From the NCBI GenBank assembly GCA_027451965.1, contig DAIDHJ010000001.1:424963-488962 (forward strand): DNA of 64,000 nt, read 5' to 3'. Source of the stretch: Candidatus Adlerbacteria bacterium (GTDB lineage Bacteria; Patescibacteriota; Minisyncoccia; Phycocordibacterales; SBAW01). How positions within the stretch are numbered: position 1 is the first letter of the stretch; each line of letters starts with the position of its first letter. The notes beneath the pieces were generated by a model that did no database searches, was not told the DNA's origin, and worked only from the letters and a program-made list of their open reading frames with translations. Of this stretch, positions 1-64,000 are shown piece after piece. The position numbers and the translations under genes are program-made.

Positions 1-111
1 TACTTCTCTTTTGTCTCCATAGGCACCCAGAGCTTCTGGATACTCGTCGGCATCATGCTGCTGCTCGGGGTTATCTCGTTGCTTTACTTTAAGCGCCGAG
101 GGTGGTTGTAA
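1..111 (+). CDS. 3' end of an upstream membrane-protein gene (partial; 5' end outside window)
   Basis: Open frame 1 runs from the window edge to TAA at 109-111. The translation ...FWILVGIMLLLGVISLLYFKRRGWL is a hydrophobic C-terminal TM helix. Confidence 0.35.
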   Translation, partial: YFSFVSIGTQSFWILVGIMLLLGVISLLYFKRRGWL

Positions 112-117
112 TGGACT

Positions 118-1560
118 ATGCGAAATACTTCCAGCAAGGCATTGTCTTCTTTACATTTCTATAACACTCTGTCCGGATCCGAAGAACTGTTCGAGCCGCT
201 TTCCCCCCCTCGAGTCAAGATGTATAACTGCGGCCCTACCGTGTACGACGAAGTGCATATCGGCAATCTACGAGCATACGTATTCGCCGATATGCTGCAC
301 CGTGTGCTCAGCGGCTGGGAATATGACGTGGAACAGGTCATCAACATAACGGATGTTGGGCATTTGACCGGAGACAATCTTGGCGATGCCGATACCGGAG
401 AAGATCGCATGGAAGCGAGTGCTCGCAAACAAGACAGATCGGCACAAGAGATCGCACAGGCCGTCACAGAGCGGTTTTTCGCTGACCTTGCGCTTTTGGG
501 TATCAATCGCGATCAGATCCGCTTCCCACGAGCCACCGAACACATTGCTGAACAAATCGCATTGGTGCAGACCTTGGAAGAAAAAGGATACACCTACACG
601 ACTTCCGATGGAGTCTATTTCGATACCACTAAATTCCCTGCTTATGGAAAATTAGGAAACATTGTGCTTTCAGGACAGAAAGAAGGCGCACGGGTAGAGG
701 AAAATCCAGAAAAGCACAGTCCGCATGACTTTGCGCTTTGGAAACTTTCAAAACCTGGGGAGCATCGGCAACAGGAATGGCCATCGCCGTGGGGCACAGG
801 ATTTCCTGGCTGGCACATTGAATGCACCGCCATGGTTTTTAAACTCCTTGGAAAACAGATTGATATTCATACGGGCGGCATCGATCATATTGCCATTCAC
901 CACAACAATGAGATTGCACAAGCAGAAGCGGCTACCGGAAAGCAGTTTGTAAAATACTGGATGCATGGCGCATTTATCACCATTGAAGGAAAGAAAATAT
1001 CTAAATCGCTCGGCAACACCATTTACCTGCGCAATATTATCGATCGAGGGTTCTCCCCTCGCGCACTGCGCTACTGGTTCCTGACCGGACATTACCGATC
1101 GCCCATGAACTTTACATGGGACGCAATCGAAGGATCTCATACTGCGCTCATGCGCCTCACGCGCAGCTTTATTGAAACCGCTTCATCCCGGTCCGGATTA
1201 CCCGACCCAGCATTCCTGCGTGATTTCTACGATGCACTTTCCCATGACCTTGATACGCCTCGAGCACTCGCACGTCTATGGGAACTTCTTAAAGACGATA
1301 CTATTCTCCCAGAGCAGAAGCATGCTTCACTCCTCGTGGCAGACCAATTTTTGGGACTCGGCCTTTCTGAACCTCGCTCTGCAACCGCTGTTTCTATTGC
1401 TTCGATTCCAGACGCAGTACAACAGCTCGTCGAAGCTCGTGAACAAGCCCGCCAGGAAAAGGATTTTTCCAAAGCAGATCAGCTACGCCAAGAGATACAG
1501 CGCTTGGGATACGAAGTGCACGATACCCCGGAAGGGCCAAAACTGGAGCCTCGGGCATAA
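118..1560 (+). CDS. cysS: cysteinyl-tRNA synthetase
   Basis: 480-aa ORF with the class I HIGH motif (YNCGPTVYDEVHIGN) and KMSKS motif (KISKSLGN). The WHIEC zinc-binding region typical of CysS is present. Confidence 0.93.
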   Translation: MRNTSSKALSSLHFYNTLSGSEELFEPLSPPRVKMYNCGPTVYDEVHIGNLRAYVFADMLHRVLSGWEYDVEQVINITDVGHLTGDNLGDADTGEDRMEASARKQDRSAQEIAQAVTERFFADLALLGINRDQIRFPRATEHIAEQIALVQTLEEKGYTYTTSDGVYFDTTKFPAYGKLGNIVLSGQKEGARVEENPEKHSPHDFALWKLSKPGEHRQQEWPSPWGTGFPGWHIECTAMVFKLLGKQIDIHTGGIDHIAIHHNNEIAQAEAATGKQFVKYWMHGAFITIEGKKISKSLGNTIYLRNIIDRGFSPRALRYWFLTGHYRSPMNFTWDAIEGSHTALMRLTRSFIETASSRSGLPDPAFLRDFYDALSHDLDTPRALARLWELLKDDTILPEQKHASLLVADQFLGLGLSEPRSATAVSIASIPDAVQQLVEAREQARQEKDFSKADQLRQEIQRLGYEVHDTPEGPKLEPRA

Positions 1561-1642
1561 TCCACTGTTTGTCCCCACAATCCCCTCAGAGGCCTGCTCA
1601 TAAGCGCTTTCCCCTCTTTTCTAAACAAGGTACTCTAACAGC

Positions 1643-3034
1643 ATGCCTGTTCGTAAAAAACTCGACAGTGATCTGCGAGTACCGCCTCAAGCTCCTGAAT
1701 CAGAGCGTGCGCTTTTAGGTGCGCTTATGATTCGTCCGGATGGCATGAATGAAGTGCTTGATCTTCTTGATCCGGATGCGTTCTACAGCGAAAAGCATCG
1801 CATTCTCTATCGAGCAATGCTCACACTCCTCAACAAGAACGAACCGATTGATGTCGAAAGCGTACGTGCTTTCCTCTCTGACAAGAAACAACTGGAAGCA
1901 ATCGGCGGTGTTTCCTACCTTGGAGAACTCGTCAGTGGTGTTGCCGCAGCAAGCAATGCACGCCATTACGCGCAGCAGGTTCAGAAGAAGTACATGCTGC
2001 GCCAACTTATTGATGCGGGCGAGTATGTGGCGGAATTAGGATTCGACGAAGGTGAAGAAATAGAGGAAACACTCGATAAGGCGGAGAAAAAAATCTATGA
2101 AGTGACCTCCACGCCTACTATGACTAAATTCACTCCCCTGCGAGAAAGCTTGAGTGAAGCATGGGAACGACTGGAGCGCCTCCATCAGCATAAAGACGAA
2201 TTGCGCGGCGTACGTACCGGTTTCCGCGATTTGGATGGATTACTCGCAGGACTGCAGAATTCAGATCTTATCATTCTTGCCGCTCGTCCCAGTATGGGAA
2301 AAACCGCACTTGCCCTCGATATTGCCCGCCAAAGCGCAGTCCAGCACCAGGTACCGGTAGGCATCTTTTCGCTTGAAATGAGCGCGCAGCAGCTCGTAGA
2401 CCGTATGGTGGCCGCAGAAGCCAAGGTGAATGCATGGAATTTGCGCATTGGGCGTATTTCCGGAGATGATGATTTTGCACGGATTCGCGACGCATATGAC
2501 CGTCTTTCGCAAGCTCCCATCTTTATCGACGATCAGCCAGGTAACGATATTCTCAAAATGCGTGCCGTAGCGCGCCGTCTAAAGAAGGAAAACGGATTGG
2601 GACTTCTGGTAGTCGACTACCTACAGCTCATGGCTCCCACCAATGCGCGTTCCAGCGATTCACTCGTCCAGCAGGTTACTGAAATCTCCCGTTCGCTCAA
2701 GCATCTTGCTCGAGAACTTGATGTGCCGGTACTCGCACTTTCGCAGCTCTCTCGCGCCGTAGAGCAGCGTCGCGGTAGACCGCGCCTGTCAGACCTTCGC
2801 GATTCAGGATCCATTGAACAGGATGCTGATGTCGTCATGTTCATCCACCGAGAAGACAAGATGAATGAGACGTCCGATCGTCCCAACATTGCGGAAGTGC
2901 TTATTGAAAAACACCGCAATGGCCCGGTGGGCAAAGTTGAATTGTATTTTGATGAAAAACGCACCACCTTCCTCTCGCTAGAAAAGGCCGATTTCGATGC
3001 CTATGAAAAAACTGTCTCCGAACCACCGTTTTAA
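1643..3034 (+). CDS. dnaB: replicative DNA helicase DnaB
   Basis: 463 aa. Carries DnaB N-terminal domain signatures, Walker A (AARPSMGKTALALDIA), a Walker B/RecA fold (LLVVDYLQLM) and the SQLSRAVEQR arginine finger region. Confidence 0.93.
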   Translation: MPVRKKLDSDLRVPPQAPESERALLGALMIRPDGMNEVLDLLDPDAFYSEKHRILYRAMLTLLNKNEPIDVESVRAFLSDKKQLEAIGGVSYLGELVSGVAAASNARHYAQQVQKKYMLRQLIDAGEYVAELGFDEGEEIEETLDKAEKKIYEVTSTPTMTKFTPLRESLSEAWERLERLHQHKDELRGVRTGFRDLDGLLAGLQNSDLIILAARPSMGKTALALDIARQSAVQHQVPVGIFSLEMSAQQLVDRMVAAEAKVNAWNLRIGRISGDDDFARIRDAYDRLSQAPIFIDDQPGNDILKMRAVARRLKKENGLGLLVVDYLQLMAPTNARSSDSLVQQVTEISRSLKHLARELDVPVLALSQLSRAVEQRRGRPRLSDLRDSGSIEQDADVVMFIHREDKMNETSDRPNIAEVLIEKHRNGPVGKVELYFDEKRTTFLSLEKADFDAYEKTVSEPPF

Positions 3035-3037
3035 TCC

Positions 3038-3658
3038 ATGGATCCTATAGAGAAACTCGCTTCCCTGTTTGAGCATTTTCCTGGCATCGGTCCACGCCAG
3101 GCAAACCGTTTCGTGCAATACCTTCTTGGACAAAAAAGTGCTTTTCGCACTGAACTTGCCAGCATGATCAAGGAACTGGGAGCTCATACCGGCCAATGCA
3201 CCAGCTGCTTCCGATGGTATGTAAAATCAACCCAAGACCACAAGCAATGTGGTATTTGTGCGAGCGCTTCGCGTGACAGAACACTGCTGTTCATCGTAGA
3301 AAAAGATTCTGATATTGCTAATGTTGAACGGAGCGGTTTTCAAGGAATCTACTTCGTGCTGGGCGGCACCATTCCTCTGGCAGCAGAGACACCTGAAAAA
3401 TATGTGCGCATACAGCCGCTCATAGAACATATAGAGAAGAGTGCGGCACAGCTCAAGGAAGTCATCCTCGGCCTTTCCGCTACAAAAGAAAGCGATCATA
3501 CTCGCCTCATTCTTACTGAAAAATTGCGCCCGCTTATCCAAAAATATGGAATAAGACTCTCTTCCCTAGGAAGGGGTCTATCAACAGGATCGGAACTAGA
3601 ATACGCCGATCCAGAAACCATTGCGTATGCCGTGCAGGCACGCAACGAAGCGGATTAG
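3038..3658 (+). CDS. recR: recombination protein RecR
   Basis: 206 aa. Has an N-terminal HhH (FPGIGPRQANRF), a C4 zinc finger (CTSCFRW...CGICAS) and a Toprim domain. Starts 4 nt after the dnaB stop. Confidence 0.9.
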   Translation: MDPIEKLASLFEHFPGIGPRQANRFVQYLLGQKSAFRTELASMIKELGAHTGQCTSCFRWYVKSTQDHKQCGICASASRDRTLLFIVEKDSDIANVERSGFQGIYFVLGGTIPLAAETPEKYVRIQPLIEHIEKSAAQLKEVILGLSATKESDHTRLILTEKLRPLIQKYGIRLSSLGRGLSTGSELEYADPETIAYAVQARNEAD

Positions 3659-3981
3659 CCGAGCTTCGTGATCATCACCTCAAAGAAAGGCTGTCGGTGG
3701 CCACGTTTCTTGAAATAGTTGCTTTTCGCTTTGTATTTGATGACGACTACCTTCTTTGCACGCGCCACTTTCTTAATTTCTGCGCTTACCTTTGCACCGG
3801 CAATATAGGGTGTGCCGATAGTCGTATCATTGCCGTTATCGACGACCAATACCCTATCAAATACGATCGAGTCGCCTACCTTGTGATCCCCTTTGATTTT
3901 CTCAATCTTGAGGGTATCGCCTTCCGACACGAGATACTGCTTCCCGCCGGTCTCAATGATGGCAAACTCTTTTGTGGCCAT
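3655..3981 (-). CDS. rplU: 50S ribosomal protein L21
   Basis: 108 aa. MATKEFAIIETGGKQYLVSEGDTLKIEKI... matches the bL21 family pattern (YAIvEtGGKQykV). Note that rpmA (L27) is not adjacent. Confidence 0.9.
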   Translation of the reverse strand: MATKEFAIIETGGKQYLVSEGDTLKIEKIKGDHKVGDSIVFDRVLVVDNGNDTTIGTPYIAGAKVSAEIKKVARAKKVVVIKYKAKSNYFKKRGHRQPFFEVMITKLG

Positions 3982-4038
3982 AATGCGAGGCAGTATAGCA
4001 ATACTATGTAAAAATGCAAGAAATACGGCCTAAAACGG

Positions 4039-5127
4039 CTATTCTTTACCTTCAAGCAGCGGCCGCTCCACCACTTCCAGCTCAATGCCGATAGAGTCGC
4101 TAGTAATGCGAAGAATGTCCTTATCGATCTGTTTAAACGCTTTCCCCGAGGATTCATAATTCCCAACTACCTTATTGAGCGAATCGCCGAGCTTGTTGTG
4201 ATACTCCTGATACGATTTGAGATGCTTGCCGAGTTCGGATACATTTTTGATAATGTCCTTTGCTTGCTCTTGAATCTTTACCCGCTGATTTCCGAACAGC
4301 ACCGTTTGCAGGTATGCAAGAAATGTCGTGGGAGAGACAATCACCACGTTCTTCTGCTTGTAAGCATACTCAATGAGATCCCGTGAATTGACACCAACAC
4401 CCACATCGCTGTTGAGCAGATCGTAGTAGATGCCTTCTGCAGGAATGAACATAAAGGCGAACGGGAGGGTTCCCTCTTCCGGACGGATATATTTTGCCGT
4501 TTCATCGATTCTCTTTTTCACATCTGACTTGAAATCTTTTCGGTACTGTTCAATGAGCTTCTCATCCACCGCATCAGTGAGACGGATATAGTTCTCGAGG
4601 GGAAATTTTGAATCGATGGGAATGAGTCCGTCTTGCGTTCGAATGATCATATCGACGATTTCTCCGTCCTTAAAGCGGTATTGCGGCTCATATTGTCCAG
4701 GCAAGACATTCGAGAGGATGAGTTCGAGAGAAGATTCACCGAGGTTGCCTCGCTGCTTCTGATTCTTGAGCACCTTCTCCAGATTCTGCAGCTGTTCAGC
4801 GATCGTAAAAACCTGTTTTGTCGATTCCTTTGTTTCCGTCACCCCTTTTGTTACCTCAATGAGCTGCTGGGATACCCGGTCGGTAATCTCGCTGATAAGC
4901 CGTTGCGATTGGTCAAACTGGGTGCGCATGGATTCAAAGACGCGCGTATTTCCTTCCCCCACCTTCTGTTCCATGGCACGGGTGAGTTCCTGCATCTGAT
5001 TCTGCAAAAGAAGCAGTCCTTGCGTATCTTCCTTCTCTTTTCCCCGTCGGGAAAGCACATAGAGGGTAGCAATATTGCCGAGTACCAGAAGCACCAAGAG
5101 TGCGATAAGCCATGACATATGGCTCAT
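4039..5127 (-). CDS. rmuC: DNA recombination protein RmuC
   Basis: The ORF-track frame 4039..5370 contains an N-terminal TM helix (MSHMSWLIALLVLLVLGNIATLYVL), a long coiled coil and a C-terminal RmuC-type region (FAFMFIPAEGIYYDLL). The start is set at the internal ATG at 5125-5127 so it does not collide with divergent yqeY. The start codon is inferred. Confidence 0.7.
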   Translation of the reverse strand: MSHMSWLIALLVLLVLGNIATLYVLSRRGKEKEDTQGLLLLQNQMQELTRAMEQKVGEGNTRVFESMRTQFDQSQRLISEITDRVSQQLIEVTKGVTETKESTKQVFTIAEQLQNLEKVLKNQKQRGNLGESSLELILSNVLPGQYEPQYRFKDGEIVDMIIRTQDGLIPIDSKFPLENYIRLTDAVDEKLIEQYRKDFKSDVKKRIDETAKYIRPEEGTLPFAFMFIPAEGIYYDLLNSDVGVGVNSRDLIEYAYKQKNVVIVSPTTFLAYLQTVLFGNQRVKIQEQAKDIIKNVSELGKHLKSYQEYHNKLGDSLNKVVGNYESSGKAFKQIDKDILRITSDSIGIELEVVERPLLEGKE

Positions 5128-5163
5128 GGTAACACGGTGCCGTGTTTGATAAAATAAAAGAAT

Positions 5164-5616
5164 ATGACACACCAAGAACTCAAAGAAGCTGTTAAGACGG
5201 CTATGAAAAATCGAGAAGCGGAAAGACTTTCTGTGTTGCGAGGGCTTTTGTCTGCAGCAACTAACGAACTCATTACGAAAGGAAAAAAACCGGATGAAGA
5301 ACTTCCCGAGGAGGATATCACCGCACTCATACGCCGCGGCGCAAAACAACGGAAAGATTCGATAGAACAATTCGAGAAAGGAGGACGCCCTGATCTAGCG
5401 CAACAAGAAATACAGGAACTTTCCGTCTTGGAAGCTCTTCTTCCTCCACAGATGTCTGTCGAGGAAATAAAAGCTGTGGTGGAAGCAAAGGCAAAAGAAA
5501 TGGGTGTCACCGACAAATCAAAAGCTAATCAGCTTATGGGTATGGTCATGAAAGATCTCAAGGGAAAGGCAGATGGGACACTGGTCAAACAGGTAGTGGA
5601 GGAGCTGTTTACCTAG
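5164..5616 (+). CDS. yqeY: GatB/YqeY domain protein
   Basis: 150 aa. MTHQELKEAVKTAMKNREAERLSVLRGLLSAATNE... is the typical YqeY/GatB C-terminal-like domain. Confidence 0.85.
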   Translation: MTHQELKEAVKTAMKNREAERLSVLRGLLSAATNELITKGKKPDEELPEEDITALIRRGAKQRKDSIEQFEKGGRPDLAQQEIQELSVLEALLPPQMSVEEIKAVVEAKAKEMGVTDKSKANQLMGMVMKDLKGKADGTLVKQVVEELFT

Positions 5617-5693
5617 CATTGACTTTTTAATTTAAATGTGCTTTTCTATCTCTCAGAAGAGGGTCACCTCTTGCTACCTATAAGGAGGCAAAT

Positions 5694-6005
5694 GTGACAT
5701 ACAGACCGTATGTGTTTACACTTCAAGAAGCACAGAGTGCTATTGCACGAGCAAAAACTTCACTAGATCTCGATGCTGGGCTACTACTTCTCATGGCAAA
5801 TCGTCCAGAATGCCGTGGACGTCTTGATCGAGAATTAGTACTTACTATTTATAAGTTCGTAGAACGAGAACTTAAAGAGCGAGGGGTGAAGGAAGACCTT
5901 AGTATTCTTACCAGAGAATACCAAGGTCGAATCATCTCTATGAAAAAAACTCGAAGCAAAGCGCCAAAACAGTGCACATTTCCATATCAGCAGGGGCACA
6001 CCTAG
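5694..6005 (+). CDS. hypothetical protein
   Basis: 103-aa ORF with a GTG start preceded by a strong SD (TAAGGAGG at 5681-5688). No recognisable motifs. Confidence 0.45.
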   Translation: MTYRPYVFTLQEAQSAIARAKTSLDLDAGLLLLMANRPECRGRLDRELVLTIYKFVERELKERGVKEDLSILTREYQGRIISMKKTRSKAPKQCTFPYQQGHT

Positions 6006-6535
6006 TGTGTCCCTTTCTGTTTGGTATACAAAAACCGCCATGGTTTATGTATCCATTCATCTGCATATCGAATCCCTATGCGTGGTGTTTTCTGTATAAG
6101 ACGAGGAGGAACAATAACTCCCCTATCTTCAATCCATACACCTGTCTGCTTTCCGAGCATCTTTCCATTCACTTCTTTATCTATATGAAGTGCTTTTGTC
6201 AGACGAGCCGGACCTATAATTTCTTTAACTCCGCGAATCAGCACACCAGCAGGAAATCCCTCCTTACCGCAGACCAGGTTGAGCATCCAATGCATACCAT
6301 AGGTGTAATAAACATAGAGTGTGCCGGCTCGGGCAAACATGGGCGTGTTGCGTAGCGTTTTTCCACGGCTTGCATGCGATGCCTTATCCTGAAACCCATG
6401 ATAGGCTTCTGTTTCCGTAATCATATGTGCCACTTCTTTCCCTTCCCATACACGCACTAAAAACTTTCCGATCAGCTCCTGCGCAACCGTTGGTGTTGAT
6501 CGTTCAAAAAAAGCAGAAGGCACTATTTTTCTCAT
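6002..6535 (-). CDS. mpg: DNA-3-methyladenine glycosylase (Mpg/AAG family)
   Basis: Family motifs ITETEAYHG, YVYYTYGMHWMLNLV and LTKALHIDK are present. The start is placed at the internal Met (MRKIVPSAFFE); the ORF-track frame extends to 6601. Confidence 0.8.
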   Translation of the reverse strand: MRKIVPSAFFERSTPTVAQELIGKFLVRVWEGKEVAHMITETEAYHGFQDKASHASRGKTLRNTPMFARAGTLYVYYTYGMHWMLNLVCGKEGFPAGVLIRGVKEIIGPARLTKALHIDKEVNGKMLGKQTGVWIEDRGVIVPPRLIQKTPRIGIRYADEWIHKPWRFLYTKQKGTH

Positions 6536-6636
6536 ACGCCCTGATATCCTATCTTGAAATATGAGTGTAATAAAGTTATGAATCGATACGTCTACATGCA
6601 TGTGGTCGATTATTACCCTGCGTAACCTTACTAATT

Positions 6637-6987
6637 ATGGGAAATTTCTTTATCTCACTGCTCATTAGCGCACTGCTCGGTACGGGAGCGCTTGCATCTG
6701 CGCATATGCATAGCGATGCACAAGCAAGCACATCAGCACAAATAGCAAGCACTTCTGTGGCACATGAAGCGGAAATACATGCAAACGCGCATGCAGCATT
6801 CGGTCTTACGCATGTTCTGATGGGCCTCCTTCATTCCGATGAGGCAGTATCGGCAGATACCGATGCCACAAGCACACAGCCTGATGATACAAATACCGCT
6901 ACCCTCAATACCCGTGCACAGATGCACGGAATAGGAAACATCGAGGTACAGCATCAGACAGACGGAAACGTACATCTCGATTTCTAA
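6637..6987 (+). CDS. His-rich secreted protein (possible metal-binding periplasmic protein)
   Basis: 116 aa. N-terminal signal peptide (MGNFFISLLISALLGTGALASA) followed by repeated His/Ala/Asp-rich segments (HMHSDAQAS..HEAEIHANAHAAFGLTHVLMGLLHSDEA). Confidence 0.55.
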   Translation: MGNFFISLLISALLGTGALASAHMHSDAQASTSAQIASTSVAHEAEIHANAHAAFGLTHVLMGLLHSDEAVSADTDATSTQPDDTNTATLNTRAQMHGIGNIEVQHQTDGNVHLDF

Positions 6988-7006
6988 TCTCTCTCGCTTC
7001 TCCAGT

Positions 7007-7036
7007 AAAAGACCATCCAAACGGATGGTCTTTTAT
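7007..7036 (+). terminator. rho-independent terminator after the His-rich protein gene
   Basis: Stem GACCATCC (7011-7018), loop AAAC, stem GGATGGTC (7023-7030), then TTTT (7031-7034). Confidence 0.6.
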
Positions 7037-7046
7037 GTGCCAGACA

Positions 7047-7074
7047 TTGACAAAGATACGATTATTTATAAAAT
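7047..7074 (+). promoter_or_regulatory. sigma70-like promoter for the 7124 ORF
   Basis: TTGACA (7047-7052), 16-nt spacer, TAAAAT (7069-7074). Confidence 0.35.
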
Positions 7075-7123
7075 TTTACCCGTTTTAACTCACAGTTCTT
7101 ACACACTGCACAAGGATTAATCA

Positions 7124-7489
7124 ATGCCTGCACAAAGGCTTCCGATGGAAGAGCCGAGAATAAAACTGGCAAACTTGCAGGAGTTTATGCTCCACGTTCC
7201 GATTCCCCTCGTCTACGACTTTGGAAATTTTCTTGCGAGCTACATTACCGCTCCAACGATCACGCCTGAAGAATTTCTTCTCATATGCGAAAATGCTTTC
7301 GAGGATCTCAAGGGTGGGATCAACCGCCACACAAACACACCTATTCGGCACAAATTGGTCGGATATCCACCTATGACATGGGGCTTGTTGCGTACAGAAC
7401 TCTCATATATCGCTGACGCTATATTCCCTTCTTGGTTTGCATCCCATGTCGCTGAACATGTACAAAAAATACAAGATCTGGGAAAATAA
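7124..7489 (+). CDS. hypothetical protein
   Basis: 121-aa ORF downstream of the promoter-like element. No motifs recognised. Confidence 0.4.
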   Translation: MPAQRLPMEEPRIKLANLQEFMLHVPIPLVYDFGNFLASYITAPTITPEEFLLICENAFEDLKGGINRHTNTPIRHKLVGYPPMTWGLLRTELSYIADAIFPSWFASHVAEHVQKIQDLGK

Positions 7490-7578
7490 TCCTGCGCCGA
7501 TTCATCAGACCGTCCACTACAGAGACTGCCACACCAGTCTGAATGGTGAGGCGGTTTTCTGTTTTAACTAAGTACTCA

Positions 7579-7650
7579 TGACCCTACGGGGATTCGAACC
7601 CCGATTTACGCCGTGAGAGGGCGCTGTCCTAACCATTAGACGATAGGGCC
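7579..7650 (-). tRNA. tRNA-Glu (anticodon CUC)
   Basis: The reverse complement GGCCCTATCGTCTAATGGTTAGGACAGCGCCCTCTCACGGCGTAAATCGGGGTTCGAATCCCCGTAGGGTCA folds as a cloverleaf: 7-bp acceptor stem (one G-U), D arm, anticodon loop CTCTCAC, GGTTCGAAT T-loop. CCA is not encoded. Confidence 0.85.
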
Positions 7651-7674
7651 AATATACGCCACGGTACACTATTT

Positions 7675-8982
7675 CTATCGCTTCTTCCACTCTTTCTCCT
7701 GCCGTACGAGCTCATCTTTTGCATATTCCGGATACGCCATAAGCATCTCGACGGTGCGTTCCATGCGCATCGATTGCGACCCTTTTATCAGTACGCAATC
7801 GCGGTCTGCAATCAAATGTTGCAATTCAGTTCCCGCAGTGCGTGCATCCTCATACTGCAAAATCGCTGTGTCTGGCAATCCTGCATCGAATGCCCCTTGC
7901 GCTATATCGCGCGCCCGGAAGCCTACTGTAGCAAGCAGGTCGACACATGTTGCAGCATACGTGCCTATTTTTCGATGTTCCGCAACCGAATAACGACCCA
8001 GCTCAAGCATATCTCCGAGCACGGCAATTGCTCTTCCTCCTATTTGCCGCTTCACGAACGCAAGCGTGTCCAGTGCAGCTGTTACCGCAGCAGGTGAAGA
8101 ATTGTACGTGTCGTCTATGAGAAGCGTTTCCTTGATGCCGCGCAGGATGTGCATGCGACCATGCGGCGGCATATACGACTGGAGTGCTTCTATGACACGG
8201 GCAATGTCCTTTCCTAATGTTTTTCCTACCGCCACTGCAGCAAGTAAGGAAAGATAGAGATGCGGCCCTACTGTTCCTAAAAGCGCAAGCGTGCGTGCCG
8301 GCTGCGCATCCACATGTATGTCTGCCTGCATGCCAATGATGGTATTGGGATCATGCGTATCCGATAGCAGCGCAAATCCGTCTGCCCACACTTCATTGTC
8401 AGCAGAGAGACCGAACATGCTCACCCGTACATCGCGTGCATGAGCCCTATCGGCAAGCGCGCGTGTGCGAGCATCGTCTCCATACAGTACGAGCGTCCCT
8501 CCAGGACGCACGGTCTGTATAAGTGATGCTTTTTCCTCTATTACCGCCTCCGGTGATGAAAAAAATTCTACATGGACCGGAATTTCCGGTAAGCGGGTGA
8601 TTACTGCGATATCAGTCGTCAACCAAGACGAGAGTGAACTGATGTCTCCAGGACGGTCTGCGCCAACCTCAAGCACCAACCACGCCGGATATTGCACACG
8701 GAACACAATGAGCAGAAGGCCGTCCAGGATATTTTGCAGCCATCCGAGCGGATTATGCCAGGCATTCGGCCGACCGAGAATAGTAAGCGGGATACCTAAT
8801 TCGCTATTAAAACTCTTTTCGCTTTTGCGCACCGACGTGTCGTAAGAAAGCGCGGTAGCAATAGCATCTTTGGTGGAAGTCTTGCCGACGCTGCCGGTTA
8901 CGGCGACAATGCGCGGTTTATATTTGCGCAACACTAAGCGTGCTTCTGCAGTGAGGAGAAATACAATGATGCGTTTCAACAT
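7675..8982 (-). CDS. murF: Mur ligase, MurF-like (UDP-MurNAc-tripeptide--D-Ala-D-Ala ligase), lacking the usual N-terminal domain
   Basis: 435 aa. Has the Mur ligase P-loop VTGSVGKTSTKD at residues about 29-40 and a C-terminal DDTYNSSPAAVTAAL, which resembles the MurF DDSYNANP motif. It sits in the position of murE/murF in the dcw cluster. The 4-nt gap to ftsI leaves no room for a missing N-terminal domain. Confidence 0.65.
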   Translation of the reverse strand: MLKRIIVFLLTAEARLVLRKYKPRIVAVTGSVGKTSTKDAIATALSYDTSVRKSEKSFNSELGIPLTILGRPNAWHNPLGWLQNILDGLLLIVFRVQYPAWLVLEVGADRPGDISSLSSWLTTDIAVITRLPEIPVHVEFFSSPEAVIEEKASLIQTVRPGGTLVLYGDDARTRALADRAHARDVRVSMFGLSADNEVWADGFALLSDTHDPNTIIGMQADIHVDAQPARTLALLGTVGPHLYLSLLAAVAVGKTLGKDIARVIEALQSYMPPHGRMHILRGIKETLLIDDTYNSSPAAVTAALDTLAFVKRQIGGRAIAVLGDMLELGRYSVAEHRKIGTYAATCVDLLATVGFRARDIAQGAFDAGLPDTAILQYEDARTAGTELQHLIADRDCVLIKGSQSMRMERTVEMLMAYPEYAKDELVRQEKEWKKR

Positions 8983-8985
8983 GGA

Positions 8986-10698
8986 TTACTGTCCGGGAGG
9001 AATATTATAATAATTAATCAGAAATTCGGTCAATTGATGGAAATACGGCGACCAGGTGTCGGCAGCATACGGTGCTCCCACCGGTTCATAGGCCAAGAGA
9101 AACACACTGAACTGCGGATTCGACCCAGGTAGGAATCCGAAGTACGTATGCATGTATTTATGCGGATAGTACGTACCGGTACTGGGATCGACGATCTGTG
9201 CTGTGCCGGTTTTAGCGCCTATGGAGTAATTTGGAATACGAATAGGATAATCAACCCCTGCAGTATTCACCACAGTTACAAGCATTTGACGCACTGTATT
9301 AGCAGTTGAAGGTTTAAGATCTTGGATTGGCGGCCCCCAATTGAGCGTTTTGCTAATGCCAGTATCATAATTAATTGCCTTCGCAAAATGCGGCGTCACT
9401 AAATAGCCCCCGTTAACGAGCGAATTGAGCGCGCGCAGGGTTTCCACTGGCGTCATCGCAATCCCCTGACCGAACGATGCGGTGTCATAATCGACCTGCT
9501 GCTGCGTGTAGAGCGTATTGAGATGGCCGGTTATCTCTCCGGGAAGATCAACGCCCGTACTGGAGGCAAGCTGATAATGATTGATGAAATAATCACGCAT
9601 GGTTGATGATCCCATTTGTGTGGCGATGAATGATGCTCCCACGTTGAGTGATTGGGTGAGAATCGGCTGCATTGGAATCACACCGCGCGGCCTCATATCA
9701 AAGTTGCAGATTCTTGCTTTGTTTACAGTAATACAACCAGTGTCATCGTATGTCGTGGTAGGAGTAATTGCCCCAGAATCAATGCCGGCAGCCATGGTGA
9801 GGGGTTTGATAATAGATCCCATTTCATAGATATTCTGTGCCATGATGTTATTAAACACACCAAGATTAGTTTGTTGATTGAACTTATTGAGATCAAACGT
9901 TGGATTGATTGCCATAGCATAAATCGCTCCTGTATTGGGGTCCATGATGATGCCGCCCAGATACTGCGGATGCCACTCATTCATATATCCTGCGAGCACC
10001 TGCTCAAGCTCTGCCTGCACTGCCGGTTCAATCGTAGTCACGACGTCCCCTGTTTGCGTAGCTCCTTGCAGGGTCGACGCAACGCCGCCGAAGAGCTGCA
10101 CGAAGAAATTGGTGTATAGATCCTGATTGTTGCGGGTTAGTGTGCTGTTGTAGAAACGTTCAAGACCGTACTGCCCCTGCTCCATCCCGCTGTTGTCGTA
10201 TGAGACAAATCCTAATTCCTGTGCTGCAAGCGATCCGCCAGGATAGTAGCGCCAGCGATCCTCAGCAATGACAACCCCGGGGAAATTTTTCGCTTCCAGC
10301 GCCTGGCCCTCGGCAGTTGGAAGATGGTTTGCAACTACAGCGTATTGCGTGTTCTGTTGAGTCGCTTTCGCGATAAATGTAGCATGATCGATCGGTACGA
10401 TTGCGTTCACTTCCTGATAGAGTGCTTCTGGATTAGCTATTTTGGTCGGATTGAGCGCCAGAGAAAAACCATCCTCTAGTGTTGCAGCGATGATGGGCGT
10501 ACCGCTTTTATCCGAGAAATAAATGGAAGCACGGTCAATGAGCGGACTCTGTGGAAGCATGAACTGCGCGTTCGCGCGTGCAAGATACTCCTTACCTTGC
10601 AACACCTGCAACAAATACAACCGTCCGATGATGGCAATCATAAACAGAGCGAACAGCAGTGTGAGCCACCGGATACGGCTGACAAACCGTTTATTCAT
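8986..10698 (-). CDS. ftsI: penicillin-binding protein 3 / FtsI transpeptidase
   Basis: 570 aa. N-terminal TM helix, SxxK (GSIIKP), SxN (SLNV) and KTG (KTGTAQ) motifs. Located in the dcw cluster. Confidence 0.88.
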   Translation of the reverse strand: MNKRFVSRIRWLTLLFALFMIAIIGRLYLLQVLQGKEYLARANAQFMLPQSPLIDRASIYFSDKSGTPIIAATLEDGFSLALNPTKIANPEALYQEVNAIVPIDHATFIAKATQQNTQYAVVANHLPTAEGQALEAKNFPGVVIAEDRWRYYPGGSLAAQELGFVSYDNSGMEQGQYGLERFYNSTLTRNNQDLYTNFFVQLFGGVASTLQGATQTGDVVTTIEPAVQAELEQVLAGYMNEWHPQYLGGIIMDPNTGAIYAMAINPTFDLNKFNQQTNLGVFNNIMAQNIYEMGSIIKPLTMAAGIDSGAITPTTTYDDTGCITVNKARICNFDMRPRGVIPMQPILTQSLNVGASFIATQMGSSTMRDYFINHYQLASSTGVDLPGEITGHLNTLYTQQQVDYDTASFGQGIAMTPVETLRALNSLVNGGYLVTPHFAKAINYDTGISKTLNWGPPIQDLKPSTANTVRQMLVTVVNTAGVDYPIRIPNYSIGAKTGTAQIVDPSTGTYYPHKYMHTYFGFLPGSNPQFSVFLLAYEPVGAPYAADTWSPYFHQLTEFLINYYNIPPGQ

Positions 10699-10704
10699 AT
10701 CCCT

Positions 10705-11019
10705 CTACTGTATCACCTGTAGGGAGAGCGAATCAGCATTGGTATATACGGTTGAGACTACCGTAGGTTTGACCAATCCAAGTTGGGTAATTGTTGCGGG
10801 AGTGATTGATTCAGTTTTCTGCAAATATTCCGTTTCCAATACTCCCACCTGGGTTGCAAGATCACGGATGTGCACTTGAGCGCTCTGCCGAGCGGCAGCA
10901 TGCATGACTGTCATGAGAAGAAACATGCCATATAGAAAGGCGGAAACAACGATGCAGAGGGTAAGAAAAAATACTGTACGGGCGTATACCTGCGATAAGG
11001 ATAAGGACATGGTTTTCAT
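10705..11019 (-). CDS. ftsL: cell division protein FtsL-like
   Basis: 104-aa bitopic membrane protein with TM helix FFLTLCIVVSAFLYGMFLLMTV. Called by position between rsmH and ftsI. Confidence 0.5.
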   Translation of the reverse strand: MKTMSLSLSQVYARTVFFLTLCIVVSAFLYGMFLLMTVMHAAARQSAQVHIRDLATQVGVLETEYLQKTESITPATITQLGLVKPTVVSTVYTNADSLSLQVIQ

Positions 11020-12002
11020 ACTTTTTGGATTGCCCGCAGTTTTGCACTGCGCGCAGAAGGATTAGCGTGTAATTCTGCTTGTGTGGGAAGAATGGGTTTT
11101 TTGGTAAGCAGTACTCCTCCTTGCTGGGCATATGTTTTGAAAAAGTGTTTTACGATCCGATCTTCGATGCTATGGAATGTAATAACAACAATGCGACCTC
11201 CTGGCTGAAGCAGTTTCCATGCCTGTGCAAGTCCCTGTTCAAGGACCGTAAGTTCATCATTAACTGCAATGCGCAGGGCTTGAAACGTACGGGTTGCTGG
11301 ATGAATCCGCCCCCGTCGATAGGCAGGGGGTACCGCTGCGCGCACAGCCTCTACCAACTGCGCAGTGGTGGTAAATGGCGTTGTATCGCGTTGGGACACA
11401 ATCTGCCGAGCAATACGTCTTGCATAGCGCTCTTCCCCATAGCCAAATAGGAGATTCGCAATTGCCTCCTCGCTAAGCGTGTTGAGCATATCCGCCGCAG
11501 TAAGTCCGGATGCGGGTATATCCCCATAGCTCATGATGAGCGGTTCGTCCTGCACAAAAGAGAATCCTCTTCCGCCCAGGAGCTGCGTCCTGTTCCATCC
11601 AAGATCAAACAAACATTTATCAATCGCAAGTACGCCGACTTCCGCAAGCAGTTTTTCCATGTGTCCAAAATTTCCCTCCAATACCCGTGCCCGAGAACCG
11701 TACGGCCTAGAGAGCATCTGTACATGCGCAACTGACGTCGGATCCGCATCAAGCGCAATAAGCTGTACATCTGCACGCTGCAGTATGCGCATGCTGTGCC
11801 CCCCACGTCCTGCTGTTGCATCTACAACCACGTCACCCGGACGAAGAGATAATAGCTCTATTGCTTCCTCCGGAAATACGCTTTGGTGTGTTGCTGATTC
11901 CATGACGTGCGCTGATTCCTGCTCATGTGTAGTGCCGTCCTCCTCTCGCAAAAGACGCCGCCCCACACGAACAGAAATCAACGTATGCATGAGTCCGTTC
12001 AT
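11016..12002 (-). CDS. rsmH: 16S rRNA (cytosine1402-N4)-methyltransferase RsmH (MraW)
   Basis: SAM-binding motif DATAGRGGHS. Positioned after mraZ. An alternative start at the internal Met (MESATH, about 11903) is possible. Confidence 0.9.
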   Translation of the reverse strand: MNGLMHTLISVRVGRRLLREEDGTTHEQESAHVMESATHQSVFPEEAIELLSLRPGDVVVDATAGRGGHSMRILQRADVQLIALDADPTSVAHVQMLSRPYGSRARVLEGNFGHMEKLLAEVGVLAIDKCLFDLGWNRTQLLGGRGFSFVQDEPLIMSYGDIPASGLTAADMLNTLSEEAIANLLFGYGEERYARRIARQIVSQRDTTPFTTTAQLVEAVRAAVPPAYRRGRIHPATRTFQALRIAVNDELTVLEQGLAQAWKLLQPGGRIVVITFHSIEDRIVKHFFKTYAQQGGVLLTKKPILPTQAELHANPSARSAKLRAIQKV

Positions 12003-12433
12003 AAGATACCGAGATCGCCGAGTGCCTGTGCCATCTGATCCGCGCTGCGTTCAATACGATGCTTGTACTCTTCCCAGATCTTTTCATTCCAGATTTCAAT
12101 ACGATCTGAAACACCCGCGACAACGACCCGTGATTTGAGCTGTGCAAATTCTTTTAAAAAATCAGGAATAAGAATGCGTCCGGCGGTATCCACTTCCGTC
12201 TCAACGGCTCCTGCAAGCAAGAACCGACTCATACCTCGCGTATCTGCTTGACCGACCGGCAGTGCGGCCAGTTTCTGCGCGATACTCTGCCATGCTTTCT
12301 CCGGAAAGATGAACAGACAGGAATCAAGTCCACGAGTGACTACTACGCTTTTCCCTACTTCCTTGCGAAACTTGCTGGGAAGTGAAAGGCGTTTTTTATC
12401 GTCGAGCGTGTGAAGATATTCGCCAATGAGCAT
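11999..12433 (-). CDS. mraZ: transcriptional regulator MraZ
   Basis: 144 aa. MLIGEYLHTLDDKKRLSLPSKFRKE... shows the duplicated MraZ fold motif (DxKGR). First gene of the dcw cluster. Confidence 0.88.
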   Translation of the reverse strand: MLIGEYLHTLDDKKRLSLPSKFRKEVGKSVVVTRGLDSCLFIFPEKAWQSIAQKLAALPVGQADTRGMSRFLLAGAVETEVDTAGRILIPDFLKEFAQLKSRVVVAGVSDRIEIWNEKIWEEYKHRIERSADQMAQALGDLGIL

Positions 12434-12566
12434 AGGGTTTGTGGGTATCCCATTTCATCCCACTGATTCCTATAATACTGCACTTTCCCCCACTCTCTGA
12501 ACATATTTATCCACACAAAAACACCCGGCCTGAGCCGGGATGAGGAATGCTTGATTCTTTTGTTTC

Positions 12567-14030
12567 TTAGTCGTTTTTTGGACGCATCAGAGGAAAGATT
12601 TGTGCTTCTCGGATACTTTTTCCGGCCAAAAAGCTGAAAAGTCGTTCAGATACACCGAAACCGAAAGTGGGAGGCATGCCGTATTCCAAAGCGGTCACGT
12701 ATTCAAAATCGGCCATTTGTGCTTCTTCATCCCCTGCATCACGTAAAGCTTGTTGTTGTTCAAATCGTTCTTTCTGGTCAACAGGATCATTCAACTCGTT
12801 GAATGCCTTACCGACTTCACTGCCTGCCAGCAGAATCTGAAACCGTTCAACAACGCGAGGGTCCTTCACAGACCGCTTTGCGAGTGGTTCAAGATATACC
12901 GGCATACCAATTAGTATTGCAGGCCCCGCGATGGTTCGGCGAATTTTCTTCCATAAGAGATCCACACCTCGGCCGATATCTACATTGTGTTCATACTCAA
13001 TTCCTTCCTTATCTAACACGCTCCGTACTTGCGGCAGTGTGACTGTCCTTGGATCAAAATCATACTGCCGTTGCATCAGTTCGTTGAAATCAAGTGTCTC
13101 CCATGTCTTACTGAGATCTACCGTAAATGAACCTATGGTAAACACCATAGTACCAAAGGCTTTCTGTGCAGCAGTTCGATATAGTTCCATGAGCATCGGT
13201 ACTCCTTCCCTCGCATCTTCGTACGATGCATAGAACTCAAACGAAGTGTAATCTTGGGCATGTTCGTGCGACATGCCCTCATTGCGGAAAATCCGGCCGA
13301 TCTCAAACGTCTTCGGCAGACCCGCTACCATAAGTTTCTTCTGCCATAATTCCCCGACAGAGATGCGCAGGAACACATCAATATCAAGCGCATTGTGGTG
13401 AGTAATGAATGGACGAGCTTCCGCTCCTCCGGTAGTCGTTTCCAGGACAGGTGTCTCCACTTCGATAAATCCGCGTTCCAGCATGAACGTGCGTATAGCG
13501 TTCCAAAATACTGAGCGCTTTTTCACCAGTTCCATCACCTCCGGATTAAGCAGGATATCGAGATAGCGTTTACGATAGCGTTCATCCTCATCCTTGAGTC
13601 CAAACCATTGATCGGGTACCGGACGAATGCTTTTTGCAAGCATGCGCCAGGAAGTTACACCTATCGATGACACGCCGCGTTTTGTCGTGAATGCCTCACC
13701 GGTCACTTCTATAAAATCGCTCGGATCAACAGCATCCATAAAAAGCGAGAAGTGATCTGGATCCATCTCATCTTTTTTCAATACTGCCTGGATACGGGCA
13801 GTGCCATCAAATAAATCTACAAATACGACTCCTCCCTGATCGCGCAAGGACATGATTCGCCCTGCAAGCGTGATGGTGGTGCGTGCTTCGGCAAGCGCAT
13901 CGAATGCACGGAGAAACGTTGCATTGTCATGTGAACGATATGACTCCGCAGGATACGGATCCATCCCTCGTTGCCGCAGCAGTGTAATTTTTTTCAGGCG
14001 TTCAGTACGAATTTCTTCCAGCGAAGCCAT
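12567..14030 (-). CDS. lysS: lysyl-tRNA synthetase (class II)
   Basis: 487 aa. Has an N-terminal OB anticodon-binding domain and class II motifs (FRNEGMSHEHAQDYTSFEFYASYED; GFGVSERL). Confidence 0.93.
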   Translation of the reverse strand: MASLEEIRTERLKKITLLRQRGMDPYPAESYRSHDNATFLRAFDALAEARTTITLAGRIMSLRDQGGVVFVDLFDGTARIQAVLKKDEMDPDHFSLFMDAVDPSDFIEVTGEAFTTKRGVSSIGVTSWRMLAKSIRPVPDQWFGLKDEDERYRKRYLDILLNPEVMELVKKRSVFWNAIRTFMLERGFIEVETPVLETTTGGAEARPFITHHNALDIDVFLRISVGELWQKKLMVAGLPKTFEIGRIFRNEGMSHEHAQDYTSFEFYASYEDAREGVPMLMELYRTAAQKAFGTMVFTIGSFTVDLSKTWETLDFNELMQRQYDFDPRTVTLPQVRSVLDKEGIEYEHNVDIGRGVDLLWKKIRRTIAGPAILIGMPVYLEPLAKRSVKDPRVVERFQILLAGSEVGKAFNELNDPVDQKERFEQQQALRDAGDEEAQMADFEYVTALEYGMPPTFGFGVSERLFSFLAGKSIREAQIFPLMRPKND

Positions 14031-14088
14031 AGCAATTGTGTTCCTACTATAGCAAATACTAGACTGATGTCATCGCAGCGAGCAGGAA

Positions 14089-14550
14089 CTATTCTACTTT
14101 AAGAATCTTGTAGCGCTGTGTGCCCTTAGGAGTATGAAAAGAGAACTCTTCTCCGCTTTTTTTACCAAGCAATGCAGCACCTAATGGAGAATGGTAGGAG
14201 ATTTTTCCATTAAACATGTCAGCTTCTTCTGCGCCGACAATAGTGTACTGATGCTTCTCGTCTCCGCCTACTTTTTGGACTTGTACTGTGGATCCCATGC
14301 CTACCGTATCGGTCTTAGTATTGCGCACGATTTTTGCATGCTTCAAAATACTTTCCAGTTTTTGGATGCGTTCTTCAACCGCTGCCTGAAGGCCTCGCGC
14401 TTCCTGATATTCTGCATTTTCAGACAAATCCCCTAGAGAGCGAGCGTATTCCAGCTGCTCAGCCACTTCGCGTCGACGTGTGGTACGAAGCTCATTCAGT
14501 TCCTGCGTCAATTCTTCAAATTTCTCCTGAGAAATAAATTCTTCAGTCAT
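14089..14550 (-). CDS. greA: transcription elongation factor GreA
   Basis: Contains ARSLGDLSENAEYQEARGLQAAVEERIQKLESIL and the C-terminal FKBP-like domain. The start is set at the internal Met (MTEEFISQE); the ORF-track frame extends to 14619. Confidence 0.85.
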   Translation of the reverse strand: MTEEFISQEKFEELTQELNELRTTRRREVAEQLEYARSLGDLSENAEYQEARGLQAAVEERIQKLESILKHAKIVRNTKTDTVGMGSTVQVQKVGGDEKHQYTIVGAEEADMFNGKISYHSPLGAALLGKKSGEEFSFHTPKGTQRYKILKVE

Positions 14551-14596
14551 GTTCGCAAGAAGTGTATCCAACTGGGCATAAAAGTCAACATACTGC

Positions 14597-16303
14597 TTAC
14601 TGCAGGTATTGCGGATCATTCGCTTCCATCCATTGCAGCGTATATTTTACAACACGGGATGCGCCTTCCAGCGTTCCCGATTTCCCTTTCTCTAACACAA
14701 CGGCAAACGCGTAGTGCGGATTTTCATATGGGAAAAATCCCATCATCCAGGAATTTTCAAATGCATTATTTACTCCCAATTGCGCGGTTCCTGTCTTTGC
14801 AGCGACATGTACAAAATCGAAGTTTACCGCTTGTGCAATACCACCTGTCACACCCAATCGCATTCCTTCGCGTATGACTTCAACGTTATGCTGGTCAAGC
14901 GATAAGTTGGTGCCTTGCGGCGTAGAGCTGGCAAGCAATTGTGGGGTAAGCAGCATGCCTCCGTTGGCAATGGCTGCAGCTTCACGCACAATCTGGAGCG
15001 GTGTAACGGTAAGTCCGTACTGTCCGATGGCGGTGTGGTATGTATCACCGATGCGCCAGGTAGGATCAGCGGGAAAATTTTCTGCCTTCCATTGCGGTGA
15101 TGGAATAGTACCGGAAGGTTCTGGAAATCCAGCCAAACCAGCGGGACTGCCAAAGCCAAAAAGACGATAATACTGATCCAGAGCGTTGATCCCAATTCCT
15201 GGTTGATTCTGATACCCACCTCCCACTTCATAGAAATACACGTCAGAGGAATAGGCGATGGCGTGACGCATATCCACCCAACCATTTGCACGCCAGTCTT
15301 TGAAGACGAAAGGATGTGCAGGATCGTAGGGATTAGGAAGACTAATGGAACCAGTACTCAATATTTGCGTGTTTTCATTGATCACCCCATCGGTCAGTGC
15401 GGCAATACCGACAATCGGCTTCACGATTGAACCAGGGGCATACAGTCCGTTGATTGCGCGATCGAGAAATGGTTGATCAGGATTGCTGTTATACGAAGCA
15501 ATAGCAGAAGGATCGCCGTCTGTCATCGCCTGCGAAGAATACTCAGGGTAACTGGTAAGCGCGATAATTTGTCCGGTATGCACATCCATGATGACTCCCG
15601 CCCCTCCTTGGTATCCTGCTTCGGAAGCAACCTTGGCTATTGCCTGATAGAGTGCCTGGGTTACTTTTGCATCAAGAGAGAGCGTGACGGTTTGTCCGGC
15701 CTGCGGGGGCTGTTCTTCGCTCTGGGAGATAATATTTCCATGTGCATCGGTCTCTGTTAACTTCATCCCATTTTGTCCCGATAACACATCGTTGTAGGCG
15801 CGTTCCACCCCGTTCATACCTACGAAGGTAGTTCGGTAATAGGTACCAGTTGCATCTTTTGCCGGCGGCTGCACGTACCCAAGCACAGAGGATATGCCTT
15901 GATAGGGTGCGTATACCCGTTTTGCAAAATCGTCAGTAAGTTGTGCGCGGGAATTACTTGCTAGTACGAGCCCGTTTCGATCGAGAATGTCTCCGCGATC
16001 AGCGAATATAACCTGCTGTGTCAGCTGGTTCTCCATCGCCCGTATAGCATACGTTTGCCCGTGCGCAATCTGGAGATCCCCTGCGCGAATCACCAGGACG
16101 AAGAACAGCAGCGCGATGATGCCCGCAGCGGTGCGTGGTACATTTCGATCAATCGGCCGCTCCATACGCCCTTCAAACTGGTCCTTATCAAATGACGGGA
16201 GGTTGGAGGCATCGATAAAAATATCTTCAGGAGTAATTTCACTTTTTCTCCGTACTCCCCGTCTGCGCCACCACATGAGCTCAGTATAGCGGCGCACGGG
16301 CAT
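14597..16303 (-). CDS. mrdA: penicillin-binding protein 2 (elongasome transpeptidase)
   Basis: 568 aa. TM anchor plus SxxK (GSIVKP), SxN (YSSDVY) and KTG (KTGTAQ) motifs. Immediately downstream of mreBCD. Confidence 0.85.
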   Translation of the reverse strand: MPVRRYTELMWWRRRGVRRKSEITPEDIFIDASNLPSFDKDQFEGRMERPIDRNVPRTAAGIIALLFFVLVIRAGDLQIAHGQTYAIRAMENQLTQQVIFADRGDILDRNGLVLASNSRAQLTDDFAKRVYAPYQGISSVLGYVQPPAKDATGTYYRTTFVGMNGVERAYNDVLSGQNGMKLTETDAHGNIISQSEEQPPQAGQTVTLSLDAKVTQALYQAIAKVASEAGYQGGAGVIMDVHTGQIIALTSYPEYSSQAMTDGDPSAIASYNSNPDQPFLDRAINGLYAPGSIVKPIVGIAALTDGVINENTQILSTGSISLPNPYDPAHPFVFKDWRANGWVDMRHAIAYSSDVYFYEVGGGYQNQPGIGINALDQYYRLFGFGSPAGLAGFPEPSGTIPSPQWKAENFPADPTWRIGDTYHTAIGQYGLTVTPLQIVREAAAIANGGMLLTPQLLASSTPQGTNLSLDQHNVEVIREGMRLGVTGGIAQAVNFDFVHVAAKTGTAQLGVNNAFENSWMMGFFPYENPHYAFAVVLEKGKSGTLEGASRVVKYTLQWMEANDPQYLQ

Positions 16304-16326
16304 TCATCAAATATGAAGTCTACTTA

Positions 16327-16605
16327 TTATAGATATTCAGGCATGTGCGCACGAATCTGCTGGAGTACTATGTACCGCAGAATAAGTGCTGCAGAACACA
16401 ACAGCGTCCAAGGAAAGAGAATTGTATGAAACATGCCGGTTGGTCTTCCCCATAGCAGATCGGCACCTACTGCTATGAGCAGCGACAGAAACCATGCGTC
16501 ATCGAGAATAAAACAAGTGATTGCCAGAAGTGTAAGCGGCCACCACAAAAATAAATAACCCGCTACTAGAAATATCCAACCAAAAATGAAGAGTGTCTTA
16601 CGCAT
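16327..16605 (-). CDS. mreD: rod shape-determining protein MreD
   Basis: 92-aa polytopic membrane protein that overlaps mreC by 8 nt. Called by position in the mreBCD-pbp2 operon. Confidence 0.55.
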   Translation of the reverse strand: MRKTLFIFGWIFLVAGYLFLWWPLTLLAITCFILDDAWFLSLLIAVGADLLWGRPTGMFHTILFPWTLLCSAALILRYIVLQQIRAHMPEYL

Positions 16606-17398
16606 GTTTCCACACTTCTACGTACTCAAGCTCCTCAATATTGACCGGTTCATGCAGATATATGTTCTCAAATGATTGATTAGCGGGAGCATCCACGGCA
16701 GATACGGTGCCAATAAATCCTCCTACAATACTGGGAAACACTATAGTATCTCCAGGAGCAACTGTAGTGCCCGAAGGAACTTTTCCCATAAGCGCGCCGC
16801 CGCCTTCCCCAGTAATCACAATTGGCATAATGGATCCTTGTTGTGTATGCAGCAATGCATTGTAGGTTTGATCGGGAGCGGAAAAGAGCGTGACATATGA
16901 CACTGATCGATCTGCTTGCGATATAAATCCGATTAGAGTAGTACCACCAGAGGCAACCATATCACCAGTAGCAACCCCGTCATTCGTACCCGCATCAATA
17001 AGGAGCGTATCGTATGGAAGTGCCGGAGGACGAATTAAAATAGCACCTAGGATAACAGGAGTATTCCCATCTCTCCCCAATCGACTCTTAAGGTCAAGCG
17101 TTTCTTGATAGAGTGCATTTCTGTCGGCAAGTGCTGCCGTACTGGAAGCGAGTGCTGCCTGCAGCGCCTGATTTTGAGCCATCAGTGCCGTCTTGGACAT
17201 AAACTGTGCCTGCCAATCAGCTGAGATTGCAACAAGACCTTGGCGGGCCTGTAATAGCGGCACACCAACACCCCACATACTGTTACCAAGCGGAAAGCGT
17301 AAAAGAATCACGACACCAAGCACAACTATCACTCCCACGATGAGGCCGACGTATCGCTGCAGTGGATAGCGAGTTCGATTAGGCGAGATCCTCGTCAT
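16598..17398 (-). CDS. mreC: rod shape-determining protein MreC
   Basis: 266 aa. N-terminal TM helix, coiled coil (ALQAALASSTAALADRNALYQETLDLKS) and a C-terminal beta-rich domain. Lies between mreB and mreD. Confidence 0.75.
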   Translation of the reverse strand: MTRISPNRTRYPLQRYVGLIVGVIVVLGVVILLRFPLGNSMWGVGVPLLQARQGLVAISADWQAQFMSKTALMAQNQALQAALASSTAALADRNALYQETLDLKSRLGRDGNTPVILGAILIRPPALPYDTLLIDAGTNDGVATGDMVASGGTTLIGFISQADRSVSYVTLFSAPDQTYNALLHTQQGSIMPIVITGEGGGALMGKVPSGTTVAPGDTIVFPSIVGGFIGTVSAVDAPANQSFENIYLHEPVNIEELEYVEVWKHA

Positions 17399-18434
17399 AT
17401 TCGATGAGCATATCCTTGTAGAGATCTAGGTTCTCCAAAATGACACCGGTGCCACGCGCCACCGCCGTAAGCGGATCATCAGCGACCATCACCGGCACCT
17501 TCAACCATTCCGCAAGTAGTGGAGCTAGTCCTTTGATGAGTGCGCCACCGCCACACAGTACAATACCTGAACGGATAATGTCTCCCAAAATTTCTGGTGG
17601 CGTAGTTTCGAGCACTTCTCGTATGGATTCAATGAGCGTATCGATGGATTGTGAGATTGCTTCGCGAATATCAGAATCAGTAAGCACGATTTCGCGTGGC
17701 AATCCGCTAATGAGATCACGGCCGCATACTACTGCTTCAAGGCGTCCCTCTCCTTCGAGGATCGCACCTATGGCAATCTTTACCTCTTCTGCCGTTTTTT
17801 CACCAATAAGCATCTTGAATTCGGACCGTACGTAGGAAATGATATCTTGATTGAGTTTATCGCCCGCGATGCGCAGATTCTTCGATCGCACGATACCGCC
17901 CAGAGAAAGAACAGCAATATCAGTGGTACCCCCGCCGATATCGACGATCATGTTGCCAATTGCTTCTCGAATAGGCATGCGAATGCCGAGTGCCGCCGCA
18001 ATCGGTTCTTCAACGATAAATGCTTCGCGTGCGCCGGCATTCTCCGCCGCATCTTTGACCGCACGAATCTCTACATTGGTTATACCAGAGGGAACACCGA
18101 TAACCGCTCGCGGTCCAAGCATCTTCTTCTGAATGCCCTGTGCCCGATTCATGAGGTGTGCGAGCATTTCTTCGGTTGCTTCAAAGTCAGAGACAACTCC
18201 ATCGACCAAGGGGCGCACCGCCGCAAGATGTCCAGGGGTACGGCCGAGCATTTGCTTGGCTTGTGCGCCAATCGCTACCACTTGCCCGGTTTTCTGATTG
18301 ATCGCCACCACAGACGGTTCTGTCACTACAATGCCCTTGCCACGCAAATAGACCAGCGTATTCGCCGTTCCTAGATCAATACCAACATCATTGGAAAGGA
18401 GTGGTGAAAGTTGTTGTCTAAAACGTTCAAGCAT
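17379..18434 (-). CDS. mreB: rod shape-determining protein MreB
   Basis: 351 aa. Actin-fold motifs GIDLGTANTLVY, DIGGGTTD and LCGGGA are present. Confidence 0.92.
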   Translation of the reverse strand: MLERFRQQLSPLLSNDVGIDLGTANTLVYLRGKGIVVTEPSVVAINQKTGQVVAIGAQAKQMLGRTPGHLAAVRPLVDGVVSDFEATEEMLAHLMNRAQGIQKKMLGPRAVIGVPSGITNVEIRAVKDAAENAGAREAFIVEEPIAAALGIRMPIREAIGNMIVDIGGGTTDIAVLSLGGIVRSKNLRIAGDKLNQDIISYVRSEFKMLIGEKTAEEVKIAIGAILEGEGRLEAVVCGRDLISGLPREIVLTDSDIREAISQSIDTLIESIREVLETTPPEILGDIIRSGIVLCGGGALIKGLAPLLAEWLKVPVMVADDPLTAVARGTGVILENLDLYKDMLIEYDEDLA

Positions 18435-19722
18435 GGGTGTCTAGTGAGGTAAGTAATTGAGAAGTAGTCATCGTGGATACTTTTCCGGTAGCACGCTCCA
18501 CACACTCGAACATTCCCGCAGCAAGCGTTTTTTCGGACACGACGATGCGCAGCGGGATACCAATCAAATCGCTGTCTGCAAATTTCTCTCCCGCACGCAG
18601 ATCACGATCATCCCAGAGCACTGAGATACCTGCTTGGGTGAGTGTTTGATAAAGCTCATTGGCTTCTGTTCTCACCTCCTCGCTGTCTCCGGAGAGTTCG
18701 ACCAGATGTACTCGAAATGGAGCAATGCTTTCCGGCCACACTATGCCCTTTTCATCAGCAAATAGTTCCACGATAGTGCCCATAAGGCGGGTGATGCCGA
18801 TGCCGTAGGAACCCAAAATGACCGGCTGCTCTTTCCCTGCTTCATCTTTGTAATAGAGGCCGATTTGTTTTGCCTTGGTATCTCCGAAACTGAATATGTT
18901 CCCCACTTCTATAGATTTGTGTGGCCCTTCCAACCCTCCTGTTATTCCTAATTTTTTTAGTATTTCACCACTTTGTCCAAGCGGTTCAAGTATTTCTTGG
19001 TTAATTGCAAGATTTTTCTCACGATGTACATAAATGATATCTTCCCCTGCGTCAGAGAGTGTTTGAAATTCATGGCTGAATTCCGTAAATGCACCACCAG
19101 CGGCGTAGGTGAAGAAAGTGCGGTCTCCTATGCCGACACGATCAAATACGTTGGTGTATGCAGTAATTACTGACGCATAGAATGCTTCGTGGGCCGCTGC
19201 GTCGGTGCTATACGAATAAAGATCTTTCATAACAAATTCCCGGCCGCGCATGATACCACTTTTTGCGCGCAATTCGTTGCGTAATTTTGTTTGAAACTGA
19301 TAGACGTACACAGGAAGATCTCGATAGCTGGAGAGGAAGCTTTTCATCATGTCGGTGATAGGTTCTTCATGCGACCATCCGAAACCAACTTCGCCGCCGC
19401 TTTTGAGTGCGGACTTAAACCAGACATCAACCTTAGCGTCATCCCAACGATCGGTCTGTTCCCACACTTCCTTGCGTTGCAGGGCCGTCATGATGATTTC
19501 CTGGCCGCCGATAGCATTCATTTCTTCGCGCACAATCTGTTTGATACGCTCCACCACCCGCAGTCCAAGCGGCAGGTATGCATACACCCCTGCCATTTCC
19601 TTATGCACAAATCCCGCACGGATAAGCAGTTGTGCGTTTTTTGAAACCTCATCTTTTGGCGCTTCCTTTCTCGTTTTCGTGAATAGTTGTGACTGACGCA
19701 TATGGCGCCATTGTAATGGCAA
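18427..19722 (-). CDS. proS: prolyl-tRNA synthetase (short form, no INS editing domain)
   Basis: 431 aa with class II aaRS motifs and a ProS-type N-terminus (QLFTKTRKEAPKDEVSKNAQLLIRAGF). Its length fits the archaeal-like/short ProS type. Confidence 0.9.
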   Translation of the reverse strand: MPLQWRHMRQSQLFTKTRKEAPKDEVSKNAQLLIRAGFVHKEMAGVYAYLPLGLRVVERIKQIVREEMNAIGGQEIIMTALQRKEVWEQTDRWDDAKVDVWFKSALKSGGEVGFGWSHEEPITDMMKSFLSSYRDLPVYVYQFQTKLRNELRAKSGIMRGREFVMKDLYSYSTDAAAHEAFYASVITAYTNVFDRVGIGDRTFFTYAAGGAFTEFSHEFQTLSDAGEDIIYVHREKNLAINQEILEPLGQSGEILKKLGITGGLEGPHKSIEVGNIFSFGDTKAKQIGLYYKDEAGKEQPVILGSYGIGITRLMGTIVELFADEKGIVWPESIAPFRVHLVELSGDSEEVRTEANELYQTLTQAGISVLWDDRDLRAGEKFADSDLIGIPLRIVVSEKTLAAGMFECVERATGKVSTMTTSQLLTSLDTHA

Positions 19723-19746
19723 ACGCGGCAGGGAGCAAAAAACAGC

Positions 19747-20835
19747 CTACGGATGAAGCAGGTGGAGAATGTCGTGGTAGGAAACGGCGATAAGAAGGGC
19801 TATGAGAAGCGCAAAGCCAAGCAAGGTCAGCCGAGTCATGAGACGCTCAGAAATCGCTCTGCCGCGGGCCCGTTCGATAAGAAGGAGTGTCAGCCGGCCG
19901 CCATCCAGACCGGGTATAGGAAGAATATTGATGAGCGCAAGATTGATGGAAATGAGTGCCGTAAGAACGAGCGTGGCACTTGCTCCCTGCTGCACGGCAG
20001 AAGCACCGATATCGGCAATACCGATGGGTCCGGCAATCTGCGAGAAGTTTGCTGTGCCCTTAAACAGCGCAGCGAAGAATACAACAAGACCCTGTGCTGT
20101 GGAAACGGTCATATGCCAAAAGAGCACCGCCCCTTGCTTCAGCGCTTGAAAAAAAGGAAGTTGCACAATGCCGACATCAGCCAGTTCTACGCCGATCACC
20201 CGTTCTCCCAGCACAATGCCGGGCGCAGGAGTCACTAAAAATGTTTTCTGCATCCCATGACGCTCGACAGAGAGCACAATACTCTGCGTTTGATGATTCG
20301 CAATAAATTGTTGTACATGGAGAGCATCCGCTCCTGAGGAAAGCGCTGTCGCACCAGTTTCAACAGCAGTGATCTGGTCGCCGGACATGAGTCCTACTTT
20401 ATCCGCCGGAGAACCAGGCACGACGGAAACGATAGTGGTATGCGGATGCGCAATGGTTCCTACTCCTGAGTTTGCCGCGGCAGGAATACCCACCATGTAC
20501 CCCGCGGAAAGAAGGATCCATGCAAACAGCAAATTGCATAGAATACCAGCAATGACTACTGTTCCTTGTAGGTACCACGGCTTATCTGTAAAACGCCTTC
20601 CTCCTGGCTGTACATCTGTTTCGGTGCTTTCTCCAAAAATACGCACAAATCCGCCAAACAAGAGCAGATTGAATGAATAGAGTGTATCTCCTTTTTGTAT
20701 GCCAAAGAGCCGCGGCGGAAATCCAATACCAAATTCCTCGACCCGCATACCGGAAAGCTTTGCCATCACAAAGTGACCGAACTCATGTACGAGAATAAGA
20801 GCAATAAGGATGATGACAAAGATGAAGAGCGCCAT
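19747..20835 (-). CDS. rseP: RIP metalloprotease RseP (site-2 protease)
   Basis: 362 aa. HExxH motif (HEFGHFVMAK), a PDZ domain and multiple TM helices. Confidence 0.88.
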   Translation of the reverse strand: MALFIFVIILIALILVHEFGHFVMAKLSGMRVEEFGIGFPPRLFGIQKGDTLYSFNLLLFGGFVRIFGESTETDVQPGGRRFTDKPWYLQGTVVIAGILCNLLFAWILLSAGYMVGIPAAANSGVGTIAHPHTTIVSVVPGSPADKVGLMSGDQITAVETGATALSSGADALHVQQFIANHQTQSIVLSVERHGMQKTFLVTPAPGIVLGERVIGVELADVGIVQLPFFQALKQGAVLFWHMTVSTAQGLVVFFAALFKGTANFSQIAGPIGIADIGASAVQQGASATLVLTALISINLALINILPIPGLDGGRLTLLLIERARGRAISERLMTRLTLLGFALLIALLIAVSYHDILHLLHP

Positions 20836-20837
20836 AT

Positions 20838-21389
20838 CTACCCCACTATCTCCTTCTCTTTCCGGGCAAACGCCTCATCGAATACTTGGTTGGCTGCATC
20901 TACTCGTTTCTGCATGTCTTCTTTGTTGCGGAATTTATCATCCTCACTGATCTGTTTATTGCGTTCCTGTGCTTGAATGTCGTTCCATACGTCATCACGC
21001 GCGCCACGCAGTGCGGTACGCGCATCTTCAAGCTTTGCTTTTGCCAACTTAATGAGCGCCTGTCGACGCTCCGCGGTCAGTTCCGGAAAAAAAATGCGTA
21101 GCCCTTTATCGTCAGTGCTTACCGAAAGACCGAGATTAGCAGCAACGATCGCCTTCTCTATCTCCTTACTCTGCGACTGATCCCATGGGGCAATGCGCAA
21201 GGTGCGCGCATCTTCGATAGTGATTGAAGCTACCTGTCCGATATGCATGCGCGTGCCGTAACTCTCTACGAGCACGCTGTCGAGAATCGACGGCGTAGCC
21301 CTACCGGTGCGGATACTGGAAAACTCTCGTGCCAAATGCTCCTGAATGTCTTGTATGCGCTGTTCAAACGCGGTGAAGGAATATGCCAT
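20838..21389 (-). CDS. frr: ribosome recycling factor
   Basis: 183 aa. MAYSFTAFEQRIQDIQEHLAREFSSIRTGRATPSILDSV... shows clear RRF family similarity. Confidence 0.92.
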   Translation of the reverse strand: MAYSFTAFEQRIQDIQEHLAREFSSIRTGRATPSILDSVLVESYGTRMHIGQVASITIEDARTLRIAPWDQSQSKEIEKAIVAANLGLSVSTDDKGLRIFFPELTAERRQALIKLAKAKLEDARTALRGARDDVWNDIQAQERNKQISEDDKFRNKEDMQKRVDAANQVFDEAFARKEKEIVG

Positions 21390-21401
21390 AACGAAAGTAT
21401 A

Positions 21402-22064
21402 CTATATTCGAAATCGCTTGGCGGCAGGCGGATAAAGTTTGAGGAGTGGATCTTTGTTCGTGTCATACGGACGAGCGGGGGCAATGGTTCTCCCATACTC
21501 GATTACTCGGTAGGTAAAAGGAAACCATTCTTTTTTTGGCAACAACTCCATCAGATCTTTTTCAATCCGTACGGGATCCCGATAGTCGGAAAGATCATAT
21601 CGACGAACAAAGCGGAGCACATGCGTATCAACGGCAATGCCTTCAACCACGCCAAAGGCATTACCGAGCACTACATTCGCTGTTTTCCGCGCAACACCCG
21701 GGAATCGAAGCAATTCCGGCATAGTAGCGGGTAGCTTGCCTCGATAGCGTTCTTTGAGCAGTTTTGCGGCCGCAAGAATGTTCTTTGTCTTTACCCGATA
21801 ATAGCCGGCTGAGCGAATGTCCTGCGCAAATGTTTCCGGCTTCGCCCGTACATATGCATCCAGTGTTTTGTACTTTTTAAACAACCGTTCCGTAATACGG
21901 TTCACCATCTTGTCGGTGCATTGTGCACTCAGTTCAACTGCAACCAAGAGTTCCCAGGGCGTTTTGTAGTTGAGCGCGATGTGCGCCCCAGGAAACAGCT
22001 GTTTGAGCTTCCGATTGAGAGCGTAGAGGCGTGCTTTACGCACCATGAACTGCTGCTTGGTCAT
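21402..22064 (-). CDS. nth: HhH-GPD DNA glycosylase, endonuclease III-like, without C-terminal 4Fe-4S cysteines
   Basis: 220 aa. HhH-GPD region LLRFPGVARKTANVVL plus GPD-type Asp. The C-terminal 40 aa contain no Cys, so the canonical Cx6Cx2Cx5C cluster is absent. Confidence 0.75.
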   Translation of the reverse strand: MTKQQFMVRKARLYALNRKLKQLFPGAHIALNYKTPWELLVAVELSAQCTDKMVNRITERLFKKYKTLDAYVRAKPETFAQDIRSAGYYRVKTKNILAAAKLLKERYRGKLPATMPELLRFPGVARKTANVVLGNAFGVVEGIAVDTHVLRFVRRYDLSDYRDPVRIEKDLMELLPKKEWFPFTYRVIEYGRTIAPARPYDTNKDPLLKLYPPAAKRFRI

Positions 22065-22699
22065 AGAGACGGAAGCGTTATAGCAAGATGTTCCAGTAAC
22101 AGTTTCAGTGAAGCGCTATGATCGGAAAGATAGGATCGCACCAATGTAATCGCTGCAAGTCCTTCTCGGACATCAGCACGTGCGCTGGCAAGCGGATAGA
22201 GTGTCTGTTCGAGCGCATCCAAAAGATGCCGTACGCGATCTCGAACTCCCTCTTCTTCCGAAAGCAGCGTGGCGATCATCTTGCTTCGTTCACCAGCAGG
22301 CAACCGCAGCAGCTCTGCCCCTGCTTCGTCCGCATCTTCTGTAAATACACTCGGATACTGTATGAACCGAGAACGGAGCGCCGGCAGCAGTATGCCGGGC
22401 GGTATAAGCAGTACAAGCACCATACCCAAGGGCGGTTCTTCCGCGAGCTTGAGAAGCGCCTGTTGCGCCTGCGTGGTGATAAGCGAAGCGGCAAGGATAA
22501 ACAGCGATGTTCCTGTCGTACTTTTCAGCAGGGCTCGATCCGCAATAGTGCGTACCTCCTCTATGCCCAAGGTATCCCATACGCTGGCATAGATATTCGG
22601 ATCATCAGGCTCGGTCACCTTAAACCGAACTCGCGCATCGGCCACAAGCTGCGGATACAATGTGCGCAGTCCTTCATACACGTATGCGTGATGCTGCAT
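22061..22699 (-). CDS. holB: DNA polymerase III delta'-like clamp-loader subunit (degenerate Walker A)
   Basis: Delta'-type motifs HAYVYEG, QALLKLAEEPP and LPALRSRF are present, but there is no GKT/S P-loop. The start is set at the internal Met; the ORF-track frame extends to 22774. Confidence 0.5.
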   Translation of the reverse strand: MQHHAYVYEGLRTLYPQLVADARVRFKVTEPDDPNIYASVWDTLGIEEVRTIADRALLKSTTGTSLFILAASLITTQAQQALLKLAEEPPLGMVLVLLIPPGILLPALRSRFIQYPSVFTEDADEAGAELLRLPAGERSKMIATLLSEEEGVRDRVRHLLDALEQTLYPLASARADVREGLAAITLVRSYLSDHSASLKLLLEHLAITLPSL

Positions 22700-22700
22700 G

Positions 22701-23714
22701 TTAGCGCTTTGCAATGATTGCCTTTTTATAGGTATCCAAATGATCAAGAGCGATACCGGTTCCTTTCGCCACACAAAAAAGCGCTTCGTCTGCTACTTGC
22801 GCTTTGACACCCGTGCGACGCAAGACCAACTCGGGGAAATGCCGCAGCTGTGAAGTTCCTCCGGTCATGACAATACCGCGGTCAATAATATCGCTGGCAA
22901 ACTCCGGCGGTGTTTCCTGGAGCACGTCTCGGATCGCTTTGATGATTTCCCGCAGTTCCCGTCCCATCGCCTTCACAATATCGTTGGTTTTAAGTTCGAT
23001 AGATCTCGGCAATCCGGTAATAAAATCGCGGCCTCGCACCTGCATGACCAATTCTTCATCGAGAGGAACCGCCGATCCGATAGTGATCTTCACATCTTCT
23101 GCTGTTTTCTCCCCGATGGCGAGGTTGTACGTCTTCTTGATGTAATCGGCAATCGCATAATCCAACCGATCGCCTGCGCATTTGATGGAGGTTGAGGCGA
23201 CAATCCCGCCCAGAGAAATCACGGCGATATCGGTGGTGCCACCCCCGATATCAATGACCATGTTGCCGCGCGGTTCCTGAATAGGAATGCCTGCACCGAT
23301 CGCCGCCAGCACCGATTCTTTGACCACGTAGGCGCTCTTTGCGCCTGCACGAATTGCCGCTTCCACCACCGCGCGTCGTTCTGTGGATGTCACGCCGGTG
23401 GGCACCGACACCATGACTTCGGGACGGAAGAGTTGGAACGTGCCGAGCGCTTTCGTGATGAAATAGCGCAGCATCGCCTGCGTGACGCGATAATCGGCGA
23501 TCACTCCGTCTCGCATCGGACGGTACGCGATGATTTCTCCTGGCGTGCGACCCACCATTTCCTTGGCTTTCGCGCCAACCGCAAGCACCCGTTTGTCTAT
23601 TTCAGAAATGGCAACAACTGATGATTCATTGAGTACGATACCCTTACCAGGAACATACACGAGCGTATTGGCAGTGCCTAGATCGATGCCGAGTTTGGGA
23701 GTAAAAAATGCCAT
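22701..23714 (-). CDS. MreB-like actin homolog (second paralog)
   Basis: LGIDLGTANTLVYVPGKGIVLNESSVVAI, DIGGGTTD and MTGGTS motifs. The start is set at the internal Met (MAFFTPK); the ORF-track frame extends to 23744. Confidence 0.85.
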   Translation of the reverse strand: MAFFTPKLGIDLGTANTLVYVPGKGIVLNESSVVAISEIDKRVLAVGAKAKEMVGRTPGEIIAYRPMRDGVIADYRVTQAMLRYFITKALGTFQLFRPEVMVSVPTGVTSTERRAVVEAAIRAGAKSAYVVKESVLAAIGAGIPIQEPRGNMVIDIGGGTTDIAVISLGGIVASTSIKCAGDRLDYAIADYIKKTYNLAIGEKTAEDVKITIGSAVPLDEELVMQVRGRDFITGLPRSIELKTNDIVKAMGRELREIIKAIRDVLQETPPEFASDIIDRGIVMTGGTSQLRHFPELVLRRTGVKAQVADEALFCVAKGTGIALDHLDTYKKAIIAKR

Positions 23715-23789
23715 GGGGTCATGATACCTGAGGGTAACGAGCAAAACAAATTTTGTCAGGAACCGGGAGAAGATGCTAGTCTAGTCTGC

Positions 23790-25106
23790 ATGCAACCTAC
23801 CGTTAACTTCAAAATCGATGGCGGCAAGAAACTCCACGGTACGGTGACCGTAAACTCTTCAAAAAACGGCGCAGTGGCCCTGTTGTGCGCCTCGCTCATC
23901 AACCGCGGAAAAACGACGCTCAAATCAGTGCCGAAAATAGAAGAGGTACACCGCATCATCGAGGTCCTGCGCTCCATCGGGACCATAGTGGAATGGCACG
24001 GTACGTCTGTAGTGATCACGCCTCCTGCTCACTTTTCACTGCCAAGCATTGATGTAGAGGCCGCACAACGTACGCGCAGTATTATCATGTTCACCGGCGC
24101 GCTCATACACACCATTCCCTCTTTCGCGCTTCCGCAGGCGGGCGGATGCCGCCTGGGATCACGCACGGTGCGCCCGCATGTCTATGCGCTTGAAAACTTT
24201 GGCGTCTCCATCACTGCGACGCGCACCGCCTGGGAAGTGACTACAAAGGATCTGCATCCGGCAGAAATACTGATGTACGAATCAGGCGATACGGCGACCA
24301 TAAACGCCATTCTTGCCGCAGCAGGTATTCCCGGCAAAAGCACGATCAAATACGCTTCCGCAAACTACCAGGTGCAGAACCTTTGCACCTTCCTATCGCA
24401 ACTGGGCATCAAGATAGACGGCGTAGGTACCACCACGCTTGTCGTGCACGGCAAAAAGCACATCAAAAAAGACGTGGTGTGCTCTGTTACGGAAGATCCG
24501 ACGGATGCTATGTTCTTTATCGCCACCGCTCTGGTCACCCACTCCTCTCTCACGATAAAACGTTGCCCTATTGAATTTATCGAACTGGAATTGCTGGTGC
24601 TTGAAAAAATGAATGCGAAATATAAAATTTTGCGCCGCTATACCGGAGAAGGCCATGTCAAACTTGCTGATATCCAGATACTCCCGAGCCGCTTGGTGGC
24701 ACCGCCGGAAAAAATTCATCCGCTCCCCTATCCCGGACTCAATATCGACAACCTGCCCTTCTTCGCGGTCATTGCAACACAGGCGCGCGGCACCACGCTC
24801 ATCCATGATTGGGTGTATGAAAAGCGAGCACTCTACTTTACAGAGCTCGACAAGCTCGGAGCCACTACGCTGCTTGCTGATCCACACCGCATTTCCATAA
24901 CCGGACCTACTTCTCTGCGCGCCGCAGATCTCATCTGTCCTCCTGCGCTGCGTCCGGCGACGATTCTGCTTATCGCGATGCTCGGCGCGAAAGGCACGTC
25001 CGTGCTGCGCAATATCTATAGCATCAACCGCGGCTATGAAGGCCTCATAGCTCGCCTTTCTTCGCTGGGCGCCCGAATTGAGATGCTTGAGGAACGTGCT
25101 TTTTAG
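23790..25106 (+). CDS. murA: UDP-N-acetylglucosamine 1-carboxyvinyltransferase MurA
   Basis: EPT-fold protein with KFKIDGGKKLHGTVTVNSSKNGAVALLCASL and the active-site Cys region GGCRLGSRTVRPH. The start is set at the internal Met (MQPTVNF); the ORF-track frame begins at 23721. Confidence 0.88.
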   Translation: MQPTVNFKIDGGKKLHGTVTVNSSKNGAVALLCASLINRGKTTLKSVPKIEEVHRIIEVLRSIGTIVEWHGTSVVITPPAHFSLPSIDVEAAQRTRSIIMFTGALIHTIPSFALPQAGGCRLGSRTVRPHVYALENFGVSITATRTAWEVTTKDLHPAEILMYESGDTATINAILAAAGIPGKSTIKYASANYQVQNLCTFLSQLGIKIDGVGTTTLVVHGKKHIKKDVVCSVTEDPTDAMFFIATALVTHSSLTIKRCPIEFIELELLVLEKMNAKYKILRRYTGEGHVKLADIQILPSRLVAPPEKIHPLPYPGLNIDNLPFFAVIATQARGTTLIHDWVYEKRALYFTELDKLGATTLLADPHRISITGPTSLRAADLICPPALRPATILLIAMLGAKGTSVLRNIYSINRGYEGLIARLSSLGARIEMLEERAF

Positions 25107-25402
25107 GATTTATTTCCCACCAAAACTTTTTTGAGAAATCCTTTGCTTGTTCGCACACACTTTTGAGGTAGTACAAATCCTTGGTGGGAATCCCTTGGAG
25201 GATCTTTCCCATCCGCGGCATGGAAAGCGGTGGGAGGTGGTCCCGCACGCGACTGCGGTTGAGTGCATCGCAGAAATAGCGCATGAGCTCGCCGCGCTCA
25301 GTCGCCTTATCCTGTGTTTTCTTTTTTGAGAGATGAGCACTGATATGCTCCATAGCTTCAGTATATGGGAAAAACGCCTTTTTTTGTATATACTTTTCTC
25401 AC

Positions 25403-25888
25403 ATGCCCATCGTACAGACCGGCAATCCCGTATTGCGCCAAAAAGCAAAAGCAGTGCCCAAAAAAGAAATTGGTGCCCTGCGCAGCACACTGCGTCGCAT
25501 GCATGCCACGCTTGCCAAAGAAGAGCACGGGGTAGCGCTTGCCGCACCGCAGATCGGCGTATCGAAGCGCCTGTTTATCATTTCAGAGAAAGTATTCGCC
25601 GATGAAGACGCTCCGAAACAGAAACATCTGGTGTTCATCAATCCGGAATTAGTGCGTCTTTCACGAGCAAAAAAAGAGATGTCGGAAGGCTGCCTGTCGG
25701 TGCGCGGCACGTACGGCATCGTAGAGCGACATGAAAAAGCAACTGTGCACGCGCTGGACGAACACGGACTGCCGTTCACTTACCACGGTTCAGGACTCAT
25801 CGCACAGATTTTTCAGCATGAAATAGACCACCTTAACGGCATTCTTTACACTGATAAGGCAGAACAGTTTACCTACGAATCAGAATAA
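25403..25888 (+). CDS. def: peptide deformylase
   Basis: 161 aa with Def motifs GVALAAPQIG, EGCLSV and HEIDHLNG. Confidence 0.92.
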   Translation: MPIVQTGNPVLRQKAKAVPKKEIGALRSTLRRMHATLAKEEHGVALAAPQIGVSKRLFIISEKVFADEDAPKQKHLVFINPELVRLSRAKKEMSEGCLSVRGTYGIVERHEKATVHALDEHGLPFTYHGSGLIAQIFQHEIDHLNGILYTDKAEQFTYESE

Positions 25889-25890
25889 CC

Positions 25891-26766
25891 ATGCAGTCTC
25901 CTTTATTCGCCTTCTTCGGCACTTCTCGGTTTGCAGTCCAGGTACTTACCGCGCTTGAGACGCACGGCTTGTTTCCGGCACTCGTTGTGTGCGCTCCGGA
26001 CAAGCCAGCAGGACGGGGTCAGCAGCTCACCCCTGCACCCACAAAAGTGTGGGCGCAAGAGCGTGATATTGATGTCATGACGCCGGAGAAACTGGATGCT
26101 GCGTTTATAGAAAGCATCAGCAATTCAGAGTGGCAGGTATTCTGTACTGCCGCATACGGCAAGCTACTGCCAGAGCAACTCCTTTCCCTTCCCGCGCACG
26201 GAGCGCTTAATGTGCATCCCTCACTGCTTCCCAAATTCCGCGGCCCTTCCCCGGTGCTTTCCGCTATTCTTGCGGACGAACGCGAGACAGGCGTTTCCAT
26301 TATTGAGATGGATGCACAAATGGATCACGGTCCCATAGTCGCCCAAGGACGAGTGGAATTGGAATCAGATGCGTGGCCGCCGCGTGGTAGTCTCTTTGAA
26401 GATCTGCTGGCTACCGAAGGCGGCAATTTGCTTGCCGAAGTACTGCCCTTGTGGGTACGTGGCGAAATCACCCCAGTGGCACAAGATGATGCGCAGGCGA
26501 CGTACACAAAGAAATTTACTGATGCCGATGCGCGGATTTCGCTCCATGATGATCCACAAGCCATGCTGCTGCGAATTCGGGCATTTGATCGCAATCCGCG
26601 CGCCTATTGCATCGCACAGACCAAAGAAGGAAAACAGATCCGCGTCATTATCACCGATGCAGAGCTCGTAGATTCTCGCCTAGTTATCAAACAAGTGATT
26701 CCCGAAGGAAAGCGGGAGATGCCGTACGAGACGTTCTTAGCTTCCGGCGCTACGGTCGTCTCCTGA
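25891..26766 (+). CDS. fmt: methionyl-tRNA formyltransferase
   Basis: 291 aa. Formyltransferase motif NVHPSLLPKFRGPSP plus a C-terminal Fmt domain. Starts 3 nt after def. Confidence 0.92.
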   Translation: MQSPLFAFFGTSRFAVQVLTALETHGLFPALVVCAPDKPAGRGQQLTPAPTKVWAQERDIDVMTPEKLDAAFIESISNSEWQVFCTAAYGKLLPEQLLSLPAHGALNVHPSLLPKFRGPSPVLSAILADERETGVSIIEMDAQMDHGPIVAQGRVELESDAWPPRGSLFEDLLATEGGNLLAEVLPLWVRGEITPVAQDDAQATYTKKFTDADARISLHDDPQAMLLRIRAFDRNPRAYCIAQTKEGKQIRVIITDAELVDSRLVIKQVIPEGKREMPYETFLASGATVVS

Positions 26767-27112
26767 ATCCGCGCAAAAAGTCTTTGATGCGCGCCGCATG
26801 CTCTCGCATGCTCCGCTGTCCTTTCTTCTTGAGCTTTGCGATTTCACGATTGAACTCTTCTACTGCCAGATCTATGGCTTCGTGGAGAGCACTGCCGTCC
26901 GCACGTGCATATATCGTCTTCTTGTTGCTCAGTAATTTGAATGCTGCCTCATACCGCTCAGGAACGGTACCGGCGTCATAGGTCAGTGTGATATCAAAGG
27001 TATAGCTTGCATCTCCTTGGAGCAGCTTCTGCGCATGTCCCAACTTCTTATCAAGATATTCGCGGATTTCCTGAGACAATTCAATACCGGAACCTTGTAA
27101 GTTGTAATTCAT
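26750..27112 (-). CDS. hpf: ribosome hibernation promoting factor (HPF/RaiA family)
   Basis: 120 aa. MNYNLQGSGIELSQEIREYLDKKLGHAQKLL...YTFDITLTY is typical of the sigma54 modulation / ribosomal subunit interface protein family. Confidence 0.8.
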   Translation of the reverse strand: MNYNLQGSGIELSQEIREYLDKKLGHAQKLLQGDASYTFDITLTYDAGTVPERYEAAFKLLSNKKTIYARADGSALHEAIDLAVEEFNREIAKLKKKGQRSMREHAARIKDFLRGFRRRP

Positions 27113-27190
27113 ATTTTTTCGCTATGTATTTTACCATACCGACTTTTCTCTAGCCTATTTTTTGAGTATACTCAGATACGTTCGCTATAT

Positions 27191-27262
27191 TCCGGTGTAG
27201 CTCAATGGTAGAGCAGCTCCCTGTTAAGGAGTTGGTTGTAGGTTCGAGTCCTACCGCCGGAG
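27191..27262 (+). tRNA. tRNA-Asn (anticodon GUU)
   Basis: TCCGGTGTAGCTCAATGGTAGAGCAGCTCCCTGTTAAGGAGTTGGTTGTAGGTTCGAGTCCTACCGCCGGAG forms a cloverleaf with a 7-bp acceptor stem, anticodon loop CTGTTAA and TTCGAGT T-loop. Confidence 0.88.
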
Positions 27263-27560
27263 CAAAGTAGTCGAGTTAAGGTCAGAATCTCCCTTTTGTC
27301 CTTGATTCATCGAGGTATTTTCTGGTTCGTAGGCTTGATTCAGTTTTGGCATCCAAAATGCAAGATATTCGCCCGCCGATGTGTAATTCGGCTTGATGGT
27401 GCGCCTGTTTTGAGTCAGGTTCGTAAACGTACAGATACCATCTATTTCGGAATGGTATTACGAACCAAATTGGGTTGAAATACCATTGGTACACCATGGA
27501 AAGTCGGCACTTGGAGATGCTGTTAAAGTGCCTCAAACTAGGGTTTAATGAAGGCGTAAT

Positions 27561-27743
27561 ATGGGTAGCAAAATCATCAAAGAGCATTTGGAGGCACTGG
27601 ATGCCGAGAAGAAATACGATAAGGAGTTTATTCGTATCCTCCAAGGAGCAAACGAGCAAAACCTGGATGGAGAGAGTGTGGCAGAGGAGGTAATTAAAGC
27701 CATCAACGCCAGATATGTTAAAAGTCAAAAAGATAACTCTTAG
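27561..27743 (+). CDS. small hypothetical protein (60 aa), first ORF of the RloC-like operon
   Basis: ATG preceded by GAAGG 6 nt upstream. Its 3' end overlaps the start of the 818-aa gene by 29 nt, and that gene has no SD of its own, which suggests translational coupling. The protein is predicted helical and acidic. Confidence 0.3.
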   Translation: MGSKIIKEHLEALDAEKKYDKEFIRILQGANEQNLDGESVAEEVIKAINARYVKSQKDNS

Positions 27744-30171
27744 CGGCTTTCGGGGGATGCTTAAGCCCCAGGAATTGACGCTCACACGCAAAGGTGAAAA
27801 CTCTCCTTCTTCCTTGGTTCTCTACGGACTAAACAGTTCGGGCAAAACATCTTTTGTCGATGGCATCGAATGGTTTCTATCCCCTAACAATGAGATTGAG
27901 TGGCTCAAGCGTGAAGATGCAAGAGAGCGTGCTTATCCGCACCAAGAAGCACAGGACGGCGATAGTTTCGTCGAGATTGATTTTGCCGATGACAAAAAAG
28001 AAATCGGTGTACTACGTAAATCTTTTAATCAAAAGAAAGTAACCCAGCCAGGTTTATCCTCCGAAACCGATTTTGAAAAGGTTTATCAATCTTTTGTCAT
28101 TCGACCTTACCTTCGGTATCTAGAAGTGATTGATTTCGTTTATAACCGCACAGGCCTAGAAAAATATCAAAAACTAGCGGGTTGGATGGGGTTTGAAAAC
28201 GAGCTTTCGTTTCAAGAAAAGATAGCGCTGGATATTCTGCCTGAACTTAAAAGAAAGGAGAAAAACCTCACGGATAACGTAGCACTATTTGAGCGTCAAC
28301 TTGTACAGCTTATGGGTGCTGGGAAATTTGCTGATGAAGCAAGCATACTCGAATTTTGCAATGCAATTTTCACAAAACATAAGGTGAATCTCTCTTCAAG
28401 CATCAAAGATATCCCAAGCAGACTCGAAGAATTAAATAAATTAAAAAGCGCAGCAGGAGTAGCTGTAAAGGTGAGCAAGCTTACCGAGGTGGAGGTCTCA
28501 CTCACTCAAGTAAGTGTGGACGACGTTTTAATCAACGCAGTAGATAAATTGAACGAGACCCTAACTCGGTTCCTTAAAGATAAAGCACTGGTTCAGAAGA
28601 TAGATGTGATTGATGTTTATACACAAGCTTTGGATATCCTGAATCGGAACACGGATGCAAAAACAAGTTGCCCTGTATGCGGTACCAGCTGGGATAGAGG
28701 CAAATTGCAGGAGCACATTAAAGAAGAACTAACCTTGCTTGAAAAGATAAAACAAGAGAAGGAAGAGATTGCTAGAACTATTACTTCAACGAAGTCTCTT
28801 GTGAGAAGAGAGCAAGAAATGGTGAAGCAAATTATTTGGAAGTACGAAGAGGGGCAGAAAATCCTCCCAAATATTTCATACGAAAAACTCCAAGAATATC
28901 AAACAGCACTAGCTGCTCTAGATGGCGAGTTTGGCGGGAACATTTTTGAGAAAGGCAGAATTTCATCTTCACTAAGTCTAGATGATATCCCTAAAATAAA
29001 TACGGAAAAAGATGCTGCATTGGCTGCTATTGGCGTCGAAAAAGCAAAGCTCCAGCTGTCAAAAGATGCTCTTAGTTTGAGTTCTGACACAGAGAAAATC
29101 GCTCAAATAAAAGATAAATGGAAAGAAATCTTGGAGGCAAAAAGTGAACTTGCTTTCTTTACTGCTGAATACAGCAAATTCGCGGGGCTAGGAAACGCAT
29201 TGGTAAAGTTAATACAAGAAAATATCAAGAGCAGGTTTGGCGAGATGTCAGCCCAAATCGGAAAGTATTTTGGGATTCTTCGTAGCGACAAGGATATTAA
29301 AGACATCGAAATATTACTTAACGAAGCAAAAGGGAAAGCGGCGGGTCGCTCCGCTGAGATTCAATTAAATTACTACGACATTACCGTCAAACCCGCGTAT
29401 AAAGTATTAAGCGAGTCCCTTCTTAATAGCTTGGGTCTCGCTGTTTACTTTGCATGCGTAAGACAATTTAACGAAGACTGCAAGTTTGTAGTTCTCGATG
29501 ACATCATGAATAGCCTCGATATTGATAACAGAGATACCGTATTGGATTTAGTCGAGCAAGAGTTTTCTGACTATCAATTTATCTTGCTGACTCACGACTT
29601 TTATTGGTTTCAGAAGATTATGCGTAGGTTCCCAAACTGGATAAGCAAGAAGATAAAAGGCTGGGATTACAAGACTGGCTCTAAGATTGATTTTGCCCAA
29701 ACAAGTAAAGAAGAAATTGAAGAGCTATTGTCTGATGCCACCACGGTTGAAGATGCTGGCTTTAAACTGGGACGCCACATTGAAGGCATCCTGAATGAAT
29801 TGTGTGAAAACCTCTGGGCAGAAATAAGATACCGATATACAAAAAACGACCCTCCCGCAATGGAAGAGCTTTTTGATGCTCTCTATAAAAGGCTGAAGAG
29901 CAAAGTGAATCAAAATCCGATTGTGGAGAAGGTTGAGAATGCTAAGAAGTATGAGCCTGTTTTACGCAATTTTACCGCACACGCTCGAAGCAATAGCGCT
30001 TCTACCGTTTCTCCAACCGAGGTAAAACGAGCAATGGAAGAATGGTTCATTCTTGAGGAGGATTTGTGGTGCCCTGATTGCAACCGCTACGTTGAGTACC
30101 ATAGGTCTAAAGATGCAATTGAATGCAAATGCGGCAAAAAGAAGCTCGAAAAGGTATCGACCAAAACCTAG
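27715..30171 (+). CDS. RloC/PrrC-like ABC-ATPase with zinc-hook coiled coil and C-terminal HEPN-like nuclease domain
   Basis: 818 aa. The N-terminus (KKITLSGFRG ... LYGLNSSGKTSFVDGIEWFL) is a RecF/SMC/AAA_13-type head with Walker A. The central coiled coil carries CPVCG, a Rad50/SbcC-like zinc hook. The C-terminal head has a signature-like LLNSLGLAVYF, Walker B/D-loop FVVLDDIMNSLD and H-loop ILLTHD. It is followed by a roughly 190-aa tail with VLRNFTAHA (an R-N-x3-H HEPN motif) and a terminal zinc ribbon CPDC...CKCG. The reading frame is unambiguous; the functional assignment is by motif only. Confidence 0.75.
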   Translation: MLKVKKITLSGFRGMLKPQELTLTRKGENSPSSLVLYGLNSSGKTSFVDGIEWFLSPNNEIEWLKREDARERAYPHQEAQDGDSFVEIDFADDKKEIGVLRKSFNQKKVTQPGLSSETDFEKVYQSFVIRPYLRYLEVIDFVYNRTGLEKYQKLAGWMGFENELSFQEKIALDILPELKRKEKNLTDNVALFERQLVQLMGAGKFADEASILEFCNAIFTKHKVNLSSSIKDIPSRLEELNKLKSAAGVAVKVSKLTEVEVSLTQVSVDDVLINAVDKLNETLTRFLKDKALVQKIDVIDVYTQALDILNRNTDAKTSCPVCGTSWDRGKLQEHIKEELTLLEKIKQEKEEIARTITSTKSLVRREQEMVKQIIWKYEEGQKILPNISYEKLQEYQTALAALDGEFGGNIFEKGRISSSLSLDDIPKINTEKDAALAAIGVEKAKLQLSKDALSLSSDTEKIAQIKDKWKEILEAKSELAFFTAEYSKFAGLGNALVKLIQENIKSRFGEMSAQIGKYFGILRSDKDIKDIEILLNEAKGKAAGRSAEIQLNYYDITVKPAYKVLSESLLNSLGLAVYFACVRQFNEDCKFVVLDDIMNSLDIDNRDTVLDLVEQEFSDYQFILLTHDFYWFQKIMRRFPNWISKKIKGWDYKTGSKIDFAQTSKEEIEELLSDATTVEDAGFKLGRHIEGILNELCENLWAEIRYRYTKNDPPAMEELFDALYKRLKSKVNQNPIVEKVENAKKYEPVLRNFTAHARSNSASTVSPTEVKRAMEEWFILEEDLWCPDCNRYVEYHRSKDAIECKCGKKKLEKVSTKT

Positions 30172-30180
30172 AGACAAAAC

Positions 30181-30348
30181 ATGCTCACGATTGACGAATG
30201 CAGAGCACTTATTCCTGATGGCGAGGAATTGTCTAACGAAGAAATTGCGCAAATAAGAAAAGACCATTACGAGATGATTCAATTGGCTTTTGATGTATGG
30301 GTCTTGCAGAGAAAAAATAAAAAACATGAACCCCGAATTGAGAAATAA
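30181..30348 (+). CDS. possible small ORF (55 aa) between the RloC-like gene and the next ORF
   Basis: ATG 10 nt after the TAG stop of the 818-aa gene. Translates to MLTIDECRALIPDGEELSNEEIAQIRKDHYEMIQLAFDVWVLQRKNKKHEPRIEK. It was absent from the ORF track because it is under 60 aa. It overlaps the next ORF start by 23 nt. SD is weak (GAGA). Confidence 0.2.
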   Translation: MLTIDECRALIPDGEELSNEEIAQIRKDHYEMIQLAFDVWVLQRKNKKHEPRIEK

Positions 30349-30784
30349 ATTATCTTGGTGGCATCTTAAGGCTAAAAAAGAGAAGGACTTATGGGTTCGC
30401 TTCGTCCTTTACTATTTGATATTTGACGCCTTTATAAGCGACGGCTCTGGAAGCGGAAATGACCAGGAGAAACTTCGCTGGTTCGTTAATAGCGAGAATT
30501 CCTTAAAAGCGAGCATAGATGGAGGATGGCAGACAAGATTACTTCCGTTGGCAAAAATTCTAAAAGGAATGTCGCCAGTTCAAGATATGCGTCCTGGGTC
30601 AACCAGAGACGTTTCTGTAATTGACGAAAACAATCTTGAAGAAGTCTTTGCTGTTATATATCAAATTAGATGCAATCTTTTCCACGGCTCAAAAGACGTC
30701 ATGAATGGCAGAGATTCCAACCTCGTTGAACATGCAGGGAATTTCCTGCGCTATATGATTGATTGGTGGTTTGTCAGTACCTGA
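30326..30784 (+). CDS. hypothetical protein with HEPN-like R-x4-H-G motif
   Basis: The start is set at the internal Met (MNPELRNKLSWWH); the ORF-track frame starts at 30290. Trp-rich and helical. Has QIRCNLFHGSKD (R-x4-H-G) in the C-terminal third. Its stop TGA (30782-30784) is followed after 1 nt by the ATG of the next ORF. Confidence 0.45.
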   Translation: MNPELRNKLSWWHLKAKKEKDLWVRFVLYYLIFDAFISDGSGSGNDQEKLRWFVNSENSLKASIDGGWQTRLLPLAKILKGMSPVQDMRPGSTRDVSVIDENNLEEVFAVIYQIRCNLFHGSKDVMNGRDSNLVEHAGNFLRYMIDWWFVST

Positions 30785-30785
30785 T

Positions 30786-31673
30786 ATGTCCAACAAATAT
30801 TTGATGCAAAAAAGAGTGAAGACCCCTATCTATACTTTTGATAAATCAGAGTACAGAGAGTTCACCTTTGAGCCTTACCGCGATAACCAATCGCTCGAAG
30901 GAGACCTCCTCGTATCCCGAACCCTTGAAGCTGAGAACGGGAACGAGGCTATGCGTAAATTCTTTACGGAATTAGAGCCCATCCTCAATGCCATATCTGT
31001 CCTGACACAGACAATCATTTTTCCCCTCCCAACTGCAAGTCATTTGCTCTATAAGCTGGAAAACAACCCAGACAATCTTTTTTACGCAAACATTGCAAAC
31101 GATAGCGAGACGGCTGGAATGGGCTTAGAAAGTGAAGTTTTTGAGGATGTAGAGAAGCTGCTGAATATTGCTAATCCTATTGCCTTTTCCTACCTGAGAG
31201 ACGCTATAGGGACACTTTCGAGTGTTCAGCAACTATCAATGCTCATAAGCGCGGCGGAAGCCTTCGCGGGGACTTCGAAGACAAAAGGCTTTTGTAAGAA
31301 GTGTGGAGAGCCTTACGAGTACTCTTCGACTGACAAGGACAAGCTGAGGCTCATCTTAGGCGATGCGCTGTACAAGAGACTCTATACCGACGGCTTACGG
31401 CACAAGCTTGCACATGGTGGGGATTTCAACGGAGAAGCAGTCGCGGCAACCGCTGGGGAAACATATTCCAGAATCAGTCTTGGGTACCTGAAAGAGACAT
31501 ACAGTCTGAGTTCACTTGAAGAAATACACGGAGCGCCGCGCTCGTTTGTTTACGAATACTCCCACCACGGAGCTAAAATGCTCAGTTCAGATGCTCCAAC
31601 TTTAAAGCTCGTGGAAGCAGAGTGGGATTCGCCTGTTAGCTTTGCTTTCGCCGCCCTACCAGCAGACTACTAA
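30786..31673 (+). CDS. hypothetical protein with CxxC and HEPN-like R-x4-H-G motif
   Basis: 295 aa starting from ATG at 30786, arranged TGAtATG with the upstream ORF. Contains CKKCGEPYEY and LRHKLAHGGDF (R-x4-H-GG). Confidence 0.5.
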   Translation: MSNKYLMQKRVKTPIYTFDKSEYREFTFEPYRDNQSLEGDLLVSRTLEAENGNEAMRKFFTELEPILNAISVLTQTIIFPLPTASHLLYKLENNPDNLFYANIANDSETAGMGLESEVFEDVEKLLNIANPIAFSYLRDAIGTLSSVQQLSMLISAAEAFAGTSKTKGFCKKCGEPYEYSSTDKDKLRLILGDALYKRLYTDGLRHKLAHGGDFNGEAVAATAGETYSRISLGYLKETYSLSSLEEIHGAPRSFVYEYSHHGAKMLSSDAPTLKLVEAEWDSPVSFAFAALPADY

Positions 31674-31895
31674 CGACAAATATTTGGGGCTGGCTATCAA
31701 ATTAGGTGAGGGCATCCTCCCGCAAAAACACGCGGGCAAAACCGAAACTGGCACTACCCAAAATCGCCTGAAGGTTCTCTACCTGATAACAGCCAGCAGT
31801 TGTCGAATGTGCTGGAGCGACACCGACGGCTGTGGGAATATAACCTCCCATCGAGCGGTTCGTATGCTATCCCTCCATTCGAGCAAGGAAATATA

Positions 31896-31921
31896 GACAA
31901 AAATATAAAAAGTATGGTATA
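31896..31921 (+). promoter_or_regulatory. sigma70-like promoter with extended -10 for the 150-aa gene
   Basis: TAGACA -35-like element, 18-nt spacer, then tgGTATAAT extended -10. It is followed by a strong SD (TTGGAGGAAAT) and the ATG at 31945. The -10 lies inside 31905-31921; spacer and -35 coordinates are approximate. Confidence 0.4.
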
Positions 31922-31944
31922 ATTTCCCCTAGATTGGAGGAAAT

Positions 31945-32397
31945 ATGAAGGTGGTTTACCATGGATCTCCCTTCCTCGGACTACGTACGGTAGAACCAAA
32001 ACTAAATCGAAGAATACGAAATGGGCAAGTGATATTTGAAGCCCATGCATTCCATGCTACTCCCCTGCGTTGGATTGCGCTTGCTTACACAGCAACTCAA
32101 TTTTCCAATAATGCATACACGATGGGCGTCGATTTATATGGTTCTTACACGAAAAGGCGAATCGCTATCTTTGGGAGTACTTCTCTTGAAGAAAGTTTGG
32201 TTCGCTTATATGGATCTGGTGGGTACCTCTATACATTTGATGCATCACATTTTATCCGCCTTCCTGGTTTAGGAGACTTGGAAGTTATCACACAAGACTC
32301 GGTGCATCCAATATGTAGTGAACTCATACTAGATCCCGTGAAGGAAATGGAACGAGAAGGAGTAGAGTTTCATTTTGTACGTAAGAAGAATACTTAA
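31945..32397 (+). CDS. hypothetical protein with N-terminal YHGS motif (possible H-Y-E ADP-ribosyltransferase-like fold)
   Basis: 150 aa with its own promoter and a GGAGG SD. The N-terminal MKVVYHGSPFLGLRT resembles the H-G-S/T NAD-binding motif of PARP/DarT/Tpt1-type ART-fold proteins. That resemblance is inference only. Confidence 0.5.
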   Translation: MKVVYHGSPFLGLRTVEPKLNRRIRNGQVIFEAHAFHATPLRWIALAYTATQFSNNAYTMGVDLYGSYTKRRIAIFGSTSLEESLVRLYGSGGYLYTFDASHFIRLPGLGDLEVITQDSVHPICSELILDPVKEMEREGVEFHFVRKKNT

Positions 32398-32512
32398 CAG
32401 GCCGATGATTCATCGGCCTGTTTTTAGATTATTATTGAAACAATATGACTTATGTATACCACGCCGTACCCTCTGAAATAATAGGATCAATACTCTACCC
32501 TCTTAATCAGTT

Positions 32513-32543
32513 ATAAGTTCGAACGTCCTCTAGTAGGCGGAGC
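32513..32543 (+). repeat. direct repeat copy 1 (ATAaGTTCGAACGTCCTCTAGTAGGCGGAGC)
   Basis: 31-nt element that reappears at 33209-33239 with one mismatch. The two copies flank the GNAT cassette. Confidence 0.65.
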
Positions 32544-32641
32544 ACTAAATTGACGAAATATAGTTTTTGTGTTAAAAAAACAGCAGACTCGGAATAATCC
32601 GATTTTTGATCTTCTCATCATATCGCACTATGGAGGTGCTA

Positions 32642-33184
32642 ATGAGCATTAGTATCGTTCTCGCCTCTCCAAAAGATGCGCGAGGTATTCAGGAGGTCTT
32701 CTACGATACGTGGCTTGCTACCTATCCCAACGAAGAACTTATGATCAGAGTTGGAGACATCAAAGACTTTCTCAAGAACCATTTATCTACCGAATCTCTT
32801 GAGAGACGACGTCAGCAGATCAGTGTGAATCCATCACCTCACGGAAGAATATTTCTGGTAGCAAAAGACGAAGAACGGGTTGTTGGAGTATGCAACGTAG
32901 TTACCTATCCAACACATAACCAGATCCACAGCCTCTACGTGCTTCCTGAATATCAACGCATGCGCATTGGGAGTGACCTATGCTATAAGGCATTTGGATA
33001 CTTCAATTCATTATTCCCCACTACTTTGTGGGTCGCCTCTTATAATTCAAAAGCCATTCGATTCTATGAATCGCTAGGGTTTCGAGATACTGGGGAGCGT
33101 AAGGAAGATGAGACGATTCGTTTCCGAAATGGGATTCGCATGCCTGAGATGGAAATGGTTCGTGAACCTAGGTCGGCACTGTAA
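32642..33184 (+). CDS. GNAT family N-acetyltransferase
   Basis: Start after a GGAGGTG SD. Contains the acetyl-CoA motif YQRMRIGSDL (Q/RxxGxG/A) and IRFYESLGF. The ORF-track frame starts earlier, at 32606. Confidence 0.8.
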   Translation: MSISIVLASPKDARGIQEVFYDTWLATYPNEELMIRVGDIKDFLKNHLSTESLERRRQQISVNPSPHGRIFLVAKDEERVVGVCNVVTYPTHNQIHSLYVLPEYQRMRIGSDLCYKAFGYFNSLFPTTLWVASYNSKAIRFYESLGFRDTGERKEDETIRFRNGIRMPEMEMVREPRSAL

Positions 33185-33200
33185 CCAGTGCCGACTTTTT
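33172..33200 (+). terminator. rho-independent terminator of the GNAT gene
   Basis: Perfect 10-bp stem GTCGGCACTG/CAGTGCCGAC with a TAAC loop that contains the GNAT stop codon, followed by TTTTT. Confidence 0.7.
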
Positions 33201-33208
33201 CATTTGTA

Positions 33209-33239
33209 ATAGGTTCGAACGTCCTCTAGTAGGCGGAGC
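33209..33239 (+). repeat. direct repeat copy 2 (ATAgGTTCGAACGTCCTCTAGTAGGCGGAGC)
   Basis: Second copy of the 31-nt element, immediately after the GNAT terminator and abutting the stop of the cytochrome b-like gene. Confidence 0.65.
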
Positions 33240-33243
33240 CTGA

Positions 33244-34617
33244 TTACTTACCCTTCCAAATTATTTTTGCGAATGGCAACCATTCAGGAATTCTATTAAT
33301 GTATGGAATATATGGAAACAAGATGAGCAACAATGCACAGAATCCTAATATTTCTGCTCCATCTCGATCACCGTTTTGATCATTAGCAAGAATAGTATGA
33401 TCCAAAAAACCAAGAGGTGCGAGCCACCACGCACCTGGTGGTATAAATCCTTTTTCTTCCCGCATCATTCCCCATTGATCGGTAGTAATATGCAGTTGCG
33501 TTGCCTCTGCATCCAGTACACCGGTATCAGCAAGGAACCGTAAGGAGTAGGTCGGCTGTATTGCAACATTTTCCGAGTCTAGGATGGGTGTATACGTACC
33601 TTGTTGTCCCATGAGTACTAATGCACTAATTACTGGAATAAGAGGGTTACTATTTTGTTGTACAACGAGAGAACCGTTATTTTGGAAATAATTTGATGCC
33701 TGTGTAATGTATTTCTGCTGCAGAGTAGTATTTGCCTCCTCAAAAAGAGCCAGATCATCTATACCATGTGTTGAGGCATAAGATGCATAAGGTATGGAAA
33801 CATAGATAGCACGTGTGTCATAAGTGTAGGGATCTATTGAGTCTAGGTAGGTAGCAGTATCGGAGGTATGGGTAAATTCACTCAAAAGCGTTTGTGCCAT
33901 AAGAGCTGGAGACTCCTTTGCAACCTGGGTAATAGTTACAGGAGCAATAAATGGTGAGGGAAATAATAATGCCAAAAATAAGATCACAGAGCCTAAGATA
34001 ATCCCTCTCAAAAATAATCTTCTATGATCCGCCGATACCATTGTATATGAGACATTTTTGCGATACGGTTTCGCAATACCTCGTATCTTCACCAAGGCAT
34101 AGTGAATACATATCACAGTAACTAGAGAAATGGGGATATATATTACATGCAAACCATATACCTGAGCATAGTTCAATGTACTGATGAATTTTCCTATGAA
34201 TGCCCCGTTATAAAAATCTGCCCCTTGTAATGCTCGGTACTGGGAAGAAAAATCACCGCGCAAACCGTACCCAAATTCTGCTTCCGTTAGTACTACTAGC
34301 AATGCAATGACTCCCACTATCCATGTCAGTTTTCTGGGCGTTCGAAAAGCGCTGGTAGAAAATACAACCAAAAAATGAAGAAGAATGATTAGCACAAAAG
34401 CCTGTGCAGACCATAGATGAATACTACGTACTACTACACCCCACGGGTTCGTGAGCCACCACGAAGGACCGAAGACAATCATGGTGAGACCAGATGCAAT
34501 CAATAGTGTTAAACAAGTCAGTGCCAAAAAACCGAGAGAATAAAAAATAGTATTTCCATAAGAAGGAACCTTGGTAATAAAGATTTTCTCTTTTGTTTTA
34601 TTCCACCACTGAAACAT
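33244..34617 (-). CDS. cytochrome b (QcrB/PetB N-terminal di-heme domain)-like membrane protein with long C-terminal extension
   Basis: 457 aa. Helix B VVVRSIHLWSAQAFVLIILLHFLVVF has two His 14 apart, followed by PRKLTWIVGV. Compare Bacillus QcrB IVRGMHHWGASLVIVMMFLHTLRVFF...PRELNWIVGV. Helix D GLHVIYIPISLVTVICIHYALVKIRGIAKP again pairs two His. The C-terminal roughly 250 aa are a non-cytochrome extension. Confidence 0.7.
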   Translation of the reverse strand: MFQWWNKTKEKIFITKVPSYGNTIFYSLGFLALTCLTLLIASGLTMIVFGPSWWLTNPWGVVVRSIHLWSAQAFVLIILLHFLVVFSTSAFRTPRKLTWIVGVIALLVVLTEAEFGYGLRGDFSSQYRALQGADFYNGAFIGKFISTLNYAQVYGLHVIYIPISLVTVICIHYALVKIRGIAKPYRKNVSYTMVSADHRRLFLRGIILGSVILFLALLFPSPFIAPVTITQVAKESPALMAQTLLSEFTHTSDTATYLDSIDPYTYDTRAIYVSIPYASYASTHGIDDLALFEEANTTLQQKYITQASNYFQNNGSLVVQQNSNPLIPVISALVLMGQQGTYTPILDSENVAIQPTYSLRFLADTGVLDAEATQLHITTDQWGMMREEKGFIPPGAWWLAPLGFLDHTILANDQNGDRDGAEILGFCALLLILFPYIPYINRIPEWLPFAKIIWKGK

Positions 34618-34689
34618 TACGATAAGTTGATTTTACACCAAAACAAATGAGGCGCTCGAACACCTCTCCAGCAGAGATAAATCAAATAC

Positions 34690-34718
34690 TTGACAAGTTA
34701 ATTAATATATTCTACAAT
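34690..34718 (+). promoter_or_regulatory. near-consensus sigma70 promoter
   Basis: TTGACA (34690-34695), 17-nt spacer, TACAAT (34713-34718). Followed by SD AAGGAGAG and an ATG at 34758. Confidence 0.55.
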
Positions 34719-34757
34719 ATATCCAGGAGATTTGGGTTATCTTTTAAGGAGAGCACT

Positions 34758-34853
34758 ATGACGTTAATCATCGATCGCAAAACCGGTTTCGTCACCTCTT
34801 CGAAAGAAGAGGCAGTGGCCGAAAAAGCTGCCGCCCATGGAGGTTCCAAATAG
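34758..34853 (+). CDS. tiny ORF (31 aa) driven by the consensus promoter
   Basis: Translates to MTLIIDRKTGFVTSSKEEAVAEKAAAHGGSK. SD GGAG lies 6 nt upstream. The ORF-track frame (34647..) starts upstream of the promoter, so the internal Met is the likely start. A weak hairpin plus T-run downstream (AAAACCC...GGGTTTTAT) may terminate it. Confidence 0.4.
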   Translation: MTLIIDRKTGFVTSSKEEAVAEKAAAHGGSK

Positions 34854-34986
34854 GATTTCCTCCCCAAAACCCTCAACAGAGAAAAAAGAATGTTGGGGTT
34901 TTATACTGTCTGTAAGAAAAATACGCGCAGCTGTAAGAAATTAGTTACTGATAAGTACCAGTAATGATGCTAATTAAAAATATACA

Positions 34987-35424
34987 TTACGAGAGTACCG
35001 ATTTTAATTCTGAAAGAAGAGCTTGTATTTCCTCATGAGAAAGTACTCGACGCTGTTCACCAAAATGATTTAGATCTCCAATTTGTACATAGGGAACAAT
35101 ATGGAAATGAGTATGTGCAATACTTTTATTTTCTTGCACTTTCCCCTCTCGAACCATAAGGGTAATATTCTCATAGCCTAACTTTCGCAACAAATTTAAT
35201 CCAACCCGTTGTAATTCCTCAATTTCGCTCTCCTCTTCTTTGGCTAAATCATCTATAGATAACACATGACGATGTGGGACTACCAGTAAATGATGTTTGT
35301 GATACGGAGCTAGCGCATACGTGAGCATAGCGTGTTTGCGTTCCACCACAGGACGATTCCCTATTTCATTACAAAAAGGACACTGTGTCATTTTTGAAAG
35401 AAAATCTGTGTATGTTTCATTCAT
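34987..35424 (-). CDS. HIT family hydrolase
   Basis: 145 aa with the histidine triad HTHFHIVP and an N-terminal CPFCN. Confidence 0.85.
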   Translation of the reverse strand: MNETYTDFLSKMTQCPFCNEIGNRPVVERKHAMLTYALAPYHKHHLLVVPHRHVLSIDDLAKEEESEIEELQRVGLNLLRKLGYENITLMVREGKVQENKSIAHTHFHIVPYVQIGDLNHFGEQRRVLSHEEIQALLSELKSVLS

Positions 35425-35512
35425 GGCAGTACTATTATACAGATAATTTCATCTTATAGATGAAAAAGCACTACATACGTAGTGCCTTTTCTAAACTAAA
35501 CAATGTAGGATA

Positions 35513-36166
35513 TTAATTATCTCCCCCTCCATCATGTGAAATAGATGTGGTTGTGGCCTGTCCTTCTCCACCTTGATCACCTGAGGTAGTACTAGAAGCT
35601 GTATCAGAATTTTGCACACCTTCTTGCATATCAGCCTGTTCACATTCGAGTTCCATTTCCTTATTCATTTCTCCTCGAGTTCTTGGTCCTACATAGCCAA
35701 ACCCCGTAGAAGATGGGTCTCCAGAAGACACAATCCCATTCGCTGCCTGCCAGCGTTGTACCGCTTGCTCAGTTTCAGAACCAAAGTAGCCGGTTACCAA
35801 TCCAGAGGGATATATGTTCTTATCTTTTGCAAGAAAAGCTTGGAGTTGCGCAACTGCAGATCCAGATCCCTGATCACTTTCACCAAACGAGAGATTGCTA
35901 GAAAGTGTGGCACAGGTGCTGCTAGCTGAAACAGAAATAGGTGCAGGTACTTGCACAGGAGTACTTGATGCTGTCGTTTGTAAATCCGCTTGCACCGTAG
36001 CTACCGTACTTGGATCTGCACCAAAGGATTGTAAGAGGTTCACTACTGCTTGAATTTGCGCATCGGTAAGAGTTGCCGCATGAACAAAAGTAGCACTACC
36101 AAGTAACGAAAGAGAACTTGCTACACCAACGAAAGTTAACAGAAAACGTTTATACCTATGTTGCAT
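35513..36166 (-). CDS. secreted protein with peptidoglycan-binding-like domain
   Basis: Signal peptide MQHRYKRFLLTFVGVASSLSLLGSATFVHA. Has a PG_binding_1-like segment (AQLQAFLAKDKNIYPSGLVTGYFGSETEQAVQRWQAANGI) and a low-complexity Gly/Asp/Gln tail. Confidence 0.5.
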   Translation of the reverse strand: MQHRYKRFLLTFVGVASSLSLLGSATFVHAATLTDAQIQAVVNLLQSFGADPSTVATVQADLQTTASSTPVQVPAPISVSASSTCATLSSNLSFGESDQGSGSAVAQLQAFLAKDKNIYPSGLVTGYFGSETEQAVQRWQAANGIVSSGDPSSTGFGYVGPRTRGEMNKEMELECEQADMQEGVQNSDTASSTTSGDQGGEGQATTTSISHDGGGDN

Positions 36167-36276
36167 AGTAAAAAATGAATAAATAATGTGACCTTATTAT
36201 TATAACGTATTGCTGAGCCCCTTCTTACCGCATACATGCTCAATTAGTACGCAATACTAGCATTGGAATAATGGGA

Positions 36277-36690
36277 TTACTGTTTTCGCTCCATAAAACT
36301 GATTGCCCACTCAATGCCATATTTATCAGTCACGATACCAAATAACCCACCCCAAAATTGCCTTTCCAGGGGCATAAATACATCGCCCTCAGGCGTTAGT
36401 GCAGCAAATAGAGCTTGCGCCTCTGTTTCAGAATCTCCGTCCACCATGATAGCAATATTATCCCCCAGAGTTGCGGTATCCTGCATCATGTCGGAACCAG
36501 AAAGAAGCGTTACTCCATTCTTTGTAAGCACTGCATGCATAATATATCCGTGTTTATCAGGCATTTGTGACGCCATAGGAGAATCGGCAACAGTCATCAT
36601 GGAGACTTCACCGCCTAAGCACGATTGATAAAATTCCATCGCCTCTTTGCACACACCATTGTTAAAACGCAAATGTGTATTGAGTTTCAT
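36277..36690 (-). CDS. VOC/glyoxalase-like (PhnB-type) protein
   Basis: 137 aa. The fold pattern LRFNNGVCKEAMEFYQSCLGG...GDVFMPLERQFWGGLFGIVTDKYGIEWAI matches the PhnB-like/3-demethylubiquinone-9 methyltransferase-domain VOC family. Confidence 0.7.
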   Translation of the reverse strand: MKLNTHLRFNNGVCKEAMEFYQSCLGGEVSMMTVADSPMASQMPDKHGYIMHAVLTKNGVTLLSGSDMMQDTATLGDNIAIMVDGDSETEAQALFAALTPEGDVFMPLERQFWGGLFGIVTDKYGIEWAISFMERKQ

Positions 36691-36758
36691 ATAGTTACTG
36701 GAACTGCATAATTACTAATTAGCGCAAGGACCTATTATTAAGTATATAGGAATACTTT

Positions 36759-39700
36759 CTAGAGTTTATTGCGTCCCGGGTGCGGAGCACGGAAAAATAG
36801 GATTGGTACTAATACCAAGGTGAGACAAATAGCAAATGCTAATCCAAACATCACTGTATATGCGAGTGGCCCCCAGGTAGCATTGGCAGCAGCGAGTGGA
36901 ATCATACCAATAACAGTAGTAATGGTCGTAAGCAAAATAGGACGCAGACGAGTAGCAGAAGAAGCAACGACTACATCAATAATCGAATCATTCGGATTCG
37001 CATTCACATGTTTAATCATCGAATCCATAAGAATAATTGCATGGTTAATAATGACACCACCCAAGGCAATCACACCAATCAAAGACGTAAGAGAGATAGG
37101 CTGTCCAGTAAGTGCAAGGCCATCTAATACACCAATCAATGAGAGTGGGACGATAGAGAGCAGATACAGAGTGTAGCGAATTGAATTGAAAGCTAAAATA
37201 AGAATAAGGAACATAAGTACTAATCCAGAAAGAAGTGCAACAAACATATCCTGGAAGGATTGATTGATACTCTGACTTTCTCCTCCGTAGGAAACAGATA
37301 CTCCTGCAGGGAGGTGTAGCATGCCAATCTCTTTCTGGAATTGCGATACTACGGCAGTGACCGTCGTTTTATCATCTGGGTAGGCAGATACTGTCTCTAT
37401 GCGATGTTTATCTTTATGACTAATAACGGCATTATTTGGTCCAAGTGAACTATTGAGAATTGAACCCAGTAATACAGATCCGGAGGTCGTTTGAATAGAT
37501 ATGTTATCAATACTATCGAGTGTCGTTTGAGCAGTTTGAGATGGATCAATAGCAGTCGGGTTGAGATTAAGTTTCACCACAACATCAATATCTTGGGTAA
37601 GTTCTGGGATAGTAGTTGCCTTCGTACCATTAATTGCAGCACGGAGCGTTTGTGCCACCAATTGCGTATTCACTCCAAGTGCTTCTGCTTTAGCTCGATT
37701 AATAGATAAATCAAATTCAGTACCATTATTCTGTGTGGAATTAGTAATGTTAGTCACATGCGGAATAGTAGAGAGAAGCTGTTGTCCTCGATTTGCTGCG
37801 GTAATAAGATCATTAAGATTTGTTCCTTCAAACTGTATTTGAATAGGAGCTCCTGACGAAGGACCACCATTTGCTTGAAGCACCTGAATAGTCGCGTCAG
37901 TAATTACTGAGAGGCGTTTTTGTAGATCATCGGCAATTTGAGTACTCGTCTTACTTCGATGAGTAGGAAGGTTCACCGTAATATTGGCAATATTACTCCC
38001 TGACGAACCCTGCCCGGTAAGCGAAGAACTTTCGCCAACAGTGGTTGCAAATGAAGCAATATCTGGATCACTGTAGAGTATTTCTTCTACTTCACGTGCA
38101 GCTAAATCAGTTTGATCAAGTGTAGTTCCTTGCGGTTTCTCTATATTGATAAAGAGAAAATCTTGATTATTTTGTGGAAAAAATACTGCCTGCACTAACC
38201 CAGTAAATGGGAGCGTGAAAGAAAGGATGAACAATACAATGAGCGTACGCAGAAAGATTTTCTGATAGCGTTCGCGCTCTAAAATCAGCCGCAACATGCG
38301 CTTATACCACTCTGTTACCCGTGTTGTATACGCTTCTTGTGCTTGTTCCAAACGATTCTCTGCCCGTTTCGTAAATAAAACTGCAATTAATGGCACTATA
38401 CCAAGTGCTACAAAAATAGAAGCGAGGAGTACAAAGATGAGTGTAAACGGAATACCGGCAATAAATTTACCGACAATGCCAGATATGAAAAACAGTGGAA
38501 GAAATACTGCGACCGTAGTCATTGTCCCTGCAATTAATGGCCATGCATAATCTGCAAGCGCCGCACGAGCAGCAAGTAAAGGAGTAGCGTAGATACGCAT
38601 ACGCGCATGTATCGCTTCTGTGACAACAATACCGGAATCTACCAAAATACCTACTGCAAGCACCAATGCAAATAAACTGATGAAATTGAGTGTGTTACCA
38701 GTAAGATAGAGTCCAATAAACGAAATAAGGAATGAAAGCGGGATTGCCAGTGCAGCAACCAATGATTCACGCCATCCAATAGTGAGTAGTAAGGCAAGAA
38801 TTACTAATAGCACCGTTTCAAATCCTGTTTTAGTAAGATCGCCCAACTGTTTTGTAACTTGTGCCCCTTGATCAGTGGTAGGAGAAATAAATACGGTTAA
38901 ATGCGCAAGATCAGTTTTTCCTAATTGAGTAAGTTTTGCTTTTACCGCACTAGAGACGTCCGTAATACTTGCACTTGATTGCTTAAAAATAGTGAGTGTT
39001 ATTGCCTGACTACTTGGATGTCCATTAAGAGACAGCCGAGAATATGTAGTAGCGGGAGCAAGACCATTGGAGACAGTAGCAATATTGCGTACATAAATGA
39101 TTGCACCATTTTGTGTTCCTACTGCAATATCTGCTATTTGACCTGGATCAGTAATGCCTCCCTCAAAATTGACATTATAATTTACCCCATCCATCGAAAT
39201 GGAGCCTGCGGGTAGGGCTGCATTTGCCGCACTAATTGCAGAGATCACATCGGTGAGTCGAAGTTTGTATTGAGCAAGTGCACTTTTATTTACAATGACA
39301 TCTACTTCCCTATTTGGCACACCAGCTACATCCACCTCAGATACACCAGGAATTGTTTTTAACTCATTTGATATCGTTGTACCAAGATCAGAAAAATCAG
39401 TTGCAGGAAGATCTCCTGCAATAGAGACCACAAGGATAGGTTGATTGCTAAAATCTATTTTTGTTACTTCTGGCGTAGTTGCATCCGAGGGCAGTTGTGA
39501 TGTTACTTTTGCGACCGCATCACGTAAATCCTGAATAGATTGGTCAACATTTGCATTACTGGTGAACTGTACAGTGATTTCAGAAAGGCCAGTACTTGAG
39601 TTTGAAGTGATAGTATCAATATTTGCAATACCGGCAATCTGGTCTTCTAATTTATTAGTAACCAATGTCTCCATATCCTGTGCTGATGCACCAGGAAGTG

Positions 39701-39851
39701 TTGTGGTAACAACACCCTCAGGAATAACAATAGAAGGGGTATTTTCTTTAGGGATTTTCCATAATGAAAAACCGCCAGCAATGATAAGCGCAACAATAAG
39801 CACATAGCTGAATTGTTTACGATCAAGAAAAAAGTTCCACAACCACAACAT
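36759..39851 (-). CDS. RND superfamily efflux transporter (AcrB/HAE-type permease)
   Basis: 1030 aa. Twelve predicted TM segments arranged as two repeats, each with a large periplasmic loop. Length and topology are typical of RND pumps. Confidence 0.85.
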   Translation of the reverse strand: MLWLWNFFLDRKQFSYVLIVALIIAGGFSLWKIPKENTPSIVIPEGVVTTTLPGASAQDMETLVTNKLEDQIAGIANIDTITSNSSTGLSEITVQFTSNANVDQSIQDLRDAVAKVTSQLPSDATTPEVTKIDFSNQPILVVSIAGDLPATDFSDLGTTISNELKTIPGVSEVDVAGVPNREVDVIVNKSALAQYKLRLTDVISAISAANAALPAGSISMDGVNYNVNFEGGITDPGQIADIAVGTQNGAIIYVRNIATVSNGLAPATTYSRLSLNGHPSSQAITLTIFKQSSASITDVSSAVKAKLTQLGKTDLAHLTVFISPTTDQGAQVTKQLGDLTKTGFETVLLVILALLLTIGWRESLVAALAIPLSFLISFIGLYLTGNTLNFISLFALVLAVGILVDSGIVVTEAIHARMRIYATPLLAARAALADYAWPLIAGTMTTVAVFLPLFFISGIVGKFIAGIPFTLIFVLLASIFVALGIVPLIAVLFTKRAENRLEQAQEAYTTRVTEWYKRMLRLILERERYQKIFLRTLIVLFILSFTLPFTGLVQAVFFPQNNQDFLFINIEKPQGTTLDQTDLAAREVEEILYSDPDIASFATTVGESSSLTGQGSSGSNIANITVNLPTHRSKTSTQIADDLQKRLSVITDATIQVLQANGGPSSGAPIQIQFEGTNLNDLITAANRGQQLLSTIPHVTNITNSTQNNGTEFDLSINRAKAEALGVNTQLVAQTLRAAINGTKATTIPELTQDIDVVVKLNLNPTAIDPSQTAQTTLDSIDNISIQTTSGSVLLGSILNSSLGPNNAVISHKDKHRIETVSAYPDDKTTVTAVVSQFQKEIGMLHLPAGVSVSYGGESQSINQSFQDMFVALLSGLVLMFLILILAFNSIRYTLYLLSIVPLSLIGVLDGLALTGQPISLTSLIGVIALGGVIINHAIILMDSMIKHVNANPNDSIIDVVVASSATRLRPILLTTITTVIGMIPLAAANATWGPLAYTVMFGLAFAICLTLVLVPILFFRAPHPGRNKL

Positions 39852-39853
39852 AC

Positions 39854-41479
39854 TTAATGCGCATCCACTATAACCGTCTGTCCTTCTGAAAGTCCTCTTG
39901 CGTCAGTCACAATATCCATCGTCGAGGTAAGTCCGCTGGTAACCGTTACTTGATCACCAATGATTGGTCCAAACGTAATAGGGTGTGCCACTAATGTTGA
40001 AGAACTAACAGTAAATACTTCTGGTCCTTCAGGAGTAATTTTTGCAGCCACAATAGGAATTACGAGTGTAGTAGTAGCTAGCGTTGATTGGGCTTGTGAG
40101 GTGGCACGATCTAAAAGAAGACTGACCGTATCTCCATCTGTAAGTGTATTTTGATTTCCGGGAATACCAATTTTTACCTGAATTTGTCCAGTAGACGGGT
40201 CAATAGCTGGAGCAATTGAAGTGATAACACCCCTTACCGCACTATCAATAAGTGCGCTCCCTCCCACAGAAAGTGTACTTGCATCTTGTGGGGTTACATA
40301 GGTAGTAATCTCAAGAGCACGTGGATTAGACACTTCTGCAACTTCCGCAAATGAAGCAACATAATCTCCTTGTGTAATAGGAAGACTCACAATCACTCCA
40401 GAAATAGGAGAACGCACGATTGTTTTTGCAAGGGCTACCCGAGCACTCTCCAGAGCTCCTAGTTCTTCTTGTACATTTGCTTGTGCAAGAGCAATATTAT
40501 TATTGGTTTCTGAACCGGCTGAATTAGCCTCAGTTTGTACGCCCGTCTGTGCACTATCATACGCATTTTTTGCTGCAATAAGGGCAGACATGGCGGTAAT
40601 TACCTCGGTGCGAGCGGCAGCGAGTGTCGCTTGATCTGTTGTAAGCGTACTTGCCGAGAATGCCGCTGAAGGAACTGCTTCATTCATTGCTGCAATAAGG
40701 TTGTTGAGAAATGACTCTACCGTCTGCGCGTCTGCATTCATCTGCGCCACGTTTTGATCAAGGTTGGTAGTAGCAGTGATCGTTGCAGCTGCTTGTGCAT
40801 CAGTAAGCACCGCCCCAAGCATTGATCGTTCATTCTGAATATTTATAACTAATTGACTGTCTGGGATAACAAATGGCTGGAGCGTGGGAGTGACTGCATG
40901 GGCATTGATAAATAGTGTATCGGCTTTCGTATGCACCGCATCATCCAAGTCTGCATAGCTGGTTTGTAATGCTGTTGCAACCGTTTGTGCGTCATTTTGC
41001 GCTGTCTGCGCAGCTCCTTGAGAGGTAATGGTCGAATTAGAGGCAGTTGCACCTTGTGCGTTTGCGAGCGATGCTAGTGCTGCATTATAGGCACCCTGTG
41101 CCTGCACTACCGCAGCCTGCTGACTACTATTTTCAAACGTTGCAATCACTTCTCCCGCCTGCACGTGATCCCCTAACGATCGAGGAAGTGAGACAATTTC
41201 TCCTGAAGTTTGAGAAAGAATGGTTGCTTGTCCAAGTGAAGTTACACTTCCGGTAAGCGGAAGAGGGCCTCCTTGTGAAGAAAGACTTGCGACAGAGGCA
41301 ATTTGGACATGACTAATAGAAGCGGGGGTGCTTTGACTAGTCGTGTTTCCTGTAAAAATATGTACGGTAACAATAACCGTACTCAAAAGCAGTATTCCAC
41401 CACCTATTTTATATGGAAGTGATAATTTACTCACATAACGAGCTATATGAAAAAAAAAGTTGGCCAGTTTATTACGCAT
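39854..41479 (-). CDS. efflux membrane fusion protein (HlyD/RND adaptor family) with extended coiled-coil hairpin
   Basis: 541 aa. N-terminal TM anchor, lipoyl/beta-barrel signatures (VQAGEVIATFEN; ISGVIVSLPITQGDYV) and a very long Ala/Gln-rich alpha-helical hairpin. Stops 3 nt before the RND gene. Confidence 0.75.
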   Translation of the reverse strand: MRNKLANFFFHIARYVSKLSLPYKIGGGILLLSTVIVTVHIFTGNTTSQSTPASISHVQIASVASLSSQGGPLPLTGSVTSLGQATILSQTSGEIVSLPRSLGDHVQAGEVIATFENSSQQAAVVQAQGAYNAALASLANAQGATASNSTITSQGAAQTAQNDAQTVATALQTSYADLDDAVHTKADTLFINAHAVTPTLQPFVIPDSQLVINIQNERSMLGAVLTDAQAAATITATTNLDQNVAQMNADAQTVESFLNNLIAAMNEAVPSAAFSASTLTTDQATLAAARTEVITAMSALIAAKNAYDSAQTGVQTEANSAGSETNNNIALAQANVQEELGALESARVALAKTIVRSPISGVIVSLPITQGDYVASFAEVAEVSNPRALEITTYVTPQDASTLSVGGSALIDSAVRGVITSIAPAIDPSTGQIQVKIGIPGNQNTLTDGDTVSLLLDRATSQAQSTLATTTLVIPIVAAKITPEGPEVFTVSSSTLVAHPITFGPIIGDQVTVTSGLTSTMDIVTDARGLSEGQTVIVDAH

Positions 41480-41566
41480 GGTCTAGTTACTGCAAAAACA
41501 ATTAGATTTTACTACGATTTCAATAAACACACTATTAAAATAGTAAATTTAATAAGATATAAAGTG

Positions 41567-41595
41567 AAAAGGGGTACCAGAATTTCTGGTACCCC
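41567..41595 (-). terminator. rho-independent terminator (minus strand) after the 34-aa ORF
   Basis: Perfect 11-bp stem GGGGTACCAGA/TCTGGTACCCC with a 3-nt loop. On the minus strand it is followed by TTTTCACTTT. Confidence 0.55.
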
Positions 41596-41613
41596 TCGGC
41601 AGATCGAGCTATG

Positions 41614-41718
41614 TTAGCTCGTACCGCCGACGCCGTTGCCGGCGCGCGCGTCGATCGTGTGCTGATAGAACATTTCGTGCAAACAGAAATCGGACGAAGT
41701 CGGAGCTCTCGTGTGCAT
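41614..41718 (-). CDS. tiny ORF (34 aa) with own promoter, SD and terminator, upstream of the MFP-RND pair
   Basis: Minus-strand AAAGGAGGTCAT-ATG. Translates to MHTRAPTSSDFCLHEMFYQHTIDARAGNGVGGTS, then TAA. It was not in the ORF track because it is under 60 aa. The terminator hairpin lies 18 nt downstream. Confidence 0.35.
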   Translation of the reverse strand: MHTRAPTSSDFCLHEMFYQHTIDARAGNGVGGTS

Positions 41719-41766
41719 ATGACCTCCTTTTGCAAGCAGGAAACCATGTATTCGGTTTCTAAATGA

Positions 41767-41794
41767 ATAATACTATATATATTTATATTGTCAA
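41767..41794 (-). promoter_or_regulatory. sigma70-like promoter (minus strand) for the 34-aa ORF
   Basis: TTGACA (complement of 41789-41794), 16-nt spacer, TATTAT (complement of 41767-41772). Confidence 0.4.
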
Positions 41795-41826
41795 TATTGT
41801 AGTACTATCCACAGAAAACCATACTT

Positions 41827-42585
41827 GTGCACCCTCCTGACAAGGCAGTACAGTACAAAAATATGGCTAAATACATTACTAATTTTCTAAAAAAAGAACC
41901 GGTTGCAGAGAAAACGCTACAACTACAGTTTGCCCGTCCAGAAGGATTCACGTACAGACCAGGACAAACTATTGACCTCACTCTCATTCACCCGTTAGTA
42001 GATGATGCGGATGGAAATACACGCACTCTTTCTTTGGCAAGTACCCCCGATGATGAGCTGCTTTCTGTTGCTACTCGTATTCGAGATAGTGCATTCAAAA
42101 AAAATATAGAAGCATTACACCAACATACAGAGGTACTGATCACTGGCCCATTTGGCTCTTTTACTCTACATCAAAACAGCAAACGACCAGCAGTATTCCT
42201 TGCTGGTGGTATTGGTATCACTCCCTTTTATTCCATAATTAATGACGCTATAAAACATACTCTTCCTCATTCTCTCTTTCTCTTCTATGCAAATAGACGT
42301 CCAGAAGATGCACCATTCCTTTCGGAACTTAAAAATCTGAGCGCTCAACATGCACAATTTCACTTCATCCCTACCATGACTAATATGTCTCAATCAAAAC
42401 AACATTGGGAAGGCATTAAAGGACATATTAGTGAAGCAATGCTAACCGCACACATTCCAAATGATATGCTTCCTATATACTATCTTGCCGGACCATCAAA
42501 CATGGTTATGGCAATGCAAAATATGCTACATGATATGCTCGTTGATACTGACAGTATAAAAATTGAAGAGTTTCCCGGCTATTAA
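41827..42585 (+). CDS. ferredoxin-NADP reductase-like oxidoreductase (FAD/NAD(P)-binding)
   Basis: 252 aa. FAD-binding RPGQTIDLTL, the R-x-Y-S/T-like RTLSLAS, and NAD(P) motif GGIGITPFYS. An alternative start exists at MAKYI (41863). Confidence 0.7.
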   Translation: MHPPDKAVQYKNMAKYITNFLKKEPVAEKTLQLQFARPEGFTYRPGQTIDLTLIHPLVDDADGNTRTLSLASTPDDELLSVATRIRDSAFKKNIEALHQHTEVLITGPFGSFTLHQNSKRPAVFLAGGIGITPFYSIINDAIKHTLPHSLFLFYANRRPEDAPFLSELKNLSAQHAQFHFIPTMTNMSQSKQHWEGIKGHISEAMLTAHIPNDMLPIYYLAGPSNMVMAMQNMLHDMLVDTDSIKIEEFPGY

Positions 42586-42712
42586 TATCTGTTTTTCTCT
42601 CAATGCAGAACTGTAGGCATTTCCTAAGTCTAAAGAAGGAGAATTATTTGATAATTAATTATTTAAGGTTATATTATTTTTAGTTCCTTACATTCGTACC
42701 AAGGAGAAAAAG

Positions 42713-42907
42713 GTGGTCACAACAGTGTACTTCCCCATCGGGGACGTACTTCAAGAAGTGGGACAGGTGGATAGCAGTATTCTCATCAAAATGGGGATAG
42801 CGCAGCCTGAAATCGGAAAAATAGTTATGCTTAGCGACGAGGCACAGTTGGATGCTTGCCTTGAGGCCATGCTGACCAAACACAAGCAACAAAAATCGGC
42901 CGCATAG
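42713..42907 (+). CDS. small hypothetical protein (64 aa)
   Basis: GTG start 6 nt after SD AAGGAGA. Followed by a terminator. Confidence 0.45.
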   Translation: MVTTVYFPIGDVLQEVGQVDSSILIKMGIAQPEIGKIVMLSDEAQLDACLEAMLTKHKQQKSAA

Positions 42908-42929
42908 AAATCTTGCAACTCTTTCACTA

Positions 42930-42962
42930 CCCCGTAGCCTATGCTGCGGGGTTTATTATTTC
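42930..42962 (+). terminator. rho-independent terminator
   Basis: Stem CCCCGTAGC / GCTGCGGGG (one G-U), loop CTAT, then TTTATTATTT. Confidence 0.65.
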
Positions 42963-42983
42963 TACCAAAAAAGAGGTACACTT

Positions 42984-43478
42984 GTGGTTATGAAAGAGGT
43001 GTATGTGAGAAATATTGTGTTTGGTATTGCAGACAGTCTCGTATCTACCGTTGGTCTCCTTTCCGGAATAGACGTGAGCGGCAGCGCACACGGCACCATC
43101 ATTCTTACCGGACTTATCTATGCGTTTGTAGAATCACTTTCTATGGCTATTGGCAGTTTCCTTTCTGAACAAGCAACAGAAGAGGTGAAGGAAAGAAAGG
43201 AAACTGCCACGATTGTACCGTTTATTGGAGGAGTAACCATGTTTCTTTCCTTCCTTATCTCCTCATTCATTCCCCTCTTTCCGTACTTATTTCTTCATAC
43301 CATCCTTGCACTTGTGCTCTCCATAGCACTATCCTTGCTCACACTATTCATAGTGGGAATTGTTATGGCTCGTCTGTCCAAAATATCTCCTTGGCGCCAT
43401 GGAATGAAAATGGTATTTCTGGGAGGAGCAGCTATTGTGATTGGTGCAATCATCGGAAAATATATTCATGCACAGTAA
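42984..43478 (+). CDS. VIT1/CCC1 family (iron/manganese transporter-like) membrane protein
   Basis: 164 aa. NIVFGIADSLVSTVGLLSGI...LIYAFVESLSMAIGSFLSE is typical of the VIT/DUF125 family. Shorter than typical VIT1 proteins. Confidence 0.65.
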   Translation: MVMKEVYVRNIVFGIADSLVSTVGLLSGIDVSGSAHGTIILTGLIYAFVESLSMAIGSFLSEQATEEVKERKETATIVPFIGGVTMFLSFLISSFIPLFPYLFLHTILALVLSIALSLLTLFIVGIVMARLSKISPWRHGMKMVFLGGAAIVIGAIIGKYIHAQ

Positions 43479-43618
43479 TTACTGCTGCTAATAGCAGTCG
43501 ACGAGCTATGCTTGTGTAATGATATGCCCTTCCATTGTCTGCAATAATTCCTGTATGACAATGCTATAACGCACAAATGAAAGTGTTAGGTTGATTTGCC
43601 GGGGTATTATGTATTTAT

Positions 43619-44146
43619 ATGCGTTCAAAAATTATTCACGAATCAGCACTATCGCGCGCTGTATTTGCCGATACTCGCCTCGCATGGATATGGCTGTTTG
43701 TGCGCCTCTATGTTGGATATCAATGGCTCGTTGCTGGTTGGGAAAAATTTTCCAATCAAGCATGGGTTGGCGATAGAGCAGGCACGGCATTGCGCGAATT
43801 TCTTGATGGATCTTTGCAGAAAACTAGCGGATTACATCCGGATGTATCTGCTTGGTATGCAACATTCATCCAGCACATTGTGCTCTCGCACCTCACTCTA
43901 TTCTCCTATATGGTGACGTATGGAGAACTAGGAGTAGGTATTGCGCTTGTGCTCGGCATATTCACCGGCATTGCAGCATGCGGAGGAATAGTTATGAATG
44001 TTAATTATTTGTTAGCTGGCACCATAAGCACCAATCCAATTTTGCTATTACTTCAATTTCTTCTCATTCTGGCATGGAGAACCGCCGGATGGGTTGGCAT
44101 CGATCGATACATACATCCACCGGTTCATGCATCCTGGAAAGAATGA
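43619..44146 (+). CDS. DoxX family membrane protein
   Basis: 175 aa. LFVRLYVGYQWLVAGWEKF and a four-TM layout are typical of DoxX. Confidence 0.6.
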   Translation: MRSKIIHESALSRAVFADTRLAWIWLFVRLYVGYQWLVAGWEKFSNQAWVGDRAGTALREFLDGSLQKTSGLHPDVSAWYATFIQHIVLSHLTLFSYMVTYGELGVGIALVLGIFTGIAACGGIVMNVNYLLAGTISTNPILLLLQFLLILAWRTAGWVGIDRYIHPPVHASWKE

Positions 44147-44164
44147 TTGTTTCTTATTAAGAAA

Positions 44165-44620
44165 TCATGTTCCTACACGTATAGTCTGAGCATCTATAGT
44201 CCACGAAGATATACCGCCTGCAATAGAGCCGTTGATCATGATAGTATCCCCTTCTCGAAGATTCTCCAAAGACATTATTTCGCCATCCTGCTTCATAAAT
44301 ACCGTACTGGGTGTTACTAGAACGTTCCAATGAAACTGTGTGGCGTCCCATGTCATATCGACCGTCAGTAGGTTGCTTGAAATACTTTGAATGCGAGCTC
44401 CTTTCAAAAATATCAAACCATTATTTGCGATATGCATTTCCAGTACACGGTTACTTTGGGTTGCTGCGATGACCTGATCTACGGCAGCCGCTTTTGGCGG
44501 GGTTTCAAGAACAATAAAGAAAAATACTATTGCAGAAAACATAAAAAAGAGAAATGCACCACCAAAGCCGATGAATAAGAGGGTGTTATGAAAAAATAAT
44601 GAGCGAATCTTTTGAGACAT
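44165..44620 (-). CDS. hypothetical membrane-anchored protein
   Basis: 151 aa with an N-terminal TM helix (LLFIGFGGAFLFFMFSAIVFFFIVL) and a beta-rich extracytoplasmic domain. Confidence 0.45.
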   Translation of the reverse strand: MSQKIRSLFFHNTLLFIGFGGAFLFFMFSAIVFFFIVLETPPKAAAVDQVIAATQSNRVLEMHIANNGLIFLKGARIQSISSNLLTVDMTWDATQFHWNVLVTPSTVFMKQDGEIMSLENLREGDTIMINGSIAGGISSWTIDAQTIRVGT

Positions 44621-44834
44621 AATTTCGAAATGTGTGCAAAAAATGTAACAGAGAAATAGTGTACTTTTGGTGAAAGAAGAGATGCTCCGCTATGCAATAG
44701 AGTCTTTCGCCATCCTGTATATCTCCTAATCAGGGGATAAGGATTTGATTCATTAATTAGTGTGTATACAGATTGACGTATAGCAATACGCATGTAATCC
44801 TAAGGACAGTTGTTTCTCTCAGAAAGGAGGAAGC

Positions 44835-45047
44835 GTGGTTATTCCATACGTGCAAAAATGCACCTACCAGGATGGTATCGTCACTCTCCTCCTCAATGTC
44901 CAGGGCAATAAAAAAGAGGAGCGTGTATATACTAAACAAGCCCTCGAAGAGGTTGTTGCCAATCTTCGCAAGTACTTTCCAGACTATGCCACAGCATTAG
45001 AGGAAGTACTTGTGAAATGGCCTATGCAACCATCTTCGAATGGATAA
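44835..45047 (+). CDS. small hypothetical protein (70 aa)
   Basis: GTG start preceded by AGGAGG 5 nt upstream. Confidence 0.4.
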   Translation: MVIPYVQKCTYQDGIVTLLLNVQGNKKEERVYTKQALEEVVANLRKYFPDYATALEEVLVKWPMQPSSNG

Positions 45048-45197
45048 ATAGATCAAGCTACCGCTTGAGCGGAAATCGTCTGTTTGGGCGGTTTCTGTTT
45101 TCCAGGGAGTGCATAACCTCAATTGACTTTATTTTTATAAAAAAAGACTATTACCTGTAGAAGTTCGCGACATGGTGCGTTAAGGAGGTGATACGCC

Positions 45198-45707
45198 GTG
45201 CGCATGTTGCTCTGTATGCTGTTTTTCCTTCTCCTTCTCTCTCCGTTATCCTCTCTTGCGAATCAGTCACAAGAATCGTTCAACCAGGAAGGATATGGTG
45301 CTTTTTGCGATGCATCTCGGTATACCATCCCGCATCCGCAGGACATTTATCCGCTGTATGTTCCTGGTGTAGAACAATCTGGACAAAGAACACGATTCAT
45401 CATTTCCATGCAAGAAAATGCTTGCGGAGAAAGTGAAACGCTGTGCACGTTTTCGACCGAACGCGCACGAGACGATGCCATGCTGGTTCTTACTCTGGCA
45501 ATTGAAAGAGGTGCAACACACCCTTACATCTTTTGCAGCATCCACGAGGATAGGGTCCATATAAAATCTCGCCAATTCATCGTTGGCGAGATTTTCTTTA
45601 GGAAAGTTCAAGACAAAAGAGCATATTTGTACTCCCTGACACTCCAAAACGAATACCGGCAGCTATTATCACCCTATCCCCTTTCTCCGCCAGTTGTTGT
45701 TCTTTAA
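45198..45707 (+). CDS. hypothetical secreted protein
   Basis: GTG start after SD AAGGAGGTGA. Signal peptide MRMLLCMLFFLLLLSPLSSLA. Its 3' end overlaps the convergent pyk by about 110 nt, so the C-terminal part of the frame may be spurious. Confidence 0.4.
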   Translation: MRMLLCMLFFLLLLSPLSSLANQSQESFNQEGYGAFCDASRYTIPHPQDIYPLYVPGVEQSGQRTRFIISMQENACGESETLCTFSTERARDDAMLVLTLAIERGATHPYIFCSIHEDRVHIKSRQFIVGEIFFRKVQDKRAYLYSLTLQNEYRQLLSPYPLSPPVVVL

Positions 45708-47007
45708 GGAAAGTGGAAATGCGCTCCAATCCCGCATCAAGAGATGGGATAGGATCAATTTGATACGGATATACGCCGGAAACCAGGGTAAGTTTATGTA
45801 CCGTCTGGCGGTGTGGAGTAAGCGCAATAATAGGACACGGCGGATTGAAACGAGCTACCATTTGGGCGGTGGTCCCGGATTCAGTAAGTGCAACAATCAA
45901 TTTCGCCCCTACATCCTGTGCTGCTTGCGTTACCGAAGCACTGATAGCATCCACAACGCTCAGGTGGGTGGATGAAACTTTGGAAAGCGAATGTTCAACG
46001 GTAGAAGCTATACGCGCCATTACAGAAATTGCTTCTTCTGGATATGAACCGAGAGTTGTTTCTTCAGAAAGCATGACTGCATCTGTTCCATCAAAAATCG
46101 CGTTTGCCACATCTGACACCTCTGCACGAGTAGGCACTGGACTATGAATCATTGATTCGAGCATTTGTGTTGCGGTAATGACCGGTTTGCCGAGCATACG
46201 ACACTGTTCAATGATATTTTTCTGATACAGCGGAACCTTTTCTGCAGGAACTTCTATGGCAAGATCTCCCCTTGCCACCATAGCCCCATCCGCTGCGGCA
46301 AGTATCGCCGCTAAATTCTCAATCGATTCCTGCGTCTCTATCTTCGCAATGATGGGCAGATCCACCTCTTTTTCCCGAAGAAGAGTGCGTAGTTCGTCTA
46401 TGTCTTCTACCCGACGGACAAAAGAGAGGGCTATCATATCCACTCCTTCAGCAAGACCGAACAAGAGATCTTCCCGATCCTTTTCGGTGATAGACGGGAT
46501 AGAGAGATGCGCACCAGGAACATTGATACCTCGACGCGGTTTTAATTCCCCTCCTACTATTACTCTACAGACAATGTCATTCCCTTTGACCGAAAGCACT
46601 TGCAGTCGCTTTTTTCCATCATCAACCATGATCACGGATCCTTCATTTACCTCCTGGGGTAATTTCTTGTAGCTGATAGAAATTCTGTTGTTATCCCCAA
46701 TAATATCTTCAGTGGTAAGAATCAGTTGGTCTCCGGGAGTAATGGTGATACGGTCAGAAATATACGTTCCTGTGCGAATCTTTGGACCAGACAAGTCCAG
46801 TAAAATACCGACTGGTATTGAAAAAAGATCGCTTACCTGTCGAATACGTTTAATTCTCTCTCGATGCTCCTCGTGCGTACCGTGACTCATATTGAGACGC
46901 GCCACATTTAGGCCAGCGCGCACCAATTTTTCAAGCATGGGAACCTGTTCCGTACTTGGACCAATTGTGGCCACTATTTTTGTCCGTTTTGTTGAATGTA
47001 TTGACAT
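45598..47007 (-). CDS. pyk: pyruvate kinase
   Basis: 469 aa. RTKIVATIGP, the MVARGDLGIE-equivalent MVARGDLAIEV, and the C-terminal GVSGSTNML are all present. Confidence 0.93.
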   Translation of the reverse strand: MSIHSTKRTKIVATIGPSTEQVPMLEKLVRAGLNVARLNMSHGTHEEHRERIKRIRQVSDLFSIPVGILLDLSGPKIRTGTYISDRITITPGDQLILTTEDIIGDNNRISISYKKLPQEVNEGSVIMVDDGKKRLQVLSVKGNDIVCRVIVGGELKPRRGINVPGAHLSIPSITEKDREDLLFGLAEGVDMIALSFVRRVEDIDELRTLLREKEVDLPIIAKIETQESIENLAAILAAADGAMVARGDLAIEVPAEKVPLYQKNIIEQCRMLGKPVITATQMLESMIHSPVPTRAEVSDVANAIFDGTDAVMLSEETTLGSYPEEAISVMARIASTVEHSLSKVSSTHLSVVDAISASVTQAAQDVGAKLIVALTESGTTAQMVARFNPPCPIIALTPHRQTVHKLTLVSGVYPYQIDPIPSLDAGLERISTFLKEQQLAEKGDRVIIAAGIRFGVSGSTNMLFCLELS

Positions 47008-47069
47008 ACTGATACTTACTAATGAAACAAGCCTCCTAGTAGCTAGGAAGCTTGTTATCAGAAATACAA

Positions 47070-47786
47070 TTATTTACCTGCAAGCGCAGCGTCTACTGCC
47101 GATTTTATTTGCGCATACGGAACCGCTCCTGAAACCAATTGGGTGCCGATCACCATAGCAGGAGTTCCTGAGATACCGTAAGAAGTGCCTTGCGATTTAT
47201 CCGCATCCATTTGCTGTTGATAGGTCGCTCCGTTTGCACTTACGAGTTGAGCAACTTTTGCTGTATCGGATGCGCCCAAGACAGTGGTAGTAATAGCGAG
47301 AATTTTTGCTTGCGTTGCCCATCCCGTATTCTCGGTTCCTTGATTGTCGAATATTGCCTTGTGCCATTGATAGAACTGACCTGGAGCAACAGCCCATACC
47401 GCACGAGCATACTTACCCAATGTCTGAGAATCTGTTCCAAGAAATGCATAATCCTTGAATACCAATTTCACTTTTCCGGTATTCACATAATCTGCAACCA
47501 GTTGAGGAATGCTATTTTCTTCATCTTGCTGGCAGAATGGACACTGGTAATCAAACCAGTAATCAATAGTCAAAGGAGCATTTGGATTACCAATGAACGG
47601 GTCTCCAGTAGTGGTTATTTTACTACTGTCTACTGCTACTGTATTTCCTTGCGGAGGTACAGTTACCGTATTCCCCGTTGAAGGCATATTGTTTTTGGTA
47701 TTTGTCCAAATAATGGCAAGGCCGATAACGAGTCCTGCGATCACGATGGCTACAGGCAATGAAAGTGTACGAGATGATGGTTCCAT
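47070..47786 (-). CDS. DsbA-like thiol:disulfide oxidoreductase (membrane-anchored)
   Basis: 238 aa. N-terminal TM helix and a thioredoxin-fold CxxC (YQCPFCQQ). Confidence 0.75.
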   Translation of the reverse strand: MEPSSRTLSLPVAIVIAGLVIGLAIIWTNTKNNMPSTGNTVTVPPQGNTVAVDSSKITTTGDPFIGNPNAPLTIDYWFDYQCPFCQQDEENSIPQLVADYVNTGKVKLVFKDYAFLGTDSQTLGKYARAVWAVAPGQFYQWHKAIFDNQGTENTGWATQAKILAITTTVLGASDTAKVAQLVSANGATYQQQMDADKSQGTSYGISGTPAMVIGTQLVSGAVPYAQIKSAVDAALAGK

Positions 47787-48000
47787 AAAAACTCAAGTAA
47801 AAATAATAACGGTTACCAGTATAGCATTCTTTCTATTGCTTGAGGGAAACCTTTTTACCACACCACGGGCAAAACCATTCTGATCGTGTGACCGGAGCAT
47901 CTCCAATAGTCCACCATTTATTACAATACCTACACTGAAAATGACTGAGAATTTCTATCGTTTTATATGATACGTCTTTCATTGAAAATAATTAAAACAT

Positions 48001-48025
48001 AAACGGCGTCCAATGGACGCCGTTT
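48001..48025. promoter_or_regulatory. perfect 11-bp hairpin in the NRAMP upstream region (terminator-like on minus strand)
   Basis: AAACGGCGTCCAATGGACGCCGTTT. On the minus strand it is followed by a T-rich tract. Further nested inverted repeats (GAGGGTTA...TAACCCTC) lie 48036-48075 in the 190-nt leader of the NRAMP gene. Confidence 0.4.
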
Positions 48026-48215
48026 ACCCCCAGAGGGTTAGTCTGAGGAAGATCGTGATCACCTCCTTAACCCTCAGTGGATAAAGAAGAATGATTTACA
48101 AACATTTTTCCCTCCCTTCTTTCGCTAATCTCTCATAAATTATAGGTATAAGCAATATATGAATGTGGAAATTATGCTTAAAAAATAAGAGACAAACCAA
48201 TGATACACTACGAGT

Positions 48216-49487
48216 ATGCCCAAACGGCAATCTTTTCTAAAGAAACTACTAGGTGCATTAGGACCTGGATTCATCACGGGAGCAGCCGATGATGATCCAT
48301 CTGGAATTGCTACCTATTCCCAAACAGGCGTACTGTTTGGGTTTTCTCAATTATGGGTAGCGTTGTTTTCTTACCCATTCATGACCGTTATCCAAGAGAT
48401 GTGCGGGCGTATCGGTATGGTAACAGGCATGGGACTTGCGGGAGTGATTAGAAAGGAGTATTCAAAGAAAATCCTTGCACTCAGCGTACTGTTACTTCTG
48501 ATTGCAAATACTATCAATATCGGAGCTGATCTCGGAGCTATGGCAAGCTCTGTACAATTGCTTCTTCCCATTCCGTTTATTGTGTTACTTATCGGTATCA
48601 CGATTTTCACTCTCTTTCTTGAGGTGTTAGTACCCTACCCAACCTATGCGCGATATCTCAAATATCTCACTCTTTCTTTGTTGGCATATGTTATTACCGC
48701 ATTCGTAATCAAAGAGAATTGGAGTGTAATCCTACATTCCACCTTCGTCCCTCATATCGTTTGGTCAAAGGCATATCTCATGAACATAGCCGCATTCCTC
48801 GGAACAACTATTTCTCCTTATCTCTTTTTTTGGCAAGCAGATGAGGAGGTCGAGGAAGAGATAGTGCACCATCAAATCAGAGGGATGGGAAAAGGTATTC
48901 CCAAAGTACGGCCTGCCGACCTGCAGCAAATGCGGATAGATACAGCGGCAGGCATGTTCTTTTCGGAATTTATTACCTTTTTTATCATTGTCACTGTAGC
49001 ATCTGCACTGGGCACCACTGGAGTCACGATCAATACCGCCGCCGATGCAGCGAGCGCCCTGCGTCCTCTTGCCGGCAATTTTGCATTTCTGCTTTTTACG
49101 TTAGGTATCTTGGGCACAGGATTACTTGCAGTGCCAACTCTCGCCGGTTCTGCAGCGTACGCACTCAGCGAAACATTCAACTGGAGCGTTGGACTGAGTA
49201 AAAAATTTAAAGAAGCTCATGGATTTTACGGAATCATCACTCTTTCCATGCTCGTTGGACTTTTGGTCAATTTTACTCCTATCGGGTCTATCACCATGCT
49301 CTACTACGCGGCAATGCTCAATGGCGTGCTTGCTCCGCCTCTTATGATCTTAATTTTATGCATAGCGAACAATAAAAAAATTCTTGGCGCTCGAGTGAAT
49401 TCGCCACTCTCCAACTGGTTAGGCTGGTTTGTAACCATCATTATGAGTGCCGTAGCCATAGGGTTGCTCATTAGTCTTTTCCCATAA
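48216..49487 (+). CDS. mntH: NRAMP family divalent metal (Mn2+/Fe2+) transporter
   Basis: 423 aa. GPGFITGAADDDPSGIATYSQTG matches the NRAMP signature GPGFLxxxxxxDPGN. Eleven to twelve TM helices. Confidence 0.8.
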   Translation: MPKRQSFLKKLLGALGPGFITGAADDDPSGIATYSQTGVLFGFSQLWVALFSYPFMTVIQEMCGRIGMVTGMGLAGVIRKEYSKKILALSVLLLLIANTINIGADLGAMASSVQLLLPIPFIVLLIGITIFTLFLEVLVPYPTYARYLKYLTLSLLAYVITAFVIKENWSVILHSTFVPHIVWSKAYLMNIAAFLGTTISPYLFFWQADEEVEEEIVHHQIRGMGKGIPKVRPADLQQMRIDTAAGMFFSEFITFFIIVTVASALGTTGVTINTAADAASALRPLAGNFAFLLFTLGILGTGLLAVPTLAGSAAYALSETFNWSVGLSKKFKEAHGFYGIITLSMLVGLLVNFTPIGSITMLYYAAMLNGVLAPPLMILILCIANNKKILGARVNSPLSNWLGWFVTIIMSAVAIGLLISLFP

Positions 49488-49578
49488 CGTACCCTTATAT
49501 AAAATGTAGGAAAGACTTTTTTGAGATTTCTCTCCTACCTTATATACTTTCTATATTACTCACATTAAGTAATAGACA

Positions 49579-50004
49579 ATGGTAAAACATATTCTCATCA
49601 CAGGTGCTATGGTTGGAATGCTTGTTACAGCACTTCCTGCATTTGCTCAGACCACAACCAGTAACAGTACGAAAGTTGCATGTATTTCAGCAGCAGTAAG
49701 CACTCGTGAAGCGGCACTTGGTGCGGCAATGACCACATTTACGTCGGCAGAAAATAACGCATATAGCGCACGCGCAACCGCATTGCAGCAGGCATATGCA
49801 CAAACGGGAGGTAACGGCGCTATTCGCAGTGCTGTACGAAGTGCATGGAACGCGTTCAGAAGTTCTCTACGATCAGCACGCTCTGCATGGAGAACTGCCC
49901 GCAACAGCGCTTGGTCTAGCTTCAGAGCATCAGCAAAAGCATGCAAAGCACCGGCTTCTGTATCGGATACTGCCAATGCTGCAAGTGATGTAAGTGGAAA
50001 CTAG
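49579..50004 (+). CDS. secreted Ala/Ser/Arg-rich repeat protein
   Basis: 141 aa. Signal peptide MVKHILITGAMVGMLVTALPAFA, then tandem RSAW-type repeats (RSAVRSAWNAFRSSLRSARSAWRTARNSAWSSFRAS). Confidence 0.45.
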   Translation: MVKHILITGAMVGMLVTALPAFAQTTTSNSTKVACISAAVSTREAALGAAMTTFTSAENNAYSARATALQQAYAQTGGNGAIRSAVRSAWNAFRSSLRSARSAWRTARNSAWSSFRASAKACKAPASVSDTANAASDVSGN

Positions 50005-50023
50005 TTGATTCTCAATAGCAAAT

Positions 50024-50052
50024 AAAAAAGCGCCTACAATGGCGCTTTTTTA
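50024..50052. terminator. bidirectional rho-independent terminator
   Basis: AAAAAAGCGCC-TACAAT-GGCGCTTTTTT, flanked by A-run and T-run. It serves the convergent 49579 gene (+) and the SET gene (-). Confidence 0.7.
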
Positions 50053-50457
50053 TTTCTTACACCCATTACAGCGACATCCTTTTGGTTTAATGTATGCTTC
50101 AAAATATTCAGTATCGTAATCATAGGAAAGTTCCTCTCCGGCACGAATATTTCTTTTGGCCATTACATATACTCTTCCGCCCCAAATGTCTATTTCGCAA
50201 TTCGGTTTGCAAGAATGATTGATATACCGGGCAGTATTGCTTCGCATGGAACCATCTATGGTTTTTTTCTTACTTATCTCAAAGAGGTATTTGCTTCTTG
50301 TTTTATCAAGTTCTTCCGGAGAAAGCACTTTTCCTTGATATTCAATAATACACATTCCTCGAGCAATAGGATCGAGAGTGAATAACCCCAACCCACTACT
50401 TGCAGATCGTCGAACAACTAAGTGATAGTTTCCTGGAAGAAATTTTCGTTTTCTCAT
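50050..50457 (-). CDS. SET domain protein (putative protein lysine methyltransferase)
   Basis: 135 aa. GLGLFTLDPIARGMCIIEYQG, RYINHSCKPNC, GEELSYDY and the post-SET CRCNGC are canonical SET/post-SET motifs. Confidence 0.85.
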   Translation of the reverse strand: MRKRKFLPGNYHLVVRRSASSGLGLFTLDPIARGMCIIEYQGKVLSPEELDKTRSKYLFEISKKKTIDGSMRSNTARYINHSCKPNCEIDIWGGRVYVMAKRNIRAGEELSYDYDTEYFEAYIKPKGCRCNGCKK

Positions 50458-50848
50458 GTGTATCGTTTCGATAGATGACGTAATGATGTATTACAAAGAA
50501 ACAGTATACGGTAAAAAACATTATTCGTTATACACATATCACCCACGCACGATAATTAATCGTTTCTGAAATACAAAATGTACAGGCTCCGCTTAGCGAG
50601 GAGTAGACATTCGATGCATGCAAGGAATGCACGTGTGCTGCTGAGAGCGAGTCTTGAGATATCGATTCCCGCATGTGCACACCAGAATATTTGTCTTGTG
50701 AGGTTTTTCAATCCACTTTCCTTCCGACTGATATGTCTTTGTCGGTGCTTGCAGCGGCGTGCGAGATGAAGTTTTGATAGGTTTTTCTTTCATATGATTC
50801 ATATCCGAAAAATACTATAATAATATGTAAACAATAGTATGTCAATAG

Positions 50849-52228
50849 ATGCAGAGAGCACGGTATAATGACATCTGTATGTCAACCCAGGAACAGACTG
50901 CACCACTCATAGTTGTTGCATTTGGAATCACCGGAGATTTAATGAGACACAAGATTCTTCCTGCACTGTTTTCTCTATATGCTGGAGGTTCTATTCCTCA
51001 ATTGGTTCGTATTGTAGGAGTATCCCGCCAGTCCTGGAGCAGCACTCAATTACAAACATATGTAGCAACCGTCATACAAGAAGCATTTCCTTCCCTTTCT
51101 CACATACCCGATTCCTTTTTACATTTGTTTTATTTTCAGCAAGCAGATGTCTATGACGATCAGAGTTATGAGGCTTTTGCAAAAACACTACAGTATGACA
51201 GTCCTTGCAACATCCTGTTTTACCTTTCTATCGCTCCTGAACTGTATGAACCAACTCTGCGCCGTATTTCTCAACTATCACGAAAGCACGGAGAAAATGA
51301 TGCCTTTTGGACACGAATCCTTATAGAAAAGCCTTTTGGACACGACCTCATGAGCGCGCAAGCGCTGCAGCAAGTTATCCAAGGCACGTTTGATACCCGA
51401 CAAATATATTTGGTAGATCACTACCTACAGAAACCTATTTCGAGACAGCTGACAGCATTCCGTCAAGCACATCCTGAACTTGAATCTATATGGAACAAAG
51501 AACACATTGCAGAGATCTCCATACGATTATGGGAAACGATAGGAGTTGAAAAGCGCGCCACTTTTTACGACCAGACAGGAGCGCTTAGGGATGTCGGGCA
51601 GAACCATGTGATGCAATTACTTGCTCTCATTACTATGGACCTGCCCGAACAAATCAGTTCCTTACCGCAGAATCGAGTTGCTGTAATAGAGCAACTTGCC
51701 CTCATCCCTACGGAACGCATGCACGAACATACATACCATGCACAGTATCGTACTTATAGAGAAGAAATACACATGCCATCATCACGCACAGAAACCTATT
51801 TTGCTCTACATACCGGAATAGATTCTCCCCGATGGAGAGGAACACGAATACTGGTAGATGCAGGAAAGCGTTTACCGGAAGTACAGAAGTACATACATGT
51901 ACAGTTCAAAAAGAGCGAATTTGTAGAAATAAAACAAAATATTGTACCTGTCCAGTCTATACAATTTCTGCTTGAAGGACAGGAGGTAATCCTTAATGAT
52001 TCACACCATCCTATGTGGTCGGCATCAATGGAGCATACCGATTATGAAAACATCATACTCGATTGTATTCGAGGAGATCAGACATTTTTTGTGAGCATGC
52101 AAGAAATTCTTGCTTCATGGAATTTTGTCGACCCTATAGAGCGATCTTGGGACCAACAGATTCCGCCTCTTGCCTCATATGAGCCAGGGAGTGCCGCGTT
52201 GCTTCCTGCGCCGCTACAACAGAAATAG
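50849..52228 (+). CDS. zwf: glucose-6-phosphate 1-dehydrogenase
   Basis: 459 aa. VVAFGITGDLMRHKILPAL (NADP site), IEKPFGHD and LVDHYLQK (active-site RIDHYLGK equivalent). Confidence 0.92.
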   Translation: MQRARYNDICMSTQEQTAPLIVVAFGITGDLMRHKILPALFSLYAGGSIPQLVRIVGVSRQSWSSTQLQTYVATVIQEAFPSLSHIPDSFLHLFYFQQADVYDDQSYEAFAKTLQYDSPCNILFYLSIAPELYEPTLRRISQLSRKHGENDAFWTRILIEKPFGHDLMSAQALQQVIQGTFDTRQIYLVDHYLQKPISRQLTAFRQAHPELESIWNKEHIAEISIRLWETIGVEKRATFYDQTGALRDVGQNHVMQLLALITMDLPEQISSLPQNRVAVIEQLALIPTERMHEHTYHAQYRTYREEIHMPSSRTETYFALHTGIDSPRWRGTRILVDAGKRLPEVQKYIHVQFKKSEFVEIKQNIVPVQSIQFLLEGQEVILNDSHHPMWSASMEHTDYENIILDCIRGDQTFFVSMQEILASWNFVDPIERSWDQQIPPLASYEPGSAALLPAPLQQK

Positions 52229-52241
52229 TTTTGGATAATTT

Positions 52242-52847
52242 TTATTCCTGATACTCGCTATATTTCCGGATAAACCAATTTCGAATATGTTCTTCAAAGA
52301 AGATAATAAGAAGAAAGGCAGACAAATACACAATAATGAGCACGGTGCGCAGCCATAGATTTGCTGTTTGTAAAAAAGAATAGCCGAGCAGAAATCCGAG
52401 AGACAACAGTACGCCGCTCCAGATGAACTGACCAAGGATATTTATTACCAAATAGCGACCGAACGGGATACGAGCAAGGCCGGCGGTAAAAATAGTCACG
52501 ATAGAGAAACCAAGACCCATGGTAACTTTGGAGAGAAATAAAATAACATTGGTATGAGCTCGAAATAGACGTTTCACTACCTCGATATGCAAGTCGGATA
52601 TGCCTACGTACTTCCCCCATTGCCGCACGAATCGCTCTCCAGAGCGATATCCAATCCAATACCACACCACATCTCCAATAAGTTCTCCTAACATGAGCGC
52701 TCCATATGTGGGAAATAGTTCCAGAAACCGCAATCGAACCAAGGAACCAGCAAACAGAGAGATGATAGGACCGCCAAAAAGAGCTGCGGGTACGAGCACT
52801 ACATACCGATAGTGCATAATAAGATGTCCGAGAAATGCTAGTAGCAT
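52242..52847 (-). CDS. DedA family (VTT domain) membrane protein
   Basis: 201 aa with the DedA/SNARE-associated motif FGGPIISLFAGSLVRL...GELIGDVVWYWIGY. Confidence 0.75.
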   Translation of the reverse strand: MLLAFLGHLIMHYRYVVLVPAALFGGPIISLFAGSLVRLRFLELFPTYGALMLGELIGDVVWYWIGYRSGERFVRQWGKYVGISDLHIEVVKRLFRAHTNVILFLSKVTMGLGFSIVTIFTAGLARIPFGRYLVINILGQFIWSGVLLSLGFLLGYSFLQTANLWLRTVLIIVYLSAFLLIIFFEEHIRNWFIRKYSEYQE

Positions 52848-52962
52848 GATTAAATGAAAAAGCAGGGTATGCCGTCAGAAATCGCTTCGTACAGAGTCAT
52901 ATTCTGAGTGTTATACCATTTTTCATCATTTAGACCAATAAAAAATAAAAAGCGAAGCAACC

Positions 52963-53997
52963 ATGATAGAGACTGAAACAATACTCCATCCAAACAATAA
53001 AATAGTCGAAACGTCGATGTTCTCACACATCATGGCTATTACCCTCAATCCGCAAAGTAACTACACAGAAGGAATAGTGCGATGCATTACCAGCAGAGAA
53101 GGAAATGTGCATGTCGCAGGATATACAGACCGAAGCGCTCTCTATAAAGTGAGTGGAAACCCCTTCTCCAAACTAACTCTTGATTCCCCTCTTACTATTG
53201 TTCAAGAAGAAGAGATTATTCAATCTCTGATAACACCGGGGTTTGATTACCTTGGTCTTGAAGATCCTGATTTATGGCTGGATGAGTCTACAGGAACACT
53301 TCACCTTTATTTTACTATTCCACTTATCGCACGAGATCCAAAGGTGGGGTACTCTCTGATTCATCTTGGACATGCAGCAGGGACCAATCTCGATTCACTA
53401 CAAATGACCGAACCGGTACTGAGAGCGAGCAAAACTGATTTTTCACATTCCGTAGCAAAAGAACTTTCCATTGCCCCTCTTAACAGTCAGGGGGTTCGCT
53501 TTAATTTATTTGAAGGGGTGCACAAATCACAAAAGCACGCCCACGAATGCTCAGTCATTCAAGCGGCGGTGGCGAGCGATATGGGAACGACATGGGAGGT
53601 TATGAAGACAGTTTTTCATCCGGAAAGCGCTTCCATACCATGGATTGCTGGGCATGCCTCTCCCGGACCATTGCTGCCCAAATCCTTTCTTGATATTGGA
53701 GAAGGCAAGGTATTAGGCATTATCAACGGTCGGGAAGAAAATCAGATAATAGGAGAAGAAGTGCACTATGGAATGTTTTCTACGGGATTATGTATTTATA
53801 ACTATGAAACAGCTACCATTGAGTGGGTCTCCGAAACACCGTTGATACAAGATATTGAGGCAAAACATATCACCTTTGCGAGTCAATTTATAGAAACTGA
53901 ACCAGGAAAGGGTATTCTTTATGCGCATATCGATGATTCATTCATCAGAGCGTATGAACTACGTGCAGAGGAGCTGCGAATTGCTCTTCCGGCATAA
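52963..53997 (+). CDS. hypothetical protein (possible beta-propeller glycosidase-like fold)
   Basis: 344-aa ORF with no secure motif. The GH130/DUF377-like guess is weak. Confidence 0.4.
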   Translation: MIETETILHPNNKIVETSMFSHIMAITLNPQSNYTEGIVRCITSREGNVHVAGYTDRSALYKVSGNPFSKLTLDSPLTIVQEEEIIQSLITPGFDYLGLEDPDLWLDESTGTLHLYFTIPLIARDPKVGYSLIHLGHAAGTNLDSLQMTEPVLRASKTDFSHSVAKELSIAPLNSQGVRFNLFEGVHKSQKHAHECSVIQAAVASDMGTTWEVMKTVFHPESASIPWIAGHASPGPLLPKSFLDIGEGKVLGIINGREENQIIGEEVHYGMFSTGLCIYNYETATIEWVSETPLIQDIEAKHITFASQFIETEPGKGILYAHIDDSFIRAYELRAEELRIALPA

Positions 53998-54004
53998 CAT
54001 AACG

Positions 54005-54787
54005 TTATCGTATTGCATCTGCCACAGCATATTCCCCTACCTTTGTTCGTAGAATATGCAGTGCGAGTGATGGTATGCCAATACGTTCACCAAGCGTGTG
54101 GGCAATGGAACGTACATATGTTCCAGAAGAGCAGGAAATAGAGACAGTAGCACAAGGGAATGTGCGCGTTCCTTTGGAGGAAAGAGATCGCTTCCAGCAT
54201 CGCAATATATCATCTTGTCGAAAATCACCCTGCACTCGCCCGATGCTCGATTCAATATATGCAAGAAGAGTGGCTTCTTCTACCTTATAGGTATGTGTGA
54301 CAGAAATATCATAAATAGTAATTGGATGTTTCGGTAAAACCAAGGTGTGTATGTCCTCAGTTCGAGCTAAAGTGAAAAGCGGCTTTCCTTCAATTGTCTT
54401 AGAAGAAAATGCTGGATATGCTTGCGAAATAGAACCTTGAAATTCTCGTAAGGCATTTGTGATGGAATTTTTTACACAGAGGGACGGATCTCCTTGTTCC
54501 AGTATTTTTCCTAAAATATCGTAAGTGTCAGTAGCAAAACCGAATAATATATCAAAGACGTATTCCTTGGACATATTGAGGTATTCGTTGTGCTGCTTGT
54601 TTGCAGATCCAACCAAACAAACAAGCACTCCTTCGGCCATCGGGTCCAGCCTACCTGCATATGATAGTACCTCATGCTGATACAGCGGGCGCTGCACTCT
54701 CAAACGTTCCAATCGTTCACGAGGTGTCTCCCCTACCTGTTTGTAAAGATTGAGCACTTCTCCGGAACCTGTGAATTTTGCACTCAT
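54005..54787 (-). CDS. truB: tRNA pseudouridine(55) synthase TruB
   Basis: 260 aa. YAGRLDPMAEGVLVCLVGS contains the catalytic Asp motif (GxLDPxAxGVL). Confidence 0.85.
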   Translation of the reverse strand: MSAKFTGSGEVLNLYKQVGETPRERLERLRVQRPLYQHEVLSYAGRLDPMAEGVLVCLVGSANKQHNEYLNMSKEYVFDILFGFATDTYDILGKILEQGDPSLCVKNSITNALREFQGSISQAYPAFSSKTIEGKPLFTLARTEDIHTLVLPKHPITIYDISVTHTYKVEEATLLAYIESSIGRVQGDFRQDDILRCWKRSLSSKGTRTFPCATVSISCSSGTYVRSIAHTLGERIGIPSLALHILRTKVGEYAVADAIR

Positions 54788-54814
54788 TTCTGTTAGAATA
54801 GCTCACAACATCGT

Positions 54815-56053
54815 ATGAGTAAAAAGGATGCGCCTTCCACCGAACCATACAAGGGAGTACGAGATTTTTATCCAGAAGATCAGGCAATATTGCGCTACTT
54901 TATCCGTACTGCACAGAAAACAGTGGAGCGTTTTGGTTATGAAGAATATCACGCATCTATCCTTGAACCGGCTGAGTTGTACCGTGGAAAAACCAGTCAA
55001 GAAATTATTACAGAACAAGTCTATAGCTTTACTGACCGTGGAGGACGAGAGGTGATGCTGCGTCCCGAGATGACTCCTACCATTGCACGCATGGTTGCAG
55101 CACGGAGGCGCGAAATGGGATTTCCATTACGTCTCTATTCCATTCCAAACGTGTTTCGATATGAACGTCCTCAACGAGGGAGAGTTCGAGAGCATTGGCA
55201 GCTCAACATTGATCTTTTCGGCTCTAAAGTACATGAAGCAGAAGCTGAAATCATTGCTATTGCTCACGCAACAATGCGAGCATTTGGAGCAAAGGACAGC
55301 GATTTTACCATCCGCATAGGAAGCAGAACCTTTCTCAATACACTTATTGAGCACTATCACCTCTCTGAAGAACAGGCTCGCGCCTTCCGTGCACATTTGG
55401 ATGCACGCGCAAAAATGCCTCTGGATGAGTTTGAGAGCGGCTTACGCACTCTTGGCATACCCTTAGAAGCACTTTCATCCTCCAACATACCTGAGGATGT
55501 GGAAAACGTGCTTTCGTTGCTTCGCGCAGAACAGATCACCAATGCAGTATTTGCTCCCGACATTGTGCGCGGCTTTGATTATTACACTGGCATCGTGTTT
55601 GAAGTATTTGATACTGACCCCCAAAATACACGTTCTCTCTTCGGGGGCGGCCGATATGACAATTTATTGGCCATGTTTGATGAAGAGCCTGTACCGGCAG
55701 TTGGATTCGGGATGGGAGATGTTACTTTGCGGGATTTTCTCGAAACTCATAACCTTCTGCCTCAATACATACCGGCCACACAACTGTATATATCTATCCC
55801 CTCTTCCCATACCCTTACCGAAGCGCAGTTGCTTGCACAGCGACTGCGCGATAAAGGAATAAATGTTGCTATAGATTTCGGAGAAAAAAAACTTTCTGAC
55901 CAGATCAGAACCGCAGATAAGCATCACATACCATATCTTATTGTTGTGGGTGAAAGTGAAATTCAAGCAAAACGCTATCAGTTGCGCAAACTCAGCGATG
56001 GATCAGAAACGACTTGCACAGAAGAAGAACTGGTATCAAAAATCAATGGATAA
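54815..56053 (+). CDS. hisS: histidyl-tRNA synthetase
   Basis: 412 aa. GVRDFYPED, class II motif 2 RYERPQRGRVREHWQLNIDLFG, and a C-terminal anticodon-binding domain. Confidence 0.92.
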   Translation: MSKKDAPSTEPYKGVRDFYPEDQAILRYFIRTAQKTVERFGYEEYHASILEPAELYRGKTSQEIITEQVYSFTDRGGREVMLRPEMTPTIARMVAARRREMGFPLRLYSIPNVFRYERPQRGRVREHWQLNIDLFGSKVHEAEAEIIAIAHATMRAFGAKDSDFTIRIGSRTFLNTLIEHYHLSEEQARAFRAHLDARAKMPLDEFESGLRTLGIPLEALSSSNIPEDVENVLSLLRAEQITNAVFAPDIVRGFDYYTGIVFEVFDTDPQNTRSLFGGGRYDNLLAMFDEEPVPAVGFGMGDVTLRDFLETHNLLPQYIPATQLYISIPSSHTLTEAQLLAQRLRDKGINVAIDFGEKKLSDQIRTADKHHIPYLIVVGESEIQAKRYQLRKLSDGSETTCTEEELVSKING

Positions 56054-56061
56054 AAAAGTGC

Positions 56062-56634
56062 ATGCGATACATTACCTTTGACATTGAAACAATTGGAGAA
56101 ATCGTAAACGGTGACCTGTCCAATCAAGAAGTGACTGTAGTTGGTATACATGACTCTGCAACGAATGAATACGCCAGTTTTCTCAAAGATGAGCTGCATG
56201 CGCTTTGGCCTGTTTTTGAACAGGCTGATGCACTTATTGGATATAATTCGGACCATTTCGATATACCTATTTTAAATAAGTATTATCCAGGAGATCTCAC
56301 CAAAATAAAAAGTATCGACTTACTTAAGGAAATACGGAATGTCCTTGGAAGACGCTTGAAGCTGGATAATGTGGCTGAAGCAACACTCGGCACAAAAAAA
56401 ACAGGAACTGGGCTTGAAGCCATTGCATGGTGGGCTGAAGGTAAAGTAGAGCAAGTCAGACAGTATTGTCTTGACGACGTCAAAATCACAAGAGCTCTGT
56501 ATGAATACATGCGCGACCATGGTTCCGTTAAATATAGAGATTTTGACGGACTCCGCGAGCTAAAAATTAATACGTCACATTGGAGCGAAAGACCGACACG
56601 AGAAAATTTCCTTACGCATACCCTCCCCTTTTAA
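56062..56634 (+). CDS. DEDD-family 3'-5' exonuclease (DnaQ-like)
   Basis: Exo I YITFDIETIG, Exo II GYNSDHFDIPIL, Exo III YCLDDVKITRALYEYM. The start is set at the ATG 8 nt after the hisS stop; the ORF-track frame starts at 56014 inside hisS. Confidence 0.8.
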   Translation: MRYITFDIETIGEIVNGDLSNQEVTVVGIHDSATNEYASFLKDELHALWPVFEQADALIGYNSDHFDIPILNKYYPGDLTKIKSIDLLKEIRNVLGRRLKLDNVAEATLGTKKTGTGLEAIAWWAEGKVEQVRQYCLDDVKITRALYEYMRDHGSVKYRDFDGLRELKINTSHWSERPTRENFLTHTLPF

Positions 56635-56683
56635 GGCCTGAAATCCGCATGCTATACTGCCGGTACGTAACTTACTTATTTAT

Positions 56684-57397
56684 ATGAAAGCACAATATAT
56701 TTTACCGATTACTATCGTTGTTGCGGGGGCACTTATTGCCGGCGGTGTATTCCTTGCGGGTAAGCAAAATATCCCCTCAACGAGCACATTCGGGCAATTT
56801 CAAGCCGACAAGGCTGCACCAGTCACTTCCAACGATCATATACTTGGGAATCCAAACGCTCCCGTGAAAGTAGTGGAATATGCAGACTTAGAGTGTCCGT
56901 ACTGCAAACAGTTCCAAACAACCATGCATCAGATCATGGATTATTACGGTCCATCGGGAAAAGTTGCGTGGGTATTTCGACCCTTCCCTCTTGCACAAAT
57001 TCACTCAAAAGCTCCTGAGGAAGCCCAAGCTGCAGAATGCGCAGCAGATCAAGGAGGAAGTCAGGCGTTCTTTAACTATATTGATAAGATTTATAGCATC
57101 ACTCCATCGGATAACGGCCTTGATCTTTCGCAACTTCCAACTGTAGCGCAAGAGATTGGTCTTAATGTTGATACGTTCAATCAATGCCTCAGTAGCGGTA
57201 AATTCGCTAATAAAGTACAACAAAGCTACAATGATGCCATTGCGGCGGGCGGACAAGGTACGCCATTCATCCTTATCGTCTTTAATGGAGGTGCGATACC
57301 GCTTGAAGGAGATCAGCCGTATGATTCTATGCGAGCAGCAATTGATGCAGCACTTGCCCAAATTCCTACTGCCGCCACAAGCACTTCAACCCAGTAA
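56684..57397 (+). CDS. DsbA family thiol:disulfide oxidoreductase (membrane-anchored)
   Basis: 237 aa. N-terminal TM helix and CxxC (LECPYCKQF). Second DsbA-like paralog in the window. Confidence 0.75.
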   Translation: MKAQYILPITIVVAGALIAGGVFLAGKQNIPSTSTFGQFQADKAAPVTSNDHILGNPNAPVKVVEYADLECPYCKQFQTTMHQIMDYYGPSGKVAWVFRPFPLAQIHSKAPEEAQAAECAADQGGSQAFFNYIDKIYSITPSDNGLDLSQLPTVAQEIGLNVDTFNQCLSSGKFANKVQQSYNDAIAAGGQGTPFILIVFNGGAIPLEGDQPYDSMRAAIDAALAQIPTAATSTSTQ

Positions 57398-60370
57398 TGG
57401 AGTGATGAATGTGCGCAACGCACAATAGCGACAATCCTTCTTATTGCATCCTTTCTCCATAAAAGAAAGATCGATAATTTCTTGAGCTATATCCTGCAGG
57501 AGCTGCAGTAATGCTTGACTATCCTCTATAGATAGCGGAACCGATACTGATATGGATCGATTCTGTTCATCAGGTTCGATGAATTCTATAATTCCCTCTT
57601 CTGCCGGACCGAAAGGTGTGCGCGACGTTGCACTGTAGTCCAGTAGTACCTTATAAAATATGAGTTGTCGCTTATAGGGTCCCCAGAGGAGGACGTCTTC
57701 TTTTCCAAAAATCTGCCCTCTGGTTTTTGGCTTTCCTGTCTTGTAATCGTGTATGTATACCGCTCCTTCCGGAGTAATGGAAATTTTATCTATGTCTCCG
57801 CGCAATCGCAGGTTCGGCAATGTGCCCATATCTGTCATCGGCAATAGCACAGTGAGCGAGTACTCATTGAAAATAGATCGATTCCAACGCGCATGCCCTT
57901 GCTGATAATAGGTACGGAGGGCTCGTTTTCCTTTTTCTTCAATTGTGGGAAGTATCGATGCAGGAAGCAGAGTGGTACGCAGTGCGCGTGTAAATAACCG
58001 TATCAAACCGCGAGTGCCGGGATTGATTCCTTCTTTCCATTGTTCAAAAAATTGATAGAGTGCGGCATGAACGGCAGTGCCGTATTCCAGTTCCTTTTCC
58101 GGAGCTTCAGGAACACGGAGCAGATTGCGGTAGAAATATCTCCAAGGGCATTCTAAATAATTATTTACCGCCGTAGCGGATAAGCCTTGTTTAAAAAAGA
58201 GTTCCTGTACAAATGCCCGATCAAGATACTCCGAAGAAATGGGCTTAGTTTCAGGTAAAGAAGGACGTGCTATCGGCACATACTGTGCTGCTGTGGACAG
58301 ATTCATTTCCTGAATGAATTGCGTCGGAAGAAACTGGGTGCCGGTTTCGCTTTCTTGTGCATAGGTAATTACTATGTGCTGTTTTGCCCGGGTAAGCGCC
58401 ACGTAAAACAACCGCCGTTCATCATCGGTATCATTTTCTGCAGTCGTAGATTGTAATGGAGAAAACAAGAGATGTTCATGTCGATTCCCCCAGTGGCCGT
58501 CATTTGCGTGAATGATATATACATAGGCAAATTCCTGTCCTTTTGCACGATGCGCAGTCATGAGGCGCACGGCAGGTCTGTCTCCGGAGGACATAGGTAT
58601 CGAAAGAGACAGATTATATTCTTCAAGTAACGCCACATGCTTGAGAAACGATTCTAATGATGCGTGGCGATCGTTTCTGCACAAAAGTGCAGCTTCTGCA
58701 AATACTGCTCGCATATAGGCAAGCTTCTCTTCCGGATAAGAAGAGGTAAGAAGAGCGGCAATAAACCCTGATTCTTCTGCCACGGCATTCAGTGTTTTCA
58801 GTAATCCTTCATTATGCGCCAGGCGTTTCCATCGATGCAGTTTTTTTCCAAGCGCGATGAACGGTTGTACCTCTTGTATGCCCATATTTCGTAAAAGAGG
58901 CGCATTCGCAAGTGCTCCGAACAAATCTCTTTTTCTGTGATAAATGAATCGAGCGACATCCAGAGTATTGAGGTGAAGAAAATCGATATGCAATACCGGT
59001 ATAAGCGCGTCATCTTTACCATATAAGACAATAGCAGACAGAATAGAGAGTAGTTTTCTGATTGAAAGATTTGCTAAAGCATTCTGCTCTGAGGCAACCA
59101 TGGAAGGTACGCCTTCAGAAACCAGTGCGGAGAGTACAGCTTCCGCATCACGATTCACTCGATAAATAACAGCGATGTCTCGAGGATCCACACCTTCCGC
59201 GAGTTTCTGTTTAATATCTTTTGCGACAAACAGGCATTCATCCTGTGGCCGGTCACAGGCATACACCTCTACAGCCTCAGCGGCAGTACCGGCATGTTTT
59301 GATAAAAGCGCCTGATGTTTCCCCATTCCGGCAGGAGTGTAGGAGATAAGCGCATGTGCAGTATCCAGGATAGATTGTACAGAACGGTAATTTGCAGTGA
59401 GTGCAATGAGTATTGCGTCGGGAAACCGCTTTTTAAAGAACAAAAAATTATCTAATGATGCTCCTTGAAAACGAAAAATAGCTTGTTTTTCGTCCCCTAC
59501 AACAAAAATATTAGGATGATCATGGAAACTGACCAGCAGGTCAAGTAATTGATTTTGACTTTCATTCACATCCTGATGTTCATCTGCAAGCACGTACTGT
59601 GCCTCCTCTTGCAATGTAAGAAGTAATTCAGGATCGTTTCGCAAGGCACGGATGACCTCCAGAAGCATATCCTCATAATCGTACACATGCTCTTTTGCCA
59701 ATGCTGCTTCATATGCTCGATACAGAATGAGTAGTTCTTCATCACGATGCAGGCGCTTCTGTAACTGTACATACTTACCGCGCATGGATCCTTTATGAAC
59801 TCCTTTTACGTGATACAGATCAGGGATGGCACGAAATGCTTCGAGACGCTGCTGTACGAGAGTAGCAAAATCATCAGGAGTGATATGCTCACGCTTGAGT
59901 TCAGAAATTTTCTGCGCAATAGCGGAAACATAAAAATAAGTGTTACCGAACGGTCGTAGTATGTTGAGCGCTGTTTTGTCCACCAACCGCTGCAATATGG
60001 CAATACGCTCCACACTGCTGAGAGATCGGCTGCCGACTATGCGTGGAAATGCATCAGGAAACCGTCGTATGACTTCATTGGCATAGCTATGGAACGTGTG
60101 TATTTGTACCCGGTATCCCGGCGTACCGACGATATCCACGAGCCGTCGGCGACACGTTGCTGCAGCGGATTCGGTAAACGTAAGTGCGAGTATAGCCTCT
60201 GGCGGCGTGTCAGTAAGTCGAAGAATATTGGCAATACGCAGCGTAAGAATCTGGGTTTTACCCGTACCCGGACCGGCGATGACCATCACCGGTCCTTCAA
60301 TAGCATCGACTGCCCGCTTTTGTTGCGCATTGAGCTTCCTGTATAGGGTGTTGAAGGCTCCCTTTGCCAT
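57386..60370 (-). CDS. UvrD/PcrA-family helicase fused to C-terminal PD-(D/E)XK nuclease with Cas4/AddB-like Cys cluster
   Basis: 994 aa. Walker A AGPGTGKTQIL, UvrD motifs DEHQDVN and VGDEKQAIFRFQGA, then a C-terminal CPWRYFY...CNKKDCRYCALR (Cx...CxxxC/CxxC, RecB/Cas4-type). Confidence 0.85.
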   Translation of the reverse strand: MAKGAFNTLYRKLNAQQKRAVDAIEGPVMVIAGPGTGKTQILTLRIANILRLTDTPPEAILALTFTESAAATCRRRLVDIVGTPGYRVQIHTFHSYANEVIRRFPDAFPRIVGSRSLSSVERIAILQRLVDKTALNILRPFGNTYFYVSAIAQKISELKREHITPDDFATLVQQRLEAFRAIPDLYHVKGVHKGSMRGKYVQLQKRLHRDEELLILYRAYEAALAKEHVYDYEDMLLEVIRALRNDPELLLTLQEEAQYVLADEHQDVNESQNQLLDLLVSFHDHPNIFVVGDEKQAIFRFQGASLDNFLFFKKRFPDAILIALTANYRSVQSILDTAHALISYTPAGMGKHQALLSKHAGTAAEAVEVYACDRPQDECLFVAKDIKQKLAEGVDPRDIAVIYRVNRDAEAVLSALVSEGVPSMVASEQNALANLSIRKLLSILSAIVLYGKDDALIPVLHIDFLHLNTLDVARFIYHRKRDLFGALANAPLLRNMGIQEVQPFIALGKKLHRWKRLAHNEGLLKTLNAVAEESGFIAALLTSSYPEEKLAYMRAVFAEAALLCRNDRHASLESFLKHVALLEEYNLSLSIPMSSGDRPAVRLMTAHRAKGQEFAYVYIIHANDGHWGNRHEHLLFSPLQSTTAENDTDDERRLFYVALTRAKQHIVITYAQESETGTQFLPTQFIQEMNLSTAAQYVPIARPSLPETKPISSEYLDRAFVQELFFKQGLSATAVNNYLECPWRYFYRNLLRVPEAPEKELEYGTAVHAALYQFFEQWKEGINPGTRGLIRLFTRALRTTLLPASILPTIEEKGKRALRTYYQQGHARWNRSIFNEYSLTVLLPMTDMGTLPNLRLRGDIDKISITPEGAVYIHDYKTGKPKTRGQIFGKEDVLLWGPYKRQLIFYKVLLDYSATSRTPFGPAEEGIIEFIEPDEQNRSISVSVPLSIEDSQALLQLLQDIAQEIIDLSFMEKGCNKKDCRYCALRTFITPLLG

Positions 60371-60407
60371 AGGGCCTTATTATATGACCTTGGAACGCTT
60401 TGAGCAC

Positions 60408-61676
60408 TTAATAGCTTCTGAGGCGCTTAGCTTTCTCGTGCGTTCGGATACGTTCAAGTGATTTTGCTTCAATTTGCCGAATACGTTCCCGGGTAACGCC
60501 AAATTTTTTCCCTACTTCCTCAAGAGTATGGTAGACACCGTCTTCAAGTCCGTGCCGAAGTTTGAGAATTTCGCGTTCTTTTGGAGAAAGTTCGTCAAGA
60601 ATTTCTCGCAACTGATCTGCGAGAATGCGATGTGCCACTTCCTGATCAGGAGAAAGCATGCGTTCATCTTTCACGAAATCGCCCAACACCGACTTCCCAT
60701 CTCCGTCATCATCTCCTACCGGGCTTTCAAGAGAAATAGTATCCTGATCGATTTTTTCAATCTGGTAAATTTTATCTACATCTACACCCATTTCGAGTGC
60801 AATTTCTTCCGGCAACGGATCCCGGCCCAAATCTTGTGCAAGTCGCCTTGATACCTGCTTATACTTGGCAATGGTCTCCACCATATGGACCGGGATACGG
60901 ATCGTACGGCTTTGATCGGCAAGCGCACGAGTGATTGCCTGGCGGATCCACCAGGTTGCATAGGTAGAAAACTTATATCCCTTGGTATAGTCGAATTTCT
61001 CCACTGCCTTATGCAGCCCGAGATTCCCTTCCTGAATAAGATCTAGCAGAGTGAGATCAGGACTTCGTCCCACATACTTCTTGGCTATAGAGACTACAAG
61101 ACGCAGGTTGGCGCGCCAGAGCAGGTTTTTTGCTTCAGGATCACCTTCCACTATGCGTTTTGCTAGATCACGTTCCTCCTGACCTGAAAGCAGCGGGTAC
61201 TTTCCTATTTCTCGAAGATAAATCTGAATAGAGTCATATTGCGAATCGGAGCGTCCATACCCTTTTTCAATCGGTTCCTCTTGCACTTCAAGCATACCTC
61301 CTCCTTCAAGTACATCGACATGCGCTGAAGCAAGACGCTCATATAATTCTTCAAGAAAGAAGACATCGGTTTCGATATTAGGAAAATTCTTGAGAATTTC
61401 ATCATAGGTAACAAATCCTCGTTCTCGACCATGTGCAATCAGGTGTTCTGCCTTTCTATCCTGTTCTTCAAGTTTTTTATTTCCCTTAGGAGCAACCTTT
61501 GGCGCTGTTTTTGCCACTACCTTCTTTTTTTTGATTTCTTTTTTTGTTTTTGCGCGGCGTTTTGCAGCAGCACGTTTATAGGAAGCTGCTTTAGCGCGCG
61601 TAGGTGAACTGCGCTTCGCTGGTCGGGCTTTTGCCGCCTTTTTCACACTCTTTTTAGTTTTTGCCATTTTAGCCAT
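60408..61676 (-). CDS. rpoD: RNA polymerase sigma-70 factor RpoD with Lys/Ala-rich N-terminal tail
   Basis: 422 aa. Regions 1.2-4 are present: [16 protein letters not shown] (2.4-like), the -35 recognition helix ...[21 protein letters not shown] (region 4.2), etc. The first roughly 70 aa are a histone-H1-like tract ([17 protein letters not shown]...[12 protein letters not shown]). Confidence 0.9.
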
Positions 61677-61690
61677 TGTATCAAAAGTAC

Positions 61691-63379
61691 TTATTTTCTC
61701 AATGTTTCCTGCCTATGCTTCAGCAAGGCAAGCTTCTGCAGAATATCGGAGGATGCTGTTGCATTTCCTTCCTCAGTGCGTAATTGCCGTTGTAGTACCT
61801 GGATTTCTTCTCCAATCATGCTTCGTTCAATCGACTGCAGGAGCGAGTGAACGGTATTCTCCGTATCTTCTCCTAACAATTCAAATGAGAAACGGAACTG
61901 TTCTGCATCAGCGCGGTACTGAGCTTCAAGTGCGGCTACCCGCTCGTTTCCAAGCAACTCTGCCAGTGCTTGCACCTGCGGCGAGGATGCAGCGTAGGAA
62001 AAAAGAATCATTGCTGCGTTTCGATCCAGTGCAGAGAGATCACCCTCTTCTGCAGTCGTATCTGTAGGAATACGCTCTACAGAATGAGAAACCGGTGAAG
62101 AGCGTATTTTTTCAACTTCCGCGCGCACCGCCTCTTCCGGCACTTCCAAACGATGTGCGATGAGTGCGATGAAATGCGCCTGTTCTATCTTGCTTGTAAG
62201 TACTGATACGAGTGGCAGTACGTGCACTTCAACCTGTTTTTTATACGTTCGCGCATCCTTGGCTTGGTGCTGCAAGATATTAAGAAAGAACTCTATGGCC
62301 GTTTTTGATTCGCGTATCGCTGTCTTGAGCAGCGTTTGATCTTCATGCGCAAGATCTGCCGGATCTTTTCCTTCAGAGAAATGCGGAATCTTGACATCAA
62401 AGCCGGCTTGCAGAGCCATGTATGCGCTTTTAAGTCCTGCACGGATTCCCGCCGCGTCTCCGTCCAACGCAAGCACCAAGCGCTTTGAGAAACGACCGAG
62501 CAGTTGTAAATGCTCGGGAGTGAGTGCTGTTCCAGAAAGTGCGACTGTGAACGATAACCCGGACTGATGGCACATAACAAGATCGAACTGACCTTCGACC
62601 AACAGTATGCAATCATGTTTCCGGATAGATTGCCTTGCCCGGTCGAGCCCATAGAGAATTCGAGATTTTTTGAAGATGGGTGTTTCCGGAGAATTGACAT
62701 ACTTTGCCGGATCAGTTTCCTCGGAACCATGTACTGTTTCAAAAAATCGTCCGGAAAATCCTATCACATTCCCCTGCACATTGGATATGGGAAACATAAT
62801 CCGTCCTCTGAACCGGTCGTAGACCTCCCCTTGTTTCTTTTCAGAAGCAATGACAAGGCCGGCCTCTACCATTTCTTCGACAGAAAACCCCTGCGAGCGC
62901 AGATGCGTAGCAAGTCCTTCCCAGGAAGCAGGTGCATATCCTAGCTGCCATTGTGCCGCAGTCTCTGGGGTCACTCCGCGCTGCGCGAGATACTGTTCCA
63001 CATCCGTTCGCGCCGCAAGTGCCGACATGAAGTACGAGGAAGCAGCAGCACACACCGCGAAGAGTCGTTCATGGTTTTCCTTCTTCTGCGCCGGTGCCGT
63101 ATGCTGGAGCACTACTCCCGCTTGCTGTGCGAGCTGCTTGAGTACTTCAGAAAATTCTGCACCTTCTACTTTTTGCAGGAATGAGAATATATCCCCTTTT
63201 TCTCCGCAACCGAAGCATATATAAGTACCGCGTTCGGGGGAAACGAAAAACGATGGAGTTTTCTCTTTGTGGAACGGGCAGCGAGCGCGCATATTTCTTC
63301 CTGCGCGCTCCAGTTTCACATACTGCCCTACGACATCGGTAATATTGATCCGATCTTTTATTTCCTGTACCTCATCCAT
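61691..63379 (-). CDS. dnaG: DNA primase
   Basis: 562 aa. N-terminal zinc finger [11 protein letters not shown]...CFGC, Toprim domain ([14 protein letters not shown]) and a C-terminal helicase-interaction region. Confidence 0.92.
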
Positions 63380-63425
63380 ATCGCTTCATTCTAGTACGTT
63401 CACAAGCGACTGGAAGTCATGATCG

Positions 63426-64000
63426 TTATGCGACTTCCTTCTCGGGCGCTGGCGCTATCGGAGCAACCTTCTCCACGAGCTGCGCCTTGTAACTACCGCG
63501 GAATCCGGTACCGGCAGGGATCAATCTTCCGATGATCACATTCTCCTTAAGGCCTTCCAGATGATCTACTGAACCGTACAGAGATGCAAGAATAAGAGTT
63601 CGAGTCGTATGCTGGAATGATGCAGCAGAAAGGAAACTGCCTCGTGAGAGTGAAACTCCCACAATACCCATAACCAATCCTTCTACCGTTGCCTCAGCAC
63701 CGCCGTGCTGTGCCGCGCGTTCATTTGCTTCCTTGAGTTCTGTTTCAGACACAACATCTCCTACGGAGAGTTCTGTATCTCCCGGGTTAACTACTTTTAC
63801 GCGCGAGAACATCTGACGAACAATCACTTCAAGGTGTTTGATAGAGATATTTGCACCCTGGAGTTCGTAGATCTTTACGACTTCAGAAATGATATGTTCC
63901 TGCGTACGTTCCTTACCGGCATATTTGTAGAGTTCAGATATATCTGCTGATCCATCCGTAATGATCTGACCTTTTTCTATATGATCTCCGACTTTGACGA
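63426..64000 (-). CDS. rpoC: DNA-directed RNA polymerase beta' subunit, C-terminal end (partial; continues beyond window)
   Basis: The frame stays open to the window edge. HLEVIVRQMFSRV and ENVIIGRLIPAGTGF are conserved RpoC C-terminal segments. Confidence 0.85.
   Translation of the reverse strand, partial: VKVGDHIEKGQIITDGSADISELYKYAGKERTQEHIISEVVKIYELQGANISIKHLEVIVRQMFSRVKVVNPGDTELSVGDVVSETELKEANERAAQHGGAEATVEGLVMGIVGVSLSRGSFLSAASFQHTTRTLILASLYGSVDHLEGLKENVIIGRLIPAGTGFRGSYKAQLVEKVAPIAPAPEKEVA

Follow-up and report, generated by a model that had tools for sequence, protein, structure and literature searches.

The 3′ end of a tRNA-Asn gene in this Candidatus Adlerbacteria genome is probably a hot spot for site-specific integration, at which tandem insertions have left near-identical 31-mers behind as attR-type scars. 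The array that occupies it lies near the middle of the window, by which we mean the whole 64-kb stretch of DNA analysed, and pairs a defence island with a cassette built around a single acetyltransferase gene.

A tandem array at the 3′ end of tRNA-Asn

A search of the window with ATARGTTCGAACGTCCTCTAGTAGGCGGAGC, in which up to three mismatches were allowed, returned two matches, both on the forward strand: repeat copy 1 (ATAAGTTCGAACGTCCTCTAGTAGGCGGAGC, 32513..32543) and repeat copy 2 (ATAGGTTCGAACGTCCTCTAGTAGGCGGAGC, 33209..33239). As originally predicted, these are near-perfect direct repeats, identical at 30 of 31 positions with an A/G difference at position 4 only; the exact stretch common to both is 27 nt, and a repeat search can extend the pair to 41 nt at 88% identity. 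Chance is expected to yield no such pair, since none of 100 shuffles that preserved dinucleotides gave a 31-mer match. A profile of 14 members of the wider motif family likewise finds just these two copies (E ~7e-9, the next match having E > 2). The palindrome noted earlier within the repeat (GTTCGAAC) is present as described, as is the partial echo of the tRNA-Asn 3′ segment at the repeat ends, and neither a target-site duplication nor terminal inverted repeats flank the window copies. The exact 27-mer has no match in a one-genome-per-species set or among viral contigs, neither of which holds the source genome or close copies of it, and a literature search with the repeat sequence produced unrelated oligonucleotides only.

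The array begins at an intact tRNA-Asn gene with anticodon GTT (27191..27263, forward strand), called by ARAGORN and, at 72 bits, by the Rfam tRNA model; only two tRNAs in the window reach the Rfam gathering score. Its 3′ end, the putative chromosomal attachment site with an attB-type arm (TAGGTTCGA, 10 nt, CGGAGC), now forms the proximal junction of the array. The terminal hexamer CGGAGC (27258..27263, forward strand) is common to the tRNA end, to both repeat copies and to the empty site described below, and is the strand-exchange region or immediately beside it. From here element 1 (27264..32543, forward strand; 5,280 bp; GC content 0.426) extends to repeat copy 1, which would represent an attP-type pseudo-tRNA arm at its distal end and the junction with element 2. 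Element 1 encodes no recombinase and carries cargo of the defence type: a 60-aa ORF (27561-27743), an SMC-like ATPase (27715-30171; Pfam SMC_N, 1.9e-13; PADLOC LmuB, 4.4e-24), further ORFs at 30290-30784, 30759-31673 and 31945-32397, and a terminator (32396-32422). The pairing of the small ORF with the ATPase recurs in unrelated defence islands, and homologues of the ATPase (the best 65% identical) are found in unrelated defence islands without the motif context, none of which led to an island integrase. Judged by these matches, element 1 may be regarded as a Lamassu-like defence island.

Element 2 (32544..33239, forward strand; 696 bp) is a single-gene GNAT cassette that starts with ACTAAATTGACG at base 32544 and ends in repeat copy 2, whose last letters, ...GGCGGAGC, close at base 33239 and form the distal, attR-type junction of the whole array. 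The prediction that the copies enclose the GNAT gene together with its Shine–Dalgarno sequence and terminator is confirmed by the coordinates, Pfam and the terminator call: a GGAGG at 32633-32637, the GNAT CDS at 32642-33184 on the forward strand (Acetyltransf_1, 4.7e-15; start at 32630 in a source annotation) and a terminator with a 12-bp stem at 33170-33197. The protein has a 100% match in P0121, located on an NCBI contig of 548,072 bp, and its next-best homologue is 49% identical. A 48%-identical GNAT gene also lies downstream of tRNA-Asn in L030-32, within a 3.8-kb stretch that encodes no recombinase of any class; the boundary of this stretch carries a degenerate motif copy, so that the GNAT gene is cargo there as well, and the idea of GNAT as an ancestral resident was rejected on this ground. 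Beyond copy 2 lies the conserved chromosomal flank (33240..34617, reverse strand), whose first letters, CTGATTACTTACCC..., would be the right arm of attB. It consists of a 4-nt spacer, CTGA, and a convergent cytochrome b-like ORF (33244-34617, reverse strand; Cytochrom_B_N_2, 3.7e-16) with its stop codon beginning at 33244, exactly the 4-nt gap described earlier.

The locus was compared with four related strains, represented by contigs L029, L039, L040 and L041 (source samples ERZ27236853, ERZ27237563, SRR13300764 and ERZ27237554), in which the flanking genes are 98-99.7% identical to those of the window and the cytochrome b flank from 33240 on is 98.3-99.8% identical. L039 has the empty site: the 3′ end of its tRNA-Asn (...CCGCCGGAGC) is joined straight to CTGATTACTT of the cytochrome b flank, the junction reading ...GGTTCGAGTCCTACCGCCGGAGC followed directly by CTGATTACTTACCC, and both element 1 and the motif are wholly absent. 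The reverse complement of this contig aligns to 26078-27263 (96.4%) and to 33234-35581 (99.7%) of the window, and the two alignments overlap by exactly 6 nt, CGGAGC. Given that the tRNA end abuts the cytochrome b flank in L039, the window DNA from 27264 to 33239 (5,976 bp) was inserted at the 3′ end of the tRNA gene.

The remaining three strains have different DNA at the site, in each case ending at the same base before CTGATT. The L029 allele runs from the start of an excisionase-like HTH gene (its family assigned by eye only) through motif a, a 139-aa gene and a terminator to motif b; the GNAT slot is thus taken by an unrelated cassette that is also bracketed by two motif copies, which match each other at 18 of 27 positions. 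In L041 a motif variant comes after a different terminator, and L040 carries another gene together with an arm that reads AGTTCTA, 15 nt, CGGAGC. The orthologues of copy 2 differ from it at 6 of 27 positions in L029 and 2 of 27 in L041, next to a flank that is 98-99% identical; set against the ~1.4% divergence of the flank, the L029 value indicates that the distal repeat belongs to the inserted DNA and travels with it. Junctions at the tRNA 3′ end are base-precise in five independent assemblies of the window lineage, and at least five hot-spot alleles coexist in related samples. The original prediction had proposed an att-like duplication or tandem junction that marks the distal ends of successive insertions at tRNA-Asn, to be judged by comparison of related genomes; the empty site in L039 and the other DNA that ends at the same base in L029, L040 and L041 support it. 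Exact look-ups of the window GNAT, cytochrome b and HIT proteins and of P0121 returned no record, and the contigs matched by an exact glyoxalase look-up end before the hot spot.

The pseudo-tRNA arm and its spacing

On its sequence, the repeat is a conserved pseudo-copy of the tRNA end rather than a copy of it. The motif reads GGTTCGA, 15 nt, CGGAGC and the tRNA end GGTTCGA, 10 nt, CGGAGC; their contiguous identity is limited to the hexamer, while the T-loop block TAGGTTCGA (9 nt) and GTCCT occur in the repeat at positions shifted by 5 nt in all. The same displacement of the T-loop block by exactly 5 nt is seen in three lineages, those of the window, L030 and L024, in which the tRNAs conform to GGTTCGA, 10 nt, C[GC]GAGC and the motifs to GGTTCGA, 15 nt, C[GCT]GAGC. 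The tail of the motif moreover matches the end of the host tRNA-Asn in each of them: both end in ...CGGAGC in the window, GCGGAGCAG ends both in L030, and in L024 the tRNA-Asn ends in CCGAGCCA and the motif in CTGAGCCA. The resemblance to the tRNA had been put forward as possibly coincidental, which we now think it is not, considering that the hexamer is the junction identity and that the T-loop block is displaced by 5 nt in all three lineages. An independent case comes from a high-GC organism, in which L022 is 92-97% identical to L020, L021, L023 and L028 until 4 nt past the motif and unrelated to them beyond.

Several other identities for the repeat were considered and rejected. A genuine tRNA fragment is contradicted by a T-stem that cannot form, by the lack of an ARAGORN or Rfam call at the repeat and by a generic alignment score (24 with tRNA-Asn, 22-23 with tRNA-Ser and tRNA-Glu) that does not single out Asn. 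In a coding motif (FERPLVGGA, followed by a stop in several copies) the third-codon positions would be invariant and the variation would fall at first and second positions; L024 and L026 have an in-frame TGA, and the frame is shifted in the long variants, which are 31 nt longer. The length would suit a dif/Xer site, but a dyad about a 6-8-bp spacer is missing and contigs hold several copies each. For the window copies, we also rejected a CRISPR remnant and a MITE with terminal inverted repeats.

Related motifs occur in nine metagenome contigs and in L011, a contig that belongs to PLYC01. The search for further copies, originally suggested for the genome at large, found no third copy in the window but did find relatives in other Patescibacteria. 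In L026 an AbiEii-like toxin gene lies upstream of a motif copy. L011, L025 and L027 each carry two to four copies, placed between ordinary genes within a longer module of 95-140 nt that combines a terminator, a promoter and an inverted partial copy, and that in some variants includes a hairpin insertion of 26-31 nt. The modules are all that L011 and L025 have in common (89% over 91 nt). Within each contig the motif copies are co-oriented. The modules of L011, L025 and L027 resemble a dispersed intergenic repeat no less than they resemble a tandem array.

Recombination model and rival explanations

The probable course of events, as we infer it, would start from circular elements that carry an attP site, the left arm of which is the conserved pseudo-copy of the tRNA end (GGTTCGA, 15 nt, CGGAGC). 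This attP would recombine with the tRNA end (GGTTCGA, 10 nt, CGGAGC) inside or beside the shared hexamer, such that at each integration the tRNA stays intact and the element leaves its pseudo-tRNA arm at its own distal end. Since the arm would be deposited distally every time, the 31-mers would be attR-type scars and not an in-place duplication. Either two integrations or a single composite one would then give the present order of tRNA-Asn, defence island with copy 1, GNAT cassette with copy 2, and cytochrome b flank. The order of element 1 followed by element 2 is known from a single assembly, and gene conversion would explain the near-identity of the two copies, which stands in contrast to the 18 of 27 matches of the L029 pair, as well as two related insertions would. 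As neither unit encodes a recombinase, both were presumably moved in trans or are now fixed relics.

What enzyme would have acted is a matter of tentative preference. The original prediction called for a cognate recombinase, and none is encoded within the window: no ORF of 27264-33239 or elsewhere in the 64 kb has a Phage_integrase, Resolvase or transposase Pfam match. The enzyme type is for this reason inferred, not demonstrated. We lean towards a large serine recombinase (LSR), without giving it an even chance, ahead of a tyrosine integrase. In LSR att sites the distance from the centre to the motif bound by the zinc-ribbon domain is 5 bp shorter in attB than in attP (PMC3783163), and the half-sites of tRNA-Asn and of the motif follow this +5 offset rule, as does the spacing of the L040 arm (AGTTCTA, 15 nt, CGGAGC). 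L024, an unrelated contig, has an LSR gene (Resolvase, 6e-20; Recombinase, 6.6e-6) that extends into the 3′ end of a tRNA-Asn. Inspection by eye revealed no convincing dyad symmetry in the right-hand arms, where the matches are weak, 4 of 9 in the attB flank and 7 of 12 at the start of element 1, the latter at a distance that is not mirrored. Measured from the hexamer's 3′ end, the distal block is slightly more remote than in the Listeria integrase paradigm, and fits only if exchange takes place at the CG of CGGAGC. Serine integrases normally recombine only attP with attB. Insertion beside an existing attR-type copy, as at copy 1 and in L020 compared with L022, is non-canonical for them and speaks mildly against a strict attP × attB reaction.

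That last feature would come naturally to a classical tyrosine integrase, under which the architecture would be the same, the array would consist of ordinary tandem tRNA islands and the repeat would be a decayed identity segment. We regard this as possible, though not likely. Tyrosine integrases typically target tRNA 3′ ends and are well known to form tandem arrays in which att copies are repeated (for example SGI1; PMC2297512), and the start of the excisionase-like gene in L029 adjoins motif a. Against it, the repeat does not copy the tRNA end, with which it has only 6 contiguous nt in common and a 9-nt T-loop block displaced by exactly 5 nt; decay would not yield a displaced architecture that is kept across three lineages as well as in the L040 arm, which is unrelated otherwise, and none of the loci examined showed a tyrosine recombinase. 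The 31-mer could alternatively be a fragment of a dispersed REP/MITE-like repeat, with gene content varying through recombination-prone repeats or an unstable region, which was the outcome named in advance as fatal to the att-site idea. The multi-copy modules in other Patescibacteria, their hairpin-insertion variants, and the fact that L011 and L025 have nothing else in common give this reading some substance; it is improbable nonetheless for the window lineage, where all copies seen sit at boundaries of tRNA-Asn elements, the tRNA-end junctions of the five assemblies include a motif-free empty site, 64 kb hold only two copies, which lack target-site duplications or terminal inverted repeats, and the copies are co-oriented in each contig, as a tandem array predicts.

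Other explanations carry far less weight with us. GNAT genes are common integron cargo, the units are co-oriented single-gene cassettes, each with a conserved site as its end, and modules of the L011 type fold as imperfect hairpins of ~95 nt, all of which would suit an integron-like platform with the GNAT unit as gene cassette and the 31-mer as attC. The integron-like module of the original prediction is nevertheless not borne out in the strict sense, as there is no intI or other tyrosine recombinase in the window and no attC: the window copies are 27-31 nt long, where an attC is an imperfect palindrome of 57-141 nt, and lack an inverted partner and RYYYAAC/GTTRRRY boxes (GTTCGAA misfits GTTRRRY), a tRNA gene and not an attI serves as the primary site, and the cassette has its own terminator. 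We consider this reading highly improbable. About as remote is a cis-regulatory element, a structured RNA or operator duplicated by chance around the GNAT gene. GUUC/GAGC and GUC/GGC helices are possible within the 27-mer, the loop of longer variants contains an inserted hairpin, and in other contigs the motif lies 45-160 nt upstream of genes; set against this, Rfam has no match at the repeat in the window and none at the L011 motif at E <= 1, the candidate helices show essentially no covariation, since their paired positions do not vary, copy 2 faces a convergent gene, and the strain with the empty site is missing the motif. An assembly artefact, in which strain variants were joined serially across the exact 27-nt repeat such that the GNAT unit and element 1 are not truly adjacent, is very improbable as well. 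With at least five alleles in related samples and an exact stretch (27 nt) of k-mer size, such a join is conceivable, yet L029 (a k141 name, from which a large-k assembly is deduced) independently has the two-copy arrangement around one gene, the window copies differ at one flanking base, and the 548-kb contig suggests a long-read or curated assembly.

Relation to known systems and significance

An integration hot spot linked to a tRNA gene is a known kind of system; what is unusual here is the single-gene, recombinase-less cassettes. Tandem tRNA-end islands (for example the enterobacterial asn- and phe-tDNA islands and SGI1 arrays) have in common with the present locus an insertion placed precisely at an intact tRNA's 3′ end, a repeat that resembles the tRNA end at distal boundaries, empty or alternative alleles in close strains, and defence or accessory cargo. 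The cargo seen here is typical of islands: the Lamassu-like ATPase, the AbiEii-like toxin gene of L026, and GNAT again in L030-32. The differences are a pseudo-copy with five extra bases, islands without an integrase, one unit of 0.7 kb with a single gene, and an uncultured host with a genome of ~0.55 Mb. Staphylococcal SCC and pseudo-SCC composite islands, which use CcrAB LSRs and sit at the rlmH 3′ end, and the Enterococcus cassette chromosome also form cassette arrays at one conserved site, with short direct repeats at junctions and some recombinase-less modules that depend on trans-acting enzymes, and an LSR is suspected here too. In contrast to SCC, the target is a tRNA rather than rlmH, and no ccr-like gene was seen in the window.

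The closest parallel in site design is the attP/attB pair of the Listeria A118-family integrase (PMC3783163), in which both partners have the same distal block of 7-9 bp, less distant from the exchange point by 5 bp in the chromosomal site than in that of the element, and in which identity around that point is short. Here, unlike in that model, no recombinase is linked in cis and the right-hand arms have no clear mirror motif; were exchange to occur at the hexamer's 3′ end, the distal block would fall a few bp beyond positions 16-24 of the model (PMC3783163). Integron cassettes and CALINs are similarly small, co-oriented single-gene units that have a terminal recombination site and no recombinase gene inside, but the present locus has no intI, no attI and no attC hairpin with R″/R′ boxes, and its cassette has its own terminator and apparently its own promoter. 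The likeness to REP, ERIC and MITE repeats lies in other Patescibacteria, where the motif is found within a repeated intergenic imperfect palindrome of ~100 nt with insertion variants; the window copies, by contrast, consist of the 31-nt arm only and mark the limits of strain-variable DNA to the base, and no copy is present in the empty allele.

A bolder reading, which we hold doubtful, is that tRNA-Asn supports an integron-like cassette platform across the Patescibacteria, where an LSR encoded elsewhere inserts, stacks and exchanges units, a recombinase-in-trans arrangement distinct from both integrons and SCC. Such a platform may comprise self-contained single-gene cassettes of 0.56-0.7 kb (promoter, ORF, terminator and a pseudo-tRNA arm of 27-31 nt) alongside larger defence islands, and the co-oriented modules of L011, L025 and L027 would then be long cassette arrays.

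Patescibacteria have tiny genomes and depend on hosts, and to our knowledge there is little published work on how they acquire genes; a shallow literature search found no description of the tRNA-Asn hot spot. The locus is a base-precise variable hot spot, with five alleles among strains that are 98-99.7% identical in its flanks and with units that do not encode their own recombinase. If it turned out to be a classical tyrosine-integrase island array, the finding would be ordinary. If instead the +5 pseudo-tRNA arm is the attP half-site of a serine recombinase, it would provide a short, searchable signature for mobile cargo across the phylum, and a compact natural attB/attP pair from which genetic tools might be started in a nearly intractable group.

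Allelic variation at the tRNA-Asn gene

Within the window, the 31-mer ATA[A/G]GTTCGAACGTCCTCTAGTAGGCGGAGC has two plus-strand matches, at 32513-32543 (copy 1) and 33209-33239 (copy 2), with no third copy elsewhere at up to three mismatches and zero matches in window shuffles; a profile built from 14 members of the motif family again recovers just these two. Between them lie a Shine-Dalgarno (SD) sequence, a GNAT ORF (32642-33184; Acetyltransf_1, 4.7e-15) and a terminator with a 12-bp stem (33170-33197), and a convergent cytochrome b-like gene, whose product has 48-66% identical relatives in Patescibacteria MAGs, has its stop codon four bases past copy 2. The factual statements of the original prediction all hold. 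Upstream, tRNA-Asn (27191-27263) is separated from copy 1 by five ORFs, among them an SMC-like ATPase matching Lamassu LmuB models. The remaining window genes are housekeeping or transporter genes, with no recombinase gene among the window genes. Two of them, MreB/Mbl paralogues at 17379-18434 and 22701-23744 (each Pfam E < 1e-129), account for repeat D1 (121 nt, 73% identical).

Proteins clustering with the cytochrome b-like protein at 90% identity led to four short contigs of very close strains. In reverse complement, one of them, L039, matches the window in two blocks, 26078-27263 (96.4% identical) and 33234-35581 (99.7%). These blocks overlap by six bases, CGGAGC, at a junction that reads ...GTAGGTTCGAGTCCTACCGCCGGAGC|CTGATTACTTACCC, and ARAGORN calls a tRNA-Asn there. 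L039 is thus the empty site, by which 27264-33239 is an insertion of 5,976 bp exactly at the tRNA 3′ end, with copy 2 as its distal end. In the empty allele (L039 2339-2416; window 33240-33246), the convergent cytochrome b-like gene lies only ~4 nt from tRNA-Asn, and the gap holds no terminator. GC content steps from ~0.52 (1-27190) to ~0.41 (33240-60000) exactly at tRNA-Asn; since L039 shows the same high-GC/low-GC juxtaposition, the step is native rather than a product of chimeric joining.

The other three contigs carry different DNA, all of it terminating at the same base: in L029, an HTH gene start (excisionase-like, by eye) and then two motif copies that flank an unrelated 139-aa gene equipped with an SD and a terminator of its own; in L041, a motif variant preceded by a different terminator; in L040, another gene with the terminal sequence ...AGTTCTAAACCCATCCAGCCATCGGAGC. 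Of 27 positions compared, 6 distinguish copy 2 from its equivalent in L029, as against ~1.4% divergence in the adjoining flank, indicating that the repeat arrives with the inserted DNA and lies outside the conserved flank. An assembly chimera is improbable, since L029 independently shows a single gene between two motif copies. The proposal of successive insertions at tRNA-Asn therefore draws support both from the empty site and from the other occupants ending at the same base.

A displaced tRNA end

Aligned at the junction, the tRNA end reads TAGGTTCGA-GTCCTACCGC-CGGAGC and the repeat TAGGTTCGA-ACGTCCTCTAGTAGG-CGGAGC. The two have the distal block and the hexamer in common, but the interval is 10 bases in the tRNA and 15 in the repeat, which rules out the repeat as a duplicate of the tRNA end. 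In L030-32, contigs of another lineage that are syntenic with the window to the left of the tRNA, tRNA-Asn is likewise followed by a 3.8-kb stretch with a GNAT gene (48% identical) and no integrase; the stretch terminates AGGTTTTCACGTCCTCCAAAGAGCGGAGC|AG, and the tRNA there GCGGAGC|AG. L024, a further lineage, has CCGAGCCA at the end of its tRNA-Asn and CTGAGCCA at that of its motif. The block-and-hexamer pattern with +5 spacing holds in both other lineages, and the otherwise unrelated L040 arm retains AGTTCTA at 15-nt spacing. The tRNA resemblance, which the original prediction allowed might be coincidental, is thus systematic, and generic alignment scores alone would miss it (24 for Asn versus 22-23 for Ser/Glu tRNAs). 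Another intergenic direct repeat, 37 nt and 97% identical (L030 6599-6635 and 10149-10185; also L031 and L032), follows the GNAT gene and precedes a NUDIX gene in the tRNA-Asn region of these relatives. Its sequence bears no relation to the 31-mer.

Other identities for the repeat were rejected. It is not coding sequence, as its third-codon positions are the invariant ones and long variants shift the frame; neither ARAGORN nor Rfam calls a tRNA fragment there; and a known RNA family, a dif site and an integron attC were likewise dismissed.

Integration model and candidate enzymes

We consider it probable that DNA was inserted site-specifically and repeatedly at tRNA-Asn and that the 31-mers are scars of the resulting junctions. 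With strand exchange at the motif's 3′ edge, integration predicts the arrangement observed: the tRNA, as chromosomal arm, stays at the proximal junction, and the arm of the element ends up at the distal one. On this model the first unit, the defence island (27264-32543), would have copy 1 as its distal arm, and the second, the GNAT cassette (32544-33239), would have copy 2. The cargo of the first unit looks like a defence system: at 27561-31673 it has a 60-aa ORF and an 818-aa SMC-like ATPase (PADLOC LmuB, 4.4e-24), a small-ORF and ATPase pair also present in unrelated defence islands (L042, L043) beside RM, GmrSD and reverse-transcriptase genes, and two further ORFs bear Rx4H motifs and are HEPN-like by eye.

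Which enzyme acts is a more tentative matter. The published hallmark of large-serine-recombinase att sites is a distal motif common to both partners that sits closer to the point of exchange, by 5 bp, in the chromosomal site than in that of the element (PMC3783163). L024 carries a 630-aa large serine recombinase gene (6278-8203; Resolvase and Recombinase domains) that overlaps the 3′ part of a convergent tRNA-Asn by 41 nt. A motif copy in L024 lies on the opposite strand, beyond the tRNA at a distance of 3 kb, and is therefore not the distal end of that element. The att offset and the position of this gene against tRNA-Asn make a large serine recombinase acting in trans our preferred candidate, which we regard as possible but somewhat short of an even chance, given that no Resolvase/Recombinase-type gene was found in the window and no clear mirror motif was seen in the right-hand arms. 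Insertions beside existing distal-type copies also count against it, being more typical of tyrosine integrases; such are copy 1 and the high-GC contigs L020-23/28 versus L022, where homology stops 4 nt past the motif.

The two systems closest to the window architecture are tandem tRNA-gene islands and SCC/pseudo-SCC composite islands. The latter contain recombinase-less modules between short direct repeats at a single chromosomal site.

The wider motif family

The degenerate pattern GTWCGAACGTC-N4-AG-N-AGGC-N-GAGC matches nine metagenome contigs and the Doudnabacteria contig L011, with zero matches in viral contigs. A profile search finds co-oriented copies in other Patescibacteria contigs, four in L011 (12.7 kb; 1489-1564, 7620-7695, 9140-9185, 12105-12149), three in L025 (1888-1933, 2833-2871, 9046-9082) and two in L027 (619-665, 1611-1669). 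Each module runs from a motif ending GAGCCA through an A-run, a terminator hairpin, a T-run and an inverted partial copy (..GACAATCGAACC), coinciding with the -35 region, to an extended -10 box. In some copies a hairpin of 26-31 nt interrupts the motif after GTC; in the long L011 variants this insert has CTCGGCT, complementary to the motif tail GGCCGAG. The modules are the sole DNA that L011 and L025 have in common; the genes lying between them are accessory or membrane genes of ordinary type, none of them for a recombinase. The modules could represent either junctions inside long tandem arrays or an intergenic repeat of the dispersed type; the ambiguity leaves intact the reading of the window, where the empty allele lacks the motif altogether.

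The same motif, GTTCGAACGTCGTCTAGCAGGCGGAGC, occurs in a high-GC, apparently non-Patescibacteria organism (L020-L023, L028; e.g., L023 706-732), where L023 2152-2460 resembles, by eye, a C-terminal fragment of an IS110-family transposase. In L026 (1029-1878), a motif copy lies directly 3′ of a gene whose product has an AbiEii toxin domain (5.3e-18), which is further defence or toxin–antitoxin cargo ending in the motif. A phylum-wide cassette platform in Patescibacteria seems less likely than not.

The tRNA-Asn insertion system is of a familiar kind. What is unusual is that single-gene cassettes of 0.56-0.7 kb occur without a recombinase, that near-identical strains have five alleles, and that the attachment arm is a conserved pseudo-tRNA end with +5 spacing, common to Patescibacteria lineages.
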